Shown one piece after another: positions 1-64,000 of a stretch of 64,000 nt of DNA; within the stretch, counting starts at the first letter, position 1; each line of letters opens with the position of its first letter. The notes under the pieces were generated by a model, which had not been told where the DNA came from, did no database searches, and worked only from the letters and a program-made list of their open reading frames with translations. A program made the translations under genes and the position numbers. Source of the stretch: Bugula neritina. Lineage: Eukaryota; Animalia; Bryozoa. The stretch lies in NCBI GenBank assembly GCA_964035545.1, contig OZ037771.1:11660480-11724479 (forward strand). Reading direction: 5' to 3'.

Positions 1-811
1 ATGCGTATACACTCCCTCCTCCCCTTCCATCCTCAGAGCGGAAAAGACACAGACAGCCGACTTCCTCTCGCTCGTCCCCCTGGGCCCGCAACCTACGTGA
101 AGTAGAAGCTAGGGCACACGACTTGGAGCAAGAAGTGTACAGACTGGCCCCACGGGTGCAGGCTGCATCCAGTGAACTCAAATATTTACAGGAGTCTATT
201 AAACGCATAAAGCGTGCGGCCCGCAGTTAACTAGAGTCTATCTCCAACTCCATACTACTCTTCCTCTACCTCTCTGTGGCATTCCCTACCGTTATGGTGG
301 CACGTACTCTACATGTAGATAGGACCTTCTCTTACTTATTACATATTGTGCACGTTATATATATACCTGTATATTTTATCAGTTGTTGTTTTTTTTGTAT
401 ATACTTTTATACTGTTCTCTTACCCCCCCCCCCCATAACGAAGTATACGTTTTTTTATGTGAATCTTATTTTTATCAGAAAGAGGGCTTTCTGCTGGAGG
501 GGCAGTGTGGTGGCTCGTGGAGCTACCAGCAACACAATACGCAAGGTTGCGTATTGACCCGGAACAATGTATTAGCCAATTAGCTAGGCTGTTTTATGAG
601 TAATAGTAGCAGCTTCGCGCTACTAGCTCAGTTGAGGATAGTGCTGTAAATTAAATAGACGTGTGTATCATTACTGTTGTACATTAGATTTTATTATGTA
701 TTCTTGTATTAAAATATAACGATATCTACTCGACTTAACTCGGTGAAGTTTCTCTAGTGATAAATAGACTCTCTTGGTGGCACATCAACCCTAAATCTGA
801 AAATCATAACA
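1..811 (+). mobile_element. 3' end of Ty3/Gypsy LTR retrotransposon (element 0): tail of accessory ORF, T-rich tract, hairpin/PPT, 3' LTR 506-811
   Basis: The PPT-like cagaaagagggctttctgctggaggggcag resembles those of elements A and B. It is followed by TGTGGTGGCTCG...ATCATAACA, which is homologous to the 5' LTR of element C (28007-29105). Confidence 0.88.
3..230 (+). CDS. C-terminal part (basic region and coiled coil) of the retrotransposon accessory zinc-finger ORF; the 5' part lies outside the window
   Basis: Manual translation gives ...ARNLREVEARAHDLEQEVYRLAPRVQAASSELKYLQESIKRIKRAARS*, which aligns with the element B C-terminus NLKEVEIRMYDLEAEVQRLTPRVAAAASELKTLK. It is absent from the ORF track because there is no start codon in the window. 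Confidence 0.8.
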   Translation, partial: AYTLPPPLPSSERKRHRQPTSSRSSPWARNLREVEARAHDLEQEVYRLAPRVQAASSELKYLQESIKRIKRAARS

Positions 812-1832
812 ATATTCATAGTACTACGTTTATTAGTTAGCAATAGTATTTTTAGTCATACTCTATTACCATTAGGCTTATACTTACTCTTAGCATTACG
901 GTGGACGTAATAATACTAAGAGTATTATATAAACTGAAAGTGAGGTCACCTTCCAAGCTTTATAGTTTCACTTAGAAGTTGCTTCTAGTTAAGTAGACGT
1001 AGTTGAAGTATTGGTAGTAAAGTTACATACTTTAACTTTCAAATTCATTGATGATTGAACTCGAAGAAATTAAATAAATATCAATATAATATACTGAATC
1101 GTAGTTAATTGCTACCAAGTAATTTGCTCTTACAGTCTTACAATCTTAGTTAATAACGTGAAGACTGAAGGCCCTTTTGGCCTTGAGTTTGAGTGACTTA
1201 ATTTTATCATCAATCATTATGATTATGTGGTGAATTTGATTACATTCAGTCCGAGTCCTTATTTCAAATTAATGGAAAGTAGTAAAACTCTCACAAGAAA
1301 CTTGCAGTGACATTAGTAAATAATAAAAACTATAAATGTGACACGGTCTCTGTTAGTATAACGTGTACTACGGTTGCGGTACCTAGCAGAAATGGTAAGT
1401 TGACTCTGACTGTGGGAAACCCCCTGTTGCTATGCGTTGTTATAGATCTTGAACTGTCTGTTTCGCAAATGAAACTTTACCGATCGTTGCCGATGTTGAT
1501 AACGTATCCAATTAGATGATGACTCAATCAGCAATCATTGTGGTTGCGACGAGCTACCCGGCTTGTAGAGTAGACAACTCGTTGTTTTAATTCAATGAGC
1601 ATCCTTAACTAACTTTTCACACTGTTTTTGATAAGACTATCAACTATGTATATAGTATATACGTTTTCATACTATATAACTATATTTGTCTGATTGAGAA
1701 ACTAATCAAATGCTACTCTTATAAAAAAAAACTTAAAGAAACAATATTTGTGTGAATGACAAGAAGGAAGAACTTTTCAACAGCAATTAGTGGAAGAAGT
1801 TATTTCTTTTATAAAAATATTATCATATGGCT
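812..1832 (+). repeat. About 1 kb duplicated non-coding block, copy 1 (paralogous to 11543-12619 plus 17994-18160)
   Basis: Colinear shared blocks include atattcatagtacta, aagaaacttgcagtgacattagta, ctacggttgcggtacctag and gagtagacaactcgttgttttaatt. Confidence 0.9.
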
Positions 1833-2049
1833 GCACTAGTTTCGACAAAAAAATCTGAATTACAAGCAGGTCATGACCTTAAAGGTGCAACCCTATAGCC
1901 TGCCTGCCACCGTGCCCTTACATTTCTGCTATATACGCCCATACCATATATTACACAGCCCTTATTACACACAACATCTGCAGGATCAAACTCCCTTACA
2001 GTTTTAGTTAGGGCTTCATATTGTATTGTTTTGGAAAGTTATATGTATT

Positions 2050-4680
2050 TATTATAGTATTTTACTTAAATTATACAGTATATTACAATATATCACAGAC
2101 CATCATATTCTAATATATTGCAGCTTTTTACAGTGTACTACAGTGTTATACAATATATTGCAGTGTAATACAGTAGATATTTAAATACACTGCAGTATCT
2201 TTCAATGTTTTACAGTATATTACAGTGTATTACAGTACAATACAACGCATTGAGCGGTTTGACATTGTAAATTACAATGTATTACAGTATGCGGAACGTT
2301 GGAACTTATTAGAGCATATTATAGTTTTATAGTACATTAAAATGTATTAAAGTGTCTTGTGGTATATTACAGTATAATTTCTAGGTTTATCAAATTTTGT
2401 TACAGTATAATTATCACAAATTACAGCGTAATACAGTATATTGTTGTAAATTTATGCTTCACTGCAATCAATGGATTTATTTATTGAAAGCCACTTCACC
2501 AGGTCTGCTAATTAATAAAAATTTATTTACTGCTAATAACACAGGAATAAAATGTATAACAACTAACACAAACTGTTACATAATAGAGAGCTATCAGTAC
2601 ACAACTTTACAGTAGCATTATCAAGTCCTCTCTGCCAGCTAGTCAATTAGGCAAGCTTCACTATACATACACAGCTCCGCCTACTACTAATTATTGTTTG
2701 TGTCCCATTGGCTATCACGGTGGTGCCATAGCACTAAGAGCTGACATGATGCCTACTGCACCAGGTCTCAAGTCAGCTGCGGGGAGTTTTCCTTTTGATA
2801 TAAACATACATCATATAAAATCTCTACAATATTGCGACGCTTAGATTATATCACATTCTAATATTGCAGTATTTTGCAGTGTATTCTAAAATAATGCGGT
2901 GAATATAAAAGTTTGTTACATTGTGTTACAGTGTATTGTAGTGGATTTCAGATATGCATCATCACCCCCAGTATAGCCTGTGGTCTCAATCATGTTACTC
3001 AGTATGCTACTTGAATTATCATTACTCATGCTATGGTTATATAACTCTTCTCTAACACATGTATATAACAAACTCATATGTTGGGGTCATGTGGTACACA
3101 GCTTTCTTAATGGAACGACACTCACCAAGATGACGCAATGTATGTGACGCCATCTTGGTGAGTGTTAACCAATCAAGAATGCCAGGCCATGTCTGCTGCT
3201 GCTAGTTTAGCTCTATTGCACCAATCAAGTGGCAAGACACAATCATATATGAGTAGGATGCATTGCTCTAGCCCAGCAATTGGACTTTGGTACTATACCC
3301 ATGTGACGTTCTGGATTATATTGTTAAGCATCTTATATGACGTATTATTGTGCATTTTCTACTGTTGTAAAGAGTTAGACTTGTACTCTTATTCAGTAAG
3401 TCTACATTACAAGTTCCTGACTGACAAATGATTTCTTCTCTCTCACAGAATAAGAAAGAGGTTATGTTCTAGTGTTGGCTTTTCAGAGTGTACTACAGTG
3501 TAATATAATATACTGCAGTGTATTACAGTATAATATTACATTATATTACAAAATATGTTGCAATCTATTACAGTATATTATAATGTATTACAGTATATTA
3601 CAGTATAATACAATATCTCAAGGTGTGTTGCATGCTATATATTACAGCTTTTGCAGTATATTACAGTGTAATACAATATATTAATTACAGTGTATATTAC
3701 AGTATAGTACAATATATCACATATAACAGTACATTGGAGTGTATTAGAATACATTACAATGTAAAATAATGTAATAATATATTGTACTAATTTCACTGCA
3801 ATATACAGAACTATCTTGTAATATCCTCTAATACACTCCAATGTAAAATACAGTGTATAAAAGTGTATTACAATATAATGCAGTATATTACAGTGTGATA
3901 CATTATATTATATTATATTACAGCATTTTGCAACGTATTAGGGTGTATTACTGTATATTACATTGAATTGCAACATATTGAGGTGTATTGCAGTGTGTTA
4001 CTAAGTCTAATACAATAGTTTGTGATGCATTGAATCATATTACAATTTATTACAGTATATTCAAGTGGGTTAAATTGTATTATAAGGATATTATAATACA
4101 TTACAGTATATTACAATGTATTACAGTACGTTACAATGCATATTACAGTATACTACGGTATGTTACAGTGTATTACAGTCTGTTTAAGTGTGTTACAATG
4201 TATTATAATGTATTAAAATGCACTACAGTATATTACAATGCATATTACAGTATACCACGGTATGTTACAGTGTATTATAGTATATCACAATGCATATTAC
4301 AGTATACTATGGTATGTTACAGTGTATTATAGTAGATTACAATGCATATTACAGTATACTACGGTATGTTACAGAGTATTACAGTATATTGCAATGCATA
4401 TTACAGTATACTACGGTATGTTACAGTGTATTATAGTAGATTACAATGCATATTACAGTATACTACGGTATGTTACAGAGTATTACAGTATATTGCAATG
4501 CATATTACAGTATACTACGGTATGTTACAGTGTATTACAGTATATTACAATGCATATTACAGTATACTACGGTATGCTACAGTGTATTATAGTATATTGC
4601 AATGCATATTACAGTATACTACGGTATGTTACAGTGTATTACAGTATATTGCAACACTAGACAGTGCATTATTATAGCAA
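2050..4680. repeat. Degenerate (TACAGTRTAT)n satellite, with a homogenised 52-bp higher-order array at about 4135-4655
   Basis: The 10-bp tacagtatat motif runs throughout. The unit aatgcatattacagtatactacggtatgttacagtgtattatagtagattac recurs at a 52-bp period (e.g. 4341, 4393, 4445). Confidence 0.9.
2442..2806 (-). mobile_element. Probable solo LTR in reverse orientation within the satellite
   Basis: TGTT...AACA termini. The minus-strand end cctggtgaagt...aataaata...ttgattgca...aca resembles the U5 end of the element C LTR. The TSD is imperfect (tatat/tacat). Confidence 0.45.
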
Positions 4681-5472
4681 TTAACAGCTGGACACACACT
4701 AAGCTATCAAGGAGGAGATAACCAGTTCAATGCATACTTGCACACATATTGACATTAATGAGAATTTTCCCTAAATTGAAGGAAAACACCTATTCTGTGC
4801 AATACTACACAACAATGTTCTTCCATAACTTTATTTTACAATTCATTTTTATACTCTATTACAACTGATTTAGCATTTTTCAGGTTGAGTAGGAAATGCA
4901 GAGACAAGAAACTGTTAAACACAGAGCTCTGCTTAGCCTTATCCTAGCATATCTTTGTTATATATTACTATGTATTGAATTAGGAGAGAAGACTTTAGGA
5001 GACTACTGTAAACTCCAACTCAATGTTACTAACTGACATCCTAAACCAATGATACTTGTTGGTCATTATTGTATGTTACATGATAGCACAACTTTTACCA
5101 TGACAAACCCCTTAATCAATATTTGATTTATAATTATAAATTTATTTCCACACATTGAAAAATAGAGGTACTGTAATAACTGAAATAGCCAAACTAAAGA
5201 GAAAAATTTGCAATTGTAAATATAAAATAAAAAATATAGCATATTAATTCACTTTTGCACATCATAATTAGCATTTGTACAAAAAATTAAATAAGAACAT
5301 ACATTTGCAAATTTTCAAAAAAGTTCACTAGATAATAATAATACGTAGGAAATATACTTTGTGACTTTGATATGTAGAAGTCAGTAGTGACTCAACTAGT
5401 ACACTAGATGAGTCATTGTCATTACAGAATATAACTTGAGTATTCAAGATGATACATGAACCTGAGTTATAT

Positions 5473-8400
5473 TCAGTTGAGTTGGTAAAACAACACCTTC
5501 ATCTCATCATATCTTGGTACAATCAGAGTATTCCCAGAAACATACAAATCATAGACACTAGATGAAGATCTTTCAGTAGAATCAGAAAGATGAGTCACAA
5601 CTTCTCCTGCAATGAAATAATAAAAATTAATACAAATCATATCAGTTACACTTATAAAGCATACAGGGAGCATTACAAATAGAGAGCGTAATTCCCAGTA
5701 TATCACAGCACCAATATAAGTTATACAGAGCCTATAACAGTATGTATATAAAGTAGAGTACACTGGTACTAACATATTACGTAAAGATCTCACCTGTATT
5801 ACTATCCAGTAACCAGAGAGTAGGTGTAGTACTATTATTCATCACATAAACCATTCCTCTCTGATACGCCACACCTTGAGGTTCACTCACGTGTTGAGAC
5901 TCCCAACAGATTTTGCCGTTCGAAATGTCAAGTTTAAAGACTCGGGAGGAGTCAGTGTCAGATATAACAACAAAGTTAGTCCCCACACTACAGATAGCTG
6001 TAGCTTCAGAATCTGTCAGTAGAGGACAAGGGAGGCTTTTCTGTACCTCCCCAGTAAAAGAGTAGAAAGTGAGTGACTTACTAGTACGACTAGGGACTAT
6101 AATCAGATCATTCACTACTGTTAATTTGTTGTAAAAACCTTTGCCGTTGCCAGACCACTTGGTAACTAACTCCCCAGACAAGTCATGGACACAGACTGTA
6201 TAGTTACTCTCAGCACCCACTAAACTGAATACTCTGTCATTATATACTCTCACACATTCCACAAAGCTACCAAGGTTGACAAGGGAATCACCTAATTGGT
6301 ATTCTCCATTGATCAGTTTTATAGTTTTATCATCCAACCCCATATAAGTCATACCTTCATGTTGAAATACTGAGTTACACTTTGATGGGACGTCCACAGT
6401 ATGGGATATGGTCATAGACTGAGGGACAAAACCAGTAGTTTTTAATCCATGTGATACAGTGACTTCTCCATACTGTGGGTAAACAATTCCTACTTCAAGT
6501 ACTCTTTTTTCATCTAAAGTTTAAGAGATATTAACCTATGATAGTTGAATGTTAGCAAGCATTTATACTTATACTAAGAGTAATTATTGAAGGATTGATA
6601 GACAGAACTTGCAAGTGAATATATACAAAGTAAAATTTGTATACTATATAATTACTGAGTTACTTATAAATTTACTAGTAAGATTTGTCCTCCAATGTGC
6701 GAAAACAGAAAAGAGAATTTGGAAAAAGCTACTAGCCTGAGAAATGCATACACTTTGCATGCATAAATTTATGAGTATGAATTGTTTTCATGTTTGGCAA
6801 AGCCAAAAAGGAGACTTTAGAAAAAGCTATTTGCATAAAAACAGTTATAATTATTTTCACTAAAGAAAGACAACCCCTTTCATGAAATACTATTTTACTA
6901 ACCTTTGACCTCCAGAGTTGCTATGTTATGCAGTGTGAGTGAAGGTAGATTGTCAGACACCAACTTGCTCATACTGTCACATATTTCTTCATACCTGGTC
7001 ACCAGATCTACCTGTATGTGTACTAATCATAGTAAATTATGAGATATAAACACATTCATGGTATTATAATGAGTATATAATAGCCATTTTCCTTTTGAAT
7101 ATACAATATTTTGATATTAATTCCAAGGAAGAATCTCACATTTCAAAATAAAATTGTGATATAAATTCCAATTGATGATAACTGACTGTGAAATAACCTG
7201 TAGATCTCATTGCATATTTGATTAGGTATTCCAGAGTAAAGACAAAATATCAGTTTGATTTGTCGATATCTGCAATAAACAATCTGTAGCACAATTTATC
7301 TCTTAGGTTGCACTAAACTCGGAGTATATCGATGACAAGCTGCGTCCACAGCATAGTCGTAGCTCTGAAATACAGCCACTGGGCAAAAGTATGTGATAGT
7401 GGATGAGTAATGTTATATAGCAAAATTATCTTGGTAGTTATTTTGGTGTAGTTCTGTGTAGAGGTGAGAAATAAATACAAAACTGACCTAGCTCAGTATA
7501 CCATCAATATGTTTTACCTGCAGTAATACACAGTTGGCCTGTAACAATGCAGGTAAATTTCGAAGTTATCAACACAATAACATTTATTGCCTATAATATG
7601 AATGAACCACTAAATTTTTATGATTGGAAGTGATTGCTGTATGATTGTTTATCACCTTAAGATAAGTACTTTCCTGAATATAAGAGTTCTAGTCATTAAA
7701 ACTCCCCCACATGATCAGTTTTTTCTTAGTTATAAAATATTTAGATACTAAAATTCCACAACAGTCAACACAGTACATGATAATAGAGCACCTGGTGGCA
7801 GCTGTCAAGTTTAGCCTCCACTTGAAGTTTATGTCTACTCAGCTCTGCCCATTTCACTCCAACATTTTCCTCCATGAAACGAAGCATATCAGATTTTACA
7901 GTCTGCCTCAGTTCCACTAAATCTTTTTCTAATTTCCTGTACTTCATTTGTATTGCTTCCACCTAGTGAATACATCAACCAGGTTATAAACTCATGCAGG
8001 CAATTTTATAGTAGTTATCCCTGTGCGAACCCCATATGGAAAAGTTTTCTCTAAATCGTGCTAAAGAGGTATTCATATATAGGCACAGATGCAATTATGA
8101 TTTATCAAGCAGGCTTTGCTGTGCTACAATTGTAAATGAATTGAAATGTGTATTAGCACAGCTATACTTATGAAAACAAAATAGTCTAACAAAAGAAGCA
8201 GGTAAGAAAAGGTGAGAGTAAAATTAAAAGTACGCAGGTATATTTTAGAGATATATCTCTTATTACACACCAGAATTTAGTTTATTCATCGATTTATTAC
8301 CTCAGTATACCTAATGAAAAACTATACAAAGTACTAATCTAGATATAAGTCGGCTAACTTTCAGCAGAAATTCACCTGTCTAGATGGAAAGCAATATAGC

Positions 8401-10525
8401 CCAGCTTACTGCCCAATAAGAAATTAAAGCTCGGGCTTTACTCAGTTTCAGAGCACCTGTCCCACCAACTAAGAATTGTATGCAAAATTTACCATAGCAT
8501 GGCAAACCTATCACTGAATGAACAACCAGTGAATGGTACACTAGAATAATTTTTTTAACAGCATACAGATATTACTAATGCTTGTAGCAAACATAAATTC
8601 AACGAAAAAGTGCTTTGATAATCATCAAGGAGTCTCCAATATAAACAAACTGCTTACACTTCACTGTTACAGCACAAAAAGCATATGACAGGATGCTGTA
8701 ATTATATTACATGTCAAATAATGAAAGATATTTCTGTTTAGTTTTACTTCCTGTAAGACATTGTCAACCAATTACTATCCAATCCAGTCCAACCTGTTCA
8801 ATACAAGTCTTCCGGAGTGTTCCAATCATCTCCTCCGTCTCTTTCTCAAAACACGATACAACTTCAGATGTTTTCTTGAATAAACTGGAGAGTTGTTCTT
8901 CCCTGTCAGTTACTTGAACTTTCAACTCATCAATTTCTGTTCTTAGTTTCAACATAAGCATGTCTAGAGACATGAGTAGATGTGTCGAGCCTACAGCAGA
9001 AATTAATAAGAAATGATAACAGCATTAAAGTATTATTAGAGGTCCCAACTGTTTAAAGGGGTGTTTATACTTTTGTCAATATAATTATAAGCAAGGAGAT
9101 TTTATTTAAAATGCTGCAGCCTTATTCAACGCTTGTAAAGTGAAGCAAAGTGATAATAAAACACCAATATCAACAAGGAAATATCTTCCCCTTTGATTCT
9201 GATACTGAAATTGGCAAACTCATTTACCACATATAAAAAAAATTGACAAATGGTTAATACAATGCAATACAACATGGCGCAATTTTCAACTCGGCCAAAT
9301 TGAAACTCTGAATAAAAACCGGGACGATATAAACGAACTATTAGTGCCCAAGGTAAACAGAAATGGTCACATAACTCCCAATATTATTGAAATGTCATAT
9401 AAACAAGATGTCTAACAGATTCCTACCATCAGTACAATTAGATTCTTCAGCTGAACACTCTGCACACACAACAGAGAGACAACTCCTACAAGCCATACTA
9501 TACTCTGTATTCTTATGTACAGTGCAGAATCTTGGTGTTAGTTGTTGAGCTTTTAGTCTGTATTCACTGATAGGAATTGTAGAGTGATTTGTATGTAGTT
9601 CTTCGTGCATCTAAACAAATATTAAAGATTGAGTGAGTGTTATTGCATAAACCAGAAAAAGGCTCTTAATTAGACAGTTATGCCAAAAACTTAATCAGAA
9701 TGAACAGAAAAATAAAAAACTTGATCCCACTGTTTTGCATAGTGCTGCCTAAACAGATATATTTTAATGAAATGAGAGTAAACAACTTCTGTTATCTCTG
9801 CTATTTATCTTGTAGTTGGCTTCAATTATGAGCTCCTACTTCTGCTTTCTCTATGACTATAAAACCTAACTTTGGTTTGTATAAGACAGAGACTAGTAAA
9901 CATTTACCTCTTGATGTTTAGCACAGTATTTGGCTGAACAAGTTGTACAGTAAGTAACTGCAGCCTCATTTAAAACTCCTTTTTTAGAGCAAGTGTCACA
10001 ACAGGAGTTGTCTACTCTACATGGGAGATTGTTTACTGGAATGTCAAACACTTTTCTATAAGAAAAACAACATAAATGTGAGATAAAATCAAATATCTGA
10101 CAACAGAAACAGGTTTTCAAAAATATCAAAATGATGGACTGTTGAGCTCTATCAATTATTTACAGTTTATTATAAAACAGCATATTTTAGTGATCAAATA
10201 CTTTTCAAAGAGTTAGAAGAATGTATATATACAATACCAAACAGCTTGTTTACTCTGTTAGTAATGAATAAAAATCCACAAATAATGAAATAATTTTTAA
10301 ATAGAAAGTTTTGTAAACACTCTTTGAAAAAAGTAGAGGTGAGACAACCATGGCTAGAATTTACCTGCAGAAAGGGCATCTCAGAACACCCTGAATACTG
10401 AGATAATCCAACAAACAACTGAGACAATGTGAATGACCACATGGCAAGTATCTGGGGTCATCAATTTCTTCCGCTTTTTTCAAACAAAATCCACATTCTG
10501 TCTGATTCTCCACAGAGTCGGACAT
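5473..10525 (-). CDS. TRIM-type E3 ligase-like protein: RING (C3HC4), B-box1, B-box2, coiled coil and C-terminal NHL-like beta-propeller; about 607 aa
   Basis: Exons 10525-10365, 10055-9908, 9610-9427, 8990-8794, 7962-7792, 7011-6903, 6513-5794 and 5606-5473 have GT-AG introns in consistent phase (total 1824 nt). RING: CGFC..PRYLPCGHSHCLSC..CPFC. B-boxes: CDTC..YCTTCSAKYCAKH and CTVH..CRSC..VCAEC. Propeller-like EPQGVA repeat. Confidence 0.88.
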
Positions 10526-11542
10526 ACTTCTAAAAACAACTAAATAATGTCAATAAAGCAAAAAATATAACTCAAGTAAATTAAATGAGAAAAAGAAAAT
10601 AATGATGCCACTAAAGCCAATAGTATGACTCAAGATAATTAAATAAAATCATTTCAAATAAATTTGATGTATTTCAAATCAGACTTAAAATGTTTAAATA
10701 TTAAATAAATTTACAAGAAAGTGAGCTAACCAAGAGAGTTCTAAGAATTCAAAAATAGAGAAGGAACTGGTGGAAGAAGCACCAAATGAGCATGCAGATC
10801 AAATGGAGATCGGCCAAGATAAAGAGCCCTTAGGCCCATGTAAATAGTAAAGATCTTACAGGAAACTGGCGAACGAATTAATAAAGTACTAGACAGTGTT
10901 GAGATCAATAATGTTACAGAGATGAATGACGTCATCATTGTGTAAAAAATATAGTGGAGAAATTTGATTTATTGACCATTAAAGATCCAGCCAAATGGGG
11001 AAATTTTGAAAATTTTCAACATATTATATGTTAGCTACTCATGGAGGCTCTTGAAAAATAAATACTAATAAATTGAAGAGATTTTGTGAAAACATTACAG
11101 TTTAAAAAAAGAAACAACTTGTATGTGGAGAAAGTTAATATGAGAGTCAGAGAAACTCATCTTCAAAACTATTTATGTTAAAAGTTACCTAGTACTAATA
11201 GTTATAATGATTTGTGTGCTTTGACTTTTGAAATTTTGCGAAGCTGTAGGTGTATAACTACTGCTTTTATTTAGAACTACGAAAAAAAACTTTTTATCAT
11301 CAATTTCACCTAAGCTTTTGTTGAGTAATTATTATTATGATCAGAGTAACACTGAGTTTAGGAGCGTCAAGAGAAAAGGCGGAGGTACAGCCACAGAAGA
11401 ATTCCTCTTCTCAATCCTTGGCGTTCCAGCTATCCTAAGAGTTGTGATCACTTAAACTCCCAAAAGTACTCATATTCACATTGATATTCATACCAAATGT
11501 AAGCGTTAACTTTCAATAATACTATTAGTATTACTATAAGCG

Positions 11543-12619
11543 ATATTCATAGTACTAAGTATATTACTGTTAGCAATAGTATTGTTAGTTGTACTACATT
11601 ATCATTAGACTTACACTTACTCTTGGCATAACAGTGGACGTAGTAACACTAATACTAATAGTAATACTAATGTAATAACTATAAGTATAGAAGTAATAAG
11701 TAATAAGTACTATAGTATTATAAATTATTATATAACCTGAAAGAAAATCCCCTTTCAAGTTTTGTAGTTTCACTTCTACTCTTGGAAGTACTGGTTGAAG
11801 TACTAGTGTCTAGTAATGAAATTACTTACCTCTAATTTGATTAAACTTAAAGAAGCTAAATGAATATCAATATTAATATATACTCTTAATAACTCAGTCT
11901 TAAGTCTATCGTAGTCTAAGTCACCTGTTATTTAGTAATTTACTCTCAGTCTTAGTCTTACAGTCTTATGATCTTAGTCCATAGAGTGAGGACTAAGCCT
12001 AAGGGCCCATTGGGCGTCGAGTGATTTAATTTTATCATTAAATGTAATGATTAAATTTAATCATTATGATATTGCTTTATATTAATCATTATGATTCAGA
12101 TTATGATTTTCATTATGATTATCATTGACATTATGATTATCATTATCATTATCATTATCATTATGTTGTAAATATCATTACACGCAGTCTGAGTCTTTGT
12201 TTCATGGGAAGTAGTAAAACTTTTGCAAGTATAAGAAACTTGCAGTGACATTAGTAGTAAAAACTATAAATATGACACGATATCTATAAGTATAACATTG
12301 AAACAATATAATGTAGTTTTGCTACGGTTGCGGTACCTAGTAATCTAGCGGAAAGTAATGGCAAGTTGACTTTGACTATGGGGAAACCCCTTCCTGATGA
12401 GTGTTGGGATGGATCTTGAACTGTTCGTTTCGGAGATAACACTTTACGAAACTTTGCCGATGCTAAAAACGCATCTAATTAGATGATGAACTGATCCGCA
12501 ATAATTGTCATTGTGACAAGCTGCTTAGCTTGAAGAGTAGACAACTCGTTGTTTTAATTGATACAAAATCCGTAACTAACTATTCACACTGAATTTGGTA
12601 TGTATATTATATATAGTAT
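11543..12619 (+). repeat. Duplicated non-coding block, copy 2, upstream of the TRIM gene; interrupted by element A and resuming at 17994-18160
   Basis: Homologous to 812-1832. Copy 1 shows the empty site (single GTAT in tatatagtatatacg). Confidence 0.88.
12381..12390. promoter_or_regulatory. Candidate NF-kB/Rel site GGGAAACCCC (also at 1414-1423)
   Basis: Matches GGGRNNYYCC and is identical in both copies of the duplicated block; about 1.9 kb upstream of the TRIM ATG. Confidence 0.4.
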
Positions 12620-12975
12620 TGTAGTGAGTCATGCAAAGTACAAATACGGGAATCGCCCTCTCTCTCTTCTGGGAATACTAAGACCCTTATGTAGCAACCA
12701 ATTAGCAGCACCGGAAGGTATGCTTCCGACTCACGTGACACTTCCCGCGGGGTATTAACAATTTATCACGTTGTTGTAAGCGGAGGCTTGAAGTGAAAGC
12801 ATGTGTTAGTAGTTGACTGATGTATAGGATAATTTGATGTGATGTTTACTTTATGCTTTATTGTGGATAATTAATATAATTTCTCGACAGCTACCCTAGT
12901 AATTGCTAGCAGAATAACCAACTAACTATACGCAAGTAGATAACTCACGCACAGTAATTGCACAAATTACTACAG

Positions 12976-12993
12976 TGGTGGCAGCGGTGGGAT
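12976..12993 (+). promoter_or_regulatory. Primer-binding site complementary to the tRNA-Leu 3' end (identical at 18710-18727 and 29107-29124)
   Basis: TGGTGGCAGCGGTGGGAT is the reverse complement of ATCCCACCGCTGCCACCA, the 3' end of metazoan tRNA-Leu(AAG/TAG). It starts 1 nt after each 5' LTR. Confidence 0.9.
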
Positions 12994-13009
12994 CTTGCGT
13001 ATAGCAGTC

Positions 13010-13960
13010 ATGGCAGAAGACGGCACAGAGCTACCCATTCCACTGAATGAAGGTGAGAGAGATAATGTTGATATACCTGTGGAACCAGTGGTGTTAGAAG
13101 AAGAAGTGAGAATTCCTAGAGAGCATGGTGAAGACAGATACCGGCTGAAGGCGCCCACCTTCACAGGCGAAGAAGCAGTGGAACAGTTTATCCAAGAATT
13201 CCAAGATGTGATGGAGATTGCACAGTGGCCGCCAAGGGTGGCGTTGCTCAAGCTCAGGATGGCGCTGACCGACAAGGCTAAGCCGTACGGAGCGGGACCT
13301 GACATAGACGGAATCTTTGCTTCTCTGCGGGCCCGCTTTGGCATCTCCCCCATAGATGCGCGGGCCCGCCTACAAAGGCTGCGGCGTGATCCTCACACGT
13401 CGCTACAAGAGCACGCTGCCACGGTGTACCCACTAGCGCAGATCGCGTTCAGCGATCTGCCTCCGGTACACCGTGAGAGGTATACTTATGATGCCTTCGT
13501 GCAGTCCATTAACGACTTGGGGCTCCACCATCAATTCCAAGCGAGGGGAGTCACCACGGTCGAAGATGCACTTGCGGTGGGAGAAGCCTACCTCATGGCG
13601 ACTCATACGCACCGCAACCGCGTGGCCTCCCGCCAGGTGGCCACGGAGCACACTACTGCTCATACCGAACCAAACGTGGAACCCTCCGCGGTGGCTAATG
13701 TGAACCAGATGTCACTAGCATCAAAAGTCGCACAGATGACTGACATGCTAGATAAACTGGTCGCCACATTAGCTCCCCCAAGCCAGGTAGATACCGCCCA
13801 TGAGCCTTGCGGGCCGCAGGTACAATCACCAGGCATGGGGCACAACTTCTGCTGGGGATGCGGAAGGCCAGGACATTTCCAGAGGAACTGCCCTCAACTC
13901 CAACAAGGGTTAAACTACCACGGCCCGCAGATGTTCCCACCTCCTGCGGGCCGTCTGTAA
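13010..13960 (+). CDS. gag: Gag of element A (capsid-like region and CCHC zinc knuckle), intact
   Basis: Open 316-codon frame; APTFTG..VEQFIQEF..AQWP capsid-type motif; knuckle CWGCGRPGHFQRNC. Confidence 0.9.
   Translation: MAEDGTELPIPLNEGERDNVDIPVEPVVLEEEVRIPREHGEDRYRLKAPTFTGEEAVEQFIQEFQDVMEIAQWPPRVALLKLRMALTDKAKPYGAGPDIDGIFASLRARFGISPIDARARLQRLRRDPHTSLQEHAATVYPLAQIAFSDLPPVHRERYTYDAFVQSINDLGLHHQFQARGVTTVEDALAVGEAYLMATHTHRNRVASRQVATEHTTAHTEPNVEPSAVANVNQMSLASKVAQMTDMLDKLVATLAPPSQVDTAHEPCGPQVQSPGMGHNFCWGCGRPGHFQRNCPQLQQGLNYHGPQMFPPPAGRL
13909..13953 (+). promoter_or_regulatory. Putative -1 programmed ribosomal frameshift signal (G_UUA_AAC plus 10-bp hairpin)
   Basis: GTTAAAC at 13909-13915 is in the gag frame, followed by a 5-nt spacer and the stem cggcccgcag/ctgcgggccg. 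The -1 frame is the protease ORF. Equivalent signals are at 27151 and 30031. Confidence 0.75.
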
Positions 13961-14922
13961 ATCACCCAGGGAGGCCCGCGCGTCTGCCGCCCCGCTGGGC
14001 GCCGCGCGGAGATGCTGTGAAGTGGCGACCCCCGCGGCAAGTAGGCTCAAGCCACTCGCCGCCTGGGTCCTCTACACCACTCCAACACCAACACGGATCC
14101 GGCAGACGGTTGACCTCAGAGCCTGCGAGGGAAACGGTACAGGCGCCGCAAGGCGTACCGCCCCAACCTCGGCAGCTGGTCAATAGTCGTCGCCAAACGT
14201 GGACCCCTCGACCCACAGCGAGGGAGGTGCAACCACGGCACACACAGCTGCAGCCACACGGAAGTAGCTACTTCCTGCCAGGAAAGCTAGCCGGCAAGCC
14301 TGCCAACTTCCTCCTGGACTCAGGCTGCACCACCAACCTCCTTAGTCGTCAGTTCTTTGACACCCTCAGCGCTAAGATCAAGGACGGGTTGGCACCGTAT
14401 GAGGGGGATCATGGCACCCTGGCAGACGGGTCGTGCATTCCCTTCTACGGCATTATTGAGCTGACTGGTTACGTCCGTAACCAGGCCATCCGAGAGACGT
14501 TTATCGTCGGGCAGCTCAACGAGGACGCTATCCTCGGGATGCCATTCTTACAACGACACGGATGTCGCATCGATTTCAGTAAATCTGCGATGATCATGGG
14601 CGACAGGGAGCTCGCTTGTGTCGATAAGTTTGGTCGTCCTCTAGCGGGAGCAGTGCAGGTAGTACGGAGCTGTACTATACCAGGCCACTCCCAGGCTACC
14701 GTCCGCTGCAAGATAGATGGTGGCCAAACCTCTAAGTTGGGAGTTGTCGAAAATACGCACTCGAGAGTCCAACTTGCCCATAGCTTTAGCCGGCTTACGG
14801 GGCAAGAAGAGATCTCAGTGCAGTGTGTCAACCCCTCCTCAGAGACAGTAGACCTACCACCCAGGTCCATGCTGGGCCGCTTCCATCCTGTTCAGGAGGA
14901 AGCCATTGGGCCGTCGTCGTGA
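13909..14922 (+). CDS. pro: Retropepsin aspartic protease region of element A (-1 frame relative to gag)
   Basis: Active-site motif FLLDSGCTTN and DAILGMPFL motif. Confidence 0.88.
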   Translation, partial: VKLPRPADVPTSCGPSVNHPGRPARLPPRWAPRGDAVKWRPPRQVGSSHSPPGSSTPLQHQHGSGRRLTSEPARETVQAPQGVPPQPRQLVNSRRQTWTPRPTAREVQPRHTQLQPHGSSYFLPGKLAGKPANFLLDSGCTTNLLSRQFFDTLSAKIKDGLAPYEGDHGTLADGSCIPFYGIIELTGYVRNQAIRETFIVGQLNEDAILGMPFLQRHGCRIDFSKSAMIMGDRELACVDKFGRPLAGAVQVVRSCTIPGHSQATVRCKIDGGQTSKLGVVENTHSRVQLAHSFSRLTGQEEISVQCVNPSSETVDLPPRSMLGRFHPVQEEAIGPSS

Positions 14923-16254
14923 GCTACGACGGAAGGTCCTCAGCAGAGCCCGTCTCAAGGGCGGAGGACCGTCCCAACCCACGCCTCCCATCCTCCAGGG
15001 ACGCGTGGCTATACAGGCAACGGAAAGCGCCAGGCTATGGCTAGGTTGCCACATGGGTACAGTGAGGCGTCCCGCCACACAGACCACGACGCCCGCCTAA
15101 ATAGAGCAGGCTGTCGTGAGGTACCACGGGCGGCGAAGACCGCCCCTGCTCAGCAACTCCAACAGAGGGCTGACACGCCCCCGGAGGCTGTCCAGAGCCT
15201 CCGCGCCAAACCTGTATGGGCTGGTAACGTTAGGGAGCTGCCGAAGCTCCAGGAAAGCCTTCCTGGGGTGGTAGCCGACGTGTACCGAGCGAAACAGGAA
15301 GGGCGACGAGCCAGTAGTAAACAACGGCGACAGGGATGCGCCGAGTTACGGCTGTACTGTCAACGTTGGAACTCTCTGCGGGTCGGGCCAGATAGTCTGC
15401 TGACCATGACCTTGGCCGCCAACAGCAGACAGCCAGCCAGGAAGAGGGTCGTCTGCCCAGCTGCCATCCGCCGGGAGTTGATACAAGACACCCACGAGAA
15501 GACTCAAGGAGGAGTCCAAGGGGTGGTCACCAAGCTACAACTCCGGTGGTACCGGCCCAACATGGAGCGGGATATCCGGCGCAGAGTGAGACGGTGCAAA
15601 GTCTGCCAGACCAACAAGCATAGCCGTCTCCCTGGTGAAGCGGGGCGGCAGACGCATTGTGCGAGAAGGTCTTGGCAAGCGGAGACTGTCGTCCTGGCCG
15701 GAAACACCTCCATGACACCTCAGGAAGACTTGGCGAGGCGAGAAAGGCCACTTCCGTCCTTGAAAGTGCGCCCACCGCCCCCAACGTCAAGCCTGCCATC
15801 ACCACCACTTCCGGAACCGGAAACGGGTCCGGAAGTGCAAAAACCCCCCGTGGGAGGGGCTCCGCAAGGAGATACCAACGTAGGAACAACCGTCACAAAC
15901 AGGCTGGAAAAACCACCCGTGAGACATAACAATCCACGGGTGAGCACACCGCCTCCCACAGTGACGACGCCTCCAGAACCACACACTAGGCAACTTCCAG
16001 CGTGTCTCAGAGACTGTGTACGTGACCGCGGTATAAGCGGCAGTAACGAAAGTCTAGAAAGGCCTCGCATGGGAAAACAGGCAAAGAGACGTGGGAGTTG
16101 TGAACACCACGGAAATCTCAACTTTTGCCTCGGCGGAATCTCACACGAGATTCATCCGCTGGAAGTGAAGAGCCCTAGTCACGTTTCACAACCACGCTGT
16201 CCGGTCTTTTCCTACGTTGATGCAGTCAAGAGTAGACGTGCCACTAAACAGTAA
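14923..16254 (+). pseudogene. Internally deleted pol remnant of element A (integrase zinc-binding region only), in frame with the protease after a single TGA
   Basis: Alignment to B shows junctions at about 15160 (RT and RNase H lost) and about 15720 (integrase core lost). It retains DTH...WYRPNMERDI..VRRCKVCQ. Confidence 0.8.
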
Positions 16255-16277
16255 TCATTTACCGCTCTCATTCCAAA

Positions 16278-17335
16278 ATGTCTTACTATTCTGGATCGAA
16301 GGGTGAGTGAATTATGTTTTTGGTACGATAACTAGACTGCATCAGTCAGCTTTAGCTACATTAGCTAGCGAGCTGGAGATTCGATAATGATAAACAGTGG
16401 TGGGAATACACGTCGACTTTGATTTTAAATAATCTGCCATAGCGAGTGTGTTCTCCATCAACTATTCATTAGCCTGAATCTCACGAGTGTAACTGAACAG
16501 AGTACCGGTCAGGCTGTACACGCCGACGGTACCTCAGTGTATAATCTTTAACACTGCTACTCTTTCAGATCACACTCGAGTGACCACCTTCCGGTCACGG
16601 GACCAGCCAACCTCTCTGCCTATGGAAGAGGAACCTGTAATGGAAAATGGCATACCCGTGGTGCTTCGTCGACGACACCGCTGGGTGTCACCCACGACGG
16701 AAAGGAGAATTGAGGAAGCCTGGGGACCCAGCGGACCCCACCGAACCTGCCAGGTCTGCTTCGAGGAGTGCCCGTCACACCGCTCCCTGTGTCTACATGT
16801 AGACGCCCATTTTCTACTCCACTTCTGCCCATGCGGGTTCCACGACGTATACCCGTATCCCGTGACAGTCCATAAGCTGAGCTGCTTCGCCGGAGAGAAC
16901 CATACTGTTGATGAGGATAGTTTCCCCCAATACCTGGATGCCATCAAGCCAGTCATCAGGAAGGCTATCACCCTGGCTGCACTAGCGTCAGGGTTCCAAG
17001 TACTGCTGTTATCCGCCCGCCATAAGTCCCCTATGGTTCAGGGCCTGTCTCCTACCCCCGTCAACCCTAGCAACACCCCCAAATTAGAAGGAATAACAAT
17101 ACCTCCTCTAACAGAGACTACTACAACCCCGCCAAGGCCTAGCCAGCTGGCTAATGTAGAAGAGCGGCTTGTAAGACTACAGGCCGAGTTCACACAACTT
17201 GCCCCTGACTTGCTGGATACGACGACAGGTCTATACCAGTTGAAGGACTCAGTGGGGCGACTGAAGAGGCGGCTACGTGCCCGACAGGCTCGACACAGAG
17301 CACGCTCGCTACAAGAGTCAGAGTCCACCCAATGA
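16278..17335 (+). CDS. Element A accessory gene: spliced tandem zinc-finger and coiled-coil protein (about 263 aa); exons 16278-16302 and 16569-17335
   Basis: aaaATG...AAGG|GTGAGT donor and tttaac..tctttcAG acceptor give an in-frame phase-1 join. Fingers: CQVC-x12-H-x3-H and CPC-x12-H-x3-C. Heptad-rich C-terminus. Confidence 0.8.
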
Positions 17336-18742
17336 GTATGCCTGGGGTAGGCACCTTTCGTAGAGCTGTATTTCGTCTGGAAAGTGACGAGTGCTCCGAC
17401 ATTGGCCCGCGTGCTGGTAAGCACCCTCTCTCTTTATAGCTGACTGGATGTGTGTGTTCGATCACCCTGTTTACTTCTGTATATAAATGTTGTCGTGCTC
17501 AACTATTTCTCTTCTTCCTTTTTGTGGGTTTACTTATGTATGTTTTCTTTTTTTGGATTATTGTATAGTTTTTCTTTATGTGTTTTTTTTGTATTGTGTT
17601 ATCAGAAAGTAGGGCTTTCTGCTGGGGGGGGGGCGGTGTAGTGAGTCATGCAAACTACAAATACGGGAATCGCCCTCTCTCTATTCTGGGAATACTAAGA
17701 CCCTTATGTAGCAACCAATTAGCAGCACCGGAAGGTATGCTTCCGACTCACGTGACACTTCCCGGGGTATTAACAATTTATCACGTTGTTGTAAGCGGAG
17801 GCTTGAAGTGAAAGCATGTGTTAGTAGTTGACTGATGTATAGGATGATTTGATGTGATGTTTACTTTATGCTTTATTGTGGATGATAAATATAATTACTC
17901 GACAGCTACCCTAGTAATTGCTAGCAGAATAACCAACTAACTATACGCAAGTAGATAACTCACGCGCAGTAATTGCACAAATTACTACAGTATATGCACT
18001 TTCACACTATGACTATATTTTTCTGACTGAAAAGCTAATACAATGTTCCTTTCACAAAACTTGAAGAAACAATTTGTGTGAAGGACAAAAAGGCAAAACT
18101 GTTCAGTGTTCAACAGCTTAGTGGAAGAAGGTCATTTCTTCTGAAATAATATCATGGCTATATCACAGTGTAATACAATCTACTGTAGTCCATATATTAC
18201 AGTATAATATTAAAATATATTACATAAGGTTATACTATATATTCGAGAATATTACAATGCATCTATTACAGCAGTATATTATTATTACAATGTATAGCAC
18301 TATCTCACAGTGTATTACAATATATTACAGTGTTTTACCGTGTAATATGATAATATAATATTGCAGTGTACTATAATTATAGATATTGCAATTTATATTG
18401 CAGTACTATCTCGCAATGTTTTACAGTGTATTGTAATGGGGCGTGGTTTACGCGTCACGCGTACCCCCCTGCCAATCACAGAGAGTGATTGGCAACTATT
18501 GTATTAAGCCAAGCAGAACAATTATTAGTTAATTAACGTGTACTTGCAGTGATGTAAAGTAGCAATCGTGGTGATACTTATAGAGATTTTTACATTATAT
18601 TATTACAGTTTATATTAAAGTTTACAAATGAAACTACCGGTGAATTGCTTGTGACTAAAGGCCAATAACTCACTAGAAGCCTACATAATCATTGTGCATC
18701 GCACAACAGTGGTGGCAGCGGTGGGATTATTCTAGCTGGGAC

Positions 18743-21700
18743 AATGAAAAGACGGAGAACATGACAGAACACACCACAAAACACCCGGGAGGTAAGCCAG
18801 CCAATTTCTTGCATATGGAGGAGGTGTATAGAGATAAACTGACCGCTCCCACCTTCACGGGTGTAGAAGATGTAGAGCAATTCATTGAGGAATTCCACGA
18901 TGTAGCAAACGTCGCTTAATGGCCGCCACAAGTAGCCCTCGTCAAGCTGCGGGAAGTATTGACGGAGCGCGCTAGACCGTTCGGACAAGGACGGAGCGTG
19001 GCGGAGATATTCACTACACTACGGAGCCGTTTTAGCACCTCCGCTCTAGAAGCCAGGGCCCGTCTACAAGTGCTACGCCAGGCGGAAGACACTCCGCTCC
19101 GCGACCACGTTGCCTTAGTGAAAAGACTGGCATGGAGCGCGTACAGCGACCTGCCAAAAGCACACCGACGGAACTTTACTCTCATTGACTTCATGCAGTC
19201 CCTAAAAGATGTTGGTCTCTGCCATCAACTACAGGCAAAGGGAGTGACCACTCTAGAAAATGCCCTACAAGTCGGGGAAGACTACCTCCGGGCCGAGCAG
19301 TTATATACAGGGAAAACAGAAGGCGCACAAGTCACCGAGGAGATAGCGCAATCACTCGGGGAGAAGATGGGCCGGCTGAGCGCCAGACTGAAGCAGATGG
19401 CAAAGACCCTTACCAATGCCGGCCCCCCTAACCGAGAACAAAAAGGAGAGACCTCGGAGAAGACTACCCGGAGTAGGAAAAATAACAAGCCAGGGCCTCC
19501 TCACTCCGGAGACCCTCAACCCAGAAAGAGGCCCCACGGGCAGAAGAGAGAGCAAACACGGGATGTACCCCGTGAATGGCAGATACCACGACGGACCATC
19601 CGCCCTATCGGGCGACAGGAACCGTTCGTGCTACCAATCACCAACCGCTTCAGCCAGCTACTGGAGACGGAGCTGGCCGGCGAGGTCCCTCGGGACATCG
19701 GAGGGGGATTAAACACCCCTCCGCCGAAGAAGCGGCGCCAGCAGACCACCAAACGGACACCACGCCGTTTGACCGAGGCTACGCATGCTGGGGAAGTAAG
19801 GTTGCAACGGCATGGAGAAAGCTACTTCCTGCCCGGGAAGGTAGCCGGCAAGGCCGTCACGTTCTTGCTAGACTCCGGTTGCAACACGAATCTCCTCAGC
19901 AGACGAGTCTTCGATGCCCTCCCTGCCCAGGTGAGGAAGGGGCTAGCTCCCTACACTGGGGAACCTGGCACCCTTGCAGACGGGTCGCGTATCCCCTTCT
20001 ACGGTGTTGTAGAGCTGCCTGCCCGCGTCCGCGACCAGGCCATCCAGAAAACCTTTATCCTCAGCCAGCTGGAAGAGGACGCTATCCTGGGGACGTCGTT
20101 CTTGAAGCGACACTAGTGCCACATGGACTTCCATAAGTCCGCCATACTAATGGCCGGCCGGGAGCTTTCCTGTGTCGACAAGTTCGGTCGCCCCCTGGTC
20201 GGGGGTGTGCAGGTGGTCCGTAACTGTACGGTACCCGGCCGCTCCCGGGCGACCATTCACTGCAGAGTGAATGACCGTCAACTCTCTGGACTAGGGGTCG
20301 TTGAAGGAACGCACAAGAGAATCCAACTCGCCAGCAGCTTGAACCGGCTGACTGACCGAGGGGAGATCTTGGTGCAGTGTGTCAACCCCTTTTCATAGTC
20401 GGTGACACTACCGTCTGGATCCCTATTGGGCCGTTTTCACGCGGTCCAAGAGGGAGACATAAGACCGTCGCTGGGCGAAGCGACGGAGGGTCCCCAAGAG
20501 CGCCCGTCTGTACGGTGGGGGACCGTCCCGGAACACGTCCAAGAACTATGCCAGTCAGCCTGTGAAGGCTGTGCGGGCAACAAGGAGCGCCAAGCTATGG
20601 CCCAGTTGCTGCGCCAGTATGGGGACGTGTTCAGCAGCGGAGACCAGGACGTGGGCCTGACTAGAGCCGTCCGTCATGAGATACCGCTAGCTGCCGGGAC
20701 TCTGCCTATCCGCCAACCCACCAGGAGACTGGAGCCAGAGAAAGAGAAGGAGGTCAGCCGACAAGTCTGGGATCTTTTGGACCGCGGCCTCATAGAGCCT
20801 GCACATAGTGCGTGGAGCTCGCCGGTCGTTCTGGTCTGGAAGAAAGACGGCAGTTGGCGGTTCTGTGTGGATTACCGCAAGCTTAATAGCGTAACCATAC
20901 AGGACGCCTACCCTCTACCTCGGATCGACGAATCTCTGGACGCCTTAACCGGCAGCAAGTACTTCAGTACTTTAGACTTGCTGAGTGGCTACTGGCAAGT
21001 CCCCCTCAGTCCCGACGCCCAGGAGAAAGCGGCGTTCATCACCAGAGACGAGTTGTGGAAGTGGAAGGTACTGCCCTTCAGGTTAACTTCTGCTCCCGCT
21101 ACCTTCCAGCGGCTCATGGAACAGTTTCTCAGCGGCCTCCACTGGAAGACATTGCTCGTCTACCTCGATGATGTCATCGTGATCTCCCCAGACTTCACGA
21201 CCCAAGTCAGTCGTTTGCGGGAGGTCTTCGAGCGACTCCGGTGTGCCGATCTCAAGCTCAAACCTTCCAAATGCGCTCTTTTGCAGCCGGAGGTGAAGTA
21301 CCTGGGGCACGTAGTCGGCCGTAATGGCGTGGCGACGGACCCCGATAAGGTGCGGGCTGTGACCGACTGGGTCACCCCCCAGGAGTTGACCGGACTCCGG
21401 GCTTTCCTGGGGCTGGTAGGGTATTACAGACAATACATACCAGACTTTGCGGGGGTTGCACAGCCGTTAAATCGGCTCACCGCAAAGGGAGTGACCTGGC
21501 AGTGGACGTCCGTCGAACAAAGGGCATTTGACAGTCTCAAGAGCCGCTTGCTAGAGGCTCCAATTCTGGCCTACCCAGACCCCGCTCTGGCGTACGTTCT
21601 TGACACTGACGCCAGTGACCAGAACGTTGGCGCTGTGCTGTCGCAAGTGCAGGAAGGCCGTGAAGTAGTTGTAGCTTACTACAGCAAATCACTCCCACCC

Positions 21701-24073
21701 CCGGAGCGCAATTACTGCACCACTTGCAAGGAGTTACTGGCAGTAATCAAGTCAGTGAAACACTTCCGGCCTTATCTCTACGGTAGGCCGTTCCGCTTGT
21801 GAACGGACCACGCCTCTTTGATCTGGCTGTGTAAGAGAGCTGAACCGTCCAGTCAAGTCGCCGATGGATCGAAGTCCTAGCTGAATTTTCATACCGGATC
21901 GAACATCGACCCGGTAGGAAACACGGCAATGCGGACGGACTGAGTCGGCGGTCGGACGAGGGGTGCAAACAGTGTCACAACATCGAGAGAAGGGATGGGG
22001 GTCCCCCAAGATCCGAGTTGGCGACACTGGACCACCCTGGAGTGAGCTACGACTGGGACCAAGGTCAACTCAAGCCAAGGAGTCCTAACCCACCGGAGGC
22101 TGTCAATAACCTCCGCGCCAACCCTGTCTTGGCTCGTAATGTCAGAGAGCTGCAGAAACTCCAGGAGGACCTCCCTGGGGTGGTAGCCGACATATATCGA
22201 GCTAAACGGGAAGGGCGACGACCCAGCGAAAAACAGCTGCGGCAGGGGTGCGCCGAGTTACGGCTATACTGCCAATGCTGGGACTCTCTGCGGATCGAGC
22301 CAGATGGTCTGCTGACCATCACCTTGGCCGCCGATCAGGGACACCCTGGTCAAGAAAGGGTGATCTGCCCAACCGCCATGCGCCGGGAGCTAGTATGGGA
22401 CACTCACCGACAGGCTCACGCCGGAGTTCGGAGGGTGCTTACCAAGCTAAGGCTCCGGTGGTATTGGCCCAATATGGAGCGTGACGTCCGCCTAAGGATC
22501 AAACAATGCGAAATCTGCCAGGCCAGCAAGCCTGGCCGTCTTCCCAGGGAGGCGGGACGACGTAGGCTATATGCTGGTAGGCCCTGGGAGGTGGTAGCTG
22601 TTGACTTGGTCGGACCCATGCCCATCACCCCCAGAGGAAACAACTGGATTCTAGTGCTGACCGACCACTTCACTAGGTGGGCCGACGCACTGGCCATTCC
22701 AGATGCGTTTGCCCCGACAGTGGCCAGCACACTAGATCAGAGTGTATTCTGCTACTTTGGGTTGCCCGAGCAACTACACTTGGACCTGGGGTCGCAATTC
22801 CAGTGTTAACTGATAAGCGACCTCTGTCGCCTCTGGGGAGTAAACCAAAGTAGGACCACTCCATACCACCCTCAGGGTAACGGAGTGGTCGAATGCAACA
22901 ACCGGATGCTGGGCGATGCACTCCGCAGTCTACTGCTCGGCCGAGGCCAGGAGGAGTGGAATCTCGTGTTGCCGCAGGTCATGCGGGCCTACCGCAGCAC
23001 GCCACATACCAGCACTGGCGAGACCCCCAACCTCTTGACACTCGGTCGTGAGACACGAGTGCCCGACCACCTCGCCTATCATATTCCAGAGCCAGAATAC
23101 TCTGTCCACGAGTACGCTGGGGACTTGATAGAGCGTCTGAAAGTCGCACACGAAATACTGCAGGATAAGCAGTGGCAGGTGCGACAGGAAGACGCTGATG
23201 AGCCACCCCTCTACAAGACCGGAGACTGGGTCTGGATGATCAACTACCGTAGGCGTCGAGGACAGGCGGCTAAACTACAGCCTAAGTTTGTAGGACTCTA
23301 CGCGGTAGTTGAGGTGATGCCCAATCACACTTACAAGTTGGAGCGGTCTGGACAAATATCTGTCCAGAATGAAGCCCGCTTGAAACCCTATTGGGCTAGC
23401 CCAGGTGCGGCCGGGGGTGCCCCCCATTGTTAGAGCCGAGGAGGCAGAGAACAATGCGCGGGCGGCGGCGGCATAAACCCAATGATGAGTGGGTCATGTC
23501 ACGGACAGAAGACTTGGCAAGGCAAGAGGGCCACACCCTCTGCTTCCAGAGCCAAGCCGTCCGGCCCCAGGGCTACCACCACCACTTCCGGAACTAAATA
23601 TACTTCCGGAAGGGCAAAACCCCCACACGGGAGGGGCTCCGACCGGAGAGAACAGAGGGGAAGAGAGAATGACAGCCGACGGGAGGCAGGAAACACCACC
23701 AGTGGAGAATAACAACCCACTGGTGAGTACACCACCTCCCTCACCAGCTACCCCACCTTCCCCGGCGTCTTCCACTAGTACATCTCCCCCCCTTGAAAGG
23801 GGACAACGTACTAGAAGACCCCCAGCTTATGTTCAAGACTTCGTATGCGACCGCATTACAAGCGGCAGGTATGAAAGTCCAGCTGGGCGCCGTACGAAAA
23901 GACTGGCAGCAAAGCTTGGGAGTTATGAACACCACGGAAAAACCAAGTTTTGCGAAAACGGAATAGCGAATGGAATTACCACTCTCCGGGCACATAGTTC
24001 CGGTCTCGCCCAACAAACACGCTGCCCAGCCTTTTCCTAAGCCGACGCGGTCAAGAGTAGACGTGCTTTTTAA
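18743..24073 (+). pseudogene. pol: gag-pol of element B (gag, protease, RT and RNase H in one frame; then integrase), with several nonsense and frameshift lesions
   Basis: Motifs: LLDSGC (PR); DYRKLN, LDLLSGYWQ, YLDD (RT); TDASD, ELLAV (RH); H..H..CxxC, AVDLVG and a GPY/F-like PKFVGLY (IN). In-frame stops at 18917, 20114, 20396, 21800, 22807 and 24038; frameshifts at about 21865 and 23420. Confidence 0.93.
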
Positions 24074-24103
24074 TCCATCCACATCCAAGCTTGAACGTCG
24101 AGT

Positions 24104-25250
24104 ATGAGTATAAATACCGAGTTCCCAGGTAAGCTTGCTTAGATCTAACACTCCACTAATGGAAATAGATCTCACCTCAGTCAACTCTGATTTAATCGAT
24201 CTGATTGAATCACAGTTACTGGAGACAGAGTCACACGTGAATGACGACGAGGACATAGTAATGGCGGACGATCTACTAGATCTGGAGCTTGATACTATGT
24301 CTCTCAGTCAGTTTACACGTTCTGACACAGTCTCTCGAGTGCCGTATAAAAAGATGTATGACTCTCAGACTAGTAACAGTCGATTGTCATCAGAATTATG
24401 CTGTAAAGATCAAATTCGATCTAACAATAATTCTGCTCTTTTAGACGCCACTCGCTCTTCCAACTACGGAGACATGCCACCACTAGAGCTAGCCTGGAAC
24501 GGCGAGACACCTCCCACATCTCTACCTGACGTGCTACTCCAACAGCATAGCTGGGTCGCACCAGAAACAGAAGAGCAGATTCAGCTACACCGCGGCCATG
24601 ATGAATGCACCACCTGCAGGCTGTGTCAGCAGCACTTCTCTACCCATCGCCGTTTGCGCGTCCATGTACCGCAACACTTCTTAACTACCCTCTGTCCCTG
24701 TGGTGAATTTAGTTACCACAGGGACTACATCCTCAGACACCAGCGCACCATGGAATGCCATGTGGGGCACCTATATGATGTGGATCAATATAACTTCCCC
24801 ACCTTCCTCAACCTGATCAAGCCTTTCATTAAAGACCTCCCCCGTTTTGAACGACTGAAACAAGGATTCCCCTCCCCTCGCATCATCACTCATGGACCGT
24901 GTCCGAAACCCCCCAGACACAGGAAACCTACAAAGCCACCCCACTCTCCCCAAGCACAAACTGTACCTCGACCCACCACCCTACCTCGAGTCCTGCTCCA
25001 AAGAGTCGAGATACCTCGGAAACGACGCTCCCCCTCTCCCGTTTCTATACAACCTTCTTCTAAACGCCGCTGGCATTCCTCCTCAAAACGGCAGGCTCCC
25101 AACGCTTGCAACTTAAAAGAAGTTGAAATCCGCATGTACGACTTGGAAGCTGAGGTTCAACGGTTAACCCCCAGAGTTGCTGCAGCCGCCTCAGAGCTGA
25201 AGACTCTCAAAGCCTTTGTGGCCCTACTCAAACGAGGCGACCAAGACTGA
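24104..25250 (+). CDS. Element B accessory gene: spliced tandem zinc-finger and coiled-coil protein (about 276 aa); exons 24104-24128 and 24445-25250
   Basis: agtATG...CCAG|GTAAGC donor and ctaac..ctcttttAG acceptor give an in-frame phase-1 join. Fingers: CRLC-x12-H-x3-H and CPC-x12-H-x5-C. The ORF is intact. Confidence 0.8.
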
Positions 25251-25958
25251 TGATGACAGTATCCTCCCTCCCTACTTCTCTAACTATCCGCACCTGCAGG
25301 TGGTGACAATCTCTCTCTCTCTCCGTTCATTCCTCCTCTGGCCGTATCTGATCTCGGTGCTACATGATCTCCGTATGTGGATTGTATTATTCTTTTTGTT
25401 ATATTTTTTATGTCAATACGTAATTTTGCTCAATAGTGTGTAAATTCCCTTGGGGAATATGTCCACCTTACGTGATGTTCAGATCTTATTTTTTTTTTGG
25501 GTTTTTTTTATAATATTTTGTTTTATATTTTTTGTTGTTGTGGGTGAATATCAGGAAGGTGTGCTTCCTGCTGGGGGGGGGGCGGTGTAATGGGGCGTGG
25601 TTTACGCGTCACGCGTACCCCCCTGCCAATCACAGAGAGTGATTGGCAACTATTGTATTAAGCCAAGCAGAACAATTATTAGTTAATTAACGTGTACTTG
25701 CAGCAATGTAAAGTAGCAATCGTGGTGATACTTATAGAGATTTTTACATTATATTATTACAGTTTATAATAAAGTTTACAAACGAAACTACCGGTGAGTT
25801 GCTTGTGACTAAAGGCCAATAACTCACTAAAAGCCCACATAATCATTGTGCATCGCACAACAGTATTACAGTGTATTACAGTGTATATTGCAATACAATA
25901 AAATTTGCATTAAAGTGTTGGACATTGTTTTGTAGAGATTTTATATTATCTATGTTAT

Positions 25959-26578
25959 GTGGCATTTAAAAAGGTAAATGAAGGGATTTATATTCAAAGT
26001 CGACATGGGGCTGATCTCTTTGATGTGGCTCAGTTCAAATTTAAGGCCCATACTACCAAACACCTAGTCAGAGAGATGTTGTTTGCTGATGACAGCACTT
26101 TGGTGGCACATTGCGCTGCAGATATGCAAGTGCTAGTGAACAACTTTGCAAAAGCAGCGGCTCAGTTTAGCTTAAAATTCAACATTAAAAAGACAGAATG
26201 CATGTACCAGCCAATCAAATTTATTCAGCCTTCACCTGAACCTGAAGTTGTCATGATAGATCAAGAACCAGTTGTACTTGCCTCAGACTTTACTTATCTA
26301 GGAAGCACTGTTTCCTGTACGGCAAAAATAGATAAAGAGCTACGGAGCAGACTAGGCAAAGCAAGTGCGGCTTACGGAAAGCTGCAGCAGGGACTCTGGA
26401 ACAACAGACATGTATCTATAAGGGTAAAGTGTAAAGTTCAGAGCGGTGGTGCTTTTAAGCCTGCTGTATGGAGCAGAAACTTGGACAATATACAGGACAC
26501 AGATAAAGAAACTAAGCGCTTTCATGATGAGGCAACTAAGAGACATAATGGCTGTAAAATGGTATGACAAAATTACGA
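25959..26578 (+). mobile_element. RTE-clade non-LTR retrotransposon (LINE) reverse transcriptase fragment, frameshifted
   Basis: Motifs MLFADD, KFNIKKTECM, FTYLGS and LLYGAETWT are typical of the RTE RT C-terminal region. Confidence 0.85.
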
Positions 26579-26579
26579 G

Positions 26580-28006
26580 CTTACAGCTCGGGATGTTATT
26601 GTGCAGCTCCAAGGGCTTAGGAGAGATCCTAAGACTACCTTGAGGGAGCACGCTACCGTAGTTGAGCGGCTAGCACAAGTCGCCTATGGTGACTTGCCTG
26701 CGAATGGTCGGCAGAGTCTGGCATTAGATGCTTTTTTTCAGTCTATTAACAACCTAGGGCTGAAGCAACACCTGCTGGTAGCTGAAGTTGAGACCATGGA
26801 TCAAGCTCTCAGGTTTGGGAATGCTTATTTCCAAGCCCACAGTACGTGCCGGCTTGGGGCGACAGCACAAGAAGTCGAGGCCGACGACAACTTGTCGACA
26901 TTGACGCTGTCGGCCAAGACGGCTGTACATGTCACCACGGCGGCAGCCAACGAGCCGACTAGCCGACTAGCTTGACCACAAGCTTGGTTCGAGAGCTGTT
27001 AGCTAAGATCAAGCAACTACACCAACAGCCGACAGCCGAGCGATCTACCAGGTTGCCGACAGCTGTCGTCGGCAGGCGGGGCTCCATATGCTAGGGTTGT
27101 GGTAATGGTGAGCACCTTATACAAAGCTGCCCCCATGGTAGAGGGAGGCAATTAAACGAAAACGGTCCATGGTAGACTCCGCCGACCGTGGGCCTCGGTT
27201 TAATTTTCCGAGGCCAAGGCCCAAACCCAATCGAGTGAGGAGGCCGCCTTCGCCAGAGTGGCAAGCCCCAAGGAGAGTTAGTAAGCCACAAGGCCTGCCA
27301 AAACCTCCGGCTTTGGCACTCAAAAACCGCTTTGAAGGTTTGCCTGATGAGGGGATGTACGACAAGTGGGAGCGAGACAGTGACTTCCATCGGTTGCCCA
27401 CAGGAGCACAAGACCGAGCATTCACTCGGCCGACCGTGTGTGAGCAAGACCGAGATGTAACCCGCTTGCCCACTAGACGTCGACGACCCCCTCCCAACTG
27501 AAATGCGCAGCTGCATTCCCAACTCCATGCACATGAGATGTTACCTCCAAAGACGAACTGCTCAGTGAGCGCCCAGCCATATGGAAGCAGCTATTTCTTC
27601 CCCGGTAAACTTGTCGGAAAAGCAGTCACTTTCCTATTGAATACTGGGTGCACCACTAATCTTCTGAACTGGCGTCTGTTTGACACACTCAGTGCTAGGG
27701 ACCGGGCGAACCTGGGGCCATTTGAGGGAGAACACAGCACATTGGCTGACGGGTTGTGTATTCCTTTTTATGGCGTGATAGAGTTGACTGGTAGAGTCCG
27801 TGATCAGGCGATCAGCAAGACCTTCATCGTCAGTCAACTCAAGGAGGACGCCATCTTAGGCATGCCATTTCTGAAGCGACACAGGTGCCACACTGACTTT
27901 AACAAGTTTGCGGTAGTGATGGCCGGGCGTGAGCTGGCTTGTGTGGACCGATTTGGCAGACCCTTGGTGGGGGAAGTGCAGATAGTACAGCGCTGTACTG
28001 TACCTG
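26580..28006 (+). mobile_element. Fragment D: truncated Gypsy gag-pro of the same lineage (no LTRs)
   Basis: Gag LQGLRRDPKTTLREHA..., degenerate knuckle C*GCGNGEHLIQSC, slip site ATTAAAC with hairpin, and protease FLLNTGC (D to N). It ends at the start of the element C LTR. Confidence 0.85.
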
Positions 28007-28121
28007 TGTGGTGGCTCGTGGAGCTACCAGCAACGTAGTAACGGGGAATTATTATTTCCCCCACAAGTGCGGCACGGGGTTACGTAGATGACCCGGAACA
28101 ATGGACAGCCAATTAGCTATA

Positions 28122-28876
28122 CACAGGATAGTTAAGGGCAACCTTTTAGCTGCAACTGCCTTGCTGAGGTTTGCATTGTAAACATATAAGAGTTCAGTAC
28201 CAGTAAAATAAAATCTCACCTAATTGTGCTAGAGTCAAAATTTAAAAACTATGTTGTAGATCTTCTTTTTCCCCAGTGTATATTTTTTGGAAATTTCAAT
28301 TTTCATTTTTTTTGCAAAGTTATAGGCAAAGAACTGCCCGATTTTGGCCAATTTTGCCTGAAAAGCTGACTTTTCAGTACCAGTAAAATATCTCAGCAGC
28401 AAAACATGATATCTGAATAAAAATTGCACTGCTGGAATCCTGAGATATTTCTCCAGTGTAAATTTTTTTCTTTTTCCAATAACTCTTCTAGATTGCCCAT
28501 AAATTGGTGTTTTATACACTGAAAATGCCATATTTTTTCAAAGATAATTAGCAGCGCGCAGCACTTCACGCTCCAATGAGCACGTAGAGATGAGAAGATA
28601 TTAGTGCGTACATGCTAATTACAGGCTTGCTAGCTGGCAGGCTATAATGAATAGCTTGCTTTGCACTTTGTTTATGTAGCACTCATAATGGAATGTTGAT
28701 AGATAACGCAGCCCTAATGAAGGTTGCTGCTTATTGGTTGTAGTTTGATTTTAGGCTAAACAACTGCAAGTAGGCAACACGCATGCCACCCGCAGAGTGT
28801 ATTATTCAAGAACCCAAACTACATTTTGAGAGAAATTTATGATATTCTTAGTGCAGATGCCCTTAACTATCCTGTG
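28122..28876. mobile_element. 755-bp non-autonomous DNA transposon (MITE; TA target, Tc1/mariner-like) inserted in the element C LTR
   Basis: 19-bp perfect TIRs cacaggatagttaagggca / tgcccttaactatcctgtg flanked by TA on both sides. Removing it restores an LTR colinear with 506-811. Confidence 0.9.
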
Positions 28877-29138
28877 TACTGACAGTTATTAGTAGTAGTA
28901 GTAGTTTCCTGCTGTTTATTGAGTTGAGAATAGAGTGTTGAATTGTATGGACGTAGAAATTAACTGAATGTATTTGTATAGTTTTTGTGATGTATTCTTG
29001 TGTGTAAAATATATTAGTATTAACTCGACTTATCCTGGTGAAGTTCTCTAGCAAATAAATAGACTTTCTTGATTGCACATCAACCCAAATCTGAAAATTA
29101 TAACAGTGGTGGCAGCGGTGGGATAGTGCACATCCAAG

Positions 29139-32100
29139 ATGGAGACTGAAGACGCTGGAACGCAACCACAGCCAGTAGAAGGTGAGCGTAGAGATGATCT
29201 GATTCCTGTGAATCATGTGGTAGAAGAGCGAAGAGTTCCTCGAGAGCTGAACGAGGACCGCTACCGGTTGAAGGCGCCCACATTCACGGGCGAAGAAGAA
29301 GTGAAGCAATTCATCCAAGAGTTTAGCGACGTAATGGACGTCACCCAGTGGCCACCTAGGATGGCCCTGCTGAAGCTCAGAATGTCATTGATGGACAAGA
29401 CCAAGCCTACGGGTTAGGACCAGACATCGATAGTATCTTTGCTTTTCTGCGGGCCCGCTTCGGCATCTCTGCTATAGATGCCTGGGCCCGTCTGCAAAAG
29501 CTGCAGCGTGATCTCCACACCCCGCTACAAGAACATGCCACCACGGTCATGAAGCTGGCGTAGATTGCGTATAGCGAGCTACCTCAAGCTAACCGTGAAA
29601 AGTATACTTTTGGCGCCTTTGTACAGTCTGTCAACAACTTGGAACTACACCACCAATTTCTAGTTAGGGGAGTTACCACAGTCGGAGGTGCTCTGGCAGA
29701 AGGGGAAGCTTATCTCCTGGCAAACCAGATGCATAGAAATCGCGGGAACTTCCACCAGGTGGAGATAGAGCCCACGGACACGGCGGCTGATCAGGAGGAG
29801 GAGCCCTCCGCGACCGCTGCCGTGGAACAGTTAACTGCCGCATCGAAGGTCGCCCAACTAACCGACATGTTGGCTAAACTGATAGCAACACTGATACCTC
29901 AAACCCAAGTGGGCACTGCTTACGAGCCTCCGCGGCCGCCGGCGCCGCCACCGGGGGAAACAGTCAGTTTTTGCTGGGAATGTGGAAAAAAAGGACATTT
30001 CCGCAGATAATGCCCTCTCCTGGCTTTGGGGTTAAACTACCGCGGCCCATAGATGTTCCCGTCTCATGCGGGCCGGCGATGAATCCTCCAGAGAAGAGGA
30101 AACATAGGTCACCCAGACGGGTACCGCGTGCGGACAACCAGGAGTGGCGACAGCCACGGCAGACAGGTAAGGGGCTCCGCCCCGCTGTTACCTTCTCTAT
30201 GCCACTCCACAACCGATTCGACGGGCTCCCAGCCCAAGAATCCGGAAAGGAACCAACACGGGCAACTGGAAACTTAACATCCCCACCTCCGAGGACACAC
30301 TACCACCGTCCCAAACCATCTCCCTCGCGACCTAAAGCGAGAGAGGTGCTCCCTGCGAGAGTAAGGCACAAAGAGAGAGTACAGGTACAGCCCCATGGGA
30401 ACAGCTATTTCTTGCCCAGTAAAATAGAGGGCAAAGCTGTTACTTGCCTACTTGATTCGGGCTGTACCACGAACCTCATGAGTCGCCAACTCTTTGATAC
30501 CCTCAGCACTAGGGTCAGGGGCAAGATGGAACCGTACGAGAAGGAGTATGGCACCCTGGCTGACGGGTCGTGCATTCCCTTCTATGGTATAATTGAGCTG
30601 ACGGGACGCGTCCGAGATCAAACAATCCAAGAGACGTTTATCGTCAGTCAGCTCAAGGAGGACGCCATCCCCGGAATGCCATTCCTGAAACGGCACGGAT
30701 GTCACATCGACTTCAGCAAGTCTGCAATGGTGACGTCCGGGCGAGAACTGGCTTGTGTCGACAAGTTCGGCCGCCCCTTAGTGGGAGGCGTCCAGGTGGT
30801 ACGAAACTGTACCATACCAGGCCGCTCCCGGATTACTATTCACTGCAGAGTGAATGATAACCGGATCTCTGGACTCGGGGTAGTTGACGGCGCGCACGAA
30901 AGAATCCAACTTGCCAGCAGTTTAAACCAACTGACTGAGCGAGGAGAGATCTTAGTGCAGTGTGTAAACCCCTTTACTGAGTCTATCAAGCTACCAGCTG
31001 GGTCTATGCTGGGCCGGTTCCACTCTGTCCAAGAGGAGGACGTGGGCCCGTCGCTGGGAGATGCGACAGAAGAACCCCCTCGATGCCTCAAACTGGGGCG
31101 GGGGACTGTTCCAAAACACATCAGGGAGTTATATGAGACAGCTTGTGGTGGCTGTGCGAGCAACGAGGAACGCCAGGCTATGGCGAAGTTGCTACGCGAC
31201 TATGGTGATGTGTTCAGTAGCCGAGATCACGACGTGGGACTGACTGGAGCTGTCAGACACGAGATACCGCTGACTGCAGGGACAGTCCCTATTCGGCAAC
31301 TCACACGCAGTTTGGGGCCGAAGAAGGAGAAGGAGGTCAGCCGACAAGTCCAGGCTCTTCTGGACCGCGGCCTCATCGAGCCAGCCCACAGTGCGTGGAG
31401 CTCGCCGGTCATATTGGTTCAGAGGAAAGACGGCAGTTGGCGGTTCGAGAAGGTACGGGCGATAGAGGACTGGGTCACCCCCAAGGCTTGACCGGACTCC
31501 GGGCTTTCTTGGGTCTGTTAGGGTATTACAGACAATACATACCAGACTTTGTGGGGATAGCGCAGCCGTTAAAGCGGCTCACCGCAAAGGGAGTGACGTG
31601 GCAGTGGACCCCGGTCGAACAAAGAGCGTTCGACCGCCTCGAGGGTTGCCTACTGACGGCACCCATCTTGGCATACCCAGACCCTACTCTGGAGTACATT
31701 CTCGACACAGACGCCAGTGACCAGAATGTTGGCGCTGTGCTGTTTCAAGTGCAGGAAGGCCGAGAAGTAGTAGTAGCTTACTACAGCAAGTCTCTCTCAC
31801 CCACTGAACGAAATTACTGCACTACCCGCAAGGAGTTGCTGGCAGTAATCAAGTCAGTGAAGCACTTCAGACCATACCTGTCGGCAGGAAGTTCCAGCTG
31901 CGTACGGTTCATGCCTCCCTGATCTGGTTGTGCAAGAGAGCAGAACCGTCCAGTCAGGTTGCCCGGTGGCTTGAAATCCTAGCTGAGTTCTCCTACCGGA
32001 TCGAACACTGACCGGGCAGGAGACACAGCAATGCGGACGGTTTGAGCCGCCGACCTGATGGAGGTTGCAAACAGTGTCTCAACATCGAGAAGAGGGACGG

Positions 32101-34111
32101 AGGTCCCCCACGATGTGAGTTAGAGACACTGGCTCACCACGGAGCACAGTTTGACTGGGACCAGGGTCAACTAAAACAGAAGGTTGATGAGTCCCCAGAG
32201 GTTGTACAAAACCTCCGCGCCAACCCTGTTCTGGCAGATAATGTTCGAGAGCTGAAGAAGCTTCAAGAAGAGCTGCCTGGGGTGGTGGCAGACATATATC
32301 GGGCCAAAAAGGAAGGGCGACGACCCAGCGAGAAACAACTACGGCAGGGATGCGCCGAGTTCCGACTGTTCTGTCAACGTTGGGACTCGCTTAGGATCGG
32401 GCAAGATAGTCTGCTGACCAATTCCTTAGCCGCCAACGGCAGACACCCAGAGAGGAAAAGGGTGGTCTGCCCCACTGCCATACGCCGTGAGTTAATTTGG
32501 GACACTCACAAGCAGGCTAACGCAAGAGTCAAGAGAGTGATCTTTAAATTACAACTCCGGTGGTATTGGCCAAGATGGGGCATGATGTCCGACTCAGAGT
32601 GAAGCAGTGTGAAATCTGCCAGGCCAGCAAGCGTGGCCGTTTCCCTGGTGAAGCGGGACGGCGAAGGTTTTATGCTGGAAGGCTGTGGCAAGCAGTAGCT
32701 GTCGACCTGGTCGGACCCATGCCCCTAACCCCCAGAGGCAATAGTTGGATCTTGGTATTGACCGACCACTTTACCAGGTGGGCGGACGCTCTGGCTATCC
32801 CAGATGCGTCAGCCCCGACAGTGGCCAGGGTGCTAGACCAACATGTATGCTCTTACTTCGGTCTCCCCGAACAGATACACTCTGATCAAGGCACTCAGTT
32901 CCAGTCTCAACTGATTAGCAACCTTTGCCGCCTCTGGGGAGTGAATCAGAGCAGGACCACCCCTTACCATCCCCAAGGTAACGGGGTGGTGGAGCGCAAT
33001 AACCGGATGCTAGGTGATGCGCTCCGGAGTCTACTCCTCAGACGCAGTCAGGAGGAATGCGACACGGTGCTGCCGCAGGTCATGCATGCATACCGTACCA
33101 CCCCACTCACCAATACTAGTGAGACCCCAAACCTCTTGATGCTCGGGAGAGAGACTCGTGTTCCTGACCATCTTACCTACCACGTTCCAGAGAAAGACAG
33201 CTCGATTCACGAGTATTCCAGTGAACTTGTGGAACGGATGAGGGTCGCACACGAAAATCTGCGAGAAAAGCAGCGGCAGGTGCGGCGCGAGGATTCCGAA
33301 GAACCACCCCTCTATTAGACAGGAGATTGAGTGTGGATAGTCAATTACCGTAGGCCTCGCGGACAAGCGGCTGAGTTACAGCCTAAGTTCGTGGGACCCT
33401 ACGTGATAGTCGAAGCTATGCCTAACCATACCTACAAGATTGAGCACTCAGGACAGGTGTCCATCCAAAATGAGGCTCGCTTGAAGCTGTATTGGGCTAG
33501 CCCAGACGCAATGGGAGAAGCTCCCCTGTTGTTGAAGCCCAGGAGGCATACGACAACGCGTGGACGACGGCGGCATGGACCAGAGTATGAGATGGTCATC
33601 CCGCGGGAGGACGACTTGGTACGAGACGAGCGACCGCTTCTACCCACAAAAGTGTGTCCGCCGCCTCCTATACCAAGTCTGATTCCATCACTTCCAGAAG
33701 CCGAGCCGGTTCCGGAAGTGCAAACCCCCACGGAGGGAGGGGCTCCATCCAGAGAAGAGGTAGAAATAACCACTACCGGTGAATTAGAAGCGCCGCCAGA
33801 GGCCCCGGCTAGTCCACCGGTGAGTGCGCCACCTCCCCTAGAGCAGGACAACCCCATCATATTTAAAAGTTTTTGTATGTGACTGCATTGAAAGCGGCGC
33901 GTATGAAAGTCTAGCAGGGAACTGTACGGGAAAAGTATCGAGCAATTGTGGGAGTTGTCAACACCCTGGAAAAGTTAACTTTTGTATCGGCGGATTTAGA
34001 AATAAAATTCATCCGCCGGGTGTGCAAAGTCCTAGTCACGCACCTCAACCACGTTGCTCGATCTTTTCTTATGCTGATGCAGTCAAGAGCAGACGTGTTC
34101 CTAGTCAATAG
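29139..34111 (+). pseudogene. pol: Decayed gag-pol of element C
   Basis: Multiple stops and frameshifts; a 480-bp deletion relative to B joins GSWRF to EKVRAI at 31446/31447. Confidence 0.88.
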
Positions 34112-34137
34112 TTCAAACCATTTCACAAATATTCAGT

Positions 34138-34875
34138 ATGTCATACGATAGCGGATCGTGGGGTGAGTTAACTATGTCTTGATATGGAAACTAGATTGCA
34201 TCACTCAGCTCTAACTCGTCTGAGTCAATTGAGCTGGAGATAGGTTAGTGAACTACAGTGGTAGGAACTCAGATTGACTTAGAGATTTCACATTCTCACT
34301 GCAGTATGTGTTCTGTTCCAACTACTCACTACCATAAATCTCAACGAGTGCTAACTGAACGAGAAGTTGTCAGGCTGTCCAAGGCCGACAACACTACAGT
34401 GTATTGTACTAACGCTGTTGAAACTCTTTCAGGTTACACTCGACCCGCTACAACCAGGGTACGGGATAGAGCACCTCTCGCTCCACACCACGAGGAGTAT
34501 ACCAATGGCAAACGACCTGGACCACTGCGCCGCCGCTGGCGGTGGGTGTCGCCGGAGACGGAGACAAAGATAGAAGCGGCCTGGGGACCCAAAGGAAGGA
34601 CACAGTGCCAGATTTGCTATGATGAGAGCCCGTCTCACCACTCCCTGAGGCTACACGTCAATGCCCATTTCTTACTAACATTCTGTCCATGCGGACACAA
34701 CGACGTCTACCCCTACTCGGTCACCAGGCATCGAGCGGCTGGATGCTTCCCGGGGGAGAACTATGTAGTAGATGCTGATCTCTATCCGGAATTTCTGGCT
34801 CTAATACGGCCCTTAGTGAAGAAGGCGATGTTACTGGCCGTTCTAACCTCCAGTTTCCAGAATGTGCTAGACTAG
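34138..34875 (+). CDS. Element C accessory zinc-finger gene (spliced, C-terminally truncated); exons 34138-34162 and 34433-34875
   Basis: agtATG...TGGG|GTGAGT donor, TACTAAC branch site at 34407-34413, ctctttcAG acceptor, in frame. Fingers: CQIC-x12-H-x3-H and CPC-x12-H-x4-C. Homology ends at about 34872. Confidence 0.75.
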
Positions 34876-35608
34876 TTCATTCAGTCTACAAGTGTCTATG
34901 TCAGGGCTATGTTTATTCCAGGGCTTACAGAAGTAGTATTAAATATCCCTGGCTGTGAGCCGTGTTCATGGGCACCTGTTCAGACATGTCTAGATTTCCC
35001 TAAAATCGAGCTGTGGCCGCTGACCCCTAAAGGAAAAACCTTTGTGGACTTCAGCTACCTGTTGCAGCATGACTCTCCCACTCTAAGCATGGCAAGCATG
35101 CTCTCAAGTCTCAAGTTCTTGACGGAATTTGATGGCAAGGTTATTTCACTTGACTTTGTTTTTTGTAAACTGGTTTGTGACAATTTTTCAGCCTTTATGC
35201 CAGAGATGGGCAATTGGCAGCCTGCTGGCCACATCACGCCCTCCTACTGTTTTAATCAGGCCCTCAGCCGATACTAGCAATTCTTATAATTTCATTGGTT
35301 TCTTAATCATTCACAGAATGTTTATACTATGCAACACTGGCCAATCATGAGCATGACTCATGAGAAGATTCTGACCAATGGGTCATTCCGTGTCAAATCA
35401 ACCAAATTTCAGAAAATCCAACGCCTTTACATCTCAGATTTTGTTCATATTTACTCCAAATGGACCCACACATGTCTTGAGTACTATTCTTGAATATTTC
35501 TGACCTGACACAAAAATCTTTTGAGAAATGACTACTTCTGTGAACAAGGGTTGGGAAAAATTTTGATGAAAATTTGTGATTTTCACTTTTAGACCAATTT
35601 ATAAATGT

Positions 35609-35841
35609 CCATATCTCAATCATTTTTCTAGACTGAGCCCTAAAATTTGGTGTGTGATCTGATAACGGCTATCAATTTGAAATCTTTCAAAGTTCACAAA
35701 AATTTGCCAATATTCAATAGCTTAGCATATATGCACACAAAGTATTCTGCAGTATGTGTTACTACTAGTGCAAATTAATAGGCATTATCAAATCACACGC
35801 AAAATTTTAAGGCTCAGTCTAGAAAAATGATTGAGATATGG
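35609..35841. repeat. Inverted repeat with about 57-bp arms; probable foldback/MITE remnant
   Basis: ccatatctcaatcatttttctagactgagcc...gataa (35609-35665) pairs with ttatc...ggctcagtctagaaaaatgattgagatatgg (35785-35841). Confidence 0.7.
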
Positions 35842-36806
35842 CTACTAAAAGTATTTTTCATACTTCTCACTAATTACAGTGCTATAAGTATACCCGATAA
35901 ATTGTTTGCTGCTTTCTTGCCTAGTGAACTATATACAACCTGTTGTTGAATCAATACACTGTTAGCTTTTGCATTCAGCATCTACATTCTGCATTTCATA
36001 CTTTTAGCCTAGGAAACAGGAGGAAAGGCAATTTTTTATTTGCATTTGGTAATGCAGCGTTGTACCTTGAATTTACAACTAAAAAAACCTGACCCTTCTT
36101 ACGCCTTAAATCTTGAGATCTAGCCCCATTTCTAAAATATTTGCCCATCCCTGCTTTATGCTGCAGTTTATATTTATAATTTGTGTTCTTCTGTTTTACA
36201 GGGCAAGCTTTCCATGTCTCAAGACACATTTAATTGCTGCCTTAAAGAGTAGAAAAAAGCAGAAGCTGCCTTTTTCAATCACAGAGCAGACTCTTCGCAC
36301 ACTTGAAATATATACTGTTTTATATAAAAGTGTTTAATTATGTTCTTATTGATGATGTCACATATTTGTTAAAAATGAGTCACCAAAATAAAAGTCTTTT
36401 AATAAAATATGAAATGAAGAAGTTTTATATAAAAATAAGTATTTAAAGTATTTTACTTCATTTGCCTACATTTTGATAATGTTACCATTTTTTATGGCAA
36501 TACACCCAATAAACCTTTAATATAAATAATAAACATAATGTACAATATAATAATAAAAGCAAGTGTATATAATCAATTAACGTTCTAAGGAAAGTAGATT
36601 AATTTAAATTTCACAGCTTCATAAGAAATTTATTAAACGCTTAGGCACTGAACCATTAGTATCACACACGTATATAATGTTGTATATCACTTTATGATAC
36701 TATAGTTATAAAGTATTTTTCTGCATCTCTATTTAGCATTTCAGGTACTTTTAATACTGGTCAACTATTACTGGTATTTAACATCTCTCTCTGGCTCTCG
36801 AGTTTC

Positions 36807-39800
36807 TTAGAGATCATTGCTGCAAGTGTTACAGGAACTCTTACAGGCAGTAGCAACATTCTGTCTCTGACAGAGACCTCTTTCTGCCCAAACCAAACAA
36901 GCATAAACACTATCTGAACATGTCACTGAAGACTTCTTTGTGGAGGTTAGTGGCTGAGCTGTCGTGAAAGAGTAGCTCTCCCGGCAACTGTTGCAGGAAG
37001 CTGAGCATTGATCTCTCACACTACTAATGCTACAGTGACCTGAAGTATATATATATATAAAAAGGTCAATGTCTTTTCATAGCATCACAAGCTAAACTAA
37101 GTAGTTGTACCTATAGAATTCAGCTAAATTTGACAAAAAATGGAGATTTCAACTATATGCCATATTTCAACTCATAAATTCTAATACTTTCATTTTTTAA
37201 AGGTGCACAAAAGAAAATATACGTTTGTCAAAGAAATTGGCAAAACATTTTAGTAACCAATAGACTTAAAGCTGCATGAAACGGTATGTAGCAATTTTAC
37301 AAAAAATTACCATAACTCTTGAAAATTAAAGCAGCTCGAGGGCTGATTTGTTGCATAGTTATAATATTATAATTAAGATTGTATGTAAGATTATATATGT
37401 AAAATACCAGCTTTCCCACTGCTTCAATTTGTAAAAGTAACAGGAATTTTTCACAAAGCTACACACCATTTTTGCATCATGTTTCCTAGTTACATGTAAT
37501 AACAAGTGATGTCAATTTATACATTTTATTTAGACTTCAACAAACAAACACAAATCTGAGTGTGAGCTTATTATATATTCTGGTAAATAGTTTCAACACT
37601 CAGTTATTAATAAACTCATAACTTTAAACAGCTTACCGTTTTTTGCCCAAGCCTGGCATTCCCACCTATTGTCTACACAAGGTGCGCTGGTGATATGGTG
37701 TGTGACTTTAGGTGTTTTAGTGGGAGTAGCTGGTGGTATACTCTCTACAGTTCCTATAGCTTGATCACTGGTGAGTTCTGATTGGCTGGTCAGGATATCC
37801 TTGATCTCAGACCTGTTTCTGATTGGCTGAGTAATTTCACTGTGCAGATCTATTGGCTCAGCACACAAACCACATGTCTGCCTACATATCTATGGAACAG
37901 ATTTCATTAGATGATATTTACTTATATAGTTTTATGCTATAAACCTTGTCATCCATATATACAACAAAGTTTCTTTCAACTATGCAGTTTGTGGTCTTGC
38001 AAAACTATTGATAAAACGAAGAGATCTAAACTTATATTTTCATATCAAGTAAAATTGGTGATCAGAATATAAGATATTTTAATATATTTATTTAATATTT
38101 ATATAAACTATTTTGTTATATAGCCCTATAGCAAATAGAATAAGATGGTTTTAACTTACAGGAATAATTTGATTGAAAAATAATATAAGTTTTAAAACAG
38201 CTAGTAGTGACTCACCCTTTTCACCGACTGACTTTTGCACTGGTCTTGATTTCTCCAGATATGGCAGAGAGATGGGAGATTGTCATCACAGGCTGTTTCT
38301 GAACGTAAAGCCAGTAACTTGGGTCTTGAATTTAAAATTGAATTATTAGCTGCAGCAATTGAGGGTTTGTTTACAAGTGTAGCTAGTGTGCTAACAGTAT
38401 TAGTCATGCTAGATTTAGTGCTAGTAGTAGCAGTGGTAGTAGCAGGCATGTGTGTAGAAGTTACTGTCACTGCAGTCGCAGTACTTATAGTAGCTAGTGA
38501 AAAATGTTTATTTGCTTCTCTGATAGAAGAAGGGCCAGTAGCAGTAGAAGAGGTGACATTAGTAACTCTTCTGATGGCTCCAGCTGTGATATCAAGCAGA
38601 GAATTTGATCTCGTGGTTAATGTGATTTGTTTACTATTAGTAGAGATCACTGGATTAGCAGACGACACAGGTCTGTGAGTAGCAGAGGCAGACTGTGTTG
38701 TGGTGATTTGACGGCACCTACCACAGGACTTGGGGCAAAGAGTAGCAACTACTGAGCTGGTACTACAGTAACCGATATTTTTCCAACCTTCACAGCTAGT
38801 CTTACTATCTTCACACGCCATATAACCTACAATATTGCAAAAAATACCTGTACTGATCCACGTGTCTCTAAGCTTTGAATTATGTGTATGAATTTTTTAC
38901 TAGATTTTGGAAACAGTTGCATCCAATGAAACCAAAATCGTAAGTTCGTGCAAACCACACCTACAAATTCGTCGTACAAGCATCCATTTGCATAATTTGA
39001 AGCAATGGAAACACAGTGAATGACTATAAAATACCGTTGGAATAGAAAGCACAGTGACAAAGTCAAGTATAAACGCCCTCTGTTTGAAATACAGACACTC
39101 ACATTTGGACTTGTTTATTTAGCATTGATATATTTTTAGGCTATATTGATTACTTTCAATTGCATAGAGTTCTAAACAATTTGTGGAAAAAGGGTTATAT
39201 ATAGTTCTGCATAAGAAAAATATAGTTTTGAAGTTGTAAACTCTAGAGAATTAAAACCATATTATGCTTTTGCGGCACGTCAGCTAATTTACTTTTTTCA
39301 TTTCTTATTTTACCTTTAAATTTAGGGCAATACCTTTTGACTAAACAAATGAATAAATAGAAATTTTGAACACTGACTGCACTAGGTTCATTAATTACAT
39401 TTATACACCACTTAACAGTCCTACCTGATTGTTTGCTGGCAGTTGTGGGCTGTTTTTGATTCTCTAGTTTGTTTGCTTCTTCACTTAGGGTAGTTGTAGG
39501 CTCAGAGGAGACTAGAGTAGTAGATCTGGTTGTGAGCCGAGTTCTGGTTGTAGATGTAGTTGTGGGAGTAGCCGACGTTGAATCTATCCCTAAAGGTGTT
39601 GGTGGACTCATGTGACTTTTGGGCTTTACATTTTCATCATTGTCAGAAAGCATTGTGGGTCGAAGAATGCTCTTTTCAGTTGTTGGTGTACTTCCCATGA
39701 CTGCCTGCCTGGTTGTAAAATAGCGAGATGTAGCAGCATCTGGAGTTGTTGTCTCAGTGTTAATAGTTGCTAACTTTGTCCTTGACATGAGAACCCTGGA

Positions 39801-42800
39801 GTTGTTTCGTTCTGGCAGAGTGCAAAGACCACAGGACTTGGGACATCTCTTCATCGTCTCAATGTCAACCTTGCAGTCTCCATTAGCAGCATAATTCATG
39901 CAGGAGTCATGTGTGTCTCTGCAGTTCCTCCCTGGGCTAACTGAGTAAGTAAGGTCAAAGATATTTTAGAACAAACTGTTTGTGTAATTTTGTCAAGTGG
40001 AGTTGCGCTCAATATATTACTCCAGTTTCATGAAAACTACACAAGCCAATGATATTGTATTGCAGCAACTTTTTAGACTTTTGTAATTGAATAAATAAAT
40101 ATCATATTATTTATTTATCTAAATTTGTTGCTGTGTTTGCATCTTCCAGAGGTTTTGACTAGCTTTAATTGATGGGCATAGCCAAATTATGCACACTAAT
40201 CTGAAGACCGGAACTTATTTTTGATGCTTCCTAATATCAAGCTTTGGTCAAAACAAAATCAAATAAGTCAATAGTAATAACAAGAAATCATTAACTAGGT
40301 AACTTCAGATTTGAAAAATTTTAAATGTGAAGCTTTATGCAGTTTCTAATAATGTCAGTTACTACTATAAATCGTAAGCAATTAGTTACAACTCATTATC
40401 ATATCATGTTATACTAATGCTTTAATCTAGTTTTTTAAAACAATTATAAAGCAAATAAGTTTATATAGCAAATATTTTTTTAATTTCTTCCCCGTAAAGA
40501 TTATTGTTTAGTCTAGACTGCAACAAACATTTTTCATCAGCAACAAATCATTATCGGCAGCAGTATATCAGTTTTCGGCGACAGCAAACTGTTCTCAGCA
40601 CCATTTAATCATTGAAAAACAATTAGTTAACCGTAAACCCTTGAGTTGATTTTATAAAGTCTACCATTCGAACAAAAATTTAAAAGTTACAATTCTACAG
40701 AAGCTGTACCTGTAACAGGGAGTATAAGGTTCTTAGATGGAGAATTCAATGCACCAGGTCTGTTATTTGGTCTCCTACAGACCCCACAGCTGTATGCACA
40801 GTTTTCTGACATATAAGATGCTTGGGTCTTTCTCTCGCACTCTCCCACACTCTGCCAGTACGGACAGAAACCATCCATGTCGTAGCAGTCGTTCTCTCTA
40901 TAACTGAAGTTCCCCAGAGCTACTTCTACATAAAACAGAAAATTATGTCTACATTTCTTGAGATGTATAAGAATGATGAGTTGATAATTTATCACCTGCT
41001 AGTGCTGAGGCAATCAATCAAGAGTTCAAAGATAACTCAAATCAAATTAAACATGTAAGAAACGTGCTTTTATGAGACTTCCGCACCCTCAATGTTAACA
41101 AGACTCATTCCAGTCAGTGTAGTAGATAAGAGTTACAGCTTTTTCTTAAGATGTAATGATGAGTTTACCCAGTGGTCCCCGTGGTGTAATGGTTAGCACA
41201 CTTGCTTGCAAGCCAGCGGTCTCGCGCTCGAATCCCAGTGGGGGGATTAATTTTCAAGCTATTTCAGCCTTGTCTTGTGGAAGTATTCTCAGGAAGTTGA
41301 GTGGCGTGTGGAGCCCATAAACTGACAGAGTACGTGAGGGCCAGTGCAGCTCTGGAGGGAACTGGGTGGGATGTTGTTTGGAATTGCCAAACCCCTGTAG
41401 CGTAATAGGTTAGCGCGCTTGCTTTCAAGTCGGAGGTCTGTGGTTCGAATCCCAGTGGGGGCAATTATTTTACAAGCTATTTCGGCCTTTAGTGAAGTGT
41501 AGTAGTAATAGTAGTAGTACCCCTAGGGAGTTGAGAGGCCAGGGAAGCCTGGAGACTGAAGGAGTAGTAGATTGGACAGTGGAGTTCAAAGAACTGGATG
41601 AGATGTAGTGATGAGTTTACCGAGTGGTCCGAGTGGTGTAGTGGTTAGCCCACTTGCTTGCAAGCCAAAGGTCTCGGGTTTGAATCCCAGTGGGGGTAAA
41701 TTATTTTTCATTAGAGGGTGATTTAAAGCTTACACAAAGATTTTCAATTTATTCAAATAACTTGCAATATTATATTTTACTTGATATACATTTGTACACA
41801 TGTATACATATGTGTGCACTTTTATAGGTATAGGTATAGGTATAGGAAGTGCATAGAGTATAATGGTGACTCAATGACCTAAAAACGAGTATTGAGAAAA
41901 TTTGTAAAAGTTTTCACCTGAAAGCAAGCCATTTAAATTATTCCTTTTGTTTGACATATTATAATATTGTATTGCATGTTATTATTAGTGAAATACAAGT
42001 AAAAATAAACATAACAATTTGGGAATAAATTTTTTCATATCAATACATTCATATTTGAACAACTGACAATAGAAATATAATACAAACTAACTTACTAGCT
42101 AGTACTTGTATTTCACACACAGTTAGAATGGCATTTGGGTCCTGCAGCTGAACGCTGACATATTTCCCAGAAAGAGGCTTTCTACAGGATATAACAGCAG
42201 CGCCATTTCTTCCTCCCAACACTCCTGCAAATTTACACAAGAGACAACATTTTAATTAAAATAATTGACACATGATCAAGAACATATTTTTTAAATTTTG
42301 AAATAAAATGTTATATTATGCTTATGATTGTAGTTTGTAGAGAAGGTAGAATAAATCCTAACAAAATTTTAATGTTGGAAGAAACTTTCTTGCTATAAAA
42401 TATAAAATATTGTAATAATTTCCAGAATTATTGTATTGTGGTGGATTTTACTGCATGCAATTATGGTAGTGGTCAAATTACGTAACTTGAGAAAAATTAC
42501 ACAAGCTTTAGCGTGAGAGAGATAGGTATATTTATAATAATATCACAAAAATAAATCGCACCCAGTTGCCCTGAATTAACATAAGAAAAGTATCCTGTAC
42601 ATGAAAACGTCTAAACACTAGCAACCCTACTCTCAAAATCACTGTCCGGAAGATCTCTGCTTCGTAGGGGGTAATCACGTACTTCAGCGTGATTGGATAT
42701 TCCTACACTCTATCGCGCCTCCGCATCCTAATACAGAGGGTAGTATGTGTCGTAAGTACACTTCCACTAGCCATTACAATATGAACTGCAACTCTTTCAA

Positions 42801-45800
42801 TGACAAAGGCAAACAATTTCTATTTTAATAGTTTCATACTGGAATGATGTTAATTTTTTTCTGGCCTTAAATAAAAAGATGCAGGTGTTCCTATTTTTTC
42901 CTAGTTAATAGGAGTTGTCTACTGCAAATTTTATTTTTATATCAATTCTGTCCAAACTATCAAGAAGTTAGTTTATACATACTTTGCTTATGGTAGTAGC
43001 ACAGAGGGTTGTTTCTAAAGTTCGAATCATTGCCAACTCTTACTTCAAAGTTTCGAAGTCTGTCATCTAAAATAAGATTTCAAATGTTAAATGTTCAATT
43101 TGCTTATCTGCTTTCCAAATGATTTGAAAAGATTCAATTTTTTTTTCAAATAGCTTCAACTCATCATGTAAAACTATATATTCAAAGTGTGTTATATACA
43201 TTAGGAAAGCAAAATCGTGTTAGATCTTCTGCTCTATAATTAGTGTGAAATCAATTAAAGCAAATAACTAAGTGCAGATTTGCATTTTGTGCTGAATTGA
43301 TCTCTAGTAGTTTTGGGGACACTGATCTTCAAAACTGCCACACTTTTCAAACTAATTGGAGTGAAAGAGATTGATTTAAGCAGACAAAGAAAATTATTTA
43401 CTCTTTCTCCATTTCTATATAAGATGTTTGCCAAAAATTAAGCAGAGAGGATAACTCTTGTATTACAATAAATTTGCATACTAAAAGCTTCACCATAGTT
43501 CCTATTATTTCAAGCCATACTATAACTTTTAAACCTACTTAGAAGTTTCAAATAAGTTTTCTATACGCAAAATGCCTCCCTAAAGCATAAGAAGTCAGTA
43601 TTTACACTCATGTACCACAGCAGTCGTCTCTGTTAAACACCACTATTGTGTCGATAGCCACACCCATGTATTTCCTGTCCAGCTCAACCCGTATCCATGG
43701 TTTGTTTTGTCTCACAGTATGTGTGCATGAGCCGTATCTAGCTGCAACAGACATAATATATGCAATTGATTAACTACATTCCAAAGAAAATTGAAAACCC
43801 TGAGATATTTAGCACATTAAGCTGATATGTACCCAGGCATCAAGTTTAATAATACTAATGTTGTATTCTTACTTCTGAGTTAACAAATAGTTTCCTGCTA
43901 AGCTCAACCGCAGCTAAATAAAGTTTAAACTTATTAATTTTAAACCACTGCTATAATGTAAATAATTGTGAAACGAACACACAACATTTATGTGCAAACA
44001 TACTTTGATAAGATATTATATAAATGCTAGCTCTAGCAGGTTCGTTTAAAGTCTCCAATTTAGGAGAATTCTGGGAATTTCCAGGAAATGACAATTAAAT
44101 ACATTGCTGTTTAATGTTTTTGCAATGTTTTGAAGGTGCAACTCAAATTTAATCTAATTCCCAATGACACGATCAGGGTGTGACCTAACACTAGCATTTG
44201 CATGCTAGATCAGTTACTCTGAACACCTGGACCATGGGTGCCATGTGCATTATACTACTATGATTAATATTATTTTTTCAAACTCAGGAAATCTGTAACA
44301 TTATACAATACTGGACTCACCATCACCATTTGAAGGAACACCTGTGATTGGTCCATCTGTAGCTTTCCAAGCTCCCCATTCCTCCTCACTTTTGTAGGTG
44401 GTACTTTGTATAGCGTTACTTCTCCAAGCGATGTTTACTGTGTGCAGTTATGCAAAGTATGAACGCAATATACAAACAGCTAATATAGTTGAGGAATGAG
44501 ACTATTTTTTCTAAACAAGCTAAAATTTTGCAAAGATTTAGTGAAAACAACTCCTGCTAAAATATTAGAAATTTCATGTTTTTTATATAAGATTTGTTTG
44601 GATAATCATATTTAAAAACTTGTATTGGGTTATATGCTTAATTTTGTTTTATCCAAGGGTCAAAATTATATTTATGAGCTAAGTAAACCAATGTAGATTT
44701 ACAGCCGTTATACCTGTAAAAACCCAGCTCATGGAAAAGTGTTATTACTAAAGAGAGCTAAGTATTTGCTTTGACTGGATGCCCTTCCAAGTATCGCCAA
44801 TGGCCTTTACTAAATTAAACCACTGACCTATAGGTTATGTTTACTAAGCCAGTGCCCTAACTACTATAGACCACAGCTGCTACCATTTATACATCAAATG
44901 TACTGGAAATACTCTACAATTTTTTTTTAAACTTTTTCTGATTAACTTTGCTCATAAGCTCCAGCAGTGAGTTGTGACGTTCTTTTATATTATTACACTA
45001 TATCACTGACCAGGAATTAAAGGAGTTGTCCTTCCGCTGATACTGGGAGTTTTGCTTCTAGAAAGACAATCACTAATCTTTGCTCCAATCCATCTCTCAA
45101 ATTCTTGTACAGAACATAACGACCAATCGTGATCCTGCCATACACCTCTCCTCATTATACCAGAATAACAAAGTCGGGATGTCCTACCTATGTAGTCATC
45201 TCTCACCCCTAACCTGTATAAGAGGAACGACAGCTTTTAGCTACAAAATGTAGTAATAATCTTAGTTAAAAACAATAATGTTATTTTTAACAATGAATAA
45301 CTGTAAACTATGTCACAGGATACAGTCATCAGCTCACAGGGAGTCGTGAGCTGACATTTTAAAATTCAATCAAGTCGGAGTTTGAATTCTGTGGGAGATT
45401 TTGCAAAAATAAAGTCTGTTTTCAATCACAGTATTTGCGCCATGCATCAAAGTAGAAACCTTGCAATCATTCTTGCATTTAGAAAACACAACACATCGTA
45501 GAAAACATGATTTTTTTTAGCAAATAGTTTTTGGGAGATTTAGGCATTCAAATCAATTAAGTTCACAACATCCTCGCAAACTTGATGAGATATCTTTATA
45601 GATAAAAATCAACAATTTTGAACTCGCAAATTTCAAAAACTTATACATACTAGAAAATACATCTATATACTATACAACTCACGGGTGCATTGCTTCGTGC
45701 GCAATGAGTCTCGCAAAGGAAGCCATTTGGAAATTGACGTGACTGACCCCGGCACATCTGTCATTTCCATGACGGGAACAGGCACCAGCTCTTTGAGCTG

Positions 45801-48800
45801 GAAAACGTTAAATAATGTTAATATGAATACTTTGAAACGTTTCTATACATTTATTTTCCGTTATGAGTTAAAACCTGTAAGCACACTGGCGATGATGAAC
45901 TATGGTTTTTATGAATGATCTTTACAAACTTAAATTTAGGTTTCAATATAAAATTGTTTATTAAAATCATGAGACATGTTAAGTCATGTTCAAAAAGTTC
46001 TTGCAAGTTTCTATGAGATTTTGTCATGAAATGAAAATGCTTAATGCACTCAAATCTTGGATTTTAACATTTCATTAGCTCAAATAAACTTGCTATCAGC
46101 TCCAATTTGCATATCTTAAAAAGCACTAAAATTTATAAACTTACCTAAACCCACCCTTCCACCCCATATGTCAGGTTTTCTACAAAAAGCATACACTTGA
46201 ATAGACATACTGTAATAGTAATATAGTAGCATGTTCTAGGTTTTATTAAACAAGTTGGTTCTGTGAAATGCAACAGAAAATGTTGAGAGAAATATTTTAC
46301 AAGCTGCAACTCATATCTTGGATGTAATTTATTTATCTATTTAAATTTTTTCAAAGCAAGTCTATCAAAAGCATAAAGTTATTATAGTGAAAATGCCATT
46401 TTGTCAATTCTGAGGATATATAGTAATTTAGTTACTGTTTAGTAAGACTGTAAGTGCAGCAATGTATAATTAGTAATACTGTAAGTATAGTAATGTGTTT
46501 AGTAATGCTGTAAGTATAGTAATGTGTTTAGAATACTGTAAGTATAGTAATGTGTTTAAAATACTGTAAGTATAGTAATGTATTTAGTAATACTGTAAGT
46601 ATAGTAATGTGTTTAGTAATACTGTAAGTATAGTAATGTGTTTAGTAATACTGTAAGTATAGTAATGTGTTTAGCAATACTGTAAGTATAGTAATGTGTT
46701 TAGTAATACTGTAAGTATAGTAATGTGTTTAGTAATGCCGTAAGTATAGTAATGTGTTTAGAATACTGTAAATATAGTAATGTATTTAGTAATACTGTAA
46801 GTATAGTAATGTGTTTAGTAATACTGTAAGTATAGTAATGTGTTTAGTAATACTGTAAGTATAGTAATGTGTTTAGTAATATTGTAAATATAGTGATGTG
46901 TTTAGTAATGCTGTAAGTATAGTAATGTGTTTAGTAATACTGTAAGTACAGCAATGTGTTTAGTAATACTGTAAGTATAGTAATGTGTTTAGTAATACTG
47001 TAAGTACAGCAATGTGTTTAGTAATACTGTAAATATAGTAATGTGTTTAGTGTCACTTACGATGAAAGGATAATTATCTCATCCCACAATTTATTGTCAG
47101 GAAATGTCTCTGTTATCCATTTACACAGATATGCAGGGTTGCTCACCTACAAAGTAGAATTTCAGCAAAAAAGGATACCCGACGTTGAGTCAAATGATTA
47201 CAGCGTATCATATTTTATTTATGAACTGCAACATATCCTTATCAAACTTTACTTGCTGTTGCAGAGTAAAGATGTTTTATACCCGCAATTATTTCACTTA
47301 CTCACTTGGCACTTGCTATAGCAACTATAATTATATACAGAAAATATTTTAAAAAGTTTAATTTGTGACTTCCCAGTATTATCACATATTTTTGCTATAA
47401 AACTGATTTTAAAAGGAAGATTTCTACTTCTAATAGTATTGAACTATATTGTGGCACATTAAGTTAATGCAACATCTAATAGTGATTTTATGTAAAAACA
47501 GCACAAGCAATAATGGCACAGGTAATAATGGCACAATTGGAAAAATAGGTAAAAATGGCACAATTAGAAAAAGTAGATAAAAATGGCGCACGGATGTTGA
47601 ATTTTCCCAACCCCTAAACCCAAACTCCCAACCCTTAAACCTTAACCCCAAACTCAAACCCCATCTCCTAAACCCCCAGCCCCCACCCTAATCCTTAATA
47701 TTGAAAATGTGTTATTTTTACCTGCTTTGCCATTTGTGCTATTATTACCTATATGCCATTATTACTTGTGCCACTTTTACCTTCGCCATTCTTACCAGTG
47801 CCTTTTTTATAACAAACCTCTAATAGTGACCAAAAGGTTTTAAGTACAAAAATGTTATACACACCCAAACACATGTTACACAGAAGTACCTAGCAGCACA
47901 CAAGCTTGCTGCACTGGTGTTTAGAGATAAAGGAAAAGTATATACACGCCTAAATACACTTGTGTTTAGAGATCAAGGAGGAATAAAAGTTGCTAAACCT
48001 ACTTTACTGATATCACTGGATAAAGGAAGATCTTCATCAATTAGTATGAGATCCTTAATTGTAAGCCAAATGTTGAATCCTAGGGTGGGGTGAAGGTACC
48101 ACAACTGTGCCTGTGAGAGATAGAAAAGCAGCGCTAATACTCAAATATAAACATAATATTTACTAGTTATAAGTGGTATATAATAATTACTGGCTCACAT
48201 AGCGTCATAATAATTATAATACGCAATATGGTACTACATACAATACATTATATAACAACAAAGTATATATAATATTACTTTTAATCTGATAGTGTAATAT
48301 AATATATTGTATTATATATTAGTATAATATAATATATATTATAGCATATTATATTACCTAATACAATGTTACATGCATGCAAGCAGATTTCAACTTATTT
48401 TAGCATGACCTTGGTGATGGAAAGCACCATAGGCACACAATGCTAGTTACTTTAAAATTTGTTACAACAAAATTTTCAAGCTATTAGTCGCTTTTTGATT
48501 TTGTGAAAATGTCATTTTGAAAAACAATCATGATAAAATTTTCAGATTCCTCGCGGCAAACTCACATTATTGAAACTTAGTAAGACTTGTTGAATCAGCT
48601 GATTAGTTGAATCGTAGACCATATCCTTAAAGTCATCCATAAAAGACTAAAATCATATAACAGACTATTCATTACATACACATTGTAACGCATTAAGTTG
48701 GTCGGTACGAATAAGATGAATTTCTAATTATAGATAATGAATCAAATGAACTTTTAACTTATGACTCAGAGTAGTATGAAGAATTATCTCAAGTCTGTAT

Positions 48801-51800
48801 TAATCCTAACTTGAAGCTAGAGTTAAGCTCTTTTACAATAAGCTCTTTTTTGCATTGAGCTATTTTTTACAAACTGAAATGGTTTTCATTACCAATTATG
48901 TATATATCCTATTGTTGCTTAAAAAGCCTGTTTTAAATACATTCTGTTGTTGCAACCAAGTATTGTATATACATATTATTAACAGCCATTTTTGATAGCT
49001 AACTTTTAATTTTCTTTTAAGTTCTAAGACTTGCCTTATATCTACCATCTTCTAGTATTACCGTGTTTATCTAATGTACAGATACAATAGGGCACTTATC
49101 TAAACAGTATAACATAATGCTTACCTTGTCTACAAATATACCAAGTTCTAGATATAAGGTTCTACCAGCTGGTGGTTCAAGTCTGTAGAACTTGGGTGTC
49201 TCTACATGAACGTTTCTCTTCTCCCGGCTGTGATGAAACCTTGGCCTTGGGCTACCCGAGTCTTGAGCTTTTGATATGTTTATTCCTAACGGTATGTTGA
49301 TATGTCTTTCTGTAATAATAACAATGAACAGCTGGGAGCACACAAAAACAGCATTTCCTAACTAAAAGTTACCTTTTAACTCAAAAAACAAGTGTATAAT
49401 TTCTCATCAGTTGGTTAGACAAACTATACTGCTTATAATAGTCTGAGCTCAAGCTTATTGTGTTTTTCTTACATCATCACTAATTGAACACTTGAGCCAT
49501 GTAATACCTGCTAATACTAACTTATGCTAGGCTTTAGCAATGTATGCTGGCTGCATATTGGACTGCAGGATGTTCAATATAATGTAATTTATTAAATCTC
49601 AATAATTAGTAATAAACTAATAACTTACTGCAATATTTATAATTAAAGCATCTCCAATATAATAGAACTGCATGTTTTACCTATCACTATGTTTCCAAGC
49701 TTTGAAAAAGGCTATTTCTTAATCAATATTTGGAAACAGTTGCATCAAATGAACTCACAACTGTAGGTTCATGCAAATCTCAACCAGAAAGTCATCCATA
49801 TGGGCATCCATTCACATAGTTCAAAGTCATGGTAACACAGTACATGTTTGTTTCTTTGCTTATAATCTTATAGAAGCTACATAGTAGTTGTACTTTGGAA
49901 AATGTTTAAAATTTAATGTTTCTATAGTGTTATAGCTGTTGCTTAGCAACCCACCATATTCTTCTGTAGAGGCCATTCTAAGGTCAAGGATTTTGTGATG
50001 CAGAGACCTCTTTTTCCGAGCTCCTTTCCATCCTTTCTCAAAGATGATGTAGTCATTAACATTCGTGTTGATCATTCCATGCTAAAATATAAATATCTTT
50101 TGGTAAGCAAAAATTATGAAAGAGATCTTTGACACACACTGATGTGTAATAAAGATACAACTAGGTGTAATAAAAATACAACTAGTAGCATTATCATAAA
50201 ATTCCTAGCCGGCAATAATCAAAATAGTTTTTTAAGTAAGTAAAGTATTTTAAGCTCATCCTGAGCTTTCTATCACCTTCAGATATAGAGCTACACATTG
50301 CCACCCTAAAATACTAATTAACAACTATTAGATAAATAGTTGTTAATGCTAATTAGAATATCCTGTTATTAAATAGTTTTATCTTAGATATTTTGACATA
50401 CAACTTGGACAGTGCATAACATGAATTACCCCAACTTTAGCAGGTTTAACATAAATTGCATAATTGGATTACAACATTACATAATAAAGAGATTTTACAG
50501 TGAATGTGGGAAATAACAACATGGTGTAAATAGCTTGATCGAATAGTACACATATTTTATAGGTATAGCACCACTAGTTAAAAAGTAGCATTGTGAACTA
50601 CCTCCCCCTTCCCTTCAACTAATTTCATAGCACTAAAGTTGTGATACTTTAATACCTTGATATTGGCAAACAAAAACACCTTAAAGTTAAAACAACAATT
50701 TTAAAATATGAGAATAGAACATTGTCTTCTGCCGGATGAAAATTTACAAGCTGCCCAAAAAAAGAGAACCAACAGGCCCATTGATGAGTTAAAGATACAA
50801 ATAAAACAATCTTAAAAGTTATATCTTGCAGGTAAATTAATTATGAAAAATAAACGATCTTCAAATATTTCATTTTTCACTAAATATTTCAGTTTTCACA
50901 TTTCACTAAGCTACATAGCACACCTTTCATCAAATTAACAGAAACAAAATGTTGTCATATTTTAGAAATGGCTATAATTGTTTGCCCATTGAATGTAATA
51001 CTAATATGACAGGACAAAGCAGAGATAGGTGAGAAAATATGTAATACACTAATATAGCCAGAAACTATCTAAGTTCAAGATGGAGGAAGGCCTATATTGT
51101 ACTCACTACTTCATTGCCACACGTAGATAACGACACCATTCCATATTCTGAGTCATCTGCTCTTCCTGTACCCACGTAATAGCAATCCGATTTAGTGTTT
51201 AATATTTGTAGTTGCCTACCCTTAGTATCTCTGAAAGCGATGGTGCTTCTGTAACAAGCCAACAATAAACTGCTTTCAGAGTACACATTGATATGGCAAT
51301 GAAGTATAATAAATGCACTTTAAGGAAATGATTCTAAGGTAAAACAATGCAGTATATTGTTATATTAAATTAACATATAATATTTTAAAAGAATTCTGAT
51401 CTATTTTCATAATCATAAAAGTATTCTATTACAGGTTAATTGCTATGTAAATTATTATAGTTACTTTAAAGCTACAGACTATAATTATGGCATGTATATA
51501 GCCTATAACACTATATATTTTATAGCTTCTGTTATATATACTTTATAACTATTATTATTATTAGTTATTGCAGTTACAAAAATATACAATACAATTAAGT
51601 AATTAGCTGAAAAATTTTAATGTATTATATTATCTGTGCATAATACAAGTTTTGTGAGTATCGCACATGTTGAAAGATACAATTGCATCAGTTTGATATG
51701 TAAGAACAATGCTTGCGTAGCTATTCAATCAGCTATTTCAAAGTTATGCAATGCCTATTTGATTTTAAAGCACATGTTGCATTGATAAAGCCAATATTAG

Positions 51801-53600
51801 CCTAATTTCTACCTGTCGGTGAGAAGCAGGTTATTGGGAGTAAGATCAACTGTCCATCTTTTACCAAAGGCTACAAACTTCAGCTGCAGACTCTCATTGT
51901 TTGAGTTGTTTAAAGCAGTAGACAAATCTAGGGTCTCTTTGAATGGTGGCACTGTATACATTGTATATATGTATATATAATTACAGACAATATACTAGTA
52001 TTATCTAAGAAAATGAAGTGGCAAAATAATGTAAAACAAATCATTAGTCTATTTTCTCAATGCACGTACGGTAGCTATTAAAAAGAATATTAACTTTCAT
52101 AGCATGTTGCTTCTGGCATGCGCTGAACACAAAAAAAACAGAACAAAAAGAAAACATTCAAACAGTATATCAATCAAACAGTGGAACAGCTACATTTAAA
52201 GGAAACATCTACACTATAATTTATTATGAGAAAAACAGCTATAAACTATTATATACTATAAGAGAAAACAGCTACACTATATTATACTATGAGGGAAACA
52301 GCTACACTATAAGGGAAACAGTTACACTATATATTGTGAAAGAACCAAATCAAAGTGACTAAACCATAATATAATATAAGGAAAAGCGGCCATAAAACTG
52401 ACTCTGCATTCACTCAATTAAATACTTACGTATCTGAGACCGGAAGTGCCCTGCAATAAGATGAGTCATGTTAGCAGCAGCAGACAAACATAACAGTCTA
52501 ATCTTCAATAGAATATTCACCAAGGTCTATAATAGCTGAACTGCTATCACAATACCAGCGTTGTCCTAAGGTCTCAGATAGCATGGAAGTAATTATAGCA
52601 TAAGCTGGCCAAGAAAAAGAATTTGGAGTTGTGCCACTTACAGTCAAAGCTGATAGATCTTCCCATAAACTGTATCCCCAGACTAGGATATGCCTAAAAA
52701 ATTATTGTTACTGGATAAACATTACCTAAAATCTATAAGTAAGTTAATTAACAGAAAATAAGTAAACCTTGTCATAATACAATATATTATAAGAATGCAA
52801 TTACTATTTTATATAATTATTATAACATACTACATAGTATGATATTATATTATGTTATATATATTGTATTATATTATTTTACAGTATTGTGTAATATACT
52901 GTTTTAGATTATATTATATTTTTTAATATATTATATTACATAATATATTCCCCAAATATATAATGAACATAAAATCTTATAGAAGCATAAGCCTGACTAT
53001 ATCAGAAACATGCAGCTGCTTTACTTTTTCTTGCTCATCAAAGCCTCTTTATTACATACTCAGATATAATCATCTATAGATATTTTTCAAACTTAAAAAT
53101 GTTTAAATTGTTTTACTGAGCATACATTTATTTTAGTGTATCCTTTCAATGTTTCTTTGCCAGCTTGTTAGAATACATAATATTAATTTATATAATAACA
53201 TAGAGGCTTGTTGAATGTAATTTATTTTTCTAATAAAATATATTATATTGTATTATAAACTGAATTTGTAACATAACATGATTCTGGTTTTAAATTAGGT
53301 ATTTGAACAGCTTTTAGTTGCAATCCAAAAAAAGCTGAATTTTATCATTTCTAGACCTTAAATTCCTATAATAAAGTTTCTAACATTCTATTATAGTTGA
53401 GGAAATTACAATACATTTTTAATTAATGGCTGTAAGGTAAGTGAGAGAGGGTTGAGTTGCCATTATGAAGCCCTTCCATTAGTTGCAATGACACTCAACA
53501 AACTATAGTATTTATATTTCATACTAAAATGCCTCACCAAGTACAGGAGTAAAATAGCCAGGAAGCTGGTGGGCAGAACAGATGGTGAGTTTCCATACAT
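36807..53600 (-). CDS. Secreted ADAM/ADAMTS-like (M12B reprolysin) metalloprotease with an F-type lectin domain and six ShK domains separated by Thr/Ser-rich linkers; about 1213 aa, 22 exons
   Basis: Exons (all GT-AG, phases consistent): 53600-53538, 52693-52642, 52450-52430, 51951-51813, 51248-51107, 50081-49955, 49309-49125, 48646-48566, 48110-48003, 47146-47061, 46179-46145, 45797-45683, 45213-45011, 44437-44321, 43741-43616, 43066-42983, 42224-42096, 40925-40710, 39940-39425, 38826-38216, 37889-37637, 37039-36807. Signal peptide FLAILLLYLA; prodomain LQLKFVAFGK, CYYVG, VSLSTC; furin site REKR; LYLELGIFVD; HEAMHPLGVRDD; Met-turn GIMR; WSLCS; lectin motifs CTHT and NRDDCCDDRL; ShK CPKSCGxC repeats. 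The three N-terminal exons are less certain. Confidence 0.85.
38906..39020 (+). repeat. Short dispersed repeat; second copy at about 49729-49841 in another intron of the same gene
   Basis: Shared tttggaaacagttgcatc.aatgaa...gcatccatt...aacacagt. Confidence 0.6.
41152..41712 (+). repeat. Tandem array of three tRNA-derived (Pol III A/B-box) units, period about 225 bp
   Basis: tRNA-like heads at about 41175-41246, 41391-41463 and 41626-41698 with A-box TRGYGTARTGG and B-box GTTCGAATCCC, plus shared tail sequence between heads. Confidence 0.75.
46443..47052. repeat. 29-bp minisatellite (about 21 copies) in a metalloprotease intron
   Basis: Unit agtaatactgtaagtatagtaatgtgttt. Confidence 0.95.
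47486..47820. mobile_element. Foldback/MULE-like non-autonomous element with a telomere-like core
   Basis: Direct repeat taatagtga at 47477-47485 and 47821-47829 (candidate 9-bp TSD); modular inverted arms (aatggcacaggtaat.../...attacttgtgcc); central ccctaaaccc repeats. Confidence 0.55.
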
Positions 53601-56600
53601 CCTGTGCATTGTCTACCAGAGAGTATATAGTTCTGTCACATCTGCTGGAACACATGTATGATGTGTTTAGTTCTAATAGACATGATAATTTATAGATAAG
53701 TAAATCAGACTGCACGGAGTTATAATATTAATACTTTAATAAAGATACATGGTAATACAAACCATATAAATCATATATAACTATAATGTAATTTTATATG
53801 GAGCATAACCTAAATTGGGTGGAAGCCATGAAGCTTTAAACCGTTTGATTGCTTACAGTTGATATACCTGGCGAATAAAGGTAATAATGAAAATATGTCA
53901 CGGCAGTATAGATCGCAATGAGAAGGATAGGCCTATAGTGACCTTGGACCTTATCCTTCACAGTATTAGATTTATTGCAACTGTGCAGCCATATAGCTAT
54001 TCACCAGTCACCAAAATTCTAGGCTATTTACATGAAGTGATTACATAGGACTGTTGAAGTATTATATAAATAATTATATATTTTTAAATCATTTATAAGT
54101 TGCAATTCAATTGACTTACTCAGTTCACTTCTTGGTCTTTTTTTAATTAAAAAGCTATTATTAGTAATAATCATATTAATTGATTTTCTTACAAATTTGA
54201 GCTTTTATTGCTACACAAACTGTGAAAAAGAGTTAACTATTTTTACTCACCCACGAATAGCCACAGTAGCTAACAGCTTTCTTTCAAGTCTTTGTTCAAA
54301 ATATCAGCAAGAAACTTACCGGAGGTTAACATTTTAAATGTTGCAAAATATTCTCCTCTTGCAGTTATTCTGTTCTTTAACCGACTTTTCCAATCAATTC
54401 AGCACCTGATTTCAAACAAGAATGATGAAACATGTGTTTCACTTCTCATTACTCAGCGAAGCGTAAACAGCTGTCTGTCTGTTTAGGTTCAAACAGCTGT
54501 ATAAGAATTATATTTTATCTTCTCTTGATTAGGTAATTAGTTACGCTGACCCTAGCTAAAACCTCACTTAATTGCTTTTACTGTAATAGCAAGGCAGGCT
54601 AACACCCTTTCAATTTATTGATGCACAATAAATACAGTAATTAGAAATAATTTTTCCATCCTGCTTACATGCCTGTATAAATTGTATACTGCATTAACTT
54701 GTAAATATTACATGAAGCATATAAGTCTAATTTGCTTTACCATATACTATGTTGTGGGCTGTGTAAGATAGCTCTATCATACTCAAGTTAATAATTAGAG
54801 CATTGCATATATTGAGATTCATTTTTATTCTTTTATTTCTCAGTTCTACTGCTGGGCTTCGCTTGACTTTTTAAAAAATGCTTCTACTATCGTTTGTTAT
54901 CTCCCTACTATCATCAGTTTAGCAACTTATATGCACAATAATAAAATTCTTCACATACAATAGTCTGTGAATGAGTCTTGCATGAGATACAAGCAGCAGA
55001 AAATTGCCAGACACAGAAACGTGACAGAAATGAAATAATCAATGTTGCTAAAATTCTATTGACCAATCAAATGGTGCTTATTGTTAATTGGGATTTTTCG
55101 TCCATCGTCTTCGGTGGGTGCACCCAGCAAACACTGTTTCGTTTGAATTTCCTCAAATTTGATCTGAATTTGTATTTTCGTGTCAAATAAATGATTTCGT
55201 GTGATTCTCACATGTGTGTGGCCAGGCCTTTATAGAAAATTGTGGAGGATTAATAATTATATCGGCTAAAATAATTATAAGTGTTGTAAAAATGGCACAT
55301 TTCAACAAATTCTCTAAGCATTCATAATTTTACTAAAGCCCTGTCTTGCTATAATACAGTGAATTTATACAACAACTATATAAGACAAGGGTATGGAGTA
55401 GGACTGAGCAGTGTATATTATGTATATAGTTGGTAGTTAATAATAAAACATATATAAGTCTATTTTGTTAATCTGTCATAAACACACTGAAGCTGAAACT
55501 TGCCTGTTCTGATAGCCCTGCCCTCTTCACCGTGCCCAGGGGTGCTTACTATCTTTATTTCTCGTTTATAGGAGGTAAAACAGCAAAATAATATTAATTT
55601 TATGAATTTAAATAATATACTAATTTGAGAAATGTTTGTTTCTGAACAAGTTAACAATTTTTTTTATTATTTTTATGTAATTTACTATATTATTATAAAA
55701 AGCATTGTTATAAGCTATAATATCTATAGTGAAGCAATCAATTAACTCAAGAACTAGAAGGTTTGTATGCTGTTTAATATAGTAGTAAACAATCTAAAGT
55801 GCTAAAATTTTCAGACTTGCACTGACTGCTTTCAAGTCAATTGTTTGGTTGGATTGGAGAAGACCATTGAATATAAAAATGTATAACTGTGGAGTGATCA
55901 TGAGGAGACAACCTCTTCATAGCAACACATTCTGATCTACTCTTTAACTTTCCAATAAAAATAACTCTAATTACTTTTGTCCTCTAAAATATTTATGGTA
56001 AGTCAGATATGTAAACAACAAATTAATTAATCTTAGAGCAAGAACTTAAACTCACAGCTTCCTCATAAAAAAGTTACAAGTTCTAATTCAACATTTAGAA
56101 GTTGTCTTTTCATTGAATGATGGGACTTGACCTGTGGTTCTTTTACAAGAATAATCTTCCAAGGTAGGATAACTCTTGAGTGCTGCTTGCACTAACTGGT
56201 TATTAGGCTAATGCATTTCATGTAGTTAAAGGTACTTGTAAGCTATTATAAATATTTTGTGCTGTTAGCACAGTAACCAATTATTAGGCTTCTGCGTTGC
56301 ATGCACTTAGCAATACAAGGTATGATAAACCTTGTATGCCGGTAGGCGTATCCAAATGTTAGGCTGTTGTGTTGTATACTTAATAGTTTGTAAAAAACTA
56401 AGGGCCTTTCATACTATCCGCAGCTTTGCATAAGTGCTTTTATTGATTAGTGCTGTTGACTGTGTAGACCAGAGCTGTTCAACAGGGGGCTCTGGCCTAC
56501 ATTTATGTGGACGTCAAAGGCATAAAAAAATAGTTTTTTGCATGCCTGTATGAATCATCTTTTAAATGCTGCCAAACATGCAAACTGCAGCAATTATTGA

Positions 56601-59493
56601 GACTTTATTGTGTAATGATTTATAGGAATTTGACATAAGGTAATTTGAAAAATACTGATGCTAGCTGTGGCCCCCAGCTCAAGCTAAAGTTTAAAAAGTG
56701 ACTTAAATATTCTATTTAAGTTGCCGTCACTCTGTAAAAGTCGGAAACTCTATTTATCGGCAATATGGTAATGATAATTTATATGCACAATGTCAGGTGC
56801 CTCAGGTGCTCTATTCACTATGTCAGGCGTGTCAGATATTATATGCACTGTGCCATGGCAGGTGTCTCAGGTGCTCTATGCACTGTCTCAAGTAAAAGAG
56901 GAAGCATTTTTGCACCTGAAATTTTACAATATTGCTTATGCAACCCAGTATTTTTTGCCGATTATAAGTATTTACCCAAAATTTGAGTAGCAAGACTGTT
57001 CAAAACCACGTATGTTGGTCAACTTTGAAATCACGCAATACGTTGGAATTTTCCCTAAAATTCTCAGTAAACTTTTGCTGCTAGTTAATTAGTTTAGGTC
57101 AGTTACATATTATTTAATTACATGAGCCCTTGACTTTTTTTAAATTTGTTAAAAAGCTAAATTTCAAAATCGAAATCTCTGCTACTGTATTTCAAATTGA
57201 GTCAGCTTCTTACAATGCTTCAAAAGTGACTGAAATAATAAAAACGCAACCAATTCTTTTCCCTTATATACCATACTGTGTTTAAATTAGAAATGAGCAA
57301 TATTTATGAATTAATGTAAGCTCTCTGAAATTGTTTCACAAGTGTGTTATTAAATTTAGCCATAAATAGTTTGCTTTATTTAGATAAAGGAAGTTCCTTT
57401 AGCTTTCTCTATAGACTGCTAAACTATAACGTCCTTGTGACTTATATAGTTAGTCGTTGAAAATAATTTTTATACTTTGGATAATTTTCCATATTCAATT
57501 CAGCTGGTTTAGAGTTTTCTAACAATAGGCTATAAAATGAAAAAATTAAATATTATCATGTAAAATATAAATGCAAATTTTTTAAGAATAAATTAACCAA
57601 GTAATTAATCTTAAGCTCTAACAGATATTTAAAAACCGAATATTTTATGCTGTACATCTACGTGATCTTTGTGCTTAATTTTTGTTCTGTCAATTAGTAT
57701 TGCTAGTTTAGAATGCAACAGCTTATTTTTGCTTAAGGTAGTCTAAAAAATATCTTATTAGAGAAAAAAATGAAAAACAGTTATGCCGGCCAGTTTATAA
57801 ATGTACCTTAAAGGATTGCTCAATCTTAGTTTACTACAATCACATTATAATTATGAACTATAATCTAATGTGTATGCAAACAATTGTGGCTTTGCAAAGG
57901 GATATGTGCCTAGAAAACAGCTTTTCAAAATTCCAATTTTGAAGGAGGTAAAATTTTCAGCCAGCCTAATAAGTGACGTGTGGACGCCAGTAACTATGCT
58001 GCACGTGCTAACTATAACCCTAGTATTCAAGGTTGCTGGGCACAATATCAACCAATAACGCTCAAGCAGTTACAGTGCGCTATATAGGTCAGCTTTGGTG
58101 TGCCCGTAATATTGCACAATCTGACCTAGTTTAGATCGATCGCAGGCATTCATCCTAAAGAATGCATGTTTTTGCAAGGCTTTTTTCTAATGTTTACCAG
58201 CAAAATATAGCCTAATGTTATCACATACATGTTATTTAAAATGTCAAAAAACTAAAGATTGAGATAATTCACATTTGCACTTCTATAAATATACAAATTA
58301 CAAGCTAAAAGATTACATCTCGCAGTCATATTTCTATAGTTATTCATTTGTATAGTCACGTGACCAGCAGGAATGCTGGCGCTGTTACTTCACATTTCCC
58401 AGCTCATTTCAAAATCGGCGTTTTGGCTGTTACCAATCTACACCCTCAACTTCAACTAACTTTTTCTACCTTTGGTCAAATGCTTTTTGTCAATGCATGC
58501 TTAGAAAAACACAATATTATGTGTGTTTGACCTAAATGGCCATTTATTAGACAAGATAGAGCAATCCTATAAAGCTTTCATTTTCAAACATTGCATAAAG
58601 CTTTGCTAGCAGCTTTAAACACCAGCTGTGCATAAAGTAGTTTGCGTTCAGCTGAAGTTCTTCTAAATTATAGAGCAGGCGGGCTATTTATTTTAATAAG
58701 TAGGCACCTGTGGATAAGTTGGTTCTCGTTACAGTGGCGACAAGTAAATTAAAATTATATGACAGCTTGAAATGTTGCATAACAGTTTATTCGCGGCAAA
58801 CTGATAACAAATAAAACTTTGAAACGAGTTTGAAAACAGCATGGGATTTTAAACGGTGTCATTCCAGTTGGGCTAAACTGCCTAGTTATAAGTTTCCCAC
58901 AGAGACAATTCCTACATATAGTTAAATGCTATTCGAATTTATTTCAGTACAATACCTGCATTTTATATACAATTTATTTAAACATTTGAAACTGCTCTAT
59001 GTAGAAAGTTATTATAACAGCCCCTACAGAATTTTTATGAATATATAAGCTCAAAATGAATGGAAATAATAATATTCTGATTAGAATTTAATGCTTCCAT
59101 TTGCTCAGCTAACCTAAACAACAGCTCTTTAGCTTTAAAGACAGCATCGCAATACTTTATAGTAAAACTGCATACACCTCGTTTCCATGATATGTTTTAA
59201 AGAATTTTTATTGACCTCATGAAAATAGTTGCATAGGAGCTAAACCACAAATGCAATCTATTTGAGTCACAACCTGAAAAAGTTTCCATTTGCATTAAGC
59301 TCAGCTTGAGAAGGGATTCTTTGATTAAATTGAATGAAACATTTTGTTTTAGAGGCAGAGATTGGTGTATATGGGAGAACTGTAGCTGGAGTTCTGGGAT
59401 ATAAGCAATAATTATAAGTTGACACCTACGATAAAGTGCAGCTCATACCATAATAATTTGAATTATTTTAAGTATTTTAGCAGCTTTTATATA

Positions 59494-60788
59494 GGGGTAA
59501 GGGGGGGGGGCACAACGGGCTGAATTTTGCATTTGTTGCTCTCATTTGTCTGTTTTTCAAGTTACTAGTTCAATAATCTCTAGTCTTAATGCTACATCTG
59601 TTGTCTATTACAGGTACCAGTTTGTTGTTATTATCTCTTTCACAACTTTCAGAATAATGAAATTTTCATGACGAAAAAATTGGCCCATTGTGCTCGGTAC
59701 CGGGGTACAATGGGCCACTGGGTGGGACACAACAAATATATTGGAATTTTGTGTATTTTGTTATATCTGATCTTTATTTATTTAATAATACACATAAATA
59801 AAGATACTCTTTCAGATCTACAGCAAAATTCATGTTTTAGCTGTACAGTTTGTGCCACCACGGATAGCAGAGGAAGGCAAAATCAAACGCACGTCACTCG
59901 GTTCTGCAGTGCCATTATCATTACTGTTTTAAAACTAAAAATGTTTTGTTATTTTCACTTCAGAGCAACGTTTATTAAAAAAAACTTTGCTAAAATGTAC
60001 TACAAAATTCTGAGTGGACTTTTTTCAATGAACTGTAGCTAAGGTGCATGCATGACTGAGGTTTGTGACTGGAGTACGGAAGAGAGGGGGGGGGGAGCGA
60101 ATGAGCAAATCACAATTTATTTCAGTCAAATGCATGTGTATTCCCTCAATGATGTAATATATAATGATTATCATGACTATCTACTAGTAGCAACAGCAGA
60201 GTGTTTTGTATTATGTATAAAATGGCAAAGCTTTAACCTCACCAGATGTATATATTAGGGGAGCTTCACCTTGTAGTTTTGTAGTCTTACCATGATGTCT
60301 TTGATATTTTAAAAAAAGGTCAGAAATGGCTATATCTATATATTTTAGTAACAGTTCAACCAACTTTTTGGGTAAACAAACTAATAACAGTAATCAGGGT
60401 GCAATAATCAGATGGCCCATTGTTCCCCGTGTGGCCAAATTGAAAATAAATGTGCCTCAAGGAAAATTTATTTTAGTGTTTGCTGTTATACTAGTTAAGC
60501 ATTGTAGAGACAAGCAATGACAACAATATTAGTAAAATCTAGGCTTCTTGCCTTTGAGTGTAAAAAGTTATAAGGCTTCAACGACATCCCAAAAATTTAC
60601 AAAAAGTAGGTAAAAACAGTTTTTACTCGCCTTTTCAACACGTATGTTCCGTAAGTGTTGAAACTACAAAGGCTGAATAATTATGTCAATATCCTTCTAT
60701 GAAAAAAAAAATCACAATTCTAAGTCAATAAGTTCTTTCACAATTTGGCCGGCTTTTTGTACCCCTATGACCGTTGTTCCCCTGTTAC

Positions 60789-60791
<3 letters not shown>
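59494..60791. mobile_element. About 1.3 kb non-autonomous TIR DNA transposon with TA flanks
   Basis: Imperfect TIRs ggggtaa..caacgg / ccgttg..ttacccc with TA on both sides; internal repeats ggcccattgt / acaatgggcc; no transposase ORF. Confidence 0.65.

Positions 60792-60875
<84 letters not shown>
60792..60875. repeat. (TA)n microsatellite, about 42 units
   Basis: Direct reading. Confidence 0.98.
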
Positions 60876-60880
<5 letters not shown>

Positions 60881-60882
<2 letters not shown>

Positions 60883-61040
60883 CAGCCGCGGTCTAGGGGT
60901 TAAAGCGTTTGCTCTGTGAACACAAAGTCATGGGTTTGACCCCCCCCCCCACAAAGGCCATTGGTGATTTTAGGAAAAGCATTCAATCGCAATTGTACCT
61001 GTGCCTCATCTAAACAAGTCCTTATAGCCAGTTAATCTAA
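60881..61040 (+). mobile_element. Degenerate tRNA-derived SINE head
   Basis: A-box-like gcggtctaggggtt and B-box-like gggtttgaccc at tRNA-like spacing. Confidence 0.4.
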
Positions 61041-62309
61041 CAAAAACTCTTTCTATCTGGGATTTCTCACAGGGATGGCCGCTATAAACTTTAGCGAGTC
61101 TGGTTTCTAATGATCCTATGAAACGATACAAATTTTCATTGAGCTGAAGCATTCTCAAGGTAACAATAAATTAGCAGCTATTTTGTTTAGAAAATTTGAA
61201 TTACTCTTAAGCTTTGGTTTACCAGTCATGCTAATTTAGGTTACGATTAGTTTATGCATTTTTTATTTATAAAAAACTGAATTAAACTTTTTTGCGTTTA
61301 ATAAATTTAATCTAGCAAAACTCGGGGCAGAAACAACGGGGAAATTATCATTGGGTGTTAGCACCGGCTCGATGTAGGCAAAATTGACTTAAATTCTGGA
61401 GTTGTCGTTTTAGGAAACGACAAATTTACACGGATTGTGAGGAGGGTGTGGTTTTCCTTTCATGTAGTCCATTTGAGCATTCGTGTGGATTTATTCACCT
61501 CTATGTGGTAGTGAAAATGTGGTGGTGTGTGTACATACTTAAAGTATCAGCTTATCACTTTCTCAGAACACAAGTTTAGATTTTACTTAGCTTGAGTTGA
61601 TAACCTTTGGTTTGTTATTTGATTCTGGAATCTAGATCATAATTGCTTTACATTTAAGGATGCAGACAACTTCTGTTACCAACACCTCATAAAAACAAAA
61701 GTATCAATATAATATGCACTTACCTTTCTACTATATTATATGCTGAAGTCCGACATTTCTATATTAACAATAAATTGGTAACAGCTTCAATTATTACTTT
61801 TTTAGTTTTTAAAAAAAGCTAAAATCGGTTCTAAGGGCCATTGAATTGCATTTTCTTTTCACCAAACATTTTTTTTTAACATCTAAAAGAGATGGGTTAT
61901 TGTCTCCTCTTTTTGCAGTTTAACTACTATACCAGTGTGCTTAATCTCAAATTATTCAAAAATGTCCCCAGCACTATTTATAGAAGTTCATGTACATACT
62001 TATATGTGGTAGCTTGGTTTGTGTAAATCTGAATTTTATTTCTACCTATAATTGATGTTTGCCAGCAACGCTTAACTGACAGCTTGTGAGTATCCAGAAC
62101 TTTCCATACCTTCCAGAACTTTTTACACTCTTTCCCGGAGGTCTTGGAACTTGACCCAATTAGGATCAAGATCAAGATATGGGTGAATATTATACTTTGT
62201 TGTCATTCCAGGTAGCTGCTTCTCAGATAAAAGCTTATAAGCTAAATCTTTTACATTTAGATGCTTCTCTTTTGGCTACTTATTAATTTTGGTACAATCT
62301 GTGTATTTT

Positions 62310-62445
62310 ATGACACCAAAACAAAAAAGTATAGGTTTCATTCCAAAACTTAAAACCAGACCAAACCTAAAACTCTATAGAGTCTTAGGTTTGGTCTGGT
62401 TTTAAGTTCTGGAATGAAACCTATACTTTCTTGTTTTGGTGTCAT
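62310..62445. repeat. Spacerless 136-bp palindrome (68-bp arms, 3 mismatches)
   Basis: atgacaccaaaac...actcta|tagagt...gttttggtgtcat, centred at 62377/62378. Confidence 0.95.
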
Positions 62446-62856
62446 TCAAATATACACTTAAAAATTTTAACAATGTGGCCATTTGTAGACAGTCCTACAT
62501 TTGCGTAGAATATAAATAGCTAAAAAGATTTTACTAAAAGTCGTCATTAGAAGTTAAACGAAATCCCATGATTGCTTTTTTCAAGCTGTGCAAAAGTGTT
62601 ATAGCAGCTGTTAGGATGAGAGTACACTAAACGCCTGCTGATACTACTTCTGCTACGTACTCTGAATTATCAACAGGAGCCATCATAAATATTTAAAAAC
62701 AAATAATAATTATATTATGAGCTTCTAATCTCAGTTCACATATTAGCTGTCTGTTGTATAAAAGCTACAAAGGTTTGCATTCTATTACAATGTAGACTTG
62801 TTCTCTCACACGATGTATGTATGACGTTCCGGTCTTCTGGCAACTTGCTTTTTAAC

Positions 62857-62900
62857 AACATTACAGGATGGTTATGCATGCATAACCATCCTGTAATGTT
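62857..62900. repeat. Perfect 44-bp palindrome
   Basis: aacattacaggatggttatgca|tgcataaccatcctgtaatgtt. Confidence 0.95.
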
Positions 62901-63649
62901 TATTTTAAAGACTGCAGTCTTCAAAAAATAAATCTACTAAGTTTATCATTATATATTTCAACTATGAAAACTAAATAAATTTATCTACATTATATAAATC
63001 ATTATAAAGTCTAAAAAAGCTAGTTGGTGCTAATAAAATTAAAATGCAACATTATGTCGTGATTATGAGTATCGCTCAGTGCATGACAAGTAAAGCTGAG
63101 TTAGCATCATTCATTTGAAATTTTCTAGAATTTACAACAGCTTAGTCTAATGCTTTTAGTCTTTAATAAATCAAAAATTGTGCAATCTATTTTAGCCAAT
63201 CAACTTTCAAGCTGTTGTACTAATAAGTTTATAGGTCATAATTGTAGTGGTTCTCGGATAACTTATTCATAAGGTTTAGGGGGTGCTTTCTGTAATTGCT
63301 AAAAAGTAGCCAATATGCAAGAAATTGTAAGAAATAGCTATAAAATAGCTTTTAGTAAAAGTACTTGAAGAAGGATTGACCAATTAAATGCCCTCTTTGG
63401 TAGCTGGTCCAGCCCATCCCTCCCACATATATAAAGTCTCTGATCTACTGGAGCTCACCATTCAAGCACAGATCTTCAAACTGAGAGAAGCTGAATAGAA
63501 GAATTAGTACAGAGCAAGAGTAGCAGAGACACTCCCCTATCTGGAAACTGGTTGGGTATTGAAGATGTGACACCTGGTGCATGGCTGGTTCAGCTGAACT
63601 AAATATTGCATAGAACATGTTTATTGTTTATCTGATAACATGAATAAAC

Positions 63650-63868
63650 CGTAACATGTTCTACACAATCTTTAGGACCTACTCTCGTAACATGTTCTAC
63701 ACAATCTTTAGGACCTACTCTCGTAACATGTTCTACACAATCTTTAAGACCTACTCTCGTAACATGTTCTACACAATCTTTAGGACCTACTCTCGTAACA
63801 TGTTCTACACAATCTTTAGGACCTACTCTCGTAACATGTTCTACACAATCTTTAGGACCTACTCTCGT
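63650..63868. repeat. 36-bp tandem repeat, 6 near-identical copies
   Basis: Unit cgtaacatgttctacacaatctttaggacctactct, head to tail with no spacers. Confidence 0.95.
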
Positions 63869-64000
63869 CCAAAGCAGCAAAGATGTTTATTTTTATTTGA
63901 TTGGTCAACAAAAGATGATTAGTAATTTTAGTTTTATATAGAATTTTTGAAAGTTTTCTGATAAGACATAGAAATTGTCAAGGTTTCTATATAAACTATA

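Follow-up and report, generated by a model that had tools for sequence, protein, structure and literature searches.

The 64,000-nucleotide stretch of Bugula neritina DNA analyzed here (the window) harbors three LTR elements, termed A, B and C, in which pol is followed by a further open reading frame. This raised the question whether that frame belongs to a spliced accessory gene and what the function of its product might be. An initial annotation had described an intron-containing gene that starts with a 25 nt ATG micro-exon and had likened it to the regulatory genes of complex retroviruses. The spliced accessory gene behind pol is real, and its layout is richer than first described.

Element A (12620-17989, + strand) is bounded by LTRs of 97.5% identity, namely a 5' LTR with TG..CA ends (12620-12974) and a 3' LTR (17637-17989) that follows a polypurine tract (PPT; tract and LTR together 17620-17989), and is flanked by the target site duplication (TSD) GTAT at 12616-12619 and 17990-17993. 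Its primer binding site (PBS, 12976-12993, +) has the same sequence as those of B (18710-18727) and C (29107-29124) and is presumably that for tRNA-Leu. Gag, protease and a pol with an internal deletion (13010-16254, +) follow; A is without RT, RNase H and integrase core, and the frames of gag, protease and the accessory gene stay long and open. Element B (18432-25862, +, LTRs likewise 97.5% identical) has its 5' LTR at 18432-18708 and its 3' LTR at 25586-25862, between GTAT duplications at 18428-18431 and 25863-25866, and its gag-pol region (PR, RT, RH, IN; 18761-24073, +) is interrupted by stops and frameshifts. TG..CA LTR ends, a 4-bp TSD, PBS and PPT are all present in A and B. The pol frames are broken in both B and C; C ends inside exon 2, and a search for its 3' LTR found none. 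Pfam domains were obtained in the order gag, then PR-RT-RH-IN, in B and C, and the best PDB match of the RT was Ty3 RT (E 4e-80), foamy virus Pol being far weaker (E 1e-36). By domain order and RT similarity, A, B and C are assigned to the Ty3/Gypsy LTR retrotransposons. They are homologous to each other (65-77% identity in aligned blocks), so that they represent a single inherited architecture and three independent events are ruled out. The earlier statement that three diverged elements have the same layout therefore holds for the layout, which is common to all, but the copies count as one inherited design.

Related fragments surround these elements. Another B-like exon 2 is represented by its 3' end (3-230, +), behind which lie a PPT and LTR-like sequence at about 505-810. 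A fourth, fragmentary gag-protease of the same group (26568-28040) adjoins both an LTR-like piece that resembles 505-560 and a fragment with an RT match (25914-26567), which by eye looks LINE-like. In total, five related elements or fragments were found within 35 kb, next to a 10-bp satellite. B is embedded in this 10-bp TACAGTATAT-type satellite, which also fills about 2100-4700, and the TSDs of A and B are both GTAT, two TSDs being a small sample. The shared TSD of A and B and the satellite setting of B suggest a target preference.

In all three elements the first ATG past the pol stop opens the 25 nt micro-exon, and all parts of the gene lie on the + strand. In A, the micro-exon (16278-16302, donor GTGAGT) is followed by a conserved, structured GT-AG intron of 266 nt (16303-16568, ending in TTTCAG) and by exon 2 (16569-17335), which encodes two zinc fingers, a linker, a long C-terminal helix and an Arg-rich end. 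B has a micro-exon at 24104-24128 (donor GTAAGC), a 316 nt intron at 24129-24444 (ending in TTTTAG) and an exon 2 at 24445-25250 that encodes zinc fingers, a basic Arg/Ser/Pro stretch and a C-terminal helix. In C, the corresponding parts lie at 34138-34162 (donor GTGAGT), 34163-34432 (270 nt, ending in TTTCAG) and 34433-34875, where exon 2 is cut off after the zinc fingers. When the annotated coordinates of ATG exon, donor, intron (266, 316 and 270 nt) and pyrimidine-AG acceptor were re-read, all were correct. Likewise, A was found at position -3 of the ATG in 3/3 elements, branch-like motifs were found 17-20 nt upstream of the acceptor, and the phase-1 join was in frame in each case, giving products of 263 (A), 276 (B) and 155 aa (C). 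The introns thus have the hallmarks of the U2 spliceosomal class, from GT donor and branch point to pyrimidine tract and AG. The claim that length and phase of the micro-exon are kept despite divergence was borne out, as pairwise identities amounted to 10, 18 and 10 of 25 nt (A versus B, 10/25). The spacer to the pol stop differs in length among A, B and C (23, 30 and 26 nt), while the micro-exon length is constant, and its second codon encodes Ser in all three, from distinct codon families (TCT, AGT and TCA). The introns of A- and C-type contain stops, so that splicing is needed for the conserved N-terminal part of exon 2; the B intron itself reads as an open frame that runs continuously into exon 2 and has an in-frame ATG at 24159. 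A conserved AG 42-45 nt before the ATG was considered as the acceptor of a coding cassette and rejected, the lengths to the donor (67, 68 and 70 nt by hand count) being frame-inconsistent. A literature search for trans-splicing onto the micro-exon returned papers on chaetognaths and no bryozoan evidence.

Removal of the intron was seen in X1, a public sequencing run whose run type is not on record. It was the one run listed as matching the elements, and no RNA run was among the matches. Since its contigs reach 59 kb and many unrelated contigs have a depth of about 50 or 100, it is suggested to be genomic DNA. On A, X1 contained a joint at 16301/16568 whose ends are GT..AG and which leaves out precisely 266 nt, at coordinates predicted beforehand; a single contig supports it, with 28 nt on its shorter side at 80% likeness. 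Its depth was 843, the other joint contigs listed being mostly at about 100, and it was the sole GT..AG joint among the 15 listed of 43. An intron-less copy, which the initial annotation had proposed to look for, was thus found for precisely the predicted intron of A. Its further proposal, that the intron is normally retained in the RNA that is copied, is supported by X1, which contains both the intron-less junction and intron-containing contigs; the intron-containing cover of A is about 10x deeper than the skip, depth not being equal to copy number. For B, no intron skip was seen among the 15 listed of 25 X1 joints, and an intron-containing contig of depth 1112 spans the donor. An intron-less junction in DNA is the expected footprint of spliced RNA after reverse transcription, and spliced-out foamy-virus proviruses occur. 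PMC12786077 recounts the Ty intron-loss assay. Intron-less DNA copies may provide a natural gauge of how often spliced RNA is packaged. X1 contained two more deep joints without GT-AG ends, at 15885-15973 (depth 3998) and at 16471-16558 (depth 1478), of which the latter deletes most of the 3' half of the A intron, branch motif included. With its missing pol domains, its long open frames for gag, protease and the accessory gene and its dense cover in X1, A possibly represents a non-autonomous family.

The acceptor appears to serve a second first exon as well. The gag start forms an alternative first coding exon of 43 nt in A (13010-13052, +), 31 nt in B (18761-18791, +) and 43 nt in C (29139-29181, +), each followed by a phase-1 GT donor, so that such a donor lies within the first 31-43 nt of gag in 3/3 elements. 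In the database protein P0010, the first 14 residues match the Gag start of A at 12/14 positions and are followed by exon 2, the switch lying exactly at the predicted donor and acceptor. P0010, known as a protein sequence, is a single entry among the 120 homologues of A exon 2 that were listed out of 134. Its contig of 5.3 kb exceeds the length expected for spliced RNA, which hints that the locus is a DNA insertion. Together, the gag donors and P0010 indicate that one acceptor takes two donors. Errantivirus env is expressed by a splice from the leader, and the initial annotation had set the new gene apart from it on this ground. That contrast fails, as the gag donors in 3/3 elements and P0010 show an env-like long join. 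Like errantivirus env, the gene is a third ORF, lies behind pol and can be joined to the 5' end by long-range splicing; unlike env, it encodes Cys/His fingers and a basic tail, not an envelope glycoprotein. The third ORF gave no match to env families in Pfam, and an F- or gB-type glycoprotein was not found. The bryozoan errantiviruses described in PMC13524379 have a gB-type env and the order gag-env-pol.

Two alternatives concern these joins. The gag-leader splice could be the only one to give a functional mRNA, as for env, with the micro-exon donor being secondary and giving occasional intron-less copies, and B-type elements using mainly the unspliced long frame. P0010 and the open B-type intron frame are in line with this, and no micro-exon-initiated protein was present among the homologues spanning the acceptor. 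However, ATG, Ser codon 2, 25 nt length and phase are kept though the sequence has drifted down to 10/25 nt, and the junction seen in X1 is the micro-exon one, which makes this explanation very unlikely. It is exceedingly improbable that the splice signals are chance matches handed down from one ancestor and the junctions ordinary deletions: the three copies are indeed non-independent and internal deletions are numerous in the family, but two different joins were found, each using its predicted donor and both the same predicted acceptor, and the stops in the A- and C-type introns leave the conserved N-terminal part of exon 2 dependent on splicing.

The product of exon 2 is a zinc-finger protein. 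Its core consists of a C2H2 finger (Cx2C-x12-Hx3H) and an atypical second finger (CxC-x12-H); the ligands of the first finger are invariant in 32/32 rows of alignment A4, except for the second His (at least 90%). The PDB profile matches were C2H2 proteins (best E 9e-6). In Pfam, the zinc fingers of the window copies fall below the cut-offs, and those members that were scanned belong to no family of their own. The AF2 model (pLDDT 83, pTM 0.58) shows small fingers and a 64-residue C-terminal helix, and a single-sequence model of the finger domain had a pLDDT of 45. Exon 2 of A and B are 29% identical at the protein level; the A-type ends Arg-rich and the B-type carries an Arg/Ser/Pro stretch, which we take, by eye, to resemble nuclear-localization or RNA-binding motifs. 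Foldseek against PDB and BFVD gave nothing with E < 0.001, VIA-align matched the coiled coil alone, and the ESM Atlas returned unnamed clusters and generic C2H2 clusters.

These features allow for a transcriptional role: the same spliced gene may encode a DNA-binding protein that activates transcription from the LTR or an internal promoter, as Tas does, with the micro-exon heading a transcript from the internal promoter and the acidic extension of the B-type acting as activation domain. Tandem C2H2-type fingers resemble DNA-binding proteins, and the weak Foldseek matches (E 2-4) were to Kaiso; the long helix could dimerize, and the micro-exon ATG, which is the first after pol, needs its own capped RNA. 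In addition, an internal promoter drives the accessory genes of foamy viruses, which have a 301 nt internal intron (PMC13220597). On the other hand, RNA started in the LTR is the simplest source of an intron-less DNA copy, and the gag-leader splice requires no internal promoter. We regard the activator as unlikely.

A profile search returned 344 cluster representatives at E <= 0.001, and among 28 proteins checked for their source, the named organisms were limited to Watersipora subatra and Bugula neritina. In annotated genes of these two species the finger domain is present in one or two copies (P0211/P0352, XP_067940963-4; P0274, XP_067944745; P0348/P0353, KAF6040922-3), and these genes may be domesticated copies or the host source. 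In P0354, from a distant element, the finger domain lies in frame behind Gypsy RNase H and integrase, and in P0342, P0345 and P0351 motifs resembling the pol C-terminus were recognized by eye upstream of it. An open intron frame (at least 85 aa upstream) was found in 28/50 spanning homologues of B-type versus 1/34 of A-type, a count subject to gene-caller bias. More distant proteins contain, in frame, a motif that the B intron encodes, and these motif-bearing proteins fell outside the supported A/C and B clades when a midpoint-rooted tree was built from 61 selected finger domains, over the few alignment columns (121) available. The simplest reading of these sequence comparisons is that a coding linker attached to pol became an intron and then lost its frame in the A/C line; the intron was probably coding in the ancestor. 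The family would then form a series of pol-fused (distant), open-frame (B-type) and closed-intron (A/C-type) members, and seems to show coding sequence in the course of turning into an intron, within an element that has to pass through RNA. Given the open intron frame, an unspliced long form is possible in B-type elements.

Searches of viral, metagenome and prokaryote collections returned no DNA locus of the family, and the single match (L001) was a phage. The integrase scan gave 79 + 9 loci, one of them close but short, and none of them encodes the zinc-finger domain. The literature search returned no description of a zinc-finger Gypsy family within its scope; Repbase, subscription papers and the supplements of PMC13524379 lay beyond it and may contain one. 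The accessible parts of PMC11952523, PMC13524379, PMC3798896 and PMC2836005 describe nothing like it.

The fusion in P0354 and the pol-C-terminus-like motifs in P0342, P0345 and P0351 also bear on a further alternative, in which the zinc-finger module is a partner of integrase that targets integration or binds chromatin, first fused and later split off as a spliced gene. The common TSD GTAT of A and B and the clustering of five elements or fragments in 35 kb by the satellite would suit it, two TSDs again being few. Against it, A is without an integrase core and its gene is still intact, and the subgenomic fusion to the Gag leader is closer to CERV, the regulatory protein of Cer1, than to a targeting domain. 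This explanation is decidedly unlikely.

Conservation of exon 2 and intron was compared as well. Exon 2 of A versus C gave a dN/dS of 0.25 over 143 codons and is thus under purifying selection. A and C share 74% of their intron sequence, compared with 42% (19/45) of the four-fold sites in exon 2 and 51-64% of gag-pol. No region of B-type proteins is as conserved as the one encoded by the intron (78% versus 70% for the zinc fingers), which points to constraint at the nucleotide level. In a BLOSUM test of protein-level selection on the B intron, the zinc fingers themselves were no different from neutral. At the acceptor, which is spanned by 50/76 B-type homologues and by 34 of the 120 A-type homologues listed, residue -1 was L27/S13/V9/I1 in B-type and S29/L4/E1 in A-type, and residue 0 was D49 and D32/G1/S1, respectively. 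These junction residues, rather than codons, fit a conserved acceptor AG among the homologues.

The introns fold better than shuffled sequences in A and B (z of -3.9 and -5.2) and less so in C (-1.4). However, in a sliding-window control the intron ranked 5/19 windows in A and 3/27 in B, and much of gag-pol also folds better than shuffled sequence, which weakens the idea of the intron as a uniquely structured element. An RNA response element is suggested. Covariation was found for 3/49 pairs (A/C) among three introns only, the three-way alignment being unreliable, and an Rfam search of the intron gave nothing credible. Over gag-pol and intron (13333-16570, 19290-24420) the folding z was strongly negative, and it was mostly about 0 in exon 2, 3' UTR and LTRs, which are the parts left in the long-spliced mRNA. 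In the alignment fold of the three introns, donor and pyrimidine tract form a pairing in which B shows one compensatory change, and a long central hairpin closes by a compensatory pair in B (by eye). The donor/tract pairing or the central hairpin could damp splicing, these being single events only.

Among known systems, Cer1, a Ty3/Gypsy element of C. elegans, comes closest. Its Rev-like protein CERV is encoded by five exons that are spliced together, has its N-terminus in common with Gag, carries a cysteine finger and a zipper, and is needed to export the unspliced genomic RNA, in which the Cer1 splice sites are skipped (PMC10309623, PMC3315495). The elements described here resemble Cer1 in being invertebrate Gypsy elements with a Gag-shared N-terminus, a Cys finger and splice sites bypassed in genomic RNA; the joining of a post-pol ORF to the Gag N-terminus was found as gag donors in 3/3 elements and in the P0010 protein. 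CERV has 517 aa, five exons and a G-protein-like domain, with no homologues reported outside nematodes, and unlike CERV the present protein has C2H2-type fingers and an extra post-pol ATG micro-exon. Within the homology and fold searches, CERV was absent among the named matches (bryozoan only), and no fold match had E < 0.001. Complex-retrovirus-like regulation in an invertebrate Gypsy element is already known from Cer1 CERV; what is new here is a variant with an apparently unrelated protein. Cer1 was the sole invertebrate LTR retrotransposon with a proven spliced regulatory protein found in the literature, and an unrelated zinc-finger solution in another phylum would, if true, mean that complex-retrovirus-style regulation originated repeatedly in Gypsy elements.

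Other systems are alike in part. Foamy viruses carry the accessory genes Tas/Bet near the 3' LTR, with a 301 nt sense intron and an internal promoter (PMC13220597, PMC3798896). They likewise have a short sense intron within an accessory gene near the 3' LTR, and differ in being retroviruses with env, a proven internal promoter and unrelated accessory proteins. The plant LTR elements Ogre and EVADE also keep sense-strand introns in genomic RNA, yet theirs lie within gag-pol, serve the Gag/Pol balance and involve no accessory gene (PMC12786077). Likewise, sORF1/sORF2 of the Drosophila MDG1 group are non-env accessory ORFs in an invertebrate Gypsy lineage, but are reported as unspliced and mostly upstream of gag, sORF2 being a membrane fusogen (PMC11952523).

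Taken together, we consider it somewhat probable that the acceptor of the accessory gene is joined to both the micro-exon and the gag-start exon and that the product is a nuclear regulator of the unspliced RNA. RNA started in the LTR would remain mostly unspliced and then be copied. In a fraction of it, the common acceptor would be joined to either the gag donor or the micro-exon donor, so that the zinc-finger/helix protein comes with two different N-termini. The micro-exon ATG might reach a ribosome through an internal promoter, an upstream splice or re-initiation after pol. As the cases of CERV, Rev and foamy-virus Tas/Bet suggest by analogy, the protein might be a nuclear factor that targets the RNA or LTR of its own element and lets unspliced RNA be kept, exported and copied. 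Both junctions would have arisen by splicing followed by reverse transcription, inefficient splicing would leave the intron in most copies, and the intron, once a coding linker behind integrase, may now be kept partly as an RNA signal. A CERV/Rev-like role is our best guess by analogy, because the Gag-leader architecture matches Cer1 and because unspliced RNA has to leave the nucleus in any element whose splice sites are strong; the integrase fusion in a distant element and the occurrence in annotated bryozoan genes also fit other roles. A more far-reaching version, tentative and somewhat unlikely, is that a bryozoan-centered Gypsy lineage built its own complex-retrovirus circuit: a zinc finger once part of pol would have split off, the linker would have become a regulated structured intron, and the two putative isoforms would bind intron or LTR and switch between spliced and genomic RNA as in Rev/RRE and Tas/Bet.

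Elsewhere in the window, two ORFs on the - strand (38204-38896 and 39246-39965) contain ShK-like domains (Pfam E 3.5e-8 and 1.9e-4) and are likely a host gene, and an ORF at 5780-6520 (-) gave weak beta-propeller/NHL matches. Tandem arrays with 29-bp and 36-bp periods were found at 46474-47109 and 63614-63901, respectively. Two repeat copies at 1414-1647 and 12381-12614 are 76% identical, and one of them directly flanks element A.

Follow-up and report, generated by a model that had tools for sequence, protein, structure and literature searches.

Gypsy elements of a bryozoan carry a conserved, intron-split gene for an uncatalogued two-zinc-finger protein at the env position

What does a gypsy element encode at the position of env when the reading frame found there is not an envelope gene? 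The question is raised by positions 24445..25250 of the window (the whole stretch of 64,000 nucleotides analysed here), where the initial annotation had described a tandem zinc-finger and coiled-coil protein. Our analysis shows that the gypsy elements carry at this position a conserved gene, split by an intron, whose product is a two-zinc-finger protein that has not been catalogued; we call it ORF3. The window consists of animal DNA that is rich in AT apart from a GC-rich block at 13-35 kb. This block contains Ty3/gypsy elements, every one on the + strand, and the gypsy pieces in 0-35 kb share one orientation. The landmarks are as follows.

3..230, + strand: element 0, the last 75 aa of a B-type ORF3, with basic linker and helix but no fingers
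12620..17989, + strand: element A, with LTRs at 12620-12974 and 17637-17989 that are 97.5% identical
18432..18708, + strand: element B 5' LTR (TG...CA)
18710..18727, + strand: element B primer-binding site, an identical 18 nt in A, B and C
18761..24082, + strand: element B gag-pol (PR, RT, RNase H, IN, SH3), with several stops and frameshifts
25586..25862, + strand: element B 3' LTR, 97.5% identical to the 5' LTR, with a G-rich polypurine tract just before it

Element B spans 18432-25862, and both of its LTRs are flanked on the outside by a 4-bp target duplication, GTAT, which is common to elements A and B. The 18-nt primer-binding site presumably matches tRNA-Leu. Element A carries gag, PR and an intact ORF3; it had been described as lacking RT and IN, and RT, RNase H and the integrase core are indeed gone while the integrase zinc-binding domain is still present. 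Element C has a 5' LTR that ends near 29105, is cut off near 34875 and misses part of RT, and element 0 is a 3' end only, at 1-811. Judged by domain order and RT similarity, these are Ty3/gypsy elements: they have TG..CA LTR ends, target duplications, a primer-binding site and a polypurine tract, their domains run PR-RT-RNase H-IN, and the RT is nearest to that of Ty3 (E 1e-79 to 1e-80), retroviral RTs reaching E 1e-34 or weaker. A and C have similar ORF3s, yet their LTRs give no blastn alignment. The LTR of element 0 (508-811) is C-like (74% against 28886-29105) and its ORF3 is B-type instead, which points to recombination between families. In the sequencing run X1, summed depths on element A are ~10,000-20,000 against ~50-125 for single intergenic contigs, depth not being copy number; such coverage of an element that has lost RT, RNase H and the IN core points to a non-autonomous gag-PR-ORF3 family that was amplified. 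At the gag/pol overlap of A (13900-13960, -1 frame), a slippery-like GGGTTTAAAC has a structured window behind it (z -3.7). Element B has gag and PR in a single frame, its gag is without a CCHC knuckle, and it sits within a 10-bp TATTACAGTG-type satellite (18150-18431, 25863-25900, 2100-4700). Between B and C lie a LINE-like RT fragment and then a further gypsy gag-PR fragment (25914-28038).

We thus turn to the protein itself, whose parts are best defined in element B.

24445..25250, + strand: B ORF3 exon 2, the main feature
16569..17335, + strand: A ORF3 exon 2
34433..34875, + strand: C ORF3 exon 2, truncated past the core and ahead of linker and helix
24552..24860, + strand: B folded core (W-helix, both fingers, VD strand, helices)
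24615-24677, + strand: B C2H2 finger
24693-24758, + strand: B C2HC finger
25017..25028, + strand: B RKRR basic cluster (predicted, NLS-like)
25110..25238, + strand: B 43-residue heptad helix (predicted coiled coil)

Four motifs are found in A, B and C, just as had been read from the letters: W-V-[SA]-P-x-T-E-x-x-I, C-x2-C-x12-H-x3-H, C-x-C-x12-H-x3-5-C and V-D...I-[KR]-P. Each pattern has three occurrences in the six frames of the window, with none in 60 block shuffles for the tandem-finger, W and VD patterns and a mean of 0.08 (max 2) for the C2H2 pattern alone. Since the patterns were derived from A, B and C themselves, homologs from unrelated sources are the stronger test. The RKRR reported for B was located, and the linker and coiled coil reported for A, B and element 0 hold insofar as all three end in a long heptad helix, element 0 comprising just the C-terminal 75 aa. 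AlphaFold2 gives the 117-aa core as a single confident domain (pLDDT 91.5, pTM 0.80); the 267-aa model shows a disordered linker followed by a confident C-terminal helix, whose 43 residues in B reach pLDDT ~97.

The gene is Env-like in being a third ORF after pol on a predicted spliced subgenomic RNA, as are the Envs of errantiviruses, Tor and Boudicca/Saci-3, which are expressed by LTR-transcript splicing or an internal promoter (PMC4402516, PMC2582038). Unlike those Envs, ORF3 has no transmembrane segment by hydropathy (19-residue maxima of 1.08 in B, 1.55 in A and 1.64 in C) and is zinc-binding, basic and predicted to be nuclear; it also has no Env Pfam match. The envelope reading was dropped on these grounds, in keeping with the initial annotation. 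A reading as a chance ORF was rejected as well. A classical C2H2 finger (C-x2-C-x12-H-x3-H) is present, and finger 1 is like those of Kaiso, SALL3/4 and the ZBTB family, with model residues ~21-72 aligning at ~2.5-3.5 A. ORF3 nonetheless differs from classical tandem C2H2 proteins: the linker has five residues and is not of the TGEKP type, canonical fingers are not repeated, the second finger begins C-x-C, and flanking helices and a strand make the whole one domain. Its best structural neighbours are mostly DNA-binding tandem C2H2 proteins, and they are weak (Z 3.6 or less, Foldseek E 1 or more). Foldseek of the core against PDB and BFVD gave 0 matches at E 0.001 or better, and a wide structure search (VIA) none at Z 5 or more. 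The nearest ESM Atlas clusters are unnamed (0.95-0.96) or generic C2H2, with structure TM 0.47 or less. Weak Pfam matches to zf-AD, zf-C2HE and coiled coils fell below cut-off. Apart from generic zinc fingers, the module thus has no Pfam family or solved fold, and the earlier statement that ORF3 is not a described Gypsy accessory protein stands as regards characterised families in Pfam, PDB and BFVD. Across the family, recognition helices are near-identical, with a residue at +6 of finger 1 that is hydrophobic in most cases; the A-type finger 2 carries prolines where its helix starts. The module is net basic in 72/81 members and the part downstream in 48/55, while the heptad score exceeds all 20 shuffles in 36/55, by a test that is lenient for proline-rich tails. 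This build would fit a nuclear nucleic-acid-binding protein, as first proposed; the four functions put forward with that proposal had been left unranked.

How is such a gene expressed? Its predicted exons and introns are listed here.

13010..13052, + strand: A gag-leader exon, phase-1 donor
18761..18791, + strand: B gag-leader exon, ATG and 10 codons, phase-1 donor AG|GTAAGC; predicted first exon of an env-style spliced mRNA
29139..29181, + strand: C gag-leader exon, phase-1 donor
16278..16302, + strand: A mini-exon
24104..24128, + strand: B post-pol mini-exon, ATG, 25 nt, phase-1 donor; A and C alike in length and phase
34138..34162, + strand: C mini-exon
16303..16568, + strand: A intron, 266 nt, 7 in-frame stops; some DNA copies lack exactly this stretch
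24129..24444, + strand: B intron (GT..AG, branch-point-like CTAAC), without stops in the ORF3 frame, fold z -4.8
34163..34432, + strand: C intron, TACTAAC branch point, 74% identical to the A intron, no codon periodicity

Two GT donors are present in each of A, B and C: the first lies 31-43 nt past the gag ATG, the second ends the 25-nt post-pol ATG exon. All six predicted donors are in phase 1 and, when joined to the acceptor, stay in frame with no stops. The feature first given as 24445..25250 is real, with 24445 being a splice acceptor: exons lie ahead of it, and in B the frame also stays open on the 5' side back to ATG 24159. Two independent lines indicate that the gene is spliced. First of all, run X1, which covers intergenic DNA evenly and is on that account probably a DNA run, contains a joint that skips 266 nt, bounded by GT..AG, where the A intron is predicted (80% and 92% likeness); it is one contig, with 28 letters on its short side, and the sequence between was not seen. 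Such an intron-less A-type DNA copy suggests that spliced RNA was reverse-transcribed. Second, the database protein P0129 has an A-like gag leader (score 63, next best 28) directly joined to exon 2 and is, by its sequence, a gag-leader splice product. Among the X1 joints listed, neither the B intron nor the gag-leader splice is represented by an intron-less joint, and introns are kept in most DNA copies.

A product made from spliced mRNA while genomic RNA retains its introns invites comparison with Rev and CERV: the spliced protein would bind the structured intron region of the unspliced genomic RNA, restrain its splicing and export it. Genomic RNA has to keep canonical introns, as most copies do, and CERV too is expressed through a gag-leader splice (PMC10309623). 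The module is basic, and the introns of A and C are 74% identical without codon periodicity, whereas third positions of ORF3 agree at 49% (the three codon positions of the A and C cores give 0.75/0.79/0.49 in a DNA-only alignment). The intron regions of B and A fold strongly (z -4.8 and -5.6), with the donor within a stem. On the other hand, the C intron is weak (z -1.5), and structure is present all along the elements (median z per window -1.2 to -1.6, 45/212 windows at -2.5 or below), so that the intron is not the top peak. The co-fold, of two sequences only, gives compensatory pairs in 5/61. Moreover, export leaves an acidic patch of the family (below) unexplained, relatives fused to Pol have no evident need for it, and no likeness to CERV in sequence or fold was noticed. 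We consider RNA export fairly unlikely as the function of ORF3. Rfam gave no match in the intron regions and one chance-level match outside the ORF3 gene. The strongest RNA folds in the elements lie at 15056-15215 (the A deletion junction) and 23670-23910 (the B pol tail), with z -7.6 and -7.8.

The dN/dS check that had been proposed for ORF3 gave 0.25 for A against C over 143 codons, not near 1, with pN/pS of 0.47 (bootstrap 0.37-0.60). In the B-C, A-B and B-0 pairs silent sites are saturated, and pN/pS is 0.39-0.63. On these pairwise estimates, from which PR A-B (8 codons aligned) and RH B-C (18) were dropped, ORF3 is under purifying selection. The intact B ORF had also been offered as evidence of selection, and here the argument does not carry: with 8-10 lesions per 5.3 kb, the chance of no lesion in 806 nt is 0.22-0.30, which is not significant and makes the intact frame weak evidence alone. 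ORF3 evolves faster than integrase (0.09-0.11 for B-C), as might a counter-silencing decoy, in which the module would offer a surface for binding a host silencing factor and so block or sequester it. The finger surfaces, conserved and non-canonical on a compact globular domain, and the conservation of short forms lacking the acidic patch would suit a decoy as well. Its rate is, however, like that of gag (0.20, A-C) and protease (0.21, A-C), and the pairwise estimates give no sign of positive selection on ORF3; a decoy is in our judgement distinctly improbable.

The wider family supplies the test by unrelated homologs. A single-protein search with ORF3 gave 81 matches among 602 candidates and a profile search 277 among 7997, the 120 listed all being unnamed; 1.84 billion cluster representatives (50%-identity) yielded 381 matches at E 0.001 or better, 171 of them at 1e-10 or better. 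One of the 150 matches listed, P0318, is a generic poly-zinc-finger false positive and was set aside. Among 82 cores (dereplicated at 60% identity, with a few rows added on purpose), conservation is 98-100% for the seven shared zinc ligands, 89% for W, 91% for T, 94% for V and 90% for D. Finger 2 closes with C in 41 of them and with H in 27, and in 14 its last ligand was not found, so that the zinc ligands, initially called invariant, are nearly so in seven positions and variable in the eighth. Pfam on 52 distant members found no family for the module and generic C2H2 in two.

Relatives were also sought through Pol, in the best 120 listed polyproteins ranked by likeness to the B RT. The module lies in frame 257-697 aa past integrase in 24 of them; 18 have long tails but no module, 48 stop past IN, and in 30 IN is not complete. 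All 24 fall within an 89-leaf RT clade (FastTree 0.95) that includes B, fused and unfused forms being interleaved in the tree, where some unfused proteins are maybe truncated and others stop at the IN tail. Named pseudoscorpion, fish, frog, amphioxus and crayfish rows lack the module in 16/16 cases. In one further protein, P0394, protease is joined to the module without RT or IN. By these sequence comparisons the module is clade-wide. Its profile gave 31 and 55 pattern matches in metagenome and viral contigs, none confirmed. An integrase scan found none in viral contigs and 79 loci in all, 78 of them distant, with a module-like ORF in 1/79 (L002, weak, E 0.003): at 4542-4967, a C2H2 and C-x-C-x12-H ORF lies past pol behind an AT-rich acceptor-like stretch, the IN being 35% identical. 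L002 stands outside the 89-leaf clade, and the family may thus extend beyond it. Past integrase, L003, L005 and L008 have uncharacterised third ORFs of 411-447 aa that lack the module and match nothing in Pfam.

The Pol fusions suggest an integration tether, in which the module would be a chromatin or DNA reader at the Pol end that steers insertion, like the chromodomain at the integrase C-terminus of chromoviruses (PMC2774666) or the MBD that arthropod Copia carries as an extra reader-like domain (PMC6673714). The module follows integrase and SH3 in frame in 24/42 of the listed polyproteins having at least 300 aa beyond IN, and in three more proteins the IN tail motif runs on into it. Conserved recognition helices, the target duplication common to A and B and the clustering of the elements are also in keeping with a tether. 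ORF3 is unlike the chromodomain and the MBD, however, in having another fold, a position far from IN, an acidic patch and helix of its own, and often a separate spliced gene. No chromo Pfam match was found in window ORFs or five polyproteins. In A, B and C the module is a separate gene, not an in-frame integrase C-terminus; it is kept in elements without integrase, is 257 aa or more from IN even when fused, changes between fused and unfused among close relatives, and likely retains its own start Met in fused forms. A tether is for us unlikely.

Clusters bearing an organism name were 4/30 of those looked up, and all are bryozoan (Watersipora, Bugula). Annotated bryozoan genes with the module are XP_067944745, XP_067940963/4 and KAF6040922/23, and one Watersipora and one Bugula protein have a common N-terminal region besides it. 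These genes might be taken to mean that ORF3 is a recently captured host gene fragment, a passenger without a role for the element. Against this stand a dN/dS far under 1, a position fixed across the 89-leaf clade and a quick, poorly resolved module tree in which the bryozoan genes are scattered over three places between modules borne by elements, a pattern more in line with repeated domestication than with host capture; a passenger is extremely improbable. The window copies form a 20-row clade (97) in this quick tree, adjoining a Watersipora gene (86). P0260/P0405 (XP_067940964/3) and P0402/P0407 (KAF6040922/23) have doubled modules, or are in tandem with consecutive locus tags, and are candidates for domesticated copies.

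We now come to the reading that we prefer, for which the 5' extension of B matters.

24159..25250, + strand: B long ORF3 form that retains the intron, 363 aa from ATG 24159; 25 relatives start there
24189..24305, + strand: B acidic, leucine-rich patch (predicted, activation-domain-like)

In-frame intron stops number 7 in A, 4 in C and 0 in B, and since its intron has no stops, B also encodes a 363-aa form from ATG 24159. A start at the matching place is found in 25/139 proteins examined. An acidic patch rich in aromatic residues and leucine lies upstream of the module in 24/32 non-redundant members with at least 120 aa upstream, against a mean of 7.9 (max 12) in composition shuffles, 2/40 in downstream regions, 12/111 in the Pol core and 5/18 in long Pol tails without the module. 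The rule (a 39-aa tile with net charge -8 or lower and at least 6 W/F/L) was post hoc, fixed once, on related rows; we take it to be loosely modelled on activation-domain predictors. Of the Pol-fused linkers, 13/24 have the patch (shuffled mean 2.6, max 6), and in 10 of these 13 a Met lies within 30 aa before it (5.0 expected), an indication that the gene has kept a start of its own also where it is fused in frame to pol. The B extension, with 78% aa identity against 70% for the core and a strong RNA fold, may be conserved for RNA reasons instead of coding. The layout of acidic patch, finger module, basic linker and heptad helix is clade-wide. An acidic patch combined with basic fingers, a basic linker and a heptad helix is the layout of a transcription factor.

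ORF3 would on these grounds be a self-encoded transcriptional activator, by analogy with foamy-virus Tas, a reading to which we tentatively give a little less than an even chance. The protein, expressed by splicing, would likely enter the nucleus, pair via its C-terminal helix and bind element DNA or chromatin, raising the element's own transcription. A second promoter may lie ahead of the mini-exon, as a conserved second ATG exon past pol is what is expected of an internal promoter from the foamy IP and Oikopleura Tor (PMC7828637; PMC4402516). In B, the long form, made when the intron is kept, would carry the patch, and the short, patch-less form would dampen it; A and C, with the short form only, would have a repressor, competitor or adaptor. 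Besides the patch in 24/32 members, the activator reading has in its favour the basic module and tail, the heptad helix, the weak neighbours among DNA-binding tandem C2H2 proteins and the retention of the gene in elements without integrase (A; P0394). Several findings speak against it. First, the spliced products of A, B and C are without the patch, and the intron is closed by stops in A and C. Second, the ORF3 type does not track the LTR type (A and C; element 0 and C, with LTRs 74% identical). Third, near-constant helices, the hydrophobic +6, the A-type prolines and the absence of a TGEKP linker would fit a fixed ligand better than varied LTR sites. Finally, in-frame fusion to Pol, in 24/120 listed, is unusual for a transactivator. 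To all readings besides the five named here we assign a very small probability.

Among known systems, foamy virus Tas (Bel-1) is an accessory gene near the 3' end with an internal promoter and a transcription role (PMC7828637). Tas and ORF3 are alike in being encoded by the element near its 3' end, likeness of function being proposed only. Tas is a gene of enveloped Retroviridae, placed between env and LTR; ORF3 takes the place of env in Ty3/gypsy and has tandem zinc fingers. Tas is not among the matches listed for ORF3 in BFVD, PDB and Pfam. C. elegans Cer1 CERV is a gypsy-class nuclear accessory protein from a spliced mRNA that shares gag-frame exons; the paper on it gives 517 aa, H/M/G domains, a C4 loop, a Cys-rich region, a basic NLS and a predicted leucine zipper, and reports no homologs outside nematodes (PMC10309623). 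ORF3 resembles CERV in gag-leader splicing, Cys-rich and basic NLS-like regions and a leucine zipper or heptad helix, and differs in its C2H2 and C2H[CH] fingers, its place after pol and its ability to be in frame with Pol. The Drosophila MDG1 group, env-less gypsy elements, has conserved accessory sORF1 and sORF2 of 70-110 aa, mostly upstream of gag and unspliced, a helix-turn-helix and a transmembrane fusogen, with sORF1 nuclear (PMC11952523). Unlike ORF3, these sORFs are without zinc fingers. Gypsy regulators in the literature found are thus CERV (export, PMC10309623) and MDG1 sORF1 (nuclear, PMC11952523). A zinc-finger third ORF in gypsy elements was not described in that literature, the search for which lay outside subscription journals, Repbase, GyDB and Dfam. 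What is new here is the splicing, the intron-open 363-aa form of B and the clade-wide module, including its Pol fusions and bryozoan genes.

Self-encoded regulators (Tat, Rev, Tas) mark complex retroviruses. One could by extension see in this marine-invertebrate gypsy clade 'complex' retrotransposons, with a transcription factor of a new domain of their own, an activator-repressor switch made by keeping or splicing the intron, a gene that passes between Pol-fused and separately spliced states, and repeated donation to bryozoan hosts as nuclear genes; as a whole we find this picture somewhat unlikely. More importantly, ORF3 is a conserved, foldable, clade-wide gene at the env position and outside catalogued families, and its natural variants (with or without acidic patch, fused or free, with or without integrase) separate the hypotheses. 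How an invertebrate retrotransposon controls its own expression thereby becomes testable, and the family offers an origin for several uncharacterised bryozoan genes as well as a new Pfam domain.

The remainder of the window holds host sequences and repeats. Two host ORFs on the - strand, 38201-38893 and 39243-39962, have ShK-like domains (Pfam PF01549). An NHL/beta-propeller ORF at 5777-6520 (-) and an exon at 59590-60042 (+), Cys/His-rich and in our assumption B-box-like, could belong to TRIM-NHL host genes. Tandem arrays of 29 bp and 36 bp lie at 46474-47109 and 63614-63901, and a 68-bp perfect-spacing inverted repeat at 62310-62445.
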